Assembly: GCA_905331295.1 (NCBI GenBank)
Contig: CAJNYD010000253.1
Location: forward strand, 62,001-126,000
Direction of reading: 5' to 3'
From: Rotaria socialis
Lineage: Eukaryota
DNA: 64,000 nucleotides
Part shown: piece by piece, positions 1 through 64,000 of the stretch
How the letters are laid out: each line of letters begins with the position of its first letter
Numbering within the stretch: the first letter of the stretch is position 1
Notes under the pieces: model-generated
Seen by the model: only the letters and a program-made list of their open reading frames with translations
Database searches by the model: none
Told to the model about the DNA's origin: nothing
Position numbers and translations under genes: made by a program

Positions 1-1494
1 TTTGTGTCTGATATTTTTGTTCTTTGAAAAAATAGTGAGTCTTGTGTAACAGATGGCGTTACACGACGAGACTATCTGATCGAGGATTATACTATTATAA
101 CAGTTACTGATGCAACCAATTGTTTAATATGGCATCAAACCAGTGGCGACGGAGTCGCTGAGGATCACGGAATTTTGAACGTGACATCCTACGAGAGTAC
201 ATCGTATCCTAACCTCTGTGCACATGTGCATGGATGTTCCGAGTACAAGGTGACTTCCTCACTAATAAAAACTTGCCATATGATACTGATTGGCAAATAT
301 AGGGTTTTTTATGCTTTATGGGGAGCCTAATAGCATAGATGCCCATCGTAGTGTTGTCAACTTAAACGATCTCATAAAATTTCGGTAAACAGTTGGGTTT
401 TTCAAATAGTCATTGAAGGTGTGACTGCTTTGGTGGCATCTTTTGAATTCAATGTGAGGACATTTTATTTTCCAAAAACTACAAGACAAGTAGTGTTTTT
501 CGAAATGCGCAAAAACTATCATCCGCGGAAATTTCATGACTGCAAGAGTGGCGTAAGCAATTGTATAAATCCTAAAACTTTTTCTTTTTAAAAGTTCGGT
601 TTTTTTCGGAAAGCTTCATTTTTTGAGCAGATGCCACTAGCATGGGTGTCTGCGATATTGAAAACCTGACGACAAATTGTGTTGCGCTTCGGACAATTTT
701 ATGTAGTTGTATCAAAATTCGACTTTTTTGCATCGGACTTCGTTAGATGAAATAAAGCTTTTCGTGCATTCTATTTTCGAAAAAAAGTGAGTACTAGCTT
801 TGATGCGGAAGTTGTTTGGCTCAGAATCTTACCAATCTTAGGATACTTCTGTACTTGCGATAGTTTGTGACGTAAGAACGAACAAATGAAACTGCATTTT
901 GAAACTTTTAGTCATATCTCGCTTCATCAGTTTTGTTTTGTTGATTTACTGGAGTTGAAAAACACATTTGCTTGCTGCTAGAATAAACTTTTGATCGTAG
1001 AACTTCGACTGGCGGGACTCTATAAACCTCACTTAGATTCAAGACACTCTGCCGCCCCGATCACTTTTTAACAATACAATGCTGATAGTTCAAACATGAA
1101 TGTGCTAGTTATAAATTTTGTGGGTGTAAGTCGTTTTTTCAACGACACATTCATCCTCGTTCTATAGTCTGAATAATATCGGCTGACTAGAAAGAACAAC
1201 GATGGATGTGTGCCACAATAGATTATGGGAAAAGAACGATAGCATATACACACGTATGAAGAGAAATATACGAAGTAAAACACATGTGTACCAACGATAA
1301 GCATAAGGAACGTGCAGTAGTAGAAGGTATCCAAAAAATGTGTTTCCAGTAAATGAGATGAAAGAAAGCTACGTTGAAAATGCGAAGCAAGTTTAGAAAT
1401 GAAGTCTTATTCGAGTTTGTCAGAAGAGTTGGTTCGATCCTAGCTTTGGGCAAGTTCAAGATAATTTGATTACGACTTTTTAAACTCGATTTGC

Positions 1495-2412
1495 TTATTT
1501 GTTTTTGTTAGTTGTAGCCGATGGTTGTTGCAATTCAATGGCAGAATCGGCCACTTTATTAGATTTAGATGTTGTCGTGTTTTCCGGAAGCTCTGCTGCA
1601 ACTATACGAATCATATGTGTTTTCAATGACAAAATTAAAAGCACCATCATAAACACAATGGATGCTGCGCAGCCCAAAACTGCCATCGTCAATCCTGTAA
1701 CACCAACCTCGCTGGCACTAAGAAATGCTAAAGCAATAATTGGAGTACTAAATCCAAGACCAGTAATGGTCCATGCAAGATACGAACGGAAACAGCATAT
1801 CATAGTCGTTTCACAGGGGCATCGGTAGCTATAGAGTAACAGTCGTAAGTACAAGTTGACGACCCAATTGAATACTTGGATAAGTCCAGCGCACAGTCCA
1901 ATTTGTTCAAGAATTTCAAGAGTCGAGATTCCTTTCTTAAACCATTTGTAGCAAGTGGCGCTGCCCAGATATGTTGGAATCAAAGTTTCAGATGAATTGC
2001 AGTGGAAGTATCCGTTATTACCAGATGTTGAATAACAGTCCATATCGCCATCTTCTGGACATTTTTCATTTGGAGAAAGATAAATAACATTTAAAATTAT
2101 ACCATCGACGAAGACGATCAGTGTCACTCCAATGACAACGGCAGCTGTAAGACTCAGACAAATGCGAGCTATTATCGAAAAGAATTGCTTCCCTCTCTTC
2201 AATTCAAAAGGTACTCCGTATACATTGAGTGTTTCATGTTGCTCGTCGTCTTTTGACGGAATGTACTCAATACCAAACATAGTGTTAATTAAGGCGTAGA
2301 ACGTCTGGGGACAGCCGATCAATAGTACACTGGTGAAAAGTAGAGAAAAGCTTATTAGGCCAAAAGAAATCCCGAAATTTGCATCAAAATATTTTGAATA
2401 ATTCCACTCCAT
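1495..2412 (-). CDS. Uncharacterised ~5-TM membrane protein with Cys-rich loop (pair A, copy 1)
   Basis: Intronless ORF. ATG of MEWNYSKYF at 2412 (the track start at 2430 is a TTG). About five hydrophobic segments; loop CPEDGDMDC...C...CYKW...ILEQIGLC. Close paralog at 11230-12114 with alignable flanks. Confidence 0.85.
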   Translation of the reverse strand: MEWNYSKYFDANFGISFGLISFSLLFTSVLLIGCPQTFYALINTMFGIEYIPSKDDEQHETLNVYGVPFELKRGKQFFSIIARICLSLTAAVVIGVTLIVFVDGIILNVIYLSPNEKCPEDGDMDCYSTSGNNGYFHCNSSETLIPTYLGSATCYKWFKKGISTLEILEQIGLCAGLIQVFNWVVNLYLRLLLYSYRCPCETTMICCFRSYLAWTITGLGFSTPIIALAFLSASEVGVTGLTMAVLGCAASIVFMMVLLILSLKTHMIRIVAAELPENTTTSKSNKVADSAIELQQPSATTNKNK

Positions 2413-5304
2413 CTTTCGTGCTGGTTCCAAGCCGAAGATTCAGAAGTCACGATTTTAGTATAAAATAAACGGATAAATAAAACTCAATGCAGTTTAGTAC
2501 TGAACGGAACCAGTATTCTATGGTTGTAGCTAGAGAATTGAGTAGTAGAATGCCGATGAAGAAGAAGAAGATAAAAAGAGTAGAAGGAGAATGTTGTTGA
2601 GTATGAAATTTAAAAGAAGCAGAAAATGAAGGTGATACGTGCTTTTCGTTTTTCTTATCTTAATCTGTATGTCAAAGAGATGGAAGGTTGTTATCTTTTC
2701 AAGAGAAAACAAAACACAAGAGCTCACCTTGAAAGATCTCTTGCAAAGCTATATAGTAGAAATGTATCACTCCCAAATCCCACCAGAAATTCCATCTTAG
2801 AATTCAAGCTTTAGAAAAATGTGGGTGTCGGTGTGGGTTTAGAAGGAGACATTCCTACTTACACCCACCCGTCACATATGGTGACAGACGTCGGCATAGT
2901 ACTATCAGAAGCTACGTATAATCTAAATCGAGTTAAAATATCTCTGGAATATTTCCTTGTTGAAGTTCTATGGCAAAAAGTAAGGAATAATGACGACGTA
3001 TGCCCGGATTTACATAAAAAGACGACTTTCTAGAGAATTAGTAGCAATAGGTATATCATATTTCACCTTTTAATCTCGCAGAGATTGCGCTAGCAGCTTT
3101 TTTGTGACTATTATTGTCGGAAAGAAAGCATTCTTTTGAGCTGAAACTTTCGCGGCGTCCTATTCACCAATAGATTTGTCTGTGAGTAAAAACTTAGATC
3201 GAAATATCGTCATTCGACTTCTTGGACGTATACCATGCTATAGGCTAAAATTCCAGTGAAATGGTTATAAGTCTGAACAAAAGGTCTAAGAGCATCTCTC
3301 CATTTGGAGTTTTTCGAATCTCGTCAACATCTACTTTATGCACCCAGTTCAATTTGAAAACTGATTAGACGGTTGAAAACGTTCTCTCGTAAGAAAGATA
3401 ATCTCATTTGATCGTATTTATAAAGAAATATATTTCCTTTGAATGAATTTATCGCAATGATCTGATCTGGAAGATAGTGTGCGAACTTCTATTATTGCCT
3501 CTTAAACTCTATAAACATATCGTTTCGTATGATTTTAGTTATTTAATACACAATGTTGTGTGTCGAAGGACAAAAAAAATCGTATTTAAAATCTCTTCTT
3601 CACCACTAGTTCAAATAGATATGTTATTCAATATACAAACATCATATTAATAATGTACGTCAGAATCGAATGGAACAGTGGTACTAAAGAGGGTACTTAT
3701 TTGCACGATATACTTTGCTTTTCCATAAATATAACTACATACACGAAGTTGATAAAAATTCATTTTATTGTTCGAATATCGAAATTCTTCATTTTCGGTC
3801 ATTCTCTTAAATTAGAATAGATAAGTCCTCAATAAATAATTACTAAAGTTCGACTCGCTAAGAAATACAATTACAATGAAATATTACTTTATGACATCTA
3901 TTGTATCATTTGTGAATGTTATTCGGTGTAATAAACAAATTTTTCGTTCTATCATACATATCTTCATTTTTCAACTAGTCAACCTAGAAACGTATATTAA
4001 CGATTAATTTTCATATTTATTCGAAAGGAAACTATATTCAAAATCAAGATATCTGTTTAAAAAATAAATTCTACCACCATAAATACAATTTTCGATTAAT
4101 AACTTTCAGAGTATAACCATGAAGAAGTTTTCTTGATTTAATTAAAGTTTTCAATGTTGTCGTCAGATCATTAAGTTGCTTTGAAATACACAAGCAGGGA
4201 ACGGGAGAATCGATCTCAAAAGAAGCTTCATTGGAAGGAAGACGGTAATGATCCATAAATTGGATCGCCTTCGATACTTTTTTTCTGATCAATTAAAGTT
4301 ACATTAAAAAAGTACTACTTATGAAGAAACGATCCAAAACGTTGAGGTTTCAAAAAGCATCTAAAGATAGAGAATGCCACTTCGATCTATCAGCAGAATT
4401 TGATATTGAATTTGTATTCGTCTCCCAAAAAATGGCTTGTCATCGACTAAATATTCTTCAAAATGGTCATATTTTAATGTCAAAGATCCAGACAAGCAAA
4501 TTAACTTAAAGTTAGTCTGATATGGTTGTTGTGTATTTACGTTACATAGATGGGATCAAAAGAGATTGAAAATTTTGGAACCTTCGATCACTGGAGATTT
4601 ACATCATATGTTTTGTATGAGAATTTTCTAGATAATCCTTTGTTCAAACTTGAGATTTGCAAACTTTCGAGTTACATTATGCTAAGACGAAGACGATAGA
4701 GTGATATTTTTATTATGTGTGCCATATAAAATTTTGCTCGATCTCTTTATTCAATTCAAGGAACTACAACTAATGTCGAACGTCAACTTCTGACGAATTG
4801 AATTTGATGCATTGAAAAGTAAACAAGGCATTGTTTATACGTATATTTAAAAAAAGATAAAACAAAATTGTAAATTTAGTTGAAAAAAATGCGTGTAAAA
4901 AGATCTCTTTTGATGAAAATAGCGATTGAAATTGAAGTCAAAGTTTTTGTGGGTCCTCTCTTTTGTGTTACGGACGTCACCAACCGAGGACAAGAACGTC
5001 TGACTTCTTTCACAAATTTCTCATTAACGGAAAAGACAATGTACACTTTTCTGGAATATTTGAATGATCGGAATACATTGGTGAATGTTCAAAATAGTAC
5101 TACCATGAAAGAAAAAAAAACAATTAAGGGTTCTCATGTCGCTGAATCCCTATATTTTGTACCGCATGAGTCACTTCAATAACTAAAAACAATATCAAAT
5201 TTTCGAGAGCAAATCATAAGTCAAAAAGTTTTCAATTCATTCATTATGAAAGAATAATTGAAACTGTACTATTAATTTTACATTAACTGTAATCATTTAT
5301 TTAC

Positions 5305-6132
5305 CTGATTTTTAAGATAGGTGTTAATCTTGATAATATATCTTTAATAGGTGGTGCTATATTAGCCATACAAATAACATTAAGAATTCCTAAACAAAAC
5401 AGAAAGCGTATTTCAGATGCAATCATTCGTTTTATCTTTTTTCGTGTTAAATAAAATAATTCTTATCTTTTAACTCACCAAGAATACTTTCTAAAACTTG
5501 CGGATATTCTTCACCAATGCATCCATATAAAATAAGTCCTAATTGTCCCATTAACTTTTCTTCTGAATATAATTTTAATAAAAATAGCTGTTTTTCTGTT
5601 TAAGATCAGCTACTTGTTGTCATATCTTAGCTGCTTCAATATTTAAACGTCATAATATTCTACCACATACTTGTGGTAAATATGCTATACAACCTTTTCG
5701 TATTGAATTAACAACAATACCCGCACCCATTTAGCATAACTTTGTCTTCTATTGTTTGTTTTTGAAATCCATTTAATATACCATTAATTAATTGCTCTTC
5801 TAAACGTGAACCAATGTCCAATGAATCTAAATTTGCAATTTTTTCTTCAATTTTTTGAATAACCATTCTACGCTATTGCCCAGATTCATCTTTGAAATCA
5901 TCAACAATACGATTAATTATTTCCAGTGAGTCAACTTTCTTTGCCATTCCCACAGTTGTATCAAGTTATTGTCGATAATTACGCCGATCTTATCCAAGAA
6001 TATTAAAAAAAAATTGGTCAAATTTCTTCTATCTGTTTAGTCTCAACATCATCAGTCGCCGCACATTGTTAAACAAGTTTAAGAACAATTTTTTTCATTT
6101 CTTCATCCTGTAATTGAAAGTCATGAATTAAT
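5305..6132 (-). pseudogene. SF3B1: SF3B1 (splicing factor 3B subunit 1) HEAT-repeat pseudogene fragment
   Basis: Manual minus-strand translation gives [90 protein letters not shown] and PPIKDILSRLTPILK, collinear with conserved SF3B1 sequence. Several stops and frameshifts. An intron remnant (~5390-5466) has its donor changed to ATAAG. Confidence 0.9.
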
Positions 6133-6880
6133 ATAGGGTCAAAAATGCTTTGAAGTTTTCCTCCGTTAACCACCAAAATTCATTTTTTATGGCTGGAATT
6201 TATCGTAACAACTAGAAGCAAACTGGAGAGTATGTTCTGTTTTTTCCTTGAAAATATCGGCTTGTTCACCTAGAAAAACTAAAATATTGGAAATGCTGTC
6301 ACAAAAACATGTTTTTTTCCTAGAGTGAATTTTATAAGATCTGCCAAAAAAACAACCTGACATTACTTTAAGAAATATATACATACATAAACCGCGATTC
6401 GCTTCTAGTTGCTATAGAGAAACTTTATAATTAAGCTCAGTCGATTGCACTCATCTGAAGAAAAAGAAGAGGGAAATTTTCAATTTTTCCCTAGAAAGAG
6501 TTGATTTAAAAGAAAACGTACAACACCGATAAAAGCCATTCTTTTTGGATATTTCAAATTTCAAATATTTTCATCTATAGCTGTCAATCGATGAGCTTAC
6601 AAACCAACTACGAGGATGTATCTCTAACACTCGACTATCTTTTTAAACAGACAAACGGTTCGAAATAGAAAAACGTGAATTTTCGACGTCAACTAACGAG
6701 TGGATCCCCTTAAGAGAGAGAGTCGAGAAAAACATTTAGATCAAAGAAGCAGCATGAGTAAAAACAACTTTTCTTTTTATTTAAAATAAAATGAAAGACA
6801 ATGCAAGATTGAAAATCATGGGCCTAACACATTACAATAAGTAGATATTGCATTACGTAAATATCACGTTGTTCAAGCAT

Positions 6881-7188
6881 CCCAGGTCGATCAAAGTGGA
6901 CCACCGTAAATCGGCGTAACATTACCGTAAACGGCCGTTTTTGCACCGTATTCCATCGTAAAATGGCCGTTTTAAGCCGAATTAAGGCGTTTTAACAGGG
7001 GCAGTATTACGGCCATACACGGACACCGTATATCAGCCGTAAAACCTCGTAAAGCCGGCGTAATCTTATTGTATTCTATAGAGCATACGGTCGTATTACT
7101 GCCCCTGTTATATGGGGAAAATACGGCACGTAAAACGGGCCGTATGTATCGTATACGACCGTTTACTTATCGTTTTCTTCGACCGGGG
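6881..7188. mobile_element. MITE with CCCAGGTCGA termini and 2-bp TSD (AT)
   Basis: CCCAGGTCGA at 6881 and TCGACCGGGG at 7179-7188, with AT on both sides. Interior is made of CCGTA/TACGG-type repeats. Same termini as the 15802-19337 element. Confidence 0.7.
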
Positions 7189-7997
7189 ATTTAGTTTAGT
7201 AATTTCTTTGATTGTCGCATGATATTCTTCTTGAGATATTAAATCTTGTTGCCATTTTGTAGTTAAATATGAGACTTGATCAATAATTTCTTGCTTATTA
7301 TCCTGTCAATGAGAAAAAAGGGTATAATTCATTAGAAATGTGACACAAGAAAATCATAAGATTTCTATTAAGTAAGCACCTCTTTTTCAGCCATTGATTT
7401 TATTTTTTCTTTCAATTGGATGAGTATGTGAATGAATAACAGCTGTCAGTAAGAATGATGAATAGAAAGCAGGAAAAAAAGACGGACATATTTATACAGT
7501 GTGCAGACAAGCGTCAATCGTGTTCATTTTATTTTGAGAGAGAGAACGAGAATAATACAATAGTCAATTTATGTAACACAGCCGTCTGACATGATACATG
7601 TGCGATCACTACATCCTACTAGCAAAATTTTGTTTGTTCTATTCGCTATGTCTAATCATATAGACGAGAAATCACATTTATATGTACTGTAATTCTATTC
7701 AATTTAAAAGGTCATTGAGGACATTTTAAAAAATGAATACAAAAATATGAATTACAATCAATATAACAATATGCCAAGCAGCGAAAAAGATAAATTATGT
7801 GATGGTCCCAATTTCAAATCAACGATGAACCAGGCTGATCAAAATCAACATAGTAGATCGCAACCTTAAAAAGAATAGCAGCAAGTGAGGGACAAAGATT
7901 TGGCGGTGACTCAGAGGATGAATATAACAACAGTCAATGGCAGTTTCCAAACTCCAATAAGCATAGACGTACACTAAATCACAATGATAGAGAAGAT

Positions 7998-10099
7998 CGC
8001 AAGGGGGGAAAACTCATTCCGAGCCATTCGAATGGCTAGGAATAGATCAGAATGTATTAGCATGGATCGGAATGGATAGGAATAGCTTTCAATCAATCGC
8101 TATGAATTAGTGCCTTGACGTAGTTCAAACTATGCAAAAACTTTAAAATTCATTAGAAACATGACTATCGCTATTGTCGAAGTGCTCTGACTAAAGGAAG
8201 CCTGTTGAAAATAGTATAATCGTTTTCCAATATGTATCAGACTTTATTCATCTTCATCACATTATGTTGTTACTGACACATATGAACATTTGTCATATTC
8301 ATAATTACAAATAATTACTAACAACGAGATTCATCATTATGTTGATAAAATAATATTTTAATAGAGTCAATTCACGATAGAGCCTCCCAAGCTGACCACC
8401 ACCATAGATTCCAATGAATTTTTGTTCATGGATACTGCACGATGTTCTTTAGTGAAAACATTGCACTATTTTCAGTGCGTAGTACTTTCTTCAAAAGGTA
8501 TACGCATTTTTCAGATTTTCCCCCTTTTCTTTGAATCATCAGAAAGTGAAATAAACAAATTTTGATTCAAAAATTTGTTAATAAATAGATAGACTAAACA
8601 CTAAAGCTCTATGAAACTTTTAGCAATAATAAATGTTCTTTTTAGATATATTCCTTCAAAAAAGCTCGATTATCTAGTGTTTTTGAAAAGGGGCCTATTC
8701 TTCAAAAAGTGGGTTTATTTCGAAGAACACATTTATTATTGCTAAAATTTCCATGGTGTCTTAGTGTTCAGTAGGCCTATGTATTAACAGAATTTCTGAG
8801 CAAAACCCGATTATTTCATTTTCTGGTAACTCAAAAAGAACAGAAAATCTGGAAAATGAGCATCATTTTTCAAGAAAGTGCTATGCATTGAAAGTCTTTT
8901 GATGTTTTTACTATAACATCGTGCAGTATCATGGACGAAAGTTCATTGGAATCCGCGGCGTTCATCTTAAGAAACTCACTTTAGTTAGTACTTTCACAAA
9001 AAAGTACTTTTTCGATTTAATATGCATAGATAAATACATTAGTTATTGTAAAGAGCAACATAGACAAAGTGTTTAGAAAATTAATTTCAAGCATAAAGGA
9101 AAACAGATAGTAAAGAATTCTACTGGTTGCTCAGCTCGGTGACTATTTAAATAATACTACTAGATGTTTTTTTCCGAATTAACCGAATACTATTGAAATC
9201 AAATTGAAAATGTAAAAAATTCATGTAACTACTCTGCTTTATATGATTTTTTTTATCCTTGAAAGTTACTTGAATATTATAGAAAAATAGTCATTCGATA
9301 TGTATAAATGGGTATGATTTAGAATAATTCAAAATCACGGATATTGCACGCTGCCAATGTTAGATGAGAGCAAGATTTTCAACGGCTTAAGTGATTGATC
9401 AGAGGATTCTTACAAAATTAGTCAGAGTTAAGGAGAGTTCCCAATTTTTTTGAAAATTGGTCATCAAAAAGATACAATCACTTTGTTCAAGAAAAACAAA
9501 ATGTTTTTCGGGACCTAGGTATCAAATCCCTGCTGTACGTTTAGAGTAAAAGTACTCCACATCTCAAATGAATTTTTCCATTTCATTCATATTTTTTATG
9601 AGCTTGAATTCGGATAATGCGTAGTTTTCAATCAATGAAATTTTTTGATTTTCAATGATTAATACCACTACTTGTGAATATGCGTTAACTAAGTTTAACA
9701 TTATGCAAATCGACTTCAATGAAAAGCGATAACCTTTAAAAAATGACAAGGTACTAAAGCCAGATACAGTAATTTATGAAAGATAACACTACATGAGAGT
9801 AGGGGTGGGCCATTTACATTATTTTAAAATTAAGTTCAATATCATCAATGAGCAATAAATTACAGGTATGAAGTGTCAAGAAGAAGAAAAACTGAAGTTT
9901 CATGTTAACTGACACTTCTTCAAAGTCTCATTTAGAAAAATCGTTCATCCCTATTTGAGAAAATTTTAGAATAGCTAGGAATATATTGCAATGATTGCGA
10001 ATGGATAGGAATGACTGGGAATGGATAGGAATGGATAGGACTGGTTGGGAGTGGCTAGGAACACCAGGGAATGCCCGAATGAGTTTTTTCCCCATTGGG
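7998..10099. mobile_element. Non-autonomous TIR element with GGAATGGATA subterminal repeats
   Basis: Left end CGCAAGGGGGGAAAACTCATTC versus right end GAATGAGTTTTTTCCCCATTGGG (imperfect inverted). GGAATGGATAGGAAT repeats near both ends. No long ORF. Confidence 0.6.
8407..8953. repeat. Imperfect ~550-bp palindrome (foldback MITE) nested in the 7998-10099 element
   Basis: GATTCCAATGAA...GATACTGCACGATG on the left mirrors CATCGTGCAGTATC...TTCATTGGAATC on the right. The arms align inward to about 8690-8700. Confidence 0.7.
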
Positions 10100-11229
10100 A
10101 GTTACACTATGCTACCTACGACCTCACACGAAATTGATATCAGAGCACATAACTGAACAACTGATATACGACTTGAAAATACAATTGTAAATTTCACAAT
10201 CACAGCGTATATCTGTCATCTGCGGAGCATTTAAAATTATAGGTAGGAAGCAATCATGATACGTGCATATGTGTTGAAAATTTTAAACTATCGGTAGGGT
10301 AGAAAGTAAATATCTTATTTCTTTTGGAAAAATCAGATATCAGCGATCAGATATTTCGTGAAAACTGGTACCGATTAGAGGTTTGCCATGACCTCATGCT
10401 GAACGCATATTACTTTTAATAGTATAATTTTTGTAAAAATCCGTTTTGATCGTGAATGATTAAAACAAAATGCTGTTATATGAAACTATGTTAACAAAAA
10501 CACAATACTAATACATACTTTCCCATTAATCTTTGATAAAGTTTATAAGTATAGACTTTATATCGTATTTCAACAGTCAATTTTTTATCAAATTTGATAT
10601 TTATCAAATAAGCTCGTTTTATCACGTGTTTATGACTCGATGGAAAAACTATTCATTAGTCAGACAAGTGTAAATTTGTTCACTTTAGGATAAAATTATT
10701 TTCTAATTTTCGAAAACCTTCAAAGACTGAAAAAATAATCTTCATGGAAAGATCATAATGTTCATATTAATTTTAGATGTTCGACGACTATTCATCGTAG
10801 GTACTTCGTGTTCTAATATTCTTCTTAGTAGTTATTCGTTAGGGTTCGATGAATCGAAAATAAAGCATCTACATGGGAAAATTCTTTTTGATTTTCATTC
10901 AATCGAGTCAAATCTTTCGATTGGTCAAAGAATGCATATACACATATAAAGAGAAAAATCCGCGTATAAGTGAGAAATACAGGACGTATAAGAACTATGT
11001 AAAGACCAACTGGCCTGTAACAGAAGTCATACAAAAAACATGTTTACAGCAATAAATGAGACAAGAGTAAGGTAAATTGATAATCTAAAGCAAGTCTAGA
11101 GAGAAATTCTTATTTGTTCTTTTCACACGTGATGGACTTGTCAAAGGTTTTGTCAAGTCACAAATGATTCATGATCACATTTTGAACTGGATTTACAAAT
11201 TTCTGTTTGTCAGTTTCAGCCTATGGTTG

Positions 11230-12114
11230 TTATAGCTGAACGGAAATAACAGCCACTTCATTAGATTTTAGTACAACTTTTTGATTTGAAATTTCTGCTG
11301 CTCTCACAAAATATGCATTTATTTTCCATGCCCAAATTAAAATCAACATCATAAGAACAATGAACGATGTGCAGCTCAAGACGGCCATTGTCAATCCTGT
11401 AACGCCAACTTCGCGGGCACCTAGAATTCCTAAAGCAATTAATGGGCCCAAAAATGCAAAAGTAGTACTGATCCAAGCAAGATACATATGACTACAGCAT
11501 GAAATAGTCGTTTGAGTACAGCACGTGTAACTATAGAGTAACAGTCGTAAGTACAAGTTCACGATCCAATTGAATACTTGAATAAGTCCAGCACACAGTC
11601 CGATTTGTTCAAGAATTTCAAGAGTCGAGATCCCTTTCTTAAACCATCGGTAGCAAGTGACGCTGCCCAGAGACGTCGGAATAAAAGTGTCAGATGAATT
11701 GCAGTAGAAGTAGCTGTTATTACCAGATGTCGAATAACAGTCCATATCACTATCTTTTGGACAGTTTTCATTTGGAGGAAGATAAATAACATTTAAAATT
11801 ATACCACCGACGAAGACGATCAGTGTCACTCCAATTACAACACTGGCCGTAACCCCGAGACATACGCGAGGTATTATCCAAAACCATTTCTTCTCTGTTC
11901 TCAATTCAAAAGGTACTCCGTATACAATGAGTGTTTCCGGTTGTTCGTTGCCTTTTGATGGGATATACACAATATCAAACATATTCTTAATTAAAGCATA
12001 GAACACCTGACGACAGAAGACGAATAGTAAACCGGTGAATAATAGAGAAAAACCGACTAGGCCAAACGAAATCCCGAAATTCGTATCAAAATATTTTGAG
12101 TAATTCCACTCCAT
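11230..12114 (-). CDS. Uncharacterised ~5-TM membrane protein with Cys-rich loop (pair A, copy 2)
   Basis: 294-aa intronless ORF. Shares WFKKGISTLEILEQIGLCAGLIQVFNW and many other blocks with 1495-2412. Confidence 0.85.
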   Translation of the reverse strand: MEWNYSKYFDTNFGISFGLVGFSLLFTGLLFVFCRQVFYALIKNMFDIVYIPSKGNEQPETLIVYGVPFELRTEKKWFWIIPRVCLGVTASVVIGVTLIVFVGGIILNVIYLPPNENCPKDSDMDCYSTSGNNSYFYCNSSDTFIPTSLGSVTCYRWFKKGISTLEILEQIGLCAGLIQVFNWIVNLYLRLLLYSYTCCTQTTISCCSHMYLAWISTTFAFLGPLIALGILGAREVGVTGLTMAVLSCTSFIVLMMLILIWAWKINAYFVRAAEISNQKVVLKSNEVAVISVQL

Positions 12115-13228
12115 CTTTTGTGTTGATTCAAAAGCGAAGAGTCAAAGAATTACTTTTTTAGTATAAAATAAATGAATAAATAAAAGTCAGTGTAATTTTG
12201 CCAATGAACAGAGTCAGCATCTCATGAATGTAACTGAAGAATAGTGTAGTAGTAGACTGAGGAAAAAAAGATAAAAAGAGTAGGAGGAGCACTTTATTGA
12301 GGGTGAATTTGAAAAAAACAGAAAGTGAAGTGATATATGCTTTTAATTTTTCTTATCGCTGTGTGGGTGTCACAGAGAGGGAAAGTTGTTATCTCTTGTA
12401 AAGGAAAGAGACGATAAAGATCTCACCTTGAAAACAGGAAAACAGATAATAAAGAGTTTACCTTGAAATTACTACAATTATCCGGTATTTCATTCTTACT
12501 AAAACAGCGTTATCAAGTGGCAGAAGATATTCGTGTTGAAAAATCCAGAACTTTCACGAAAAACTTTGAATCAAAATATAATATTAGAAAAGATACTACA
12601 GATTAAAATCAAAACACGGCACATCATTATTGTTTCTGTAACTTGTTTCTTACGTTTACAGTGAAAGACTTTTCATTACATAAATGTGTGCATAGATTAT
12701 TTCGTTGGTTTTGTTGTTCTATTGATACTCATTTACATTTGGTAGAGATTAAACTGATTAGCTGTTGTTAATCAGCTTATATTGTTTCCTTTCTTTATGT
12801 TATTGTATATGCTTATTGGGAATTTTCTTTATTTTTTGATGTTATACAATGATTTATAAATGAATTTTTTCTTATACATACGAATCATCGATAGATCGAC
12901 TAGTTGCTAGTAGACCGGTCGGTACTGATAAACCGCTCCCGTGCCGACTAGAATTTATTCATAGGAAACATCAGAGACTTGCAAGCGTATAATGTTTCAT
13001 TTGTGGCTATGATTGAGATCTGTATATTGTTCTCAGTACAAAAGTATACTAGATTTCAAGATTATGTTATGGTTCTCTCAAGAGAAGACATGCTAAATGC
13101 CGATATTCCCAACTCGCATCTGAATAGGCTTTTGGTATTCTAAAAACTTGAAAAGTTATTTTTCACTTTCATGAATCTGAAGATTTCAAAAAAAACTCGA
13201 TCTTATAAGCAAAATCAATCAGTCAAAT

Positions 13229-15031
13229 TTAGTAGAGTTCAGGATCATTTTGGGTGTTGTAAAGTTGACTTCTGCTGATTCGTTCTAGTCTCTTTGGGCG
13301 ACCTTGAGGATAGAGCCACTTTTCTAAATCATTCAAGCGACCCATATACTCGATTGCATAAGCTGCAGCTTTCACCACTTTCTCATAAGCAAATGGATTG
13401 ATATTCGTTATTCGGTCACATTGTTGATGATAACATGTATCAAATGCTGCATTGGCGATACCACCGTTCCCAGTGCCTAATATTGCTGCATATTGATCTC
13501 GTTCAGCAGCTGTTTTGATTCCACCAGCTCCGGTATTGACTCCACCTACTGCAAGGCCATTCGCTAAAAACGGTACATAATCACTTCCACCACCAAGTGA
13601 GGAATTGCTCCATGGTAGTTTTTGTTCAGTGAACCATTGACGAAAGAGGGCAGTAATTCTACTTGTACCATTTAGAGCTACTAGAGGTGTGCTTGTCGGT
13701 GCCATTTCACTGTCATGTATACCAAAACGATAGTTCGGACCAGCTAACATATCATAATTTAAATTCAATAGGTAATCTTGAAAACGCTCGCCTTCCTTAT
13801 CACTATTTAAGATGGCCTGTTCTACATGATAAATGGACCCGAGAAGACCGATTTCTTCAGCACCCCACCAGCAGAATCGGACGCGATATGGATAAGTAGG
13901 ATAATTGTTTGATGATGTCTGAAACAAACGAGCCAAGTTCAGAGCTAAAACCAAGAGACCAATTGTACCACTACCTAAAACAAAATGCGAAGGAAAAAAT
14001 TGATTGCTTTGTGGAAATTCTCATATCATTCATCAGAATAGTCTTGATGCGACTGAATAGGATTTCTTACCATTATCATTGATTCCACTTCCTGCTGGTA
14101 CTCCATCACTATGCGCTCCAACCACGATAGTTTTTGTTATATCTCCGGATGGTGTATCTGCACAAATATTTCCTATCCCTTCAGCATCACTCACGTCGGC
14201 ATTCATCATAATACCAGCATTCTCACCTGCATCGTTGGCTGCATTGACTAACTGCATTCCCATACTGTAAGATAGAAAAAATGCCGGAACGGAACTATTC
14301 ATCTTTGCTCTGACACCTTGCAATGCTTGAAAGCGATCGGCTGCCGTTCCATCATTGTACACTAGCAATCCTCTCACACGATAATTTTCAGCAAATGTAA
14401 CTTTCTCGATGTATGTACAGTCTCCACGCTTGACAAGCACCACTGCATCAGCTGCTGACACGCTTGACCAGTCAGCATCTTGACAACCAAGATTCGGAAT
14501 GACGACGAGTCGGACGAACGACGTGAAATTGGCACGAGCTGAAAATACCATATACGCAAAATCAGTTAAGTAAACATGACTATTCACAGCACCGTTGACT
14601 TGTGATTGTAGTTGTGGCGTCCCTCGAACAACATAATTTGGAACAGTGAAATACTGATGATGAAGGATAAATTTGGTGTTTTGTTCTAGTTGTCTAGTGA
14701 TATAGTCGAGTGTACCATTGAATCCTCGTGTAGTAATGGCACGTGTACCACCGCTCTGATCGGCAATTACTTGAAGCTGTTCAAGATGTTTCAGTAGATC
14801 TTCAACAGTGATTTGATCGGCCAGAGAAAGTGAACCACTTTTTGAACTACTATTCAAATTTGAATTTGAATTTGAATCACGGCGAACAATGCTCAACGTT
14901 GCTGCACTCAAAGCAACACATGTGATTGTTATCAGAATAAGTAGAATGAAAAAAATATAGAACACCTTTTTTGAACCAGATGCGGAAACTACAGCATTTT
15001 GTACCTCATGTTTATCTTGTAGTTCCGTCAT
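13229..15031 (-). CDS. M28 aminopeptidase with PA domain and N-terminal membrane anchor (2 exons: 15031-14071, 13974-13229)
   Basis: A GT-AG intron at 14070-13975 joins the two track ORFs into GAHSDGV...GINDNGSGT. Other M28 motifs: WWGAEEIGLLGS, LNYDM, SDYVPF, CYHQQCD. PA domain VKRGDCTY..K. Hydrophobic anchor at aa ~23-49. Confidence 0.92.
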
Positions 15032-16629
15032 TGTAATGAATAATTCAAAGATGACAAATTAATTTTGCAGAAAACAAAATGTTCGCAAGGGAATAAAAAC
15101 TTGTTCCTTTTGTACAAGACACTGATAGCTATTGGTTGGGCTGTAAAAATAAGATCACTTTAGTTTCAAATATAATCATTCAAATCAAATAAAAAGAATT
15201 TCTTATTGAGATAAAAGAAAAATAATACTTTATGACATTTCTTCTATCCAATTGACGATTTATTCTTCAATCATACATCAAGTCGTTTTCTTATCTTTAC
15301 AGACACCTAAATCTAAGTAATTTATGACTATTATGAACAAACACTTATTATCCGAGAGTCCTTTCAAAGTCAATGCAAATAATAGTTTGAAAGTTAAACT
15401 TAACAAATACGAAAGATATCAATGAAATATAGTGAAAAACTGTAATCGACCGGTGACGAAGAGCTTTTCACTTTCGTATTGTTGTAAAAAAAATCAAGTG
15501 TTTAACATTGTAGACTAAGCATTTTTATTAAAGATTTATTGGTAGCTATTCCATGAAAAAGTCAATTTAGACAGCAAAGAACCTTACCGTTTATGTTACC
15601 GATAATAGCATCAATCTAATATCGGAGAGAGATGAAAATTTACGTGCAATCGTATTATACGCAAGTGTATTTTTGAACCAAAATCAAACATATATAAATA
15701 CTTTTTTCTTCCTTTAAAGTCAGTATAATTGGTGAAATTATATTGAATATCATGAATGAAATGATTAGTATGTTGTTTACAGCCCTTGAGTATCAAGTAG
15801 ACCCAGGTCGAACAAACTGACACTAAGATCAGGTATGAATTCTTGTATGATCATACGGAAAATCATACGAAAAATCGTCGTCGCTGACATCTGATGTCAG
15901 ATCTTACATCCGATTTCGTATATGATTTAACAGTACGATCTTACGTATGATTATATAAAATAGTACAAGATGATTTTAAGCCATTTCTTCATAAATATCC
16001 ATTATTAAATATTTTTACGCAGTCACGCAACTACAATTCTATCCTGAAAAACGACAACCGTACGAAACGTAAAAAGGGTTCCGAAAATTGCTGCGAACTC
16101 GAAATCATTTTAGGTTCCGTGCAAACCAGGTTCTCCACGAACCCTTTGTGGGAAAGGTCAAACATAGGGTTTCTCACACTGCTCTGTCTACTCAATGTAA
16201 TAAATCAGTTAAAAAGCTCTGTCTAGCAAACGCCGGTTCCTAGAAAACCCTTCTGGGGTTTCAGGGCTTTCATTCTCTCCCTTCTCAATCGAGAACAACC
16301 CGATCGTAACACCTCAGGGCAACAATGCGCGATTAGCTCCTGCAGAGACCAGCGACCAGAACGATCGACATAGAATGCTTGATCTAAACAGAAATAAATT
16401 ATTTTGAGAGGTTTTAGCTTTCAAAATTGAACTTACCTTTTATGTTTGATCATATGACACTTGACCTCAGGTGAAATGATAGACGTAATAATGGCCTGTT
16501 TGATTCATCTCATTATTGACTGAATACGGGAGACCTATTTTGCGTAGATAGTTACATCGGTAGCACTATTCTATTAATTATCTCTCTGAATAGCAACTGA
16601 AATTTTCACGCACTTCTCAATGTAAGAAA

Positions 16630-16912
16630 AGAAAGAAAGAAACCCTTGCCTTGCGGCTACCTTTCAGTATAGGGTGCTGTCCGGAGACAGTTTCAAGAGC
16701 CCGATATTTTTCCTACAACTATTACTAGCTGCAGCTCTGGACCGACGGCCGGCCGGACTCAGAGTTCCTTCCCGTGCTATCGGATGGGTGGTCCGAGACA
16801 AAACAGCCGTTAGTAACTTGTCCACGGTTATTCTATGGATGATGGCGCCGAGGTTTGAACACACTATCTTGTGGATATGTGCCGAACATCTTAACCATTC
16901 AGCCATAGCGGC
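16630..16912 (-). mobile_element. tRNA-derived SINE with target-site duplication
   Basis: Minus strand starts GCCGCTATGGCTGAATGGTTAAG (Pol III A box), has a GTTCAAAC B-box-like motif and ends in (TTTC)n. Flanked by the direct repeat CTCAATGTAAGAAA at 16616-16629 and 16912-16925. Confidence 0.8.
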
Positions 16913-18009
16913 TCAATGTAAGAAACAAATTTTAATGTAAGAAAATCAATTTGTGTTTTTTTTTGCATTTAGTTTCTGACTACGGGAAGTTTGGATCGAA
17001 AAAAAGACGACGGATTTGTTTTCCTAGGCCTCGATAACCTATTGTGAAGCTCGATCAAAATGCAGGAAGGAGTTGAAATAAAAAATCTAGCTTTACAGTT
17101 TTTGACTTTGGGGTGTATCTATTTTCTGACCAATGGGAGCTTGCCGTGAAAAACTGATTACATATTCAGATTGCTGGACCTCGATAACCTGTTGTGAAGT
17201 TTCATCAGAATACAGAAAAGAATTGAAATAAAGTCTTATTTCTCAGCGGTCCAATTTTGCTGGTGTAAAATTTCTGCTAAGATATTAGAAGGTCGAATTA
17301 TAGTCTACTTTTTGAAGGATTAAAGATTTTTAAAGCTGTGTGAATTTTTTTGCAATTTGGAGCAGAACCTTGGAAACCAATTGTGGTGTTTCTTATTTGC
17401 TTTTTCAACACTAAGGAGGTTAAGAAACCTAAGAGAGATTTTAGAAAACGCTGAATGTTCTTGAAAGCACTCTTGGAAATCCGGAAAGGCTTGTTTGAGG
17501 GATTGTGAGTAGGTTTTGTTTTGGATGGAAGCTCCCTTTTTGACGGTACGGTCAAAATTAAAGCTCATTAGCGGTTCCTTTTGTGGAAGGTGTGGGTTGC
17601 GAAACCTTTGATGATTGTCAAAATTCAGTGCGGCATGATACCAAACCCGGTTGACTACGAAACCTAAAATGGTTCCATACTGAACCTTTGACGCTTTTGA
17701 AAAATCACAGGCGTACTTTACAAAACGTTTTTTAGCACGAAACCTTTGAAAATTTTCGGAGACGCGTACGAATGTTTTCAAAGTATTACAAAATACTGGT
17801 GAACCTTAAAGGTTTCACCAGAAACAATTTTCTTCAGCGTAGTAGATATTACCTAGCTAAGGACACTTTATTTATTGAACGCAGTATACAGGCACCTGCA
17901 TTGGAAGTTACCATTAAACAAAAAATTCATAAGATAATAGTCACAAAAGCTGATGCACAGAAATCTTTATTCTTTATGCTATTAATAATGAAAATTTACC
18001 AATAAGAAT

Positions 18010-18935
18010 TTCGATTATCTACATTCCCCACACAGAAAAATAAGAAATGAAAATGAAAATTTTGTAAATCATTAATATAGAACATTGAAAAACAAAACGT
18101 AGAATTTTCGATATTATTACTCTAGGAAAATCGCAATTGAGAATTAAGTTTTTCTATATTGTCACTATAGAAAAAATAAAAATGAAACAAGAGTTCTCTG
18201 TATTATGAATATAGAAAAATAAGAAATGAAAAGTAACACTTGCAATAATATCTATACAGAAAACGAAGAAAGCAAAAATATGACTTTTTGTAGAGTTAAC
18301 ATAGAAAACTGGGTGTTAAAATTAAGACTTTGGATGTTATCAATACAAAAATATAGAAAAACAATGGAATATTCTATATTACGAACTGAGAAGAATACGA
18401 AATACAACTTATTGCTTTCTATGCTGTTAATATAGAAGAACAATCAATAAAAATTGTCATTTGCACAATACTAAGACTGAAAAATAAGACGTAAAAATTG
18501 TCATTTGCACAATGCTAAGACTAAAAAATAAGAAGTAAAAATTGTCATTTGCACAATGCTAAGACTAAAAAAAAGAAGTAAAAATTGTCATTTGCACAAT
18601 GCTAAGACTAAAAAAAAAGAGGTAAAAATTGGCACCCTCCTTATTATCAATGCAGAAAGAAACATGAAAATTAAGGTTTTCTACATTATGTATATAGAAA
18701 ATAAGAAGTGAAAGTTCATTTTTTTGATATCATTAATATAGGAAAGTAAAAATCTAGAAATGGGATTCTCTGAATTTTTAATATAGAAAAGTAATATACA
18801 AAACTAACTGTTAGTTATATGGTTTGAATACAGATAAATATGAAATAGAAGTAAAAGTTTTCTATTTTCTCACTGTACAGAAAAAAACGCGAAGTGCAAG
18901 AAACTCTTTTTTATAGTGCTAGTATAGAAAACTAA
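18010..18935. repeat. ~44-45-bp minisatellite; four near-identical units at 18448-18630 inside a degenerate array
   Basis: Unit TAAAAATTGTCATTTGCACAATGCTAAGACTAAAAAATAAGAAG starts at 18448, 18492, 18536 and 18579. A TAGAAAA motif recurs about every 45 bp in the flanks. Confidence 0.8.
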
Positions 18936-20373
18936 TACGCACACAGCTTCATACTGCTTTTTAACTACTATTCTTCTTAATAAAATCAAGTAAATCAATA
19001 GTTCTTGAATAAGTAAAAGAAATTGGTAGATCATACACGATCAGATAATAACAGACAAGATTTACATTACGTACGTATGCATGTTTCTTTTATCATGAAT
19101 CTTATATGATCTTTTACGATCAAGCAAGAATCGTGCAGCCTGTTCGTATACGATTCTTAATGTTCAAATCTTATAAGATTTTTTGCTAGCATCTTACAGA
19201 CAGAATCTGACGAAATCTTAGAAAAAACGAACACGTCAGATATTGTATGATCTTGTATCAAAATCATACGAAAAATCTTATAAGGATAAGATCTTATACG
19301 GCCTTACACGATCTGACGTCTGGATTTTCGACCTGGGGAGTGATGCTACAGCAAATAGCAGACCATTGTTTTCAAATCCGGCATAACAACTTTTATCTAT
19401 TATCAAAAGTACAGGCTTACGCACATATAAGTAGCCAAATATGAAATTGATTTATCATGACAAAACACATGTGTCTGTTCTGTTTGGTTTTGTTTTATAC
19501 AATACTTGAAGATCCTCTGACTTTTATAATTGATCTTAACAACAATGTTAACATTCTTTCAATCTTGCTCAGTTACGTAGATGACTGCAATAGAACTATG
19601 ATATGTTTAGAGCAGATTTTCTTGATAATAAACAATTACGTCACAGTAGATTGTTACATCCAAACTTTTTAGTCAAATTTTTGGTCTCCTAAAGTCTCTG
19701 GTCGTGTTAAACTCCGTAGCTGTATTGGTTGAATTTACTTCGTCTTCGAGTTTAATCTCTCTCTCTGCGTAATGTTGTCAGTATAAGAGCATTCATTCTC
19801 TACATGATTAAACCAACTGAAAAATTAATGGAAGCATGTCTACATGAAATAATATATTTCGAGGGGATTGATATGCATCGAGATAAGATTTTTCTGTGTC
19901 CGATTGACTCTGCCCGTGAATTATGAATAGTATTGTTGAAATGAGAGTTTATTTGTCTTGTTCGATGTCAGTTAATATGTGCTATGTTTTGACAGTGACA
20001 GAATTTATTTTTCGGTAGTTGTGTAAATAGAAGTTTATTTGTTTAAAAAACGTCATAATAATGAGGAAAAAAACTCTTATACACGAAGAATGCCATGTGA
20101 TTAGCATTTTGTTCGGTTTTTCTACATATCTCAAACAACTCACTTCCTATCCAATACCAATTATCATTTCGTCTGTACGTTTGTCATGAATACAAAATGT
20201 TTTCATCATGTCTACTGATTCTTTTGTTAAATATTTTCTTACGGTACTCATTCACGTTGTATTAACGAAAAATTCGATTGCGTACTGTAGGGTAGAAAAA
20301 AGATAATCCATAAGAATATATCTATAACACTACAATATTCCAATCGGAAACAGCTGAACGCGGTAAAAAGATA

Positions 20374-20749
20374 ATGGAAAATTTGGAGGAAGCAATGAAT
20401 TCAAAGGCTCGAGCCTACACGATACCACAACCACAAATAAATAGATTTTCATATCAGAATCAAGTAATAGTGGCACCTGGAAAAATACGTCAATATCTTC
20501 GATGGTCAATCGTGAACACTGTTCTAGGTTTTTTATTATTTGGTATGATAGCAATTGTACTGTCCCTTGTTGTGCGAAGACGTGCTCGAGGAAGAAGATT
20601 TCAACAAAGCGAAAAAATTAAGTACCATCACGCTTCTATGGAACATCTTCGTTTCTCTAGTGGGTACTGCAATTTGGGCCTATATTATCTATTCTATTGT
20701 CGCTTCAGCAATTGGTACCAGTCGCACTCTCAAGAATAACTCGGGATAA
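20374..20749 (+). pseudogene. CD225/dispanin (IFITM-like) membrane protein split by a +1 frameshift
   Basis: Frame 1 gives YLRWSIVNTVLGFLLFGMIAIVLSLVVRRRAR; frame 2 gives EEDFNKAKKLSTITLLWNIFVSLVG. Removing one G at 20590/20591 yields a contiguous two-hydrophobic-segment dispanin. Could be a sequencing error in an intact gene. Confidence 0.65.
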
Positions 20750-21369
20750 TTCATTTTTTAAAAACATATTTTAAGTTTTGTGCTTTAGTACGCATTGTAT
20801 ATTTATAAATAAATAATATTCATTGTCAAACTTTTTCAACAGAGATTACTAGTAGGATGATTGCAAAAACTAAAAGCATTTTGATTGAAACATGATGAAC
20901 ATGTCTTTCCGCGCGCTGACATACGAATGCTCATAAGGGCCCAGAAATGGGGAAAAAGGTAATTTCACTGACCCCTAGTTTTATTAGAAACCCACATAAA
21001 AAGGAGCAGTTTGAACGTTCTTCGTAAGAAAATAATAATGAAAAGAAAAAATTCATGGTCTAGTTCTGGATTAGAAATTCCATTGCCATCATCTGTACGT
21101 CAAACGTAATGTTGATGGTGACATCTATGATGTCATAGTCACCAATCATTATTGCACATAAAATTTCATTCCATTGCATCAGATGATGAAATAAAATACT
21201 TGTGATAATAATCAAACTGCAAAGATGAGGAAATATGAAGAAATAAATTTTTATTATAAAGTATAAATATGTTTATCTGACCACAGAATTTAAATGTAAA
21301 ATATTAATTTTCTATCATTTGTATGATTGTAATTTCACACCAAGCGTTAAAAACCGACCCATTCAACGA

Positions 21370-24300
21370 ATGACTATCAAGCATCAATGCATTGAAATCT
21401 GTGTAAACGAAAATGATATTGAGAAGGATCGACGACGAAAAGCTTTGCTCAATGATCCAAATTATGGAGTAGTGCTTTGTTTCCTGGATAAGTTTCGATC
21501 AATACTTGATTTACCGAATTATTTATTACAACGTTTTGAAGATCATCTTGTTAATTGCGAAGGGAAAAGTAAATTTCTTCAATAGATAATCAGTCTCGAA
21601 TAAAGATCTTGTTTAAATTAAGATTCATCACGTCTTATTGACTTTCATTTCACTCTTCTTAAACGATTATCTCTGGCAAGAAATGCTCAGCGTGACAAGT
21701 TCGATTCAATTGTTACTAAAGTAAATCAATCTTTTTCTTCTTTTTCTTCTTCTATTTTTGTTTTGCTCGCAAATAGTTTGCTGCTCGATTTGATGTCAAC
21801 GACAGTGAACATATAAAAACAACTGGCTATTTAAAAGCAAATGTCAATATAAAAATTCGAATAATAAAGGTAAATCAACATACGAAATAGTAATTATCTG
21901 TATGCGTACTCATCACTTTTATGTAAATTTTATTTTTAGAATTTACTCGAAAGTCAATTTGAAACAAAGCAGATGTTAAAAAAATGTTTAATTGATAAAT
22001 CCGCCTATGAACTCAAATCTTCACCATTAGGTCGTGATCGTTTTGGAGTTTCGTATTGGCTTTTTATGGTATGAAAATTTATTTAATGTAGTAATGAAGA
22101 TTTCGATTGAATTATCATAGGATAAAGATTGTTTCGTGCGGTTATTTCGCGAAGATATTGATGTCGATCGAACATGGACTAATATTGCGACGTGAGTAGA
22201 AAAACTAGTTACAATCGGAAAGATTTCTTTATTCCATTTTGTAGAAACCGAGATGAATTAAAAAAATTTATTGAAATATTAATTGCTGACCGTGTAGTTC
22301 GAAAGAAATTTCCTGGTAGGAAAAATGCGAAATTAAAATTCTCTATTGTTTATTTTACTCAATAGATTGGATTGTTAATTGTGAACAATTTTCTCCTGTA
22401 CTAACATCAGATGACTTTGAGCAAAATTATTTTCCTACTTCAGTCAGTCTAACAGAAGAAATGCAAACTATGTTGACTGATGATAGTGATACAGATTTCC
22501 CAATAAAGAAAACACGTCGACAATCAACAGCTTCACAAAACTCATTAAATATGTATAAAGACTTCGAATCGATAGAAGAGAATCGTAATAGTGATCAACA
22601 AGAAGAATCGTCTATTGATGATGTTTGTCCTTCGATACGTCGATCATCGCGACTTCGAAAACCAACAACAACTATTCCGCAGGTTTAAACCAATAGTACA
22701 TTGTAAACACGAATCTAATCCAAAAATCATTTCAGGCTTCTAGTGCAAAAAAGAAACGCCCAACAAAAAGTAAAAAGAATCTTTCAAACATTCGTCGTAA
22801 AACGAAATCTCGAAGGCACGATTATCCATACTCATCGACATCAAGTTCAGATGAACATGTCGATTATTCATCCGAAGATGAATACGATTCCGACGATTAT
22901 CTTCCTGACCAATCGCAAATTGATTTCGATAACAATTTATTCCAATTAGAAGAAGTTGATGAAAAAACGATAGAATTTCGTTCAGCTAAAACAGCTCAAA
23001 CATCAGCCCTTATAATATTTTGTTGTAAATGCTCAAAAGATGATCAACCGGAAGTTTTACTAATATGTGATGGTTGTAATGGTGCTTATCATTTAGAATG
23101 TTTACATCCTGTACTTTTATCGGTACCTCAACATGAATGGTTTTGTCCATTGTGTGAACATAGAAAATTATCCAATAGTTTAATTGAAAAATTCAAAGAA
23201 TTATTAATTAATTTGCATCAAACTGAAACAACACGAAGAATGTGTATTCTAAAAAAATCTTCGCCACGAAAAATTAAACCAAAAGTTTATACCAGTGATG
23301 AGAGTATTACAGAATCTGAGCACGAAAATTCTATGAATAATGACGAATTAGCATTTCAAATAAATGATAATACTAATCTATCATCGTCTTGTACTACTGA
23401 TGAAACTACTACTACATATAATATAAGTCAACGTGGTCGTCAGCGACATATTCGATTCGATATGAAAAAAATTTTCGATTCCCACGATGAATTTAATATT
23501 GATTCAGATACTGATGATGAATATAAAAGTGATATTAATTCAGAAACAACGAAATTCAATTTACAACTACCTAACCAAATTACTCGTTTACTTCATCGCC
23601 GTCATCGATCACCAACAAAAAATCATCAACGAACAAGAACACTCACACAATATGTAAGTAATTTTAATGAGTGAACAAGACTTAGAGAAGATATTAGAAT
23701 TTAAGTAGGTATATTGCTGAGGATTTTTCGAAATTTATCCATTCAATATATATTTTTAAAAAAAGCATGGACTGAAAAATGTAGCCCACTGTACTGCAGT
23801 GGCATATGCTAGTCTTGACCGTCTCTCTTTTTGCGCCTGATACATTTTAACTATCTCAAATATGGGCAGAGAACTGATAGAAAAATATCTTTTTTGTGTT
23901 CCTATTGAAATATTTCATTATTTTCTCTCTTATGTTAGAAATCAATTGATATTAATGAACAACTTGGCTCACCACTTGTTTATGTTAATTCTGATGGAAA
24001 TTCTGATCAAATAGAATCTTTTGTAACGAATTCTAAACAAACATCACAAATTGCACGTCGGTGGAATTATGTTCAACGGCGTAGTCGACTTAAAGTTATG
24101 AATATGAAATTATTAAATGAAACAATAGGACCTGAATGTGTTGATGAAAATGAATTATTTTGCCCGGATGATATGTCACTATCAAATGCTAATGATAGTT
24201 TAAGTAACAGTGAAATAAGAGATGAAGATAATTTAATGATGCATTCAAACATCAATTCAGTAGAATCAATAAATGTTGAATCAATTGAAAAATCTTCATC

Positions 24301-24705
24301 AAAAACCATTTTAAAAAAAGCAGACGCCAGTTTTGATCGACTTACTCGTGATATTCAATGTGCATTAACTGAGACAAATACATTTCCAAGTGTAACAAAA
24401 ACTAAAGCCACGTGTGTTGAATTTTTTTCTTTGTCTTTACAATAGTTTAAAATTATATTTCTAGCAGTGATCAACAGCCTGTTAAACGAACCACCAAAAT
24501 GCATCATTCGCTATATATGACAAAAGTTCCATATCGATCATTTCCATTGTCTTTGTTTCAATCATCTTGCAATGGATTTAATATTTTTAAAACGGAAGAT
24601 TTTTCAAATTCTAAATCTCTTTCAACTACTATTCAAACATCCTCTTCATTATCGCCTTTGAAAGATACAAATCTTGATCAAACATTACCGACGATGGATA
24701 TATAA
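21370..24705 (+). CDS. RSF1: RSF1-like chromatin remodelling factor (DDT/WHIM-type N-terminus, PHD finger), 10 exons
   Basis: In-frame GT-AG exons: 21370-21568, 21623-21720, 21777-21869, 21940-22068, 22121-22191, 22245-22315, 22366-22682, 22736-23653, 23939-24411, 24465-24705. Motifs DPNYGVVLCFLDKF and PLGRDRFGVSYW. PHD finger CCKC...LLICDGCNGAYHLECL...EWFCPLC at ~23020-23160. Confidence 0.8.
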
Positions 24706-26074
24706 TATTTGTTTCTATTGATTTTATTTTAGATTCTCAAATCAAGTCACATGTATTATTTTTTTGTATATATAGCTATTAGATACCGTATTTATGTTTG
24801 TGTCGACGATTAGCGCGTGTTACATGCTGAATACTAGAGTTAACGCTAAATAGAGAAGCATATCGATTATTATTATACTAAATTTTGTTTTATGGTTATG
24901 ATATCTAAATAATTTGCTTATATTAATAGAATTGGTTATTTGATTTATCATAAATAAATAATACTCAATCTCTAATTGATGATTTTAGGAAAAATATATA
25001 GATACGAATCTAGTACTAAGTCTATGTATGATATAAAGGGTGTAGGTGTGGCTCCATTGGTATTTAACTAATCGAGCAGTCCCTTATACCATACCCACTC
25101 CCTTGCTGTGTTATCGTTGCGCGGTAATAGGAAACTATTTTTTTGATTGAAACTGTCTCTAGTTATACATATCAGAGATTCGTGAGTCAGCCAAATCTAT
25201 CTTAAAAAATGATCTTTTAGGTAGTTTCTCAGTCCCCTACAACAATTAGTATGTTTTATTTCTTTATATCTCATTAAATACTGTTAATACATATAAATAA
25301 ATTAACAAAACAAAATTAAAAAATATATTTAGAGCAAAATTCTAATTCTAATCTTGCCTAGTTGGAACTAGAATTCAAGTACAGACCAGGATTTTCTGCG
25401 GGCAGCATTGAAATCATGATTGTGGCGAGAGAAAATTAGGATTCGACTAGAGATAACTTCATATCTTGAGGGTGTGGGGGTACATAAAAACACAAGATAC
25501 TCACACTCAGGCACCCTGTGGATTTTCAAGATATGCGCATTCTGTGAAATACCAGTTTTACTGTTAATTTAACTCCAGCTATTTGACTGATCAGAACAGC
25601 AGTGAGATCTCACCTGAGCTGCGAAGGCGCGTAAATAATGAAATCCAGCTAACATGCCTGAAACATGCAGACCCAGTGAAATTATCAACTCGCTAAACCC
25701 ACATCAGCATCGTGCACCCTACATGCATATCCTGGCATCATACTTTAGCAAGTCGATCTGATTTATAAATATCTAGCACAGCTCAATGTTACAAACAGTT
25801 TCCCTGGCGGTCTTTTGTCCGGCCACCTACAAATCTGTCATAGTGAAGGATTACTATTTGCTGGTACCTATGCTATTGATTATCCCACACACTGAGCAAA
25901 GAGTAGATTATCGTTATTTCAAGTGATAAAATTGATGAAATATCTATTTCGTTTAATCAAAAACTAACGAAAATTTCAAAAAAGGTTCAGTATTGATTTA
26001 ATATACAAAAAAATACCATTAATCACTGTAATCGACGTCCACACTGAAATTCTCTGTCCTAAACACTTCAGTAA

Positions 26075-27274
26075 TTAAAGTCGCTGCTCAAGTTGTTCCA
26101 GTGGTATTATTGTGTGGCTCGTTGAATGTGTACCATTTTGCCCAGAATCGGGAGCTACTTGGCGACTGCGTTTACGTCGAGCCTTTCTGGTTAAAGCAAC
26201 ATCTGTTTCGAATTGAAGTTCTTCCGTTCTATTATTATCACTGATTGAAATGGTCGTCGGAGATATGTTCCTCGGACCTTTTAAGAGTGCGACGCAATCG
26301 TTCGCATTGACTGTGAAAGCTATACTAGTGCTCATGCCGTGCATGATAGATAAGTTAAGCAATAGCATGATAACTGTACTTGGTATGCCTATTATTTGCA
26401 AGCTGTGTAGAATGAAAAGTACAACAAACAAAATAGATATCGATAAATTAAAGATAAGAACTGCGAATCGTAAGTAAGGACGTTTAAACATGCTTGGATC
26501 TTGTTGATGTCTCATTATGGAATGATGTAGTCCCATAATAGAGGTCAATTTAACAAACAAACCTGCAGCAATACCTTTATGGCGATCATTGGCAAATAAG
26601 TTGACTACAAGAACCAATTTTATATAGTATTTAAGTACATATAGTACGGAAAAACACACTCCAATCCGTTCAATAAAGTCAATTACATCATAATTCTTCC
26701 AGGCCCACCAATAACACACAATGGTACTATTAAATGTTGTGTTTACTTTCTCTTCAGCATAGCACGGAATATAGCTGTCCGGTTGATCTTGTCCCAGCGT
26801 GAACTTAAAACAATCTGTAACATCGTATGGCGGACAATAGCCATTCCCTATTTTAGTGCTCACTGGTATAATGAATCTAATAATGAATATAAATGATACA
26901 GAGTTCAGGACGATTGCACTCAAAAAGAGTAAGGATGATTTCACCGACGAGAAAAATTTATTTTCAAACGCAATCTTTTTACCATAAAAGTCTATCAATA
27001 CTTTGCTCCTTGGTGTTTTATTTGGTGATTCAACAGATTCGTTAGCATTTGGCTGTGCCACTGTCTCGATGTTTTCAGTATGCTCTTCGTTTTCATCGAT
27101 ATTGCTTACTTTTATCTCAAATAGTCCCTCAATAATCCAATAGAACAACTTGCACCAGTATTTTCCTAGACAAAATATGATAACATAGATCGATACAGCT
27201 AACACTATATAAGTAATCAATGCAGTCTTAAAATACATGTTATATAAATATTTTCCACGTGTGGACAGTGGCAT
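26075..27274 (-). CDS. Uncharacterised ~5-TM membrane protein with Cys-rich loop (pair B, copy 1)
   Basis: Intronless ORF; first ATG (MPLSTRG) at 27274, as the track start is a TTG. Loop CPPYDVTDC...C...CYWW...FIERIGVC has the same Cys/IG-x-C pattern as pair A. Confidence 0.85.
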   Translation of the reverse strand: MPLSTRGKYLYNMYFKTALITYIVLAVSIYVIIFCLGKYWCKLFYWIIEGLFEIKVSNIDENEEHTENIETVAQPNANESVESPNKTPRSKVLIDFYGKKIAFENKFFSSVKSSLLFLSAIVLNSVSFIFIIRFIIPVSTKIGNGYCPPYDVTDCFKFTLGQDQPDSYIPCYAEEKVNTTFNSTIVCYWWAWKNYDVIDFIERIGVCFSVLYVLKYYIKLVLVVNLFANDRHKGIAAGLFVKLTSIMGLHHSIMRHQQDPSMFKRPYLRFAVLIFNLSISILFVVLFILHSLQIIGIPSTVIMLLLNLSIMHGMSTSIAFTVNANDCVALLKGPRNISPTTISISDNNRTEELQFETDVALTRKARRKRSRQVAPDSGQNGTHSTSHTIIPLEQLEQRL

Positions 27275-30100
27275 GACTTCAGTTCGTTGATCCAATAGTT
27301 CACTCTAAAACAAACTAATATGATCAGAGAAACAGTTTTTGTCTAGAATCCAAATATGTGATGTGTTTTCTAAATATAAGTTTACTATCTTTGCTCGCAG
27401 ATATAAAAAATACTACTGTGTGCTAAAAGCGAGAATTTTCTCTACACTTCGCAACAGCTGGTGAATGCTCAATACATTTATACAGTGTCAGAATTACATA
27501 TTCAGCAATCTCTCAGGCAAACTGTCAACGTATGAGTGATGATTACCTTGAACAAAGACGATATTTGATATTTCTATCAGCGCATCTCCCTGTATTTCTA
27601 ATAGTAGTAGTAAGTCGTCAGACACCTAAGTATACAAGAGTTTTCAAATTTTCAAATGAATGTTTACACATTATTTCACCTAGAAAAACTCTCACTGGAC
27701 GATGGTTTGCGTAACTACTTCTATCACACTGAGGTAAATGCATGCAGAACTTCTAGAAACTCAGTAAAATCTTCGCTAAAGAAACTAAAAATCATCGCTT
27801 TTAACTCATTCTACATGATAAATGAGTGAATATTTTAACTGTCAAATTTAGCTTTTCATCATCACTTGCTGCATTAAATCAGGAATGCATTCGCTAGGTT
27901 TTATCAATTTTCATTTGAAAAAAGAAGAAGTTAACACACTTACTCAATTATTATGATGCTATAGATTCCAGTCTAGGGTTCATATAATCGAAAAAATTCA
28001 TGTATTAGTATAACTAAACGTTGGTAAAATTTGACTGTATTAACGAGGATTTAATCATTGCGACTAATTCACAATATGAAAAGTGTTCTCATGCGAGTTT
28101 TAGATTCGAAGTGAAATATCAAGCAATGAAAGAAAAAAATATATACTCATGCAAATGAGAACACTACTAATATATGCCCCTTAAAAAGGAAGTACGTTTC
28201 GATAAAAATATACACAATCATGATAACTAATTGAAACAAAAAGAAAACATTTAAAGGTATTCATTACTACCTCTTTTCACTTCTTTAAATTTTATCTTAT
28301 CTTTAGGAGTTCTTTGTAGCTAGAACAATATTGTGACAAGACAGTCAAACAGGTCAAAGAAGAATGTGCGTGAGAATTTTAAACAAAAAATTAATTATAT
28401 TTGAACTTTCGTCAGGCAGCCGATATTTTTTTCGGGATAGTCATCAAGGTAATACTATACACAAATTATCAACAAAAACTAAGAAAGACATATTGCCATG
28501 AGTAGATTACAGGGTGAGTGATGGTGGAAGAGTGTGCATGGGTATGAAACAGCTTGAGGGTGCGGGTATGGACGTGATTTTTTTATTGCAACACCCACAC
28601 CCACACCCGGCCTATTTACTGCCGTAAATATACCGTTTTGGCATCGTTTACCGTCGATAAACAGACTGTAAACGAGTCCGTTTTGATCAGCCTTGGTATT
28701 AAAATAAATATGGATATAAAAATAATTACTGAAGAGGGTGTGGGTGTGGGTATAAGTCTCTTACTCTCCGTCATGCACACCCACATCCCATCTAACCGCA
28801 CGTTCTAACACAAGAAGCAACGCAAAGAGAGCTCCATCTCTCAGAAAATAATCTCATCGACTCACAACAAGTCACATAGTAGTCGAGCTTTTGACGGCAT
28901 GTGATTATTTGTTAGTAGATATTTTTTTATTGAGTCAATCATTGAAAGGAATAAAAACTCTAGGATATCGTCCATCTTTCTTACGTCCACAACAAATTTA
29001 TAAACACGAGATTATCGTGCGCCAAAAAAACGAAATTAATAGATCTTACAATAAAGAATCTGATAATACTAAATATCTTTCATTGAGCAAGGCCAAAGGC
29101 TTTTTACTGGTGATTACTCGAATTATTGGATGGTTTACATTGACGACATACTGTGTGAGAGATTGACTGTGGATGACCAGGAAAATCTCTCTATCTTTGA
29201 GATGGAAAAGCATGAAGTCAAATGCTATCAACCAAGAGACAAGAATCAAAATTTTTCAGTTTGTGATTATGGTGAGGATACTCCTGTCAATGGATAGTAA
29301 TTATTTTGAATTTTATTTTGCCTGCCAGTCGACAATAGCTTGGTCCAATTAATTTACCGTAAAGGATTGTTGTCGATTAATTGATAGACTTCATATGATC
29401 GACATCGAAAACTATCAAATGATGCGAGTTAGTCTAAAGAAGTGAAACAGGACAATAGCAGAAGAAAGGGGGAAACCAAATCAGCATTTAGTTGGGCTTG
29501 TTTTTTCATTGATATGGCAAACCCTATACGTCCTCAATCACAGTTATCAACGAGGCCAATAACATTTCTTTACAATAAACTTCTTCAGATTAAAAAATTT
29601 TTCGTCATTGGTCTCGAATTAATTCCGTTGAATGACAACAGTAGTGAATTTCATTCCTATGCAATATGTACATACACCAGGTAGATTCATATAAACATGA
29701 AAAATATGACGAGTTTATCCCTCTTGATAAACCCAAACATAGTAACCTAATTGAATGAATCCTTCGGGAAGAAAGCTTAACACTTAATAATTGATATGCA
29801 GTTTGCTCGTATGCTAGATTCCACAATTTTCTTTATGATTGTAGGTTGAAATCACTAAGCACAAGAAATAGATGCCAAAATTGTACACACCATGCCGATG
29901 GTGTATCTACAGCATCAATACAAGCGATGTCGAAGCATTGAGGGTGTGGGTGGGTGTTGTATCTTTATCCAAACCACACCCACACCCATGTTTGAACCCG
30001 GGAATGGCATGGGCACTGATTTCATATCAATTCCTCAAAGTGGCGATCTATCTGTATTACAAGGATTTCAGTTCGCCACAACGCTCGACGACCCAGCATA

Positions 30101-31078
30101 TAGGGATGCACCAGTACCAGTATACTGGTTTCTACTTTCGAAAATAACTATTAGCTAAATGAGGCATTTTATCAGCTATCACTTCGTTTATCTATATTCA
30201 AGTGAAAAATTGAGTTTTGCAGCAGTTTGCAACAGTATAATATATTGTATACTCAACTAACTGATAGCGTTATCTAGAACATTTTTCAATGTTTTCCAAC
30301 GTGTTTGAAGAAAGAAGATCATTGATTCAGGTCGTAGTCATGGTAAAAAAAGAAATTGTGCTCGAAAATCTATATTGAGCATATTATATAGCACTAAAAG
30401 TCAGTCAATCGCGAAAACAATAAATGCATATGTTGGAAAGAATGACAATTGTCACTCGTATTAGTATTAAATAAGAAAATACTATTGATACGAGGGCAAC
30501 TTATGCACTGATTTTATTCAATACTAATAAAACTACGATATTGATGTGCCAGCTTCAACTTGTATGTATAAATCCAAAACGATAAAGAGTGAAGGACAGC
30601 ATTTTTGATTACATAAGTTAAAGGATTCTCTCAAACTATTGGTATCGTTACAAAATTGAACAGGTAATAGTGACATTGCTTGTTTACCGTGCTGTAATTT
30701 TCATTTAATACATGTATTATCTGTTGCATATCCGATATCGTGAACAAAAAAATGTCTAGCTTTAGCTATGCAACTTATATACATAAACGAATGCAATAAA
30801 TATGTGAAAATAGTGTCATTCGACTGAGAGAGAAGTAGAAAAATCAAGCCATTTACTTCTATGAGATTTATGTAACTAAAAGTTGATAAAGTTCAGTAAA
30901 TATACAATTTTTGTTTTCATGATCGATTAAAGCTAAGTTCAAGTTGGTATGTTAAACACTGTATTCCGATTCATCGGTTTATCTCATAAAATTGTTTTAC
31001 TATCTGACTAAGTCCATGAATGAGATTATGTTTTCTTCAGAAACATTTAAAACCATTGAAAAATGTTCTAGATAACGC
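30101..31078. mobile_element. hAT-type foldback non-autonomous element, left end intact, right arm truncated
   Basis: Starts TAGGGATGCACCAGTACCAGTA, preceded by CCAGCATA. 30265-30300 is mirrored at ~31050-31080, where the arm is cut by a MITE. The complete right arm and matching TSD are at 58650-58904. Confidence 0.75.
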
Positions 31079-31307
31079 TAGGGTGGCACTTTAACTTTAA
31101 ACTGACAGTAAAGTGCAGAGTTTAAAGTCGTTTAAAGTCACGCTTAAATGCTTCTTTATGGCGTTTCATCCGTTGCAAAGAGTCTCATAAGCATGACTAA
31201 ATACGTCAGTACAGTAAAAAGTATTAAAAATAAGCGTTTAAAGGCGACTTTAAACAACTTTAAACTTTAAACTTTACGGTTAAAGTAAAGTTAAAGTGCC
31301 ACTCCTA
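31079..31307. mobile_element. MITE with TAGGGTGGCACTTTAACTTTA termini, at the duplication breakpoint
   Basis: Near-perfect ~21-bp inverted termini and TTTAAA-rich interior. The 8-bp flanks do not match (GATAACGC vs CTCACACC). Confidence 0.8.
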
Positions 31308-31322
31308 CTCACACCCACACCC

Positions 31323-31373
31323 TCAAGCATAACTGATGAGCCCCTTCACCAAGGACGAAACGCGTCGTGTTGA
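31323..31373 (+). ncRNA. Minimal type I hammerhead ribozyme-like motif (Penelope-type), probably degenerate
   Basis: CTGATGA (31333-31339), then stem II G..CCTT-cacc-AAGG..C, then GAAA-CGCG-TC. Predicted cleavage after C31366. Stem I (TCAAGCAT / GTGTTGA) is imperfect. Confidence 0.65.
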
Positions 31374-31675
31374 TCTCTGAATTCGGCAGTACTCAATTTC
31401 TACGCCCTCATCCTCAAATACATTTATTGTATTTTAATTTTTAGCTTTCGTATTTATTATTAATGCTACGATGATTCGCATTTATTTTAATTAAAATGAG
31501 GGAAATCCGATCGATTAAACTGCTAATGAGGAATATAAGAAGTAGGGTTGTATGGTAATGTTATAACTCCTAGTAGAATTTTATAAAATGTTTCATTAAT
31601 GGTTTTACCAATAAATTCATGCATCCAATAAGTTTTAGAATTTAGTCAAGTTATCTTTGTAAATCGTTTCAAAAA

Positions 31676-34600
31676 CTAAGTTGTTCTTTGGATAGATTCT
31701 TTGATAGCTTCCATGAGAGGATTATCATTAGTTTTTCTGTTTTCATTTTCTTGATGAACGCCCAACTCATAGTCCATAAGATTCCAATGGCTTTCACGAA
31801 ATGAATAAAGACAAGTACTCCAATTTCTTTTGTAGCATTCACTTAGTAGATCACGAAGATATTCGGATGCTCCAGAAACGTTCCTGGAAATGCCTAACTC
31901 TCCGACCAACACTTGATGCTTCGACTTCAAACCAAGTACTTGTGTAATGATTAGCTCTATATCGTCAAATAGAGAATTGACACGTGACGAATTCCATTCT
32001 TGAGAGAGAGCATATGGACCATCATAGTTAGGTACTATGCCAGGATAGGCGAATCGACCCTGATTAAAACGATGAGTGGTTAGCAATCGAGGCTCATACA
32101 TGTGAAACGAAACTTTGAAAAGGTCAGCGTCATTAGCATGCAATGAAAGTGGGCCACGGTCAAATTTCAAGAAATGTAAAGCACGCCAATTAGCCCAAAA
32201 GGATGACTCAATAATAACTGGTGTATTATTATCTTCACGTCGAATAGCATCAATAATCTCTGCATAATAAATCATTAACTTATTATCATCTGATGAATGA
32301 TCGCTTAGAAATAGATCATCGACGCACTTTTGTTCATCAGATGCTGTATATGGTTCATTAATCAGGTCGTATCCTATTACATTATTTATTTTACCCAGTA
32401 CGGCTGCTAATTGTTGCCATATCTGTGGGGACGCTAGATGACGATGAAGTGTTAGAATCACTTGAATGTTATGCTTGCTGAATAAATCAATATAGGAAAC
32501 AAGGCGTTGTAAAGCGGAAGATGAAATACATCCCATGCATTGCGGAAGAAGATATGCAAGATCGGATATGTTAGTCTCTTGAGTATCTTCCCAGATAGTC
32601 GTACAACAAGCACCAAGACGAACGACTCGAACATTCATGTGTTGTAAATCACGCATATCTGCAACTGTTAAACACATCGGTACGTTATATCCAATGAATG
32701 AACTTTGCCAAATTGCCGTCTTCATCGTGTGCACTATAGATGGAGCTTTAGAAATATTAAAACGCGGCCAGCCCTTCAGCATATGATAAATATACAGTTT
32801 CATACGCGTCTCTCTTACTTTCGGGTTGAGATACAGTGCGATCGTAGAATCATCCGCTGATGGTGTTTTAGTATACATGTTAGATGCAGCAATTTTGCAT
32901 AACTGATAACCAAAGTAATGATTCAAGACGAACGATAACCAATAATCGTCAACAAGTATAAATTCTTTCGTTGGCATATCAATGCTGGCTGCATCTCGTA
33001 GAGCTTGTCTTGGAAAAAGACAACCATCAGCATGGGCAAAATGAATCGTGTCAGGAGGCTGGTTATCGTCAATGAAAACTACGCTTACTCCATATTCCCA
33101 TCCGCCAAGTTTAGGATTCTCTGCATTGAGAGTATGCGGTAGAAATTTATGACCATGTAAGCAAAGTATAGCGCGCGCACCATAATTATTACGTCGTTCG
33201 ACAAAAGTTGACAGAAACCGTTCACTAGGTATCATATCATCGTCAATAGTTAATAACAATTCACTATTCATCAAATGAAGCATACACATACGTACAATAC
33301 AATAGTAGTTATCACTCGAATGTATCATGCGAATGCGTTTATTCAAAAGACCGCATATTCGTTCAACTTCTGAACGACGGTCAAAATCATTGTTCCACAG
33401 AATCACTTCAAAAGTTCCATTAAAGTCTTGTTCATATAGAAGGGCTCGTAGGATGCGAAGAAGATCTTCTGTTCGTCGGTAGGAACAAATACATATGGTC
33501 AGGTCAACACTTGGAAACTCTGTTTCAGGAGACTCAGGTAGTGCCAAATATGAGGCACTATTGGCTATTGAACGTATAAATGCTTCAGACGTCAGATGAT
33601 CTTTATTCATATTAGCCAAATAATTCATTGCACTTAATTGCAAATAATTCTTGTTATTCACATCGGAACTAAGTAGACTTGCTGCCTGATCAAGAGAGTC
33701 AAAAAATAGAGGATAGTCACGACCAAGATATTCTTCCATTGATTGAAAACGGCGAACCATGATCGGAGTACAACTCCATATACATTCTATTAGAAGTGTC
33801 GATGCTATGCCATCACTTTTTAGACTAAGAAATGGAATACTTGTTAATAACAGCTGCTCATATTCCTCATCTGATAAGCGATTTATAATCTTAATGTTAA
33901 ATTGAGACGCACATTCATGAAGATATTTTTGACGAATTTTATCCGTTTCATTTAATAATATGATCTTTTCGAAATTATTCGGTACAACTAACTTTAAAAA
34001 GTCATCTATATCGCGCATATAACCACCGATCATCACAACTGATGAGCGTGCATTCGTCGTTATTGACTTTTGAATCCTTCCACTGATCGGATAGAAAAGG
34101 CGACTAACAGGAATATCGACCGAAAGACTCTTTGGTAATCGAAGTTTTATGTAATCACATAAATATGTAGATAATGCAAAGAGTCCTCGGCAGAAATTAA
34201 GACTAACAAGAAACTGAGGAGAATGCAAAAGTCGTTCAACATCGGGCATCCAAACAGTATTGGAGACAGGTGCCTGGTGTACAATACCTACCCATGGCTT
34301 TTGAAGCTGATAATCACATTCGAAAAAGTATTGTTCAACAGTAGGTATAAACAGAGTAGGTGCACAATCATGATGAAGCTGGTTTTTAGCAATATCAATC
34401 ACGGCACAAAAACCACCGGCTCGATGATGATTCCAGTCAGAAGGTAAGGCAGCAAATTTCAATTTCTTCTTGATTTGAACGAGTGATTCTTGTTTAACTG
34501 TTATATCAGATGCTTTACCAAGAAAAATGAAGGCTTTTGCAAACGTTGCTGGTTTGTATAGCGGTTTCCATTCATTAAGGTATTGTTCGACAAATCTACA

Positions 34601-37429
34601 GACGCCTTGAGCCAACCCATATGTATGAATAACAATAATTGTTTTATTAGGTATTAATTGATGCTGTAGTGATTGCCAAAGTTCTTCCAGTTCTTTTTCA
34701 TTATCACTAATATCTACATAAATAAGGTCAAGAGGTTTCGTAAAAATATGTGCCAACTCAGGCCATGTGCTTGTATCGTAATTTAGTTGAACTGGAATAG
34801 CCACAGTATTCGTGTCTATATTAATAAATTTATTGATGTTAGCTTTGAATTCTTCCAGAAATTGACGACCAACGGCTCGCTGTTTCCACGGCTTCAGATG
34901 ATTGTTCATCCACTGCTGCCAACAAAATCCATCGAGCGCGATGAAATAAATTGGATTCATACTATGTTGGCGAATAGCGTGAAGTAACTGTACAGACGTA
35001 CCACCTAACCATGAACCGAGTTCAACTAAAGAATAACATTCATTTTTAACAGCTAACCAACACAATAGCTGTTGAACTTCTGTCGGTGTCGTTGTTGGTA
35101 TATTAGTTTCTATGAGGGTGAAATCCAGCCAAGGAGAACGGAAGGTTTGTATCGGTAACAGATGATTTTGTGTTCGTATTTTTTTCAAATACTGTCCATA
35201 GTATGTAAGAGATGATCTTAGTTCATTATCCAAGCTAGATTCATCAGCCAGTTTATTCAGCAAAGATTCTATAGCTTTACACAGTGACCAACACTCGCGG
35301 TGAATGCCGAAAAATTTGTGAATACAATCAATCGCACGAACAGCATCAACGAGGACTTGCCTATCTTTTACAGTACTTCCTCCAAATGACTCAAACAGAC
35401 CCGTGCAATTGTTCACTATTAATGTAATAGGTGATGAAATCGATAATGTGTTATTCGTGGGCATTTTCCAGTCTTTACTTTTATTGTAAAACGCAATAAT
35501 AGCTTGACAAATATTGAAAACGTCATCCTCTCTAAGCCAGTAATGTGAAGGTAAATAAAAACCTATCTCAGCTAATCGCATCGCATGTGGACATGTGGCA
35601 CGAGCAAATGTAGGTAAATTATCAAAAGCTGCTTGTATATTGAGGGATGGAAAATAGTTACGTGTTTCAATCCCGTGCTCAAAAGCTAAATAATGACGCA
35701 AACGATCACGGTCCATGCGTGATTGGCACTCAATACCAAAAACCCACGGCCCATCAGCATCGCCTGCGCGTGGTGAAAATTTTATGTACTCAGTGATCGC
35801 ACACAATCCCTGTCGATACCACTGAGCCATACAGCTACGATGATGGATCACTTGAGATATTTGTTTTATGGCCGGCGTTACAAGTGCAGCTCCGAGTCCA
35901 TTAATTTTACCATTTATACACGGCTCAAAATGAACGAAATGATAGCTAGGCGTGAAGCCATGATTCACAATAGACGCCAACCGGGTAGCTACGGATGGAT
36001 CCTTCGATAATACGAAGCCCCCATCACCTGCAGTGATTATTTTATTCGCGTACAGACTGGCACACGCATACGAACCGAAAGTACCAAGTAACTTCCCATT
36101 AATAGTGACACCTATGCTTTCACTAATGTCCTCAATCAGTAACCAGTTATTTTTTACACACATATCATGTAACTGTTCGATATCTGCAGGGATTGAATAT
36201 GTATGTGTAACAATTATGGCTTTAATTTTGTAATTTTCAGGAACAAGTCTAGCCGCTTCATCATATTCATCTACACCCGGATTATATTTATCACAGCTGT
36301 TATCAACAAATATTGGTGTTGCTCCTGCATAAAGCACTGCGTTAGGTACAGCAATCATAGTAAATGATGGAACAAGGACACAATCATTAGAGTCTTCTCC
36401 AATGTGTGCTGATTGTAACGCTAACAAGAGTGAAATAAAACCGTTTGCACACGGCTGTGCGACGGGTACATCGAAGAGACGACGTAGTTCATGAGCCATC
36501 TCTGCAACTGGATACGCGGCCGATGAAATCGAATGTGAAACCAATGATTTAAATACGTTGGACAATGCATGGTATGAAATGAAAGGTACAGCCACTCGAT
36601 ACGTCCATGTGCCTGAATTTGGTTTTGGTTCTATATCAGGCCACCATGGCTGTGTCTTCAGACTATGGCGAAAACGTACATCATCGAACAGTTTATCAAC
36701 CTGAAGCTGAGCGGTTTTGCAATTTTCATTTAATGTATTCCAATTCATAATGCTGTCAGCAGGGTTACTTGGATTTTGCTTCTTCATAGCAGTCGTGACT
36801 GTTATATCTGATAGACCACATGCAAAAAATATAGGTTTTAAGGAATCAGTTGGAGCTCTAGTTAAGTCTGTATATTCAATTATATGATACGGAACACTTG
36901 TGCCGATCGCTTCAGCTATTGTTTCCCATTGTTTTTTCAATCTATGACAGTATTGGATGAATTTTGTTTCATCAACATACACTTTTATTCCACGATTGAT
37001 ATTTTCTTCGGTTTCTGTATACCAACAGTCTGTTTTTTGAGCAATTTTCAACGAAACGAATGAATCTAATAAACTTCGTCGCCACATGACTATGACAAAA
37101 TTGATATTCAGGCGACGAATGAGATATAAAGGTTCTATATTTCGATCAAATAGTTGACAGACGTGAAGTTTAAAGCCTTCGATGCTGTCTGAGCAACAGA
37201 CAGATAACGAATTGTCAAGTTCTTCTAAGAGAGTCGGTATATTTTTTGAATAAACTTGTTTTTCATCATTCAGCAATTCGCCGTGTAAAAGAATTCGAGG
37301 ATGGCACATAAGATAAGAACTAAGTAAAGAAGAACCCGAGCGCGGATGACTCAAAATGAGAATGCGAAAGGCACTTCGTCGAGCGCCGGTTGCATGTTGA
37401 ATACAGGAATCAGTGCTTGTAGTTTCCAT
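31676..37429 (-). CDS. 1917-aa fused carbohydrate-tailoring enzyme: sulfotransferase + DegT-family PLP aminotransferase + SAM methyltransferase + GT-like domain + GT2 + GH5 glycoside hydrolase
   Basis: Single ORF. Motifs: HPRSGSS and RRSLLDSFVS (Stf0-like PAPS binding); VPSFTMIAVPNAV, IEDISES and SLYANKIITAGDGG (PLP Lys at 36041-36043); VELGSWLGGTS and IYVD; EEYLGRDYPLFF; TICICSYRR and TIDDD; GYDLINEP (E at 32354-32356), FHMYEP and VGELG (E at 31898-31900). Confidence 0.92.
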   Translation of the reverse strand: METTSTDSCIQHATGARRSAFRILILSHPRSGSSLLSSYLMCHPRILLHGELLNDEKQVYSKNIPTLLEELDNSLSVCCSDSIEGFKLHVCQLFDRNIEPLYLIRRLNINFVIVMWRRSLLDSFVSLKIAQKTDCWYTETEENINRGIKVYVDETKFIQYCHRLKKQWETIAEAIGTSVPYHIIEYTDLTRAPTDSLKPIFFACGLSDITVTTAMKKQNPSNPADSIMNWNTLNENCKTAQLQVDKLFDDVRFRHSLKTQPWWPDIEPKPNSGTWTYRVAVPFISYHALSNVFKSLVSHSISSAAYPVAEMAHELRRLFDVPVAQPCANGFISLLLALQSAHIGEDSNDCVLVPSFTMIAVPNAVLYAGATPIFVDNSCDKYNPGVDEYDEAARLVPENYKIKAIIVTHTYSIPADIEQLHDMCVKNNWLLIEDISESIGVTINGKLLGTFGSYACASLYANKIITAGDGGFVLSKDPSVATRLASIVNHGFTPSYHFVHFEPCINGKINGLGAALVTPAIKQISQVIHHRSCMAQWYRQGLCAITEYIKFSPRAGDADGPWVFGIECQSRMDRDRLRHYLAFEHGIETRNYFPSLNIQAAFDNLPTFARATCPHAMRLAEIGFYLPSHYWLREDDVFNICQAIIAFYNKSKDWKMPTNNTLSISSPITLIVNNCTGLFESFGGSTVKDRQVLVDAVRAIDCIHKFFGIHRECWSLCKAIESLLNKLADESSLDNELRSSLTYYGQYLKKIRTQNHLLPIQTFRSPWLDFTLIETNIPTTTPTEVQQLLCWLAVKNECYSLVELGSWLGGTSVQLLHAIRQHSMNPIYFIALDGFCWQQWMNNHLKPWKQRAVGRQFLEEFKANINKFINIDTNTVAIPVQLNYDTSTWPELAHIFTKPLDLIYVDISDNEKELEELWQSLQHQLIPNKTIIVIHTYGLAQGVCRFVEQYLNEWKPLYKPATFAKAFIFLGKASDITVKQESLVQIKKKLKFAALPSDWNHHRAGGFCAVIDIAKNQLHHDCAPTLFIPTVEQYFFECDYQLQKPWVGIVHQAPVSNTVWMPDVERLLHSPQFLVSLNFCRGLFALSTYLCDYIKLRLPKSLSVDIPVSRLFYPISGRIQKSITTNARSSVVMIGGYMRDIDDFLKLVVPNNFEKIILLNETDKIRQKYLHECASQFNIKIINRLSDEEYEQLLLTSIPFLSLKSDGIASTLLIECIWSCTPIMVRRFQSMEEYLGRDYPLFFDSLDQAASLLSSDVNNKNYLQLSAMNYLANMNKDHLTSEAFIRSIANSASYLALPESPETEFPSVDLTICICSYRRTEDLLRILRALLYEQDFNGTFEVILWNNDFDRRSEVERICGLLNKRIRMIHSSDNYYCIVRMCMLHLMNSELLLTIDDDMIPSERFLSTFVERRNNYGARAILCLHGHKFLPHTLNAENPKLGGWEYGVSVVFIDDNQPPDTIHFAHADGCLFPRQALRDAASIDMPTKEFILVDDYWLSFVLNHYFGYQLCKIAASNMYTKTPSADDSTIALYLNPKVRETRMKLYIYHMLKGWPRFNISKAPSIVHTMKTAIWQSSFIGYNVPMCLTVADMRDLQHMNVRVVRLGACCTTIWEDTQETNISDLAYLLPQCMGCISSSALQRLVSYIDLFSKHNIQVILTLHRHLASPQIWQQLAAVLGKINNVIGYDLINEPYTASDEQKCVDDLFLSDHSSDDNKLMIYYAEIIDAIRREDNNTPVIIESSFWANWRALHFLKFDRGPLSLHANDADLFKVSFHMYEPRLLTTHRFNQGRFAYPGIVPNYDGPYALSQEWNSSRVNSLFDDIELIITQVLGLKSKHQVLVGELGISRNVSGASEYLRDLLSECYKRNWSTCLYSFRESHWNLMDYELGVHQENENRKTNDNPLMEAIKESIQRTT

Positions 37430-38631
37430 AGATTAATTTCGCTTTTTCGAGATAGTAAAAAAGAGCCCTAAAAGGGAGAAAATATACGTCAACCAGATGG
37501 AAGGGTCGGTACTTTCCAAAAATACAATGCTCCGCATTTTTGAAGCGTCTCTGTTTTATTTTGAAACGTTAAATTTTGTTCCTATCATAGGGAAATTGGA
37601 TATACTGTTTTGGTGAACATATAATAAGATTTAACAATTGCCACTAGTGGATAGTGCTAGGAGTTTTAGCCTAGAAAGGGGAATGAGATTCTGCTCGTAA
37701 GTTTACTACAGTGCAATTAGTTTTTGGAAGGTCAGTTCTTCTATTAATATGAGCTTTGAAAAATTTTGGAGGAGCTCAAAAGTAATTTTAGAAAAATCTG
37801 TTCTCTACAACCATTGTGAAGTTACCGTTAGTTATCACTAGAACAAATTTCAATATTCGTAGGCTTGTCGATGGAAAAATGTCAGAATTCCTACCTATCA
37901 AAGAGATAGGTTCGACTATGACAGGCATGATTACATTCTGCGAAAGCTTCGAGTACATATTTTGACAGAAGGAAAAGGTTATTCTTTGATTAGAGGAAAA
38001 CAAGCCATCGATGACGATTTCGTGGCAATATTATTGGGAAAATCCTATGATAGAATTTGGGAAGCAGAAAATCTTTGATTACATATGTTTTATGGTTCGA
38101 ATATAGATATACTCATGTAATGATATTGTTTCTACTCTTTTGGGACATCTTGGTTTATTCTTGTCCTTTCCGCGAATGTATTTATTTCGCATCTGTTTCT
38201 TACTCTCATCATTTTTCTCTTTTGGTTGCAAATATACGTGTAGGATTCGTATATATATAGGGTGACTCTTGATATGAAGATATAGAATATAGCTTAGTTC
38301 CATAAGCGCTAGCAGCACTTCTATTAGAAAATCGTCGCAACTCGGATTTCAAGGTAGGAACTAAATGCATGCAACTTAACCCTTTCAATCCTGCATATCA
38401 TCTCGCAGATGACGTACAGAACGAATAAAGAATATCTTGCGTTCTCTAGTCTTCTTTAACAACGTATATCATATGTTGTCTGTTAAAAAGATAGTGTCTT
38501 GCCTCTATCTATAATGTATCTTCGTTTTGAGTGCAGCTGATTTTGATAGCTGAACGCAAAAGCGAATGTGGGTGTGTGGCTCTTGATCAGAAATAGACTC
38601 ACACTCACACCCTAGTTCAAGTACGTTTATT

Positions 38632-39175
38632 TGTAACGATGTGTTCATTTTGAGAAGCAGCGTACGAGTGAGAACCTCTAGAACATATCTCGGCTACAGA
38701 TTTTGTTATCGATTGTAGTCATGCCCTCACACAGATGCTTGCGTTGATTGTGTATTTTTATTGTCTAAATTCGCTTACGAACCTGCCATGAGCATGATTG
38801 CTGATCGATTTTCTCGGCTATCGATTTGCTGACCACTGTTCCCCATACCATCATGCGGATGCTTGTGTTGATAACGTGACTGATTCGGGATATTGCCATC
38901 TGAGAAATTCTCATACGTCTGATGACTTTTTCATTTTATATGTTACGTACTTGTCCTACACATTCGGCTGATGCCTGTTTTGTTTTCATTAGTTTCTGTG
39001 TGCTATGAGCTCGGGGTGTTTCAAAGATGTATCGAGAAAAACTCCTTCCAGAATCATAGTTCTACGCATAATTGCTATGATTGCCATTGCTATAGGTAGC
39101 TCTTAGTTAAAGATTTCGCACTTATACCGTTTGTATCATCATTGTTCAACACCTATGGAAAGCACAATCGTTACA
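38632..39175. mobile_element. LTR-like or TIR element remnant (TGTAACGAT...ATCGTTACA)
   Basis: TG...CA ends with a 9-bp perfect inverted repeat that extends imperfectly. No matching TSD. Confidence 0.4.
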
Positions 39176-39500
39176 AAGCTTACAAATGGTTTAATTCTAA
39201 AAGTTTCATTTCTTCAGTAAAATCTTGAGTATCGGTGAATTCTTTTATTTTATGTAACCTTTGAGGTGTCTTTAAACATAAGCCTCGTTACAGCAGGGTA
39301 AGGAGATGATTACACGACGATAATGATAATTGTTAAAATCTACTGTGTAATGAGGATATTTGATATGGTTATCCGAATTCTGGATAATTTGACATCTCTC
39401 CTTGATTTGACTGCTACTCATGAAAAAATGCAAAATATGTTTGCGGTGACATTTGAACACGAAATTTAGTTACAATTCTGATCAAAACCTAAGAGATAGC

Positions 39501-39783
39501 TATGATGATATCAGCGTATTGTGTCTATGTCCTTTTAGTGATATAAGGACAAAGACGAATAGATTACGTGTAATGCTACCTTGATATTTGCTTCAACATT
39601 CTTATTGCTTACAACGCTCTTTTAAGTGCAAACTTATGTGTTGTATGCTCTCTCCCTTCTCCCTTTTCTGGATGTGTATATAAACGTGTGCGTTGTATGT
39701 AGATGATGCGATTGATGATAGGAAGAATCGAATAAAGCTGAATAACATCATCAAGCTTCTATCTTCCATCAAAAATCGTCACA
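39501..39783 (+). mobile_element. Solo LTR with 5-bp TSD
   Basis: ATAGC on both sides (39496-39500 and 39784-39788). Ends TATGATGAT...ATCGTCACA (degenerate TG..CA inverted termini). Internal TATATAAA followed by AATAAA. Confidence 0.65.
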
Positions 39784-40625
39784 ATAGCTTGTGTCAGAAT
39801 TAGGGACAAAAATAGCTGAGTGTTGTAATTAAAGACAACTTTTTTTCTCAATTTTAGTCGTTCTTCTTGAGGATAATTTATTTCACTTAAATTGTTATCA
39901 ATTTTACGCGAATCTTTAGGCTATCGTAGAGCTCGGCACGCTCTGCAAAACTGTACAAGGCACTTTCCCATTATCTCTTATCAAAGTCGTGAAAAAAGCA
40001 TTTTCTTGTGGCAGACAGTATTTTGGCTTCAATTTTGCTTATGTGTCGTTATTAGGGGCAAAAATAGCTTACTGTCATAATTACGGAAAGTCATCGTGAT
40101 AATGACAGTGGTAGGCCTTTTTCGTAGACCGCTGATATCTTGAAAAGAATAAGAGAATCTCAAAACGCATCATTTTTAAGAGAAGAACTAGTATATCATG
40201 CAAATATAAATACACTTTAATGCAAGTGTAAATTAGCTTTAAACGAGTTCGAGCAACTAAAGGCAATTTTTTCTATCCTAATTAGGAACACTGAGTGTAT
40301 AGCTGAATCTGAATGATTTCTTGAAAACAATTTTGAATATCAGTAGGTACTAAGTCATACACTTGTCGTTGGTATCCGATATGAAGATTTTTCATATGTG
40401 AACACTTCTAATAAATGTTACTTCGTATCGATGCACAATAAGATGTTCCATGGGAACAAAAACCGGATTCCATCTATTTAGGATATAGGAGAAATACAGG
40501 GACACAAAGAGTAAGGTGCGTATACAAAAAAAACTATTCAAATGCAAAGATATTATGTGAATAGAACGGTTCGCTACTAAAATATGAAGTAATATGGCAT
40601 AAATCAAAGAAACGTGTATCATATC

Positions 40626-41868
40626 GATCAAACGTAGGATATCTTATTCCCAGATTCGAGTATTTCGTGGCACCATTCGCCCCAAACACCTCTCCAACTC
40701 AGTCAAAGACCTTTCCAAGTAGAACTCGACACGCTCTATAGGATGCAAGTGTTAAAATTTGAAAAACTTTCGCGTCCCCAAAAAACCAAAAACACCGCCA
40801 AAAAAAATGTAAAAAACGCGGTACATTTTCGTACTAAGTAGCACGATTCGTCCAGAAGATCTTTCCAACATACTAATGTAACTTTCTAAATAGATCTCGA
40901 CGAGCTCCATCGAATGGACTTCTTTAGAGCTCAATTCGATTCTCGAATTCCTTGGAAATCTGCAATTTACCTTGAGGACTACCGGCATGTTCACATTAAC
41001 ATTAATTTAAAAAAACATTTTTTTGTGGCAAATTATTGTTTGCGATAAATAGCACGATTCGAATATGTTATGTACATTTTTTTGCTGTGAGAAAAGTAAG
41101 AATGTTCAGAAAGGGAACAATTTTATTGTGGTCAATTTGATTGCTCCAAACGACTCGCCAATCCTTTTCTCTTTCCTGTTCTTATCTATACCGTGCGGTA
41201 CAAACGATAACAAAATGCGTCAATAATTATTTTCGTTCTCTCGCTGTCTGCAATATCCTACAACAAGAGTCAATGAAATTTTTATCCTTTCCTTTTGATA
41301 TCGACATCGAAAAAATAAAATAAAAGTTCTGTGAAGAAGTAATGTTACGCCCTCTTCCTTCTCTCACCAGCTGATTCCATGCCAAAATGGGCAAATAAAA
41401 TGTTTTTTTTTGTGAAAAGGTGCTCATAGAGAAAAAAATGTATATAACATATTTGAATCGTACTATTTATCGAAAACGATAATTTGCCACAAAAAATGTT
41501 TTTTTTAATTAATGTTTAGCTGAAAACACCGGTAGTGCTCAAGGTAAATTGCAGATTTCCAAGGAATTCGAGAATCGAATTGAGCTCTAAAGGAGTCTAT
41601 TCGATGGCGCTTGTCGAGATCCATTTAGAAAGTTACGTTAGTATGTTGGAAAGGTCTGCTGGGCGGATCGTGCCACTTGGTACGAAAATTGACCGTTTTT
41701 TTTCAGTTTTTTTGGTGGTACTTTTGGTTTTTGGGGGACGGGAAATTTTTTTCGAATTTTAACACTTACGTCGCATAGAGCGTGTGGAGTTCTGCTTGGA
41801 AAGGTATTTGGGGTGAATAGTGCCACGAAATACTCGAATCTGGGACCAAGATATCCTACGTATTGATC
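40626..41868. mobile_element. Foldback element with ~450-bp inverted arms
   Basis: CGTAGGATATCTT..CCCAGATTCGAGTATTTCGTGGCAC is mirrored by GTGCCACGAAATACTCGAATCTGGG..AAGATATCCTACG. Track ORFs 40752-40994(-) and 41535-41762(+) are mirror translations of the two arms. Confidence 0.85.
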
Positions 41869-42605
41869 TAATGGTTAGTACTAGGTTATGGCTTTATCAT
41901 TCCAAACAAGAACACAGTTTCACAATTTTCACTACGAGACTTCGTTACTCATGATTCTTCCTACTTAAAGCTATGTAGCGTGCGAAAAATCTGAGATGGG
42001 AAATGGGTGTACATATAGTTTTGTCGAGTCTGTAGAAACAGGAGTTAAAAATTACAGAAAATCTAGTGGTATTAGTATGAAAACTTGAAAAGTTTTGATT
42101 ATTGAATATGGGATGCACCTCGAACTTTGACATTGACTGCTTTCAGCATAGATTTGATAATTAGTTGGTTCTTAGTAACTAGAATCCTTCTTGAGGCTGA
42201 AATAAAATGCTGCATAGGAAATCCAATTTATAGTCAAGCACACAATCGTCAATTCTTTATAATTGCGTATAACAACAAAATCACAGATGCCTACACTTTG
42301 AAGTCATTTTTTCAGCGGAACTTATTTTCTGTTCTAATTTATGAGAAAAAAAAACAAAACTTAATATAAATAAGTGAAGTCTTAGGAAAGAACTGAAAGG
42401 CACGTAAATCGACTCACCCTGCCATGTTCACTCAAACATCGTACTATTTTCAGTCTAAGCTACTCTCGCCTATTTCAGAGTAATCGAACTGTTGAGGAAA
42501 GGTTTCTGAAGGATTGCAAAGATGTTGTAATGGCATGCCCGCTTATATAGATATACGAGGAAAAACATTGTAACAGGTCAACATTAATAAAATAGAGAGA
42601 ATGGC

Positions 42606-43922
42606 AAAGGACCCCACCGGATAAAAATATTTTCTAGAATCGATATCCTTTTTATATAGTGTTGAAGAGTTCGCTCAGATACATCAAATGGTATATAGGA
42701 AGTTGAGCTTTCATAAAGTTTTCGTGTAGTTATAGTCGATATACTATATATACTGACATAGAGACATGCATGGTACTAATAGAAAATGTACACTCGTATG
42801 ATCATCTCTAAAGAGTGTATACAGGTTTAGTTTTATAATTCAGTTTGATACAATTATGAATGATGCTCAATTTTTTATAATTGATAGTTTTCATCACTAC
42901 TGCTTTGCTACTNGTTCTTGAATGATATTAACGGTTAAAGGAAACATTCACCATTAGTATGAATAGTAATGTTTTCGTTAATATTAGGGATTATATTTTC
43001 ATTAATCATTAATATTAATGAATTAAGTTTTTCTCAGAAAACATTAATATAAAATTAATGGTAATGGTCCACCCCTAGTACAAGGTGTGAGTTATAAATA
43101 GTAGACATATAATTTTTGACAGTTCTTTTACAAAACTCAATTTCAATCAGGCATAGTACCTTTACTGTTAAAGCCCTGTAAGAATTTACCAATAGATCCA
43201 CTTTATTTTAAAAAAACAAATTTTTCGCTTTCCTGCACTCCCCACCAGGATCGTAAAAGTGAAATTGGTTTTTCGACTTCAGAAGGATCTATTGACTTCA
43301 AATTGTTGACGAATGTTTGCTGATTATATGTGCATAAAAATTTTCAGAGCTTATGCTGCACATTGTTGGAATATTGTCTATGTATTCGGACCTCTATATG
43401 ACAAAATAGTCGATTCTTTACCTGTGTTTTCAAGATTACTAACGAGTCCCTGTTGCTCGGAAAAACTTGGCCTATCAAATATGTAGAGCTCAGTGGCAGA
43501 CAGCTTTTAGGAAAGTTTCGCGCTGTTACCACATTGTTCTACTGCACAGGACTGAAAACACTAAAGTGCATTTTGGTGAATATATCTCATTCATCAATAG
43601 AAGATGACTCTTTTCAGTAGCAAAGCAGTAGTGATGAAAACTATCAATTATAAAAAATTGAGCATCATTCATAATTGTATCAAACTGAATTATAAAACTA
43701 AACCTGTATACACTCTTTAGAGATGATCATACGAGTGTGCATTGTCTATTAGTATCATGCATGTCTCTACGCCAGTATATATAGTATATCGACTATAACT
43801 AGACACAACCTTTATGAAGACTTGACTTCCTATATACCATTTGATGTATCTCGAAGAGCTCTACAATACGATATAAAAATGAAATCGACTCTTGAAAAGC
43901 TTTTTATCCGACGGGGTCCTTT
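42606..43922. mobile_element. Foldback element with ~300-bp inverted arms
   Basis: AAAGGACCCC..CGGATAAAAA versus TTTTTATCCG..GGGGTCCTTT. Arms are 42606-42912 and ~43617-43922. A single N at 42913 sits at the end of the left arm. Confidence 0.8.
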
Positions 43923-45349
43923 CTTACATTGAGTGCAGGGAGTTGTATAATTTTGTCATCCTCTGTACATACTGATATGCTTTTCTAACATGAGATCAAT
44001 GTAAAAATGATTGAGACAATCATGTATAGATAAGGTATATGTAGCGTCAATATATGTTAAACTGGTGTATACTTTATCCTCAACCTCCACTCTTTACAAG
44101 CCTTTATTACCATTTTATTACGATTAACAAAAGTGTTATTGCTCACTTTGTAAGAGAAACGGCATTTTCATTTCAGCATGATTTACATGATATTTTGAAA
44201 ACTCTCCTGTGATACGGACATATGGTAATAAATTCCATCTCAGATATGACAGCATAGAAATAAGATGCTTGTTAGCGAGCTCTTTTGGAGCTGAAATGTG
44301 GAACTGACACATGCTGTATAAAATAGTAGACAATACTTCTTAATGTTTCATATAGTTGAGCATGTCTTAGATTGGAGATAAACAAAGTGACCATCATAAC
44401 GTATATATAGTAAAAAAGACTGTTCTTTCTAATTGATATGCATTCATATGAAAGAAATGAGGATTATTCATCAGCTCATCATAATAAACAAAACAGATAT
44501 ATGAATTGAAAAATCTCTGATAGGCTATCGCTGTTGTGCAAATAATCAACTTATAGAGCAATAAGCTGTCGAATTTCTATATTTTCTAAATAATTTTAAG
44601 ATTATTTTCAATGGTGTCCTGATTTTGTTATTTTTACTGCTGCTAACCGGGCTGCTTTTCTTTTTCACATCTCATTATTCGTATTTTTACTTTATTTTTT
44701 GAATCATTGATTTCTCTGGCATTTGTGACTATTCTTAACATCGATTGTTTATTAAAATTATATACCGATAGACAAAGTTACGTAAGAAAGAACTTTAGAT
44801 ATTCAAGTTTATTCAAAAGCTTTAAGACATTTCATACTTTAGTAGCATAATATAGTTGTTTTTTTATTATTAAATTATTCATGTCTGTAATGGGGGACAT
44901 GCCTGTAATGTCCTGTTTCCCGTTACTATGTGTTTGTAATAGGGCGGGGGCGGGGAGGGGGAGGGCGCAAAAACCTCGACATAAAGCGTACACTCACTAT
45001 TTTTCTTCGAAAAAATATGTGAGTTTCACAAAAGGAAAAGAGATTCTTGTGCTGAAGTACTTACGAACCAACCAGAAGCAAACAATCTGTTTGAGATATT
45101 TTGTCTGAATGTGTTTAATAACGGTATGATTTTTAATAAAAGGAGGTAAAAAATGATTTGACGATGAGTCCAGTTTTAGAATGATTAACTTGATGATAAA
45201 CTGCGATCAAATATCAATCGAATAAGTGAATCCATTACACTTGGCAACGACTTTTTCTTAATTGGTATTAGAATAGTATCCAATATGGTGCAACGACTTG
45301 CAGAGTCCATCAAATATAATCAAATACCGAACAGTAGTTCTACCAAACT

Positions 45350-45762
45350 TAGGGATGTGCAGTGTCGGTGTAAATACTGAAAACCTGATCACCGACTACA
45401 CCGACAGTGTGCTCAGTGATACACCGATTACACTGATGGCGTGCCCAGTGAAATACCGGTCACACTGTAATCAGTGTCACTGGCACCGACTTCACTGAAG
45501 CATTGGTGATCGCTCATACACTGATACACAGACAACATTTTATTGACTGAAGCCTTTAATCAATCAGAAAGATATCGGTGGATCAGTGTTTCACTGAACA
45601 CCAATGTCGGCGCCGTCAGTATCTCTATCTTCAGCGTTTCCGTGACACTGATAACAGTGTGGAGCGCTGTTCCACTGCGCACACCGTCGGTGTAGTCAGT
45701 GCTTCACTTGACACACCGTCGGTGCAAGTCAGTGGTCAGTACACCGACACTGCACATCCCTA
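45350..45762. mobile_element. hAT-type MITE with 8-bp TSD
   Basis: 23-bp perfect TIR TAGGGATGTGCAGTGTCGGTGTA. ACCAAACT on both sides (45342-45349 and 45763-45770). Interior of CACTG/CAGTG and ACACCG repeats. Confidence 0.9.
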
Positions 45763-46258
45763 ACCAAACTCAATCAAATTCCTAAAGTTTTAGAATAAAT
45801 AACTTATTCAGATACATGGAGGTGATTGTTACGTTAACCAAGTGTGAGACAGAACTTAGACTGCTATCTCAGTTGTACTTATGGGGAAGAAAATAGTATT
45901 AGATAGCGCAGCTTTGATCGGCATAATGAACTGAATATACCTTCCACGATGTCGAAGGTACTCTCCATTAAAGCCTGTGCATTCTTGGTAACAATATTAT
46001 GACATTTATGGATGCCGAGGTATGGGAATCCATTTTTTGGCCGTTTAGAAAGTCCCCAAGTAAGCAAAAAATGAAGGGAGACTGCCGACATGACTAGTCT
46101 GAAATGTCCTTGAGCCCAGCCATGTCTAATCCGTGTTGTCTGTTGACCCAGTCGGGTGTGGGTGTGAGTCGATATGGCGACGGCGATGAGTATAACTTGT
46201 TCTTTTCCCACACCCACACCCTCACATTGATTCCACTTTGAAATCGTCTAATTGGGCC

Positions 46259-47130
46259 GAAGTTTTCATGCAGCTTAATATGCTATTTCATATTCTGCTT
46301 GCTAAGCATGAAGCTCCGCTGATTCTCAGAACTTAGTGCGTTCCTATCCAGAAATATTGTAAAAGGCCTCTCAGGAGCTTTTTCAGGGTACTTTTCGACA
46401 ACACATTGCTACAAGATGGACGTACATAAACTGCATCAATAGATTGGAACACGCTACGTGTTTCCACGTAGTTCTTTCTCTACTTCAATTATCGATTACT
46501 TGTATAAATAGGAAAAAAATCATTTAAAGCCTCCCTTGATGCGTAGGAGTATCGACTGACCATCTCGTTTTTGCCGCAGGATAGTCTACTTCGGGTGAAG
46601 CTTTCGTGCAGCTCAATGTGTTATTGTATATCCTGGTCGCTAAATATGAAGCTATGCTAATTCTCAGAACTTAGTAGGAGCTTCTTTGAACGTATTCCGA
46701 AAGGTTTTTTGAAGGCCTTTCAAAGGACTCTCCAGGGGCTTTCAAAGACGTTCATGAGACCTTTCAAAAGTCTTTGCAAGGCCTTTTCAGGCCCCTTTTC
46801 CCACAACACACTTTTCAAGATAAACATCTGTAAATTACTCTAGATTGGGAGACGTCAATTGTTCGCACCTACTTATCTTTCTCCTTCTATTTTCGATGGC
46901 TATTCTAAAGAAGTTAGAAAACTACTTAAAGTGTGCCGTTGTTGCCTATCAGCATGGACTAATTACCCGGATTCCACCGCACGATAGCCTGATTGGGACG
47001 AAGTTTTCGTGCAGTTCACAGTATGCTATTCCATATTCTGATCTTTGAGCATGGGGTATACTGATTCTCAAAACTTAGTAGACCCCTATTCAAAAATATT
47101 TGGAAAGGTCCTTCAAAGGCCGTTTTTCGA
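46259..47130 (+). repeat. Three degenerate direct repeats (~340-400-bp period)
   Basis: Blocks GAAG(T/C)TTTC(A/G)TGCAG...ATTCTCA(G/A)AACTTAGT start at about 46259, 46598 and 47000. Confidence 0.7.
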
Positions 47131-47179
47131 ACTTTAGAATTTTTAGAGTAGGAGGCGCATAAACTTCTTACGAGTATCT

Positions 47180-47218
47180 AAGGGTGTGGGTGTCGTTTTT
47201 CTGCACGCCCACACCCTT
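47180..47218. repeat. Representative telomere-repeat-like hairpin (GGGTGT)2...(ACACCC)2; about 13 copies in the window
   Basis: AAGGGTGTGGGTGT-cgtttttctgc-ACGCCCACACCCTT. Other copies are listed in findings. Confidence 0.7.
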
Positions 47219-47831
47219 TCGATGTCCATACAGCTCCTTCCACTTCATAGTAGAGGATGTTTTATGACTTCTCTCCATTATCAGGTGTAATCTGTTTCAG
47301 ATTGCTTACCATGTTGCCTTTTGCCCCATTGCTTTTATACAAGTTACTGTAGTACTTCGTCCATTATTGAGTAATCTGTTCCAGAAACTGTAGAATTTTT
47401 CCATTGCTATCTAGTGTCGCCCTTTGCCTAGGGTTAAGTTTTCTTCGTAGCACTCGTTACCAAGCTGTATGCTTGCCTAGTTTTTCCTATTGCTAGACCT
47501 ATTTTTATTGTTTCGTATGGGTGTAGATGTAGATGTGGGTGCCGGTGTGGAGTATGGTGTGTGGAGCATTGGTGGATGATGTGTGACTGCTTCTAAACAA
47601 ATGCACATACGCATACACCCACACTCTCAGCTACACTAGGTACATTTCTAAACAATAGTTGATATTATTTCTACATCTCTATATGCTACAATAAATAGAA
47701 TCTATTGGCAGACGAGTTTGTTTAAAAATTACGGTGATAATATGAACTATAGAAGACAAATAAACGACTTCAACATACAAGCATTACTATTTTAGATTTT
47801 TATTTTAAGTTTCTCGATAGAAACTTCATTA

Positions 47832-50800
47832 ATGGCTACAATACAGTGCCGAAAGCGAAAACGCAAAGGTAATTCATTCGGAGATTTTTGGGCAAAAAGA
47901 CTGATACACTAATTTGTCCTTTAGATTCAGCCGATGAACAGGAATGGAATACTGCAAATTTACTCAAGAGCCTGCAGAAAAAGGAAGGCTTATGTGAATT
48001 ACACACACATCTTCTAGGAATGGGTAATGCTTCATTTTGGGTGGATACAATTTTAACTGATCGAAGGATATTACCGACTCAAGATCATTTTATGAAAAAG
48101 AATCAAAGTAGTCTCAGGCGTGACTTAGGACCTTTAATATGGAACGATAGCATACAGCAGTTCATCGGTTCAGAACAGGTTTTCAATTTCTTTGGCTATC
48201 TCAGTTCACATGACTCATTATTACCTGAATATAAGGATATGAAGCCCTTTTGTGATTTGATATCGGAAGAGTTTGAAAAAAAGAAGGATCATCACAAGCT
48301 TACATACAAGGAGAACTTTTCTTATGATGTTGTTTTTTCATTGGAAAACATGGTAAAAGGGCTAGGATTGAAACAAAATCAGCCCAGAGATATGCTTCAA
48401 TGTGTAATCGAAGAAAAACTGGGTATTTATACAAGAAGTGATTGGAATCATCATTTTTTCTTCAAATATTGGATCATATTTAATGCAAGAGAACAAAAAC
48501 TAGAGATTATATATGGGATGCAAGCTGCAGATCTACGAATGCTTATTGGAGAAACCAAGTCCATTGACAAGCTAGGTAACACAGCTAAACGTGATGCTCG
48601 TGCACACATCATAAATGCGTTTTCGATGATGAATAGCGATGGTACAGAACCACGTTCAGTAGACTTTCATTCATTTCGTGGCGCATTTACACCAGAATTT
48701 TATCCTAGGCGATTTGCTTTAAAGGACTCATTATATACTCAGCGACTGGATTTATTAGTGTATCTCTTACAACATGTACTACATCGTTATTCAACATGTG
48801 TGCCGCCGGTGAAATATTGTGAATTTTCAGTTGGATGTGGCGATTTAACCCGTCCTTGGATGTTGGATGTTCTATCGACATTTTGTATTAGAGAAGAGTT
48901 GCATGGTTCATTTAAATCTCTGATAGATAAGAATTGTTTTCCATGGCTCAAAGCGTCAACTTCTGAACTAAAGGTTGATTATCGTTTTTTGGCTGGTTTC
49001 AACCGTCAAATTGAGCCGATTAATGACTCTTATACTCCTGATGAAGCGATTCCATTTTTATTCGAAGCACCTCACTTTGTTATTCACGCACTATTCAAGG
49101 AGTTCTACTTAACTGACAATCAAAAGCCAACTCTTTTATTCCGTAAGCAAGTACAGCAGTTGAAGGCAATGAAAACGCAAAAGGATACAAATCCTAAATT
49201 TTTGAACTTGGTTGTAGGTTTAGATGCGCTTGGTGACGAGCTTGGGCATCCCTGTTGCCCTTTTGTGGCGCATGAGTTCATAGAGTTTGTTAGAGATGCT
49301 CGGAAGCATAATCGAACTTTTGGCGTGCGTATACATGCCGCAGAAAACGCACCTTTTATTCGACCAGATTTGCCAGGCTATCGTTTATTTGCAGCGCATA
49401 TGTATATTCTTTACCGTTGCATTGACTTTTTAAAAAGGAAACTGCAGACAAACATTCGCGTGGGCCATGGTATTGCTTTTGATAAACTATTAAGCATCAA
49501 AAACTATAAATTTCGAAAGTCTAGCGTACTTGTGGCACAAATGAAAAGAGATGCTAAGTCAGTTTTCTCCGAAATTCCCTTTGAAGTAAATATAACAAGT
49601 AACTTTTATCTTTTGGGAGGTGCAATCAGAAATGTAAAGAAAGAAAAACCTTTATCTAATTTATACGATATAGAAGTTCCTGTCGTACTGTCAACTGACA
49701 ACGATGGAATATTGCCAATCGATAGGTGTGATCTTGGGCATTATTCGCATCATTCATTAGCTGCTGAATATTGTCGCGCAATCGTTACTCGTTTCATTTC
49801 AAAAGAAGAACACTTAGATCGTATGATTCAAACCTCATTTAATTCTAGATTTGCTCATAGTAAGCCCATAGAAAGAGTGAACTGGGTCAACCAAAATACA
49901 TCACATTATAACAAAGATGAATGCTACTTTCCTACAGATATAATTGTGCATCCAACTCTACTTGATATGCTTTTCAAAAGTCAAGCGTCTGTCAATGATA
50001 GGCCATCCGTATTCTTACAGTATTATAGAAATATACATAGTGAGTCAAACGTTGAGGGTCCCATAACAGATTATGATAAAATTATGATGCGTCTTTTAGT
50101 CGCATTTTTTTATTTGATGCGCGCTCGCCCTTATAAGGAGTTTAAGGAAGACTATGAAAATTTGTTTCCACCTCCCTCTGAATGTAAACACCGTTACAAA
50201 GAAATATTCACTCAGGAAGGCTGTTTAAAGATCTATGAAGTATGCAAAAAAGTACATTCGTATTTAATGACAGACACACCTAATAGAGGTGCCTATATGG
50301 AAGTGGAAGTCGATAGCGAATACTATTTATTTTGTTCGGAGGTACCTAATAATAGGAAAAGTAAACCAACTCTCTTACTGCAAAATATAAAGGAATTCAT
50401 GAACAAACGTATCAAGAATATCATAATATTTAGTTTTCTTTCAAGCATCGACGAAAATAATAATGAAATAATCGAGAATCTTCAGGAAATCGACACACTT
50501 CTTAGGGATCCGAGTAGTGAAGTAAACAGGGTTTTTCTTTATACAAACACTAAAAAAGACCTAGTTTTTCCGTTTTTAAAAAGTGGGAAAATATTCATCA
50601 ATAATAAGCCTAGTATGCGTACGGATGCGACGGAAGACGAAATTGAATCTGTATTACTTTATGCGATCTGTCCTCACTCTAGTGTCGTAACTTCTTGTAT
50701 TCACTTTATTGCAAAACACATCCATAAAAAAGGCTTCGCGATCAAGACGCGTCACGTAGATTTTCGTTACCTTGTTATTCCGTTTTTACCGTTAAATTTC

Positions 50801-51682
50801 GGTTTCACCATTGAAGGTACGAGTGAAAACCCCAAAACACAGTTTTTACAGCACTTTCATATTAGTGGAACGAATTTTGCGAAAGAAGTAGTCGTACGAG
50901 AACATGATGCATGTGAGCAACTATATGAACGACAATACAATATACTTTGCGCTGATATCAGGTACCAAAAACAAATAGAAACGAAAGATCTTCTAAAAGA
51001 AATAGGCAAATCTAAGTTTGACTTTCTTAACCTTTTGAGGATTTTGTGTGGGTCCATTAAAAACTTTAGTTTATGGCCTGCATTTTTTGTAATACTAAAC
51101 GATGTGAATGAATATAATTCCTATACAACAGATTTTGGCAATAATAATAATAATATTCCAGTGCCTATTATACAAATCGATCAGCACTTTTTGATTTGCA
51201 GTTGTGTTAACCTTTATGAACGACACCATGATAAATGGTCCTCTTGTCTTTGGTCTTTAGCTACAAGCTGGAACCCACCCTTAAACTCTGTCAATAATCC
51301 GCATGCATATCCCTATGTTACATGGACCTTAAAAATATTCGAAATCGGCAGAGAAAAACTCAATAAAGAATTCGGAGTAGATACATGGGAAGAGCTTCTG
51401 ACAAAAGTTTTACTTGATGGGGATCAACGAGCTTGGTATTCTGATACGGTTAATTATTGGTGTGACGTAATCGAGAAAGCCTTTCGCGATGAAGAGAACG
51501 TGCATTTTTTCGTCGAGTTCTTAAAAAAGTCTGATCAGTCGAAAAAGCTGTTAGCAATATTAAATGATGGAGGACGTCATAAACTAGGTAATCAATGGCA
51601 ATTAGACGTAATAGAAAAGCGTCAAGCTAAACAAATTTTGAATAAGCTAAAAGAGACGATGGAACAGGCTCTAATCTGTTGA
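47832..51682 (+). CDS. Large adenosine/AMP-deaminase-fold protein (1264 aa) with unknown C-terminal half; 2 exons (47832-47868, 47925-51682)
   Basis: Metal and catalytic motifs ELHTHLLG, VGLDALGDE, IHAAE, RVGHG, EVNITSN, STDNDG. The track start is a TTG inside a 56-bp GT-AG intron with a CTAAT branch site. Exon 1 (MATIQCRKRKRK) splices in frame. Confidence 0.88.
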
Positions 51683-53095
51683 TCTTACACGAAAAGCTAG
51701 CATCGAGAAAAACAACAACAAATCATACATCTTGAGAAACGCAAAAAAATAGTGTCGCCTTTGAAGCATGCACAACATTTCATAAATACCGATGTAGTTC
51801 TAGGTCAATATCATAAATACGTATATATGCGAACCCTATATACTCTAAAAGATAAGTCTTTTACGAAACCGGCACTTGTTTTATACGAAACTCGAAAATT
51901 TCCTCGCTTGGGCACATGGGGAGATACTTTAAACAGCTCGGCACAATTAAACATTATTTTTTTGTAGCGTTTGGTTGTACCTAGAGGTTTCTTCAAGTGC
52001 AAAAAAACTTTTTTCTTTTTTGAGTGTATTGTACAAGTCACATTTTTAGTTTTTCATGGCCTAGACATTCATCTTTGCGTTTTCATTTGTTTAGTACTTA
52101 ACCCTGATCTAGTATATATTTTACCTTTTTGAAAAGTAGCATTATTTTTTCTCGTCCATCTTTGTTTTATCTATTTTCAAAACTGATTATTCTCATCATT
52201 TTACTTCATTTTTAACTTGCAATTGAATTTTTCTGTGGTATTTCACTTGTTTTTATTTTATTTGTTCGTACTACTGTTGCATGCTTCTAAAATGAATATG
52301 ATGCTTTCTTTACTAGCTTTTTTCATAAATAATCTGAATCAACTTTACCTGATATAAAAAAACAGTTATCGCAAACTGCCCAACTATGTTCTATTTAACA
52401 CATTCAGGAACTCGATTGAAAAAATAAGAAACAACATATCTCACTTAACAAACATAACAACAGCAAACTGTTAAGCAGTTAAACAAAAGCATGTTTTCTT
52501 TCTTCTATTGTATACTTAACTGTTTATCCTGAAGACTCAGTGAACCTCTCAAAAGATTAATAGATGCATGGTACAAGACGATAATGCCAGTGCAGTCTAT
52601 TGAGAAGATGAGAGTGATAATTTAGATCTAAGGAAACTTCATTTTTTTATTTAATGAAATAGAATTTCTATCTACATGCAAAGTTTGCTTATCTATTGAA
52701 TCCTATTATTATCTGGATGCCTCGGACGCGACAAATAGGCTGCTGCTTTTGAACAAAACTTCTGTTTCACTAGAGGCATGTTTATATACACTCAAAACCA
52801 TACTCGTGTGTAAACAATGGGATTCTGGATTTCTTGTTTATATGAGTGATACGGCTAATACAATGTTGTTTTGGTACGACGACAGTTTAGCCTTTCTTGA
52901 TTAATTTAACATTTTAGCGCATTTAAAAGACGGCAATGATTTTAAATAAGGAAAACTTATATCTACTCATACCATCTTTTCTTGCCAGTGATTCGTCAGG
53001 CAATCCTCCCTGATCTTAAAATTAAAAATTTCTGTAGCGAGGTAGCATTTTTTCGAAAGTCATGACCTGTTGATCTATTTGTGAAGTCTTGACAC

Positions 53096-53732
53096 ATCAA
53101 CACGTAGACGAAGTTATCAAAAGATTCAAGTATTTCCATCTGATATTCGCTACAACAGCAGTTTTAAAACTGCTACTTTTGTTCCAGATGCATCTCTACA
53201 TGCTCTATCCAATGCTGCAATCCANGCGGATTCGCTCAAACACTGGTTCCAATGCTCCTATTCTGCTCCAAGTCTTTCTCGGTGAGATCTATCGATTGTC
53301 ACAAGAATAGGAGCATTCGAAGAAGTGTTCGAGCGAACCCGCGACGGTTTTCGTTTTCGGGATGTTTGGTGTCCATGGCAACTGGGTGGTATTTTGTGAA
53401 TATTTTTCGGATAGTTCAAGATATCGTGAAGTGAATTTTGGCATTTGATGTATCTGGGGTTGGTGCATTTGGGAGTGAGCTGAAACGGTTCGAACAAGTT
53501 TCTGGGTGAATATATGTAGAATTTTCTGTAGAAATTGCTTATTTTTCTGGATTTTGCTTTTGGTAAAATATGGTTTTCTCTTGAACGGTTTGAGATGGGG
53601 GGAAATGGATTGCAGCATTGGATAGAGCATGTAGAGATGCATCTGGAACAAAAGTAGCAGTTTTAAAACTGCTGTTGTAGCGAATATCAGATGGAAATAC
53701 TTGAATCTTTTGATAATTTTGCCTACGTTGAT
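53096..53732. mobile_element. Foldback element with ~125-bp near-perfect inverted arms
   Basis: 53101-53224 is the reverse complement of 53606-53730. N at 53225. Confidence 0.75.
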
Positions 53733-54780
53733 TCCCGACGTTCGACAAGGAAAAACAGTTGTCCACTAGTTAAAAATAGAATCAACTAATTGATTCGACT
53801 ATTCGAGCGCTGATCTTTTGTTTTTCATCGTTCTAAGTCAAGCAACCTTTAGAGGCAACAGTAAAAGTACCGATACATTGCTACCAATAATTTTAGTCAA
53901 ATTTATGGGACCCGACAACATCAAGGTCGTGGAAAAGAACTTCTTCGTTCTAAACAATTTTCCATGTTTGAATATGATGAAACACTTACATTTTCTATTT
54001 ACTATTAGATTAAAACATTGAGATCAGCGCTCTGATCATTTTTAGGACAATAAAGCATATACTCATGCTACATATAACATGGAGAAAACTAATACGCATT
54101 ATCAACTATCTTGAGGGTGTGCGTGTGTGGTGGGTGTACATAAAAACACAAGATACTCACACTCAGGCACCCTGTGGATTTTCAAGATATGCGCATTCTG
54201 TGAAATACCAGTTTTACTGTTAATTTAACTCTAGCTATTTGACTGATCAGAACAGCAGTGAGATCTCACCTGAGCTGCGAAGGCGCGTAAATAATGAAAT
54301 CCAGCTAACATGCCTGAAACATGCAGACCCAGTGAAATTATCAACTCGCTAAACCCACATCAGCATCGTGCACCCTACATGCATATCCTGGCATCATACT
54401 TTAGCAAGTCGATCTGATTTATAAATATCTAGCACAGCTCAATGTTACAAACAATTTCCCTGGCGGTCTTTTGTCCGGCCACCTACAAATCTGTCATAGT
54501 GAAGGATTACTATTTGCTGGTACCTATGCTATTGATTATCCCACACACTGAGCAAAGAGTAGATTATTATTATTTCAAGTGATAAATACAAAATTGATGA
54601 AATATCTATTTCGTTTAATCAAAAACTAACCAAAATTTCAAAAAAGGTTCAGTATTGATTTAATATACAAATAAATACCATTAATCAGTGTAATCGGCGT
54701 CCACACTGAAATTCTCTGTCCTAAACACTTCAGCAATTAAAGTCGCTGCTCAGGTTCTTCCAGTGGTGTTTTTGTGTGGC

Positions 54781-55935
54781 TCATTGAATGTTTACCATTT
54801 TGTCAGAACCCGGAGCTGCTTGGCGACTGCGTTTACGTCGAGTCTTTCTGGTTAAAGCAACATCTGTTTCGAATTGAAGTTCTTCCGTTCTATTATTATC
54901 GCTGATTGAAATGCTCGTCGGAGATATGCTCCTCGGACCTTTTAAAAGTGCAACCCAATCTTTCGCATCGACTGCGTAAGCTATAGCAGTAATCGTGCTG
55001 TGCATGATAACTAAGTTCATTAATAGCATGGCAACTGTATCTGATATGTCTATTCTTTTCGAGCAGTTTAGACCGATAAGTACCAAAACCAAAATACATA
55101 TCGAGAGATCAAAGATAAGAATTGCGAATTGTAAGTAAGGACGTTTAAACATGCTTGGATCTTGTTGATGTTTCATTATGGAATGATGTAGTCCCATAAT
55201 AGAGGCCAATTTAACAAATAAACCCGCAGCAATACCTTTATGGCGTTCGTTAGCAAATAAGTTGACTACAAGAACCAATTTCAAATAGTATTTAAGTACA
55301 TATAGTACGGAAAAACACACTCCAATCCGCTCAATAAAGTAAATTACATCATAATTCTTCCAGGTCCACCAATAACACACAATGGTACTATTAAATGTTG
55401 TGTTGATTTTCTCCTCAGCATAGCACTGAATATAGCTGTCCGGTTGATCTTTTCCCAGCGTGAACTCAAAACAATCTGTAACATCGTATGGCGGACACAA
55501 AGCATTCCTCAGTTTAGTGCTCTCTGGTACAATGAATCTAATAATGAATATAAGTGATATAGAGTTCAGGATGCATACAATCAACCAGTCGAACGATAAT
55601 TTCACCAACGAGAAAAATTTATTTTCAAACGCAATCTTTTTACCATAAAAGTCTATCAATACTTTGGTCCTTCGTTTTTTTGCTGGTGATTCAACAGATT
55701 CATTAACATTTGCCTGTGTCACTGCCTGGATGTTTTCAGTATGCTCTTCGTTTTCATCAATATTGCTTGCTTTTATGTCAAGTAGTCCCTCAATAATCCA
55801 ATAGAACAACTGGCACCAGTATTTTCCTAGACAAAGTATGATAACATAAATCAATACTAGTAACACTATATAAGCATTCCCTGCAGTATTGTAATACATG
55901 TTATATAAATATTTTTCACTTGGGGACAATGGCAT
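54781..55935 (-). CDS. Uncharacterised ~5-TM membrane protein with Cys-rich loop (pair B, copy 2; C-terminal 1-bp deletion)
   Basis: Paralog of 26075-27274, ATG at 55935. A frameshift near 54802 replaces the last ~22 aa with DKMVNIQ*. Confidence 0.82.
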   Translation of the reverse strand: MPLSPSEKYLYNMYYNTAGNAYIVLLVLIYVIILCLGKYWCQLFYWIIEGLLDIKASNIDENEEHTENIQAVTQANVNESVESPAKKRRTKVLIDFYGKKIAFENKFFSLVKLSFDWLIVCILNSISLIFIIRFIVPESTKLRNALCPPYDVTDCFEFTLGKDQPDSYIQCYAEEKINTTFNSTIVCYWWTWKNYDVIYFIERIGVCFSVLYVLKYYLKLVLVVNLFANERHKGIAAGLFVKLASIMGLHHSIMKHQQDPSMFKRPYLQFAILIFDLSICILVLVLIGLNCSKRIDISDTVAMLLMNLVIMHSTITAIAYAVDAKDWVALLKGPRSISPTSISISDNNRTEELQFETDVALTRKTRRKRSRQAAPGSDKMVNIQ

Positions 55936-57324
55936 GACTTCAGTTCGTTGATCCAATAGTTCACTCTAAAACAAAGTAATATGATCAGATAAACAGTTTT
56001 TCTCTAGAATCCAAAGGTGTGATGTGTTTTCTAAGTATAAATTTACTATCTTTGCTCGCAGGTATAAAAATACTACTGTATGCTAAAAGCGAGAATTTTC
56101 TCTACACTTCGCAACAGCTGGTGAATGCTCAATACATTTATACAGTGTCAGAATTACATATTCAGTAATCTCTCAGGCAAACTATCAACGTATGAGTGAT
56201 GATTACCTTGAACAAAGACGATATTTGATATTTCTATCAGCACATCTCCCTGTATTTCTAATAGTAGTAGTAAGTCGTCAGATACCTAAGTGTACAAGAG
56301 TTTTGAAATTTTCAAATGAATCTTTACACATTATTTCACCTAGCAAAACTCTCACTGGACAATGGATTGTGTAACGACTTCTATCACACTGAGGTAAATA
56401 CATGCAGAACTTCTAGAAACTCAGTAAAACCTTCGCTAAAGAAACTAAAAATCATCACTTTTAACTCATTCTACATGATAAATGAGTGAACATTTTGACC
56501 GTCATATTTAGCTTTTCATCATCACTTGCTGCATTAAATCAGGAATGCATTTAGTAAGTTTTATCAATTTTCATTTGAAAAAAGAAGAAGTTAACACACT
56601 TACTCAAATATCATGATGCTATAGATTCCAGTCTAGGGTTCATATAATCGAAAAAATGCATGTATTACTATAACTAAACGTTGGTAAAATTTGACTGTAT
56701 TAACGAGGATTTAATCATTGCGACTAATTCACAATATGAAAAGTGTTCTCATGCGAGTTTTAGGTTCGAAGTGAAATATCAAGCAATGAAAGAAAAAAAT
56801 ATATACTCATGCAAATGAGAACACTGCTAATATATGCCCCTTAAAAAGGAAGTACGTTTCGATAAAAATATACACAATCATGGTAACTAATTGAAACAAA
56901 AAGAAAACATTTAAGTGTATACATTACTATCTCATTGTACTTCTTTAAATTTTATCTTATCTTTAGGAGTTCTTTGTAGCTAGAACAATATTGTGACAAG
57001 ACAGTCAAACAGGTCAAAGAAGAATGTGCGTGAGAATTTTAAACAAAAAATTAATTATATTTGAACTTTCGTCAGGCAGCCGATATTTTTTTCGGGATAG
57101 TCATCAAGGTAATACTATACACAAATTATCAACAAAAACTAAGAAAGACATATTGCCATGAGTAGATTACAGGGTGAGTGATGGTGGAAGAGTGTGCATG
57201 GGTATGAAACAGCTTGAGGGTGCGGGTATGGACGTGATTTTTTTATTGCAACACCCACACCCACACCCGGCCTATTTACTGCCGTAAATATACCGTTTTG
57301 GCATCGTTTACCGTCGATAAACAG

Positions 57325-58019
57325 NNNNNNNNNNNNNNNNNNNNNNNNNNNNNNNNNNNNNNNNNNNNNNNNNNNNNNNNNNNNNNNNNNNNNNNNNNNN
57401 NNNNNNNNNNNNNNNNNNNNNNNNNNNNNNNNNNNNNNNNNNNNNNNNNNNNNNNNNNNNNNNNNNNNNNNNNNNNNNNNNNNNNNNNNNNNNNNNNNNN
57501 NNNNNNNNNNNNNNNNNNNNNNNNNNNNNNNNNNNNNNNNNNNNNNNNNNNNNNNNNNNNNNNNNNNNNNNNNNNNNNNNNNNNNNNNNNNNNNNNNNNN
57601 NNNNNNNNNNNNNNNNNNNNNNNNNNNNNNNNNNNNNNNNNNNNNNNNNNNNNNNNNNNNNNNNNNNNNNNNNNNNNNNNNNNNNNNNNNNNNNNNNNNN
57701 NNNNNNNNNNNNNNNNNNNNNNNNNNNNNNNNNNNNNNNNNNNNNNNNNNNNNNNNNNNNNNNNNNNNNNNNNNNNNNNNNNNNNNNNNNNNNNNNNNNN
57801 NNNNNNNNNNNNNNNNNNNNNNNNNNNNNNNNNNNNNNNNNNNNNNNNNNNNNNNNNNNNNNNNNNNNNNNNNNNNNNNNNNNNNNNNNNNNNNNNNNNN
57901 NNNNNNNNNNNNNNNNNNNNNNNNNNNNNNNNNNNNNNNNNNNNNNNNNNNNNNNNNNNNNNNNNNNNNNNNNNNNNNNNNNNNNNNNNNNNNNNNNNNN
58001 NNNNNNNNNNNNNNNNNNN
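57325..58019. other. Assembly gap (695 N)
   Basis: N run. The corresponding segment in duplicate copy 1 is 28665-30409 (1745 bp). Confidence 0.99.
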
Positions 58020-58896
58020 CGAGAAAACAATAAATGTATATGTTGGAAAGAATAACAATTGTCACACGTATTAGTATTAAATAAGAAAATACTATTGATA
58101 CGAGGGCAACTTATGCACTGATTTTATTCAATACTAATAAAACTACTATATTGATGTGTCAGCTTCAACTTGTATGTATAAATCCAAAACGATAAAGAGT
58201 GAAGGACAGCATTTTTGATTACATAAGTTAAAGGATTCTCTCAAACTATTGGTATCGTTACAAAATTGAACAGGTAATAGTGACATTGCTTGTTTACCGT
58301 GCTGTAATTTTCATTTAATACATGTATTATCTGGTCCATATCCGATATCGTGAACAAAAAAATGTCTAGCTTTAGCTATGCAACTTATATACATAAACGA
58401 ATGCAATAAATATGTGAAAATAGTGTCATTCGACTGAGAGAGAAGTAGAAAAATCAAGCCATTTACTTGTATGAGATTTATGTAACTAAAAGTTGATAAA
58501 GTTCACTAAATATACAATTCTTGTTTTTGTGATCCATTAAACCTAAGTTCAAGTTGGTATGTTAAGCACAGTATTCAGATTCATCGGTTTATCTCATAAG
58601 ATTGTTTTACTATCTGACTAAGTCCATGAATGAGATTATTTTTTCTTCAGAAACATTGAAAACCATTGAAAAATGCTCTAGATAACGCTATCAGTTAGTT
58701 GAGTATACAATATATTATACTGTTGCAAACTGCTGCAAAACTCAATTTTTCACTTGAATATAGATAAACGAAGTGGTGGCTGATAAAATGACTCATTTAG
58801 CTAATAGTTATTTTCGAAAGTAGAAACCAGTATTACTGGTGATCAGTATTTACTGGACCAGTAGACCAGTATAATACTGGTACTGGTGCATCCCTA
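58020..58896. mobile_element. hAT-type foldback element, right end (partner of the left end at 30101)
   Basis: Ends TACTGGTACTGGTGCATCCCTA followed by CCAGCATA. ~58650-58832 is the reverse complement of ~30121-30300. Confidence 0.75.
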
Positions 58897-59405
58897 CCAG
58901 CATAGGATCCCACATTGGTTACTATTGAAGGTAGTATCGTTAACGACATGATCGACAGGCATAGATTCAAATGAGATACCCACTCGAACTGCATGGGGAA
59001 ATCTGCAGATAGTCTCCAATACCGTTCCATACCTCAACTACCGTTTTATTATTGCTGATCAGCGTGCACCAATACACTGAGATTCAGATTTTCGGCTACT
59101 TCATGAACTAACTCAAATATTAGTCAATGAAAACATTATCGACTGATAGATTTCGGATGTGGATGTCACCTAATATTCATCCACATCTATACACTCACAC
59201 CTTTTACTATTATTTCATTCCATGTTCTCATACATACGACTACCATTCCTTGTTAGCATTTGATTTGTGTTCTCCAGAATTATCGTACAGTTGATTAAAT
59301 AATTCATCAATAGTTTATTCATAAAAAAAAAGCAAATGATGCTATTCTATTCAAATCCAACACATTTGAAAAAAAGAATCTTTTTCGATAGAATATATTT
59401 ATAAT

Positions 59406-60452
59406 CTACTGTTTCACTTGTTTTTTTTCTTTAAAATATTTCAATCCAGTTATGATTACTATACTTGCTAGAACAAGTATTGAACCAGCTATTGATAAAA
59501 GATTAGATTTTGTTGATGAAAAAATATTTTGTAATATAAGAGAGAACAAAATATTGCTTGATTGAACTATTGTAAATATTGCTGGATGCTCACGTTTAAC
59601 TGCTTTTTGTGTTAATACTATTGCAACTATATGCAATAAGCAAACCAATGAAGCAAACAGATAATTCCAAGTAAAAAAATAATTCCTAAATGATTCCATG
59701 CCATCGGTAAAAATGTTAAAACTATAAACTACTTTAGCAACTAAAACAATCAATGTCACAACTGCATAGTGCACCATTATTGAACTGTGTTTTGTTTTGT
59801 ATTTCAATAGTAAATGTTTATTTGATATTATCATTATGGATAGTGCTACGGAAGAATATAATGCAATGAATAAACCTATTAGACGTTCAACATGAGTTTT
59901 TGATTTGCTTAATGTTGAATTAAACAAAAAACTCGGCTGAGCAACAAACACTACGCCAGCACTTGTTAATAGAATAGCTATTACCATTGGTATCGACGGT
60001 TTTTCGCGGTAGAGCAACGCAGTTATAATGGTCGTCCAAATAACTTGTGTATAACGTACTGTTATTAAATCTGGCAATGGCAAATAACGATAGGCAAAAT
60101 AAAAAGAAAAAACGCCCGTTGTAGAGAAAAAAACGTTAATAAATAAATAAAATAGTTCTTGTCTTTTTGAGTGTTCATAGAATGAATAATGTTTTATAAA
60201 TTTACTGTAGATAATCAATATCGCGGAATGCAATGCATAGCAGGGTATTATAGCATCAAGTACGTCTACTTTTAATTGTTTTGATATAAACAAGGAACCT
60301 GTAAAAATAATAGCTGATAATAATATATAAACGATTCCTGCGAAACGTGCGATCAATGTTGGAGATGATTCAACAGGTTTGTCGATATTTATTGTAACTG
60401 TCGGTTCGATTAATTTCTCGATAGTCGCTTCTTTGCTCTTGTCATCTTTCAT
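59406..60452 (-). CDS. EamA/DMT-superfamily transporter (SLC35G-like)
   Basis: 348 aa, about 10 TM segments in two EamA-like repeats. Motifs FAYRYLPLPD, YREK and GVVFVAQPSFLF. Confidence 0.85.
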   Translation of the reverse strand: MKDDKSKEATIEKLIEPTVTINIDKPVESSPTLIARFAGIVYILLSAIIFTGSLFISKQLKVDVLDAIIPCYALHSAILIIYSKFIKHYSFYEHSKRQELFYLFINVFFSTTGVFSFYFAYRYLPLPDLITVRYTQVIWTTIITALLYREKPSIPMVIAILLTSAGVVFVAQPSFLFNSTLSKSKTHVERLIGLFIALYSSVALSIMIISNKHLLLKYKTKHSSIMVHYAVVTLIVLVAKVVYSFNIFTDGMESFRNYFFTWNYLFASLVCLLHIVAIVLTQKAVKREHPAIFTIVQSSNILFSLILQNIFSSTKSNLLSIAGSILVLASIVIITGLKYFKEKKQVKQ

Positions 60453-61808
60453 TTCGACTTCACGTAGATTTTTAGTTGTGTCGAATTCAATTGTTGAACT
60501 AAAAATAATGCAAACACATTTTTTATTTGCAACCGTTGCATTACACCATTGTGCTTAATAGTAAACTGATAAGAAACAGAAAAAAATTGATCTTTATTCA
60601 TTTCGAGGGAAAATAAATTTTTCGACCTTATTCGTGCCCTTTAACTAATATCTAGTTACACGAGCACAATTATATTATCGAATGTTTCAGAAAAAAACAA
60701 GGAGTATCTGAGAAGTTCTATTATCGTTTTTCCTCATCAGCAAATGTGCTTCTCGAAATGGATATGAAAAATACTTTTTTTTACCTTTTTTCATCCATTG
60801 ATAATTTAGCGTTGACCGATAGTGAAGATAAAGCACGTAATAGTTATATTCTCTACATGCACGCGGAGTTGAATAAACCTTATGAAGCGAACATATTGTT
60901 ACCATTGTTTTTCTTTCTTTACATAATACGCACAAAATGACTCATTCGATTGCATCCTGCTATCTATTCGTGCTTATTTTTTCCTCAAGTTATGTATCAA
61001 TATTACCAGACATCTATACACACACTATAGCATAGTTAAGAAAAAGCAAATCATAACTTGCACTGTTATATTTTATGAAAGTATAAGTATTTACTTCAAG
61101 AAAGCTAATTCAATGAACCATTTTTTCTTATCGATTGCGCATACAAGGTCGATTGATTCACATTGCATGAAAAATCGACACAAAAAAAAAGAAATACCCT
61201 TACGTTGATCGCAACACTTGTATTGTACTCAAAAGAAATACTTTCTTGATGGTTACATATTAAACTTGTATACATCCAGGCAACTGTGTTTTTTTTTGAA
61301 GATCACTTACATTTTGCAAAGATATGATTCTCTAATATTTATCTCAATGTAATCTCATAAAAATAAAAAGACAGCAATCCGGATCAGATACAATTTGCTA
61401 ACTTTTCCGCGCAAGCACTTCCGACAGTTGCATTTCAACCCGAAAAAAATGAATTCAAATAATGCGGGATTTGTTCATAACATTAGATCAGATGACGCTG
61501 AATCATTGTATTAAAATACGTTGCAGTTCGTGCGACAGATGCATTGATTCGCTGATAGGTTCGCTCTATGAAAAACAATATGGAATACATTAGATGAAAG
61601 TGTAAATAAAAAATGCATATTTCTATTGAATCTGTCATTTCAAGAGAATCGTTTTTATTTGCTGCACGAAATTTCGAAGATCTAAAAAATGTCTATTTTA
61701 CAAGACAACAATAATGGCTATGATATCGAGTTAGATATAAGTGCTCCTTAACATATATTTTTCTCTCTCTATACTTTTGTAGTAAACAGTTTTATTTATA
61801 GATTTCCA

Positions 61809-62084
61809 ATGAGATTTTTTATGTTCTTGATCTTTGCTGCAGCTACTGCTCTCCCGGCAAGTGTTCATTATCATGGTGATTCGACCTTAGTACCACCGAC
61901 AACCGTCGCTGAAATGATTTCCTACGATAGTTTGCTGGGTTACAGCTGCCATTCGAATAGAAATTGCGGTGGCCTCGTTACCAATGCATTGTGTGTTAAT
62001 GGTAAGTGCGCATGTGCACCCGGATACATTGCCAATGGACTTTGGTCTTGTCGGAAAATAAAAGTACGATCAAGTGATGTTTGA
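61809..62084 (+). CDS. Small secreted cysteine-rich protein (EB-module-like)
   Basis: Signal-peptide-like MRFFMFLIFAAATA. Six Cys in the pattern LGYSC-x5-C-x8-C-x4-CAC-x-PGY-x7-C. AATAAA just after the stop. Confidence 0.7.
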   Translation: MRFFMFLIFAAATALPASVHYHGDSTLVPPTTVAEMISYDSLLGYSCHSNRNCGGLVTNALCVNGKCACAPGYIANGLWSCRKIKVRSSDV

Positions 62085-63366
62085 ATAAATTTAATCTTTG
62101 CTTTCAATGATTTTATTTTAGAAAACTGCGACGATTAAAAATTCATTGAAGCGAAAAGTCAATACAGTTAAATAAACATTTCTTTTTTTTAATCATGTAA
62201 ATCTTCCAGAAGAAGAATAAACAAGGAGTGACGGTGGTGGAAAAATTTTGATTGAAACTCTCGAGTAAAATCAGATCATAAACAAATATCGATTTCGATT
62301 TTTAGCAGTTATTCAATAGATCACTTGCATAGGCTAGTTCCTTGTTTGAAAAACGAATCTACTCGATATCTTTTGTTATACTTTTCTTTGAAAAGAAATC
62401 GCTTTTTTTTGTACTCAAGTTTGTTCGTTGCGCATGGAAACTTCCAATACATAAATTCTATTATCGTAGAAGTATGCTTGGTGATAGAGACAAACAACAT
62501 TCATCATGACGTATGAGTCAGTTTGTTTTCGGACGAAATGACGTTAATTCGTAATGCGTCAGCACTCATCCGAACCATAAATAGAAATGACTGTCTTGTT
62601 GTATGAGCGAAATGATGTCCTACGCTTTGAACATAAAGATGTAGCGCAGATTGATAATTGTATTTTAAAAAATCGTTGATATAAATTTGTAATTGAGTTT
62701 CCCATGTCGTCTTATCCTCGAGGGACGTTCTAAATAAAGAAGAATAAGAGACAAAGCATACCCTATTTTCTTCAATCACTAAGCATCATTACATAGAATG
62801 AACTACGCGAAAATTATATTTACCCTATTCAGCAATAGCCAGTCAGACTATTGTAACTACGCCGTTTGAGCCTACCCTGTCTGGCATTATCTTGAGGATC
62901 ACTTCATCTGATTTCGTTCGAATGATGATTAGATTGGACACAACAAGACATCGGAGATTCATTCAGAATGACGAACAAGAACAGAAACATAATTGAGAGT
63001 CAGCCATTATGTTCGCTAAGCAACTATGAGGTTAGCATCAATGCGAAATTGGAAAACCTTTCGATCATTTGGTTACTTGAGATGCGCCGATTCCTGGAGG
63101 AATGTCTTTCAATAGTCTTAAGAATTTCATGCTTCATGAAAAGCTTATTCCATAAAAACAAAACTTTTGGTCATGATATTTTATTATTGTATAGAAAAAT
63201 TGATTACAATGAATTTTCCATTTTTTTCGATATCAATTGATTTATCACAAATAATAAACAGAATTTGCATTCACACACAGAACGAACAGAAAATTATGAG
63301 CATAAATGTAATACAATCCATTAAAACAGATCAGCAATGATAAGTTTAGGGCTTGTTTTTCTTTGG

Positions 63367-63968
63367 CTATTCTTCACAAAATAGAGCACGAGCTTGTCTT
63401 TTTTCCTTTGGTGCGCTGTTGAACTGGTGGAGCATTGGAATTTACACGACGTTCATCGAGTGTATCGAACCAATTATCAATAGCCCCCATAAGTATTTTC
63501 ACAACATACTTATTAAAAATAGAATATCTTTTTCAATAAGCAGAAAAGCTAATTATCTACTTACATCACCAAAACTAAATGGGAAATTTTTTCCCTGAAC
63601 TTTCTGAATTTCTTCTCGTTCTGATTTATAATCATCGGCAACGTCAAGATTTGGTATTTTCTTATCCCAATTATTAAGATAACTATTATAACAATAAAGG
63701 ATTATGAATACCAAAAAAATCAAGGAGCAGAAATTTCATTACCCAACGCTTTCAGCATCATCTGTACAGGCTAAAATTGTGACTGGGATGCGATTAATTG
63801 GATTGCGTTCATGATGAAGTACATGTTCCAATGTTTTTATATCTTGTTGTCCATTCTCATTGGTCGGTACACCATCCGTAGCGATTAATACTAATAATTT
63901 ACGTTCTTGAATTTCAAGTCGTTTCTCTTGTAAAACTTGTCGCAATACACGAGCAATAGGAGTTGGTC
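63367..63968 (-). CDS. vWA-like domain protein, 3' part (exons 63968-63743, 63682-63565, 63508-63367; gene continues past the window end)
   Basis: In-frame GT-AG splicing gives GPTPIARVL...LLVLIATDGVPT...ILACTDD...YLNNWDK..NLDVADDY..E...FSFGDYVVKILMG. The TP and TDG motifs are typical of vWA folds. Confidence 0.75.
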
Positions 63969-64000
63969 CTGTAATAATATCCTAATTGTAAGATAACTAT

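What the first reader, a model, noticed from the sequence alone, without database searches (positions are those of the whole stretch)
31676..37429. Six-enzyme sugar-tailoring assembly line encoded as one intronless animal ORF
Seen, N to C in one uninterrupted 1917-aa ORF: Stf0-like sulfotransferase (~37370-36700), DegT/DnrJ/EryC1/StrS aminotransferase resembling GDP-perosamine synthase (~36600-35490, catalytic Lys present), class I SAM methyltransferase (~35100-34520), GT-like domain (~34460-33550), GT2 with DDD (~33510-32770) and GH5 with both catalytic Glu (~32700-31690). No obvious signal peptide or TM segment. Known: these families are usually separate genes in bacterial O-antigen, capsule or glycoside operons, and DegT-type sugar aminotransferases are not standard animal enzymes. 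Inference: a horizontally acquired, operon-derived cytosolic megasynthase making a sulfated, methylated amino-sugar glycan or glycoside. Host GDP-mannose 4,6-dehydratase, PAPS and SAM could supply the substrates, and GH5 could release or trim the product.
Basis: partly seen in the sequence, partly recalled or inferred. Interest (0 to 1): 0.92.

Follow-up and report, generated by a model that had tools for sequence, protein, structure and literature searches.

The report
Six-enzyme sugar factory in one protein
A bdelloid rotifer gene encodes six bacterial-type sugar enzymes in one 1917-residue protein, the same fusion occurs in a tardigrade, springtails, fungus gnats, another rotifer group and a golden alga, and it likely builds an undescribed sulfated amino-sugar chain inside the cell.

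Summary
The 1917-aa ORF is real, and all six domains hold up by profile and predicted fold: NodH/Stf0-type sulfotransferase, DegT aminotransferase, sugar-O-methyltransferase-like domain, GT4-like GT-B, a GT-A (fold closest to heparosan synthase/EXTL2), and GH5. Catalytic residues are conserved and dN/dS is 0.11-0.30. The host is Rotaria. The gene is not a rotifer one-off: 30 of 88 retrieved proteins carry all six domains, including Paramacrobiotus, Orchesella, Bradysia, Brachionus and the chrysophyte Epipyxis. Bacteria of several phyla carry the same parts as a cassette with GT-B/GT-A(/GH5) already fused; one operon (L021) holds all six behind an NDP-sugar dehydratase. Sponges have the aminotransferase unfused, and an animal-like contig holds a clustered unfused set. 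Trees support one fusion event, and rotifer monophyly is rejected under LG+G4, which points to eukaryote-to-eukaryote transfer or old paralogy. Best reading: a cytosolic one-chain pathway that likely makes an amino-deoxysugar (probably GDP-perosamine), builds a short glycan, methylates, sulfates and trims it. The product, the substrates and a single full-length transcript are untested. Nine literature searches found no description.

The parts
31676..37429 (-). single ORF, 1917 aa, six-enzyme fusion
   Evidence: 100% (rounded) to a Rotaria socialis protein
36665..37387 (-). NodH/Stf0-type carbohydrate sulfotransferase (aa 15-255)
   Evidence: profile to NodH E 5.5e-23, Stf0 3.4e-13; Stf0 Z 14.3, rmsd 3.4, 194 aligned; R30, G32, S33, K87, R117, S126 kept in 17-19 of 19 rows
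35480..36646 (-). DegT/DnrJ/EryC1/StrS sugar aminotransferase (aa 262-650)
   Evidence: PF01041 E 4e-55; best PDB match GDP-perosamine synthase E 9e-33, aligned; D434 and K463 invariant in 11 of 11 rows
35135..35467 (-). helical linker (aa 655-765), likely the N-terminal extension of the bacterial methyltransferase
   Evidence: hhalign probability 90%, E 1.5e-6, 69 columns, against N-termini of 10 bacterial stand-alone methyltransferases
34505..35134 (-). class I SAM methyltransferase, sugar O-methyltransferase-like (aa 766-975)
   Evidence: MeT1 Z 14.6, rmsd 3.1, 190 aligned; SpnH Z 14.4; G805, G809, D833 in 29 of 29, D906 in 28 of 29; Pfam below cut-off
33530..34477 (-). GT-B glycosyltransferase, GT4-like (aa 985-1300)
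   Evidence: HepE Z 20.4, PimA 20.2, SenB 20.0, mycobacterial MMP mannosyltransferase 19.4; E1215 in 38 of 38; no Pfam hit
32750..33529 (-). GT-A glycosyltransferase (aa 1301-1560), between GT2 and GT45/GT64
   Evidence: PF00535 E 6e-8; profile best to chondroitin synthase 6.6e-9, heparosan synthase 2.5e-6; fold: heparosan synthase 2 Z 20.0, rmsd 3.1, 220 aligned, EXTL2 Z 18.7; D1396-1398 and D1494-1495 in 39 of 39
31679..32737 (-). GH5 glycoside hydrolase (aa 1565-1917)
   Evidence: PF00150 E 8e-14; Z 24.9 to TtEnd5A; N1691-E1692 and E1844 invariant in 10 of 10 rows

Best explanation
The gene encodes six sugar-enzyme domains with conserved catalytic residues in one chain, likely derived from a bacterial gene cassette that fused once in eukaryotes, and the protein likely works in the cytosol as a one-chain pathway for a short sulfated, O-methylated amino-sugar glycan. 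Shown: the domains, their conservation, the bacterial cassette, the spread of the fusion. Inferred steps: (1) the host's GDP-mannose 4,6-dehydratase supplies the 4-keto sugar and the PLP domain aminates it, most likely to GDP-perosamine (about 55%); (2) the GT4-like domain transfers that sugar and the GT-A domain adds a second one, probably a HexNAc, in the manner of an exostosin-like two-site polymerase; (3) the methyltransferase caps or O-methylates a sugar hydroxyl and the sulfotransferase adds sulfate from host PAPS; (4) GH5 cuts the chain to set length, release it or regenerate primers, as the hydrolase does in the mycobacterial MMP cycle. A protective role (antimicrobial or stress) in small organisms of microbe-rich habitats is a guess.
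For: Domains and residues. Purifying selection in every domain against L001, dN/dS 0.11-0.30 (dS 1.1-1.8, near saturation). Cassette: of 16 bacterial genome loci picked by the GT-A motif, 15 have the aminotransferase, 15 the GT-B, 12 the dehydratase-like SDR, 10 a sulfotransferase, 7 the methyltransferase, 3 GH5; L021 has all six in four genes after the SDR. GDP route: best PDB match of the aminotransferase is perosamine synthase, of the L021 SDR a GDP-6-deoxymannose reductase, and the L081 nucleotidyltransferase scores best to mannose-1-phosphate guanylyltransferase (below cut-off). Sulfate supply: L084 has ATP sulfurylase/APS kinase in the cassette; the Brachionus model has an extra N-terminal ATP-sulfurylase-like part. 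Same GT-B then GT-A module matches EXT1/EXT2 and heparosan synthase. The methyltransferase and GT-B match MeT1 and the mannosyltransferase of the cytosolic MMP system (PMC9883506, abstract and Introduction). One fusion: fused rows form one clade in GT (100), methyltransferase (100), sulfotransferase (89) and concatenated trees (100).
Against: No enzyme assay, product or localisation. The bacterial SDR scores better to LegB and RmlB (E 1e-57, 9e-48) than to Gmd (9e-18), all below cut-off, so the donor may not be GDP-mannose-derived. GH5 enzymes cut beta-links while GT4 and GT45/64 make alpha-links (established knowledge), so either the GT-A inverts or GH5 acts on a primer or aglycone; the C-terminal half of the GT-A gave no informative match. 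GH5 is in only 3 of 16 bacterial loci and only 1 of 32 bacterial loci tabulated has all six parts; no bacterial locus seen shows the fused order. RNA-like contigs cover the gene only in pieces. The aminotransferase part of the N-terminal model is partly low-confidence. A host Gmd gene was not checked, as no genome is held.
Confidence: 0.6

Rival explanations
1. The enzyme makes a small defensive glycoside (di- or trisaccharide, aminoglycoside-like) and not a repeating chain; GH5 activates or recycles it.
For: Bacterial cassettes include APH-family kinases (3 of 16 genome loci and most GH5-bearing soil loci), ABC exporters, PIG-L deacetylases, GT20/HAD, radical SAM and transketolase pairs, which recall secondary-metabolite clusters (own knowledge). 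Bdelloids up-regulate acquired biosynthetic genes against a fungal pathogen (PMC11258130, search listing and two passages).
Against: The GT-B/GT-A pair resembles polymerases EXT1/2 and heparosan synthase. No aglycone-forming gene is fused or linked in eukaryote loci.
Confidence: 0.2
2. It makes a long, exported sulfated polymer (glycosaminoglycan-like coat or matrix), with GH5 clearing stalled chains.
For: Fold matches to heparosan synthase and exostosins; a GH5 from a cellulose synthesis operon (CcsZ) is among fold matches.
Against: No clear membrane segment or signal. In the 117 neighbour proteins scanned no Wzx/Wzy/Wzm-type family was reported (best five families per protein).
Confidence: 0.1
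3. It decorates a protein or lipid acceptor with a fixed sulfated amino-sugar cap; GH5 removes it from the aglycone.
For: Endoglycoceramidases and a sterylglucosidase are among GH5 fold matches; related GT-B domains are common in viral contigs, where glycans usually sit on proteins (own knowledge).
Against: These matches rank below endoglucanases; no acceptor-binding domain is seen.
Confidence: 0.07
4. History rival: the fused gene is old in eukaryotes or animals and was inherited vertically as two paralogues with heavy loss, without eukaryote-to-eukaryote transfer.
For: Stand-alone aminotransferases of the same clade occur in a demosponge and three homoscleromorph sponges; two Rotaria proteins are only 52% identical, so old duplicates exist; tardigrade, mite and hexapod rows fall on one side of the tree.
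Against: Brachionus sits with the mite and not with bdelloids, rotifer monophyly rejected at p-AU 6.9e-5 under LG+G4; a chrysophyte has the full fusion and dinoflagellate aminotransferases nest among fused rows; the only insects named are two sciarids, the family for which transfer from mites is reported for terpene synthases (PMC11665903, abstract).
Confidence: 0.35

Closest known systems
GDP-perosamine synthase (Caulobacter, PDB 3bn1/3dr4) and bacterial Gmd-Per O-antigen modules
   Same: Best solved match of the aminotransferase; the active-site lysine motif aligns with K463; an SDR dehydratase lies beside the aminotransferase in the bacterial cassette.
   Different: Here fused to five other enzymes; below every NCBIfam cut-off; no N-acyltransferase in the fusion; the cassette SDR is not a Gmd by score.
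Exostosin EXT1/EXT2, EXTL2 and Pasteurella heparosan synthase 2
   Same: Tandem GT-B then GT-A module; fold matches.
   Different: No membrane anchor or signal; carries its own donor-making, methylating, sulfating and hydrolysing domains; 10-17% identity.
Mycobacterial methylmannose polysaccharide system (ManT, MeT1, MmpH; PMC9883506)
   Same: Intracellular short glycan made by a GDP-mannose-using transferase, an O-methyltransferase and a hydrolase; MeT1 is the top methyltransferase fold match, and the mannosyltransferase matches the GT-B.
   Different: Separate genes; an alpha-endomannosidase rather than GH5; no aminotransferase, sulfotransferase or GT-A.
NodH / Stf0 carbohydrate sulfotransferases
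   Same: Profile and fold match, conserved PAPS-site residues.
   Different: Acceptor unknown; fused.
Acquired NRPS/PKS genes of bdelloids (PMC11258130)
   Same: Large multi-enzyme biosynthetic genes of foreign origin in the same animals.
   Different: Sugar chemistry, no carrier domains; perosamine, aminotransferase and sulfotransferase are not mentioned in that paper's main text.

Membership tests
DegT/DnrJ/EryC1/StrS aminotransferase (PF01041) | profile above cut-off with PLP lysine and aspartate | tested here: met
   188 bits against 19.8; K463, D434 invariant
GDP-perosamine synthase | acts on GDP-4-keto-6-deoxymannose | not testable with these tools
   best PDB match but about 26% identity; needs assay
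LegC / PseC / WecE / ArnB equivalogs | NCBIfam score above cut-off | tested here: not met
   best 165.6 against 420
Stf0/NodH-type sulfotransferase | fold and PAPS-binding motifs | tested here: met
   Pfam alone is below cut-off
Sugar O-methyltransferase (MeT1/SpnH/TylF-like) | class I SAM fold with glycine motif; methylates sugar hydroxyl | tested here: inconclusive
   fold and motif met; O- versus N-methylation not testable
GT4 (retaining GT-B) | GT-B fold with C-terminal conserved glutamate | tested here: inconclusive
   Z about 20 to GT4-type enzymes, E1215 invariant; no Pfam hit in this protein, weak PF00534 in relatives
GT2 (inverting GT-A) | PF00535 match plus GT2-type C-terminal catalytic region | tested here: inconclusive
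   N-terminal half passes Pfam; C-terminal half gives nothing informative
GT45/GT64 (retaining GT-A) | fold of heparosan synthase GlcNAc-T / EXTL2, retaining alpha-HexNAc transfer | tested here: inconclusive
   Z 20.0 and 18.7; PF09258 only below cut-off in relatives; stereochemistry not testable
GH5 | TIM barrel with acid/base and nucleophile glutamates | tested here: met
   52.1 bits against 23.5; Z 24.9; E1692, E1844 invariant; subfamily not determined
Exostosin family | type II membrane anchor and secretory-pathway location (own knowledge) | tested here: not met
   N-terminal hydropathy maximum 0.74; GT module is internal
Horizontally acquired, integrated gene | bacterial nearest relatives, host-like context, introns or selection, expression | tested here: met
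   bacterial cassette; GC3 0.30 within neighbours' 0.17-0.38 and dN/dS 0.17; interrupted sulfotransferase frames in eukaryote-like relatives L011, L013, L017; RNA-like contigs of a close relative. Direction rests on distribution, not on a rooted test

The most novel reading that the evidence does not exclude
A whole bacterial glycan operon was captured early by eukaryotes, survives as a clustered unfused set in sponges, was welded once into a six-enzyme glycan megasynthase, and that single gene then moved between rotifers, tardigrades, mites, springtails, fungus gnats and algae, giving them an undescribed cytosolic sulfated perosamine-containing glycan: a sugar counterpart of NRPS/PKS assembly lines in animals.
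Probability: 0.35. Interest if true: 0.95.

Novelty: new variant of a known kind. Interest (0 to 1): 0.86.

Why it matters
Animals are not thought to make 4-amino-6-deoxy sugars or to build sulfated glycans in the cytosol (own knowledge). A single chain that would make its own donor, polymerise, decorate and trim points to an unknown class of animal glycan, in culturable hosts (Bradysia, Orchesella, Brachionus, bdelloids). The series bacterial operon, unfused animal-like cluster, six-domain fusion is an unusually complete record of how an operon becomes one eukaryotic gene, and one intronless gene is a unit that can move between eukaryotes. The GT-B/GT-A pair and its bacterial cassette also seem undescribed and are directly assayable.

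Tried and rejected
Contaminant or chimera: rejected (many Rotaria assemblies; spanning contig and depth like the flanks). Rotifer-specific recent transfer: rejected. Viral shuttle: a language-model search pointed to giant-virus GT proteins and 80 viral loci carry the GT-B family, but 0 of 80 have the GT-A, aminotransferase, methyltransferase or GH5 (11 have a sulfotransferase-like gene), the 25 viral rows used form their own clade, and scans with GT-A and aminotransferase patterns found none. Plasmids: 120 records, none covering 80% of the bacterial GT-GT-GH5 protein. No RNA holder was listed for the run search; runs X12, X13, X14 gave only short pieces. No GT2 chain appeared in the top 50 fold rows, a list dominated by GH5, which excludes nothing. 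The methyltransferase was not found in the 20-Mb bin behind L096 (incomplete). Full-length Atlas search gave no usable hit. The careful tree and the mixture-model AU test did not finish. No whole genome is held. Earlier findings: none by sequence or words. Literature searches without a description of the fusion. 'perosamine' and 'DegT' were absent from 2 of 3 supplements of PMC4987106 (one not searchable) and 4 of PMC4784904; supplements of the metazoan HGT compendium PMC13342648 could not be read and may list a member.

Full report
Observation. The ORF 31676-37429 (-) encodes 1917 aa without a stop. Pfam passes DegT, GT2 and GH5 and gives sub-threshold sulfotransferase and methyltransferase hits. 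Profiles built from animal and bacterial relatives match the first domain to NodH (E 5.5e-23) and Stf0 (3.4e-13), the methyltransferase weakly to O-methyltransferases, the GT-B weakly to SenB (E 0.02) and the GT-A to chondroitin and heparosan synthases. AlphaFold models of the two halves (mean pLDDT 69 and 77) match Stf0 (Z 14.3), DegT enzymes (Z up to 23.5), MeT1 (Z 14.6) and SpnH (14.4), and GT4-type enzymes (Z about 20), heparosan synthase 2 (Z 20.0), EXTL2 (18.7) and GH5 (24.9). Expected catalytic residues are invariant or nearly so. The stretch between aminotransferase and methyltransferase resembles the N-terminus of the bacterial stand-alone methyltransferase.

Host and reality. The nearest protein is 100% identical (rounded) and named Rotaria socialis; I used it (P0001) for the window in trees. 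Its cluster has 21 members; 10 of the 15 listed are 1917 aa, from R. socialis and R. magnacalcarata. A DNA contig spans the ORF with 3 differences at depth like the flanks (may be the source sample). Run X9, guessed to be RNA from a close relative, skips intron-sized stretches in the neighbouring PHD gene that two DNA runs do not skip, and its contigs cover five pieces of the ORF, bridging the GT-A/GH5, GT-B/GT-A and aminotransferase/linker junctions. This suggests transcription of the orthologue but not one full message. Of the 25 X9 differences listed inside the ORF (150 further rows not shown), 17 are at third codon positions; dN/dS against L001 is 0.17 overall and 0.11-0.30 by domain.

Spread of the fusion. 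Of 88 proteins examined carry all six domains (the profiles were built from 12 of them). Named ones: Rotaria socialis, Rotaria sp. Silwood2, Brachionus plicatilis, Paramacrobiotus metropolitanus, Orchesella cincta and O. dallaii, Bradysia odoriphaga and the chrysophyte Epipyxis. Partial models come from the mite Dinothrombium and the sciarid Pseudolycoriella. Most others are unnamed. Epipyxis is at most 37.5% identical to 13 others compared, so it is not a copy of a sampled animal gene, though its flanks were not seen. Three eukaryote-like loci have the sulfotransferase frame interrupted at a similar place, consistent with an intron gained after fusion. The searches use shared words and caps, so absence from other animals is not proven.

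Bacterial cassette. GTDB gave 17 loci; 16 are bacterial (titles include Actinomycetota, Bacteroidota, Acidobacteriota, Verrucomicrobiota, Melainabacteria and Pseudomonadota; one is unclassified) and I set L096 aside. Counts within the fetched stretches: GT-A 16 (by selection), GT-B 15, aminotransferase 15, SDR 12, sulfotransferase 10, methyltransferase 7, DUF6492 5, GH5 3, APH 3 (one SDR and one sulfotransferase hit are weak). GT-B and GT-A are already one protein in most, with GH5 attached in many soil loci. L021 reads SDR, aminotransferase, GT-B/GT-A/GH5, sulfotransferase, methyltransferase; it is the only one of 32 bacterial loci tabulated with all six. The SDR and nucleotidyltransferase are absent from 9 of 9 fused loci checked and from the window. 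That fits supply by the host but is weak, because eukaryotic genes need not be linked. The SDR's best solved match is a GDP-sugar reductase, while NCBIfam prefers LegB/RmlB over Gmd, all below cut-off.

An unfused eukaryotic stage. L096 is titled a Stappiaceae bin but has low gene density, kelch genes and a GT-AG intron in the GT-A. It holds separate genes for the aminotransferase, GT-B/GT-A, sulfotransferase and two GH5 proteins with a degenerate GT-A. Its aminotransferase belongs to a large stand-alone family (134 hits among 8000 scored) that includes Amphimedon, two Oscarella species, Corticium and two dinoflagellates. I read L096 as sponge-like from this kinship; clustering in named sponges was not checked.

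Trees (quick IQ-TREE, SH-aLRT only). All eukaryotic aminotransferases form one clade (99) with fused and dinoflagellate rows nested (100). Fused rows are one clade for the GT pair (100), methyltransferase (100) and sulfotransferase (89) and the concatenation (100), with L096 as sister in the concatenation but beside L021/L022 in the sulfotransferase tree and unresolved in the GT tree. Bdelloid-type rows separate from the rest (100); Brachionus joins the mite (89-95). Forcing rotifers together is rejected under LG+G4 (p-AU 6.9e-5; 19 of 27 rows, 8 dropped as long, gappy or redundant; three constrained rows are unnamed). The mixture model gave the same topology on 15 rows but its AU test was killed. 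Brachionus has odd composition, and old paralogy would give the same pattern. No donor phylum can be named.

Mechanism. See Best explanation. The closest working analogue is the intracellular MMP cycle, where a hydrolase makes primers for a GDP-mannose transferase and a methyltransferase caps the reducing end (PMC9883506, abstract and Introduction). The GT-B then GT-A order mirrors exostosins. The main unresolved point is stereochemistry: GH5 needs a beta-link.

Literature. Nine searches found no account of the fusion or the cassette. Seen: passages of PMC11258130, PMC12198962 and PMC4784904; abstract and outline of PMC11665903; supplements of PMC4987106 and PMC4784904. PMC13342648 supplements were unavailable. 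Databases name members only as 'GDP-perosamine synthase', 'aminotransferase' or 'uncharacterized'. The library lacks most subscription papers.

Verdict. Real, conserved and apparently undescribed: a six-enzyme fusion of bacterial cassette origin, patchily spread over animals and at least one alga. Function is inferred. Interest 0.86.

Noticed in passing
L096 (record OZ219999.1): Contig titled as a Stappiaceae bin looks like animal (sponge-like) DNA: intron, kelch genes, low coding density; it carries an unfused cluster of the pathway genes.
   Followed up: partly
P0056 aa 22-299 (Brachionus plicatilis): Extra N-terminal PUA/ATP-sulfurylase-like region in front of the six domains; could be a seventh enzyme supplying activated sulfate or a gene-model merge.
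   Followed up: partly
P0006 aa 1-567 (Rotaria sp. Silwood2): Long N-terminal extension without a Pfam hit; may be a merged upstream gene.
   Followed up: no
window 47873-51682 (+): 1269-aa uninterrupted frame with only a weak adenosine-deaminase-like hit (E 0.08); possibly another unusual single-exon gene.
   Followed up: no
window about 37460-37480 (-): Pyrimidine tract ending in AG about 35 bases above the ATG, so a 5'-UTR intron is possible although the coding sequence is uninterrupted.
   Followed up: no
window about 28590-28750 and 30100-31330: High-copy repeats downstream of the gene (depth in the thousands); the RNA-like run of the relative joins 31418 to 28785, so the insert may be absent there.
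   Followed up: no
window 13229-15058 (-), 22697-24757 (+), 59406-60554 (-): Ordinary neighbours: M28 peptidase with PA domain, spliced PHD-finger gene, EamA transporter. The transporter is 22 kb away; no link shown.
   Followed up: no
window about 57320-58020: Run of N (assembly gap), which explains the low GC and spurious frames there.
   Followed up: yes
L001 8013-10025 (-) and 11110-12921 (+): A fused homologue is followed by a STELLO-type glycosyltransferase gene and an ABC transporter gene.
   Followed up: no
L097-L176: The GT-B family is widespread in viral contigs, including giant-virus bins, as a separate clade; 11 of 80 have a sulfotransferase-like gene nearby.
   Followed up: partly
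P0224, P0244: Other partial fusions in different orders (GT-B/GT-A/methyltransferase; GT-B/GT-A/aminotransferase), suggesting that the cassette fuses repeatedly.
   Followed up: no
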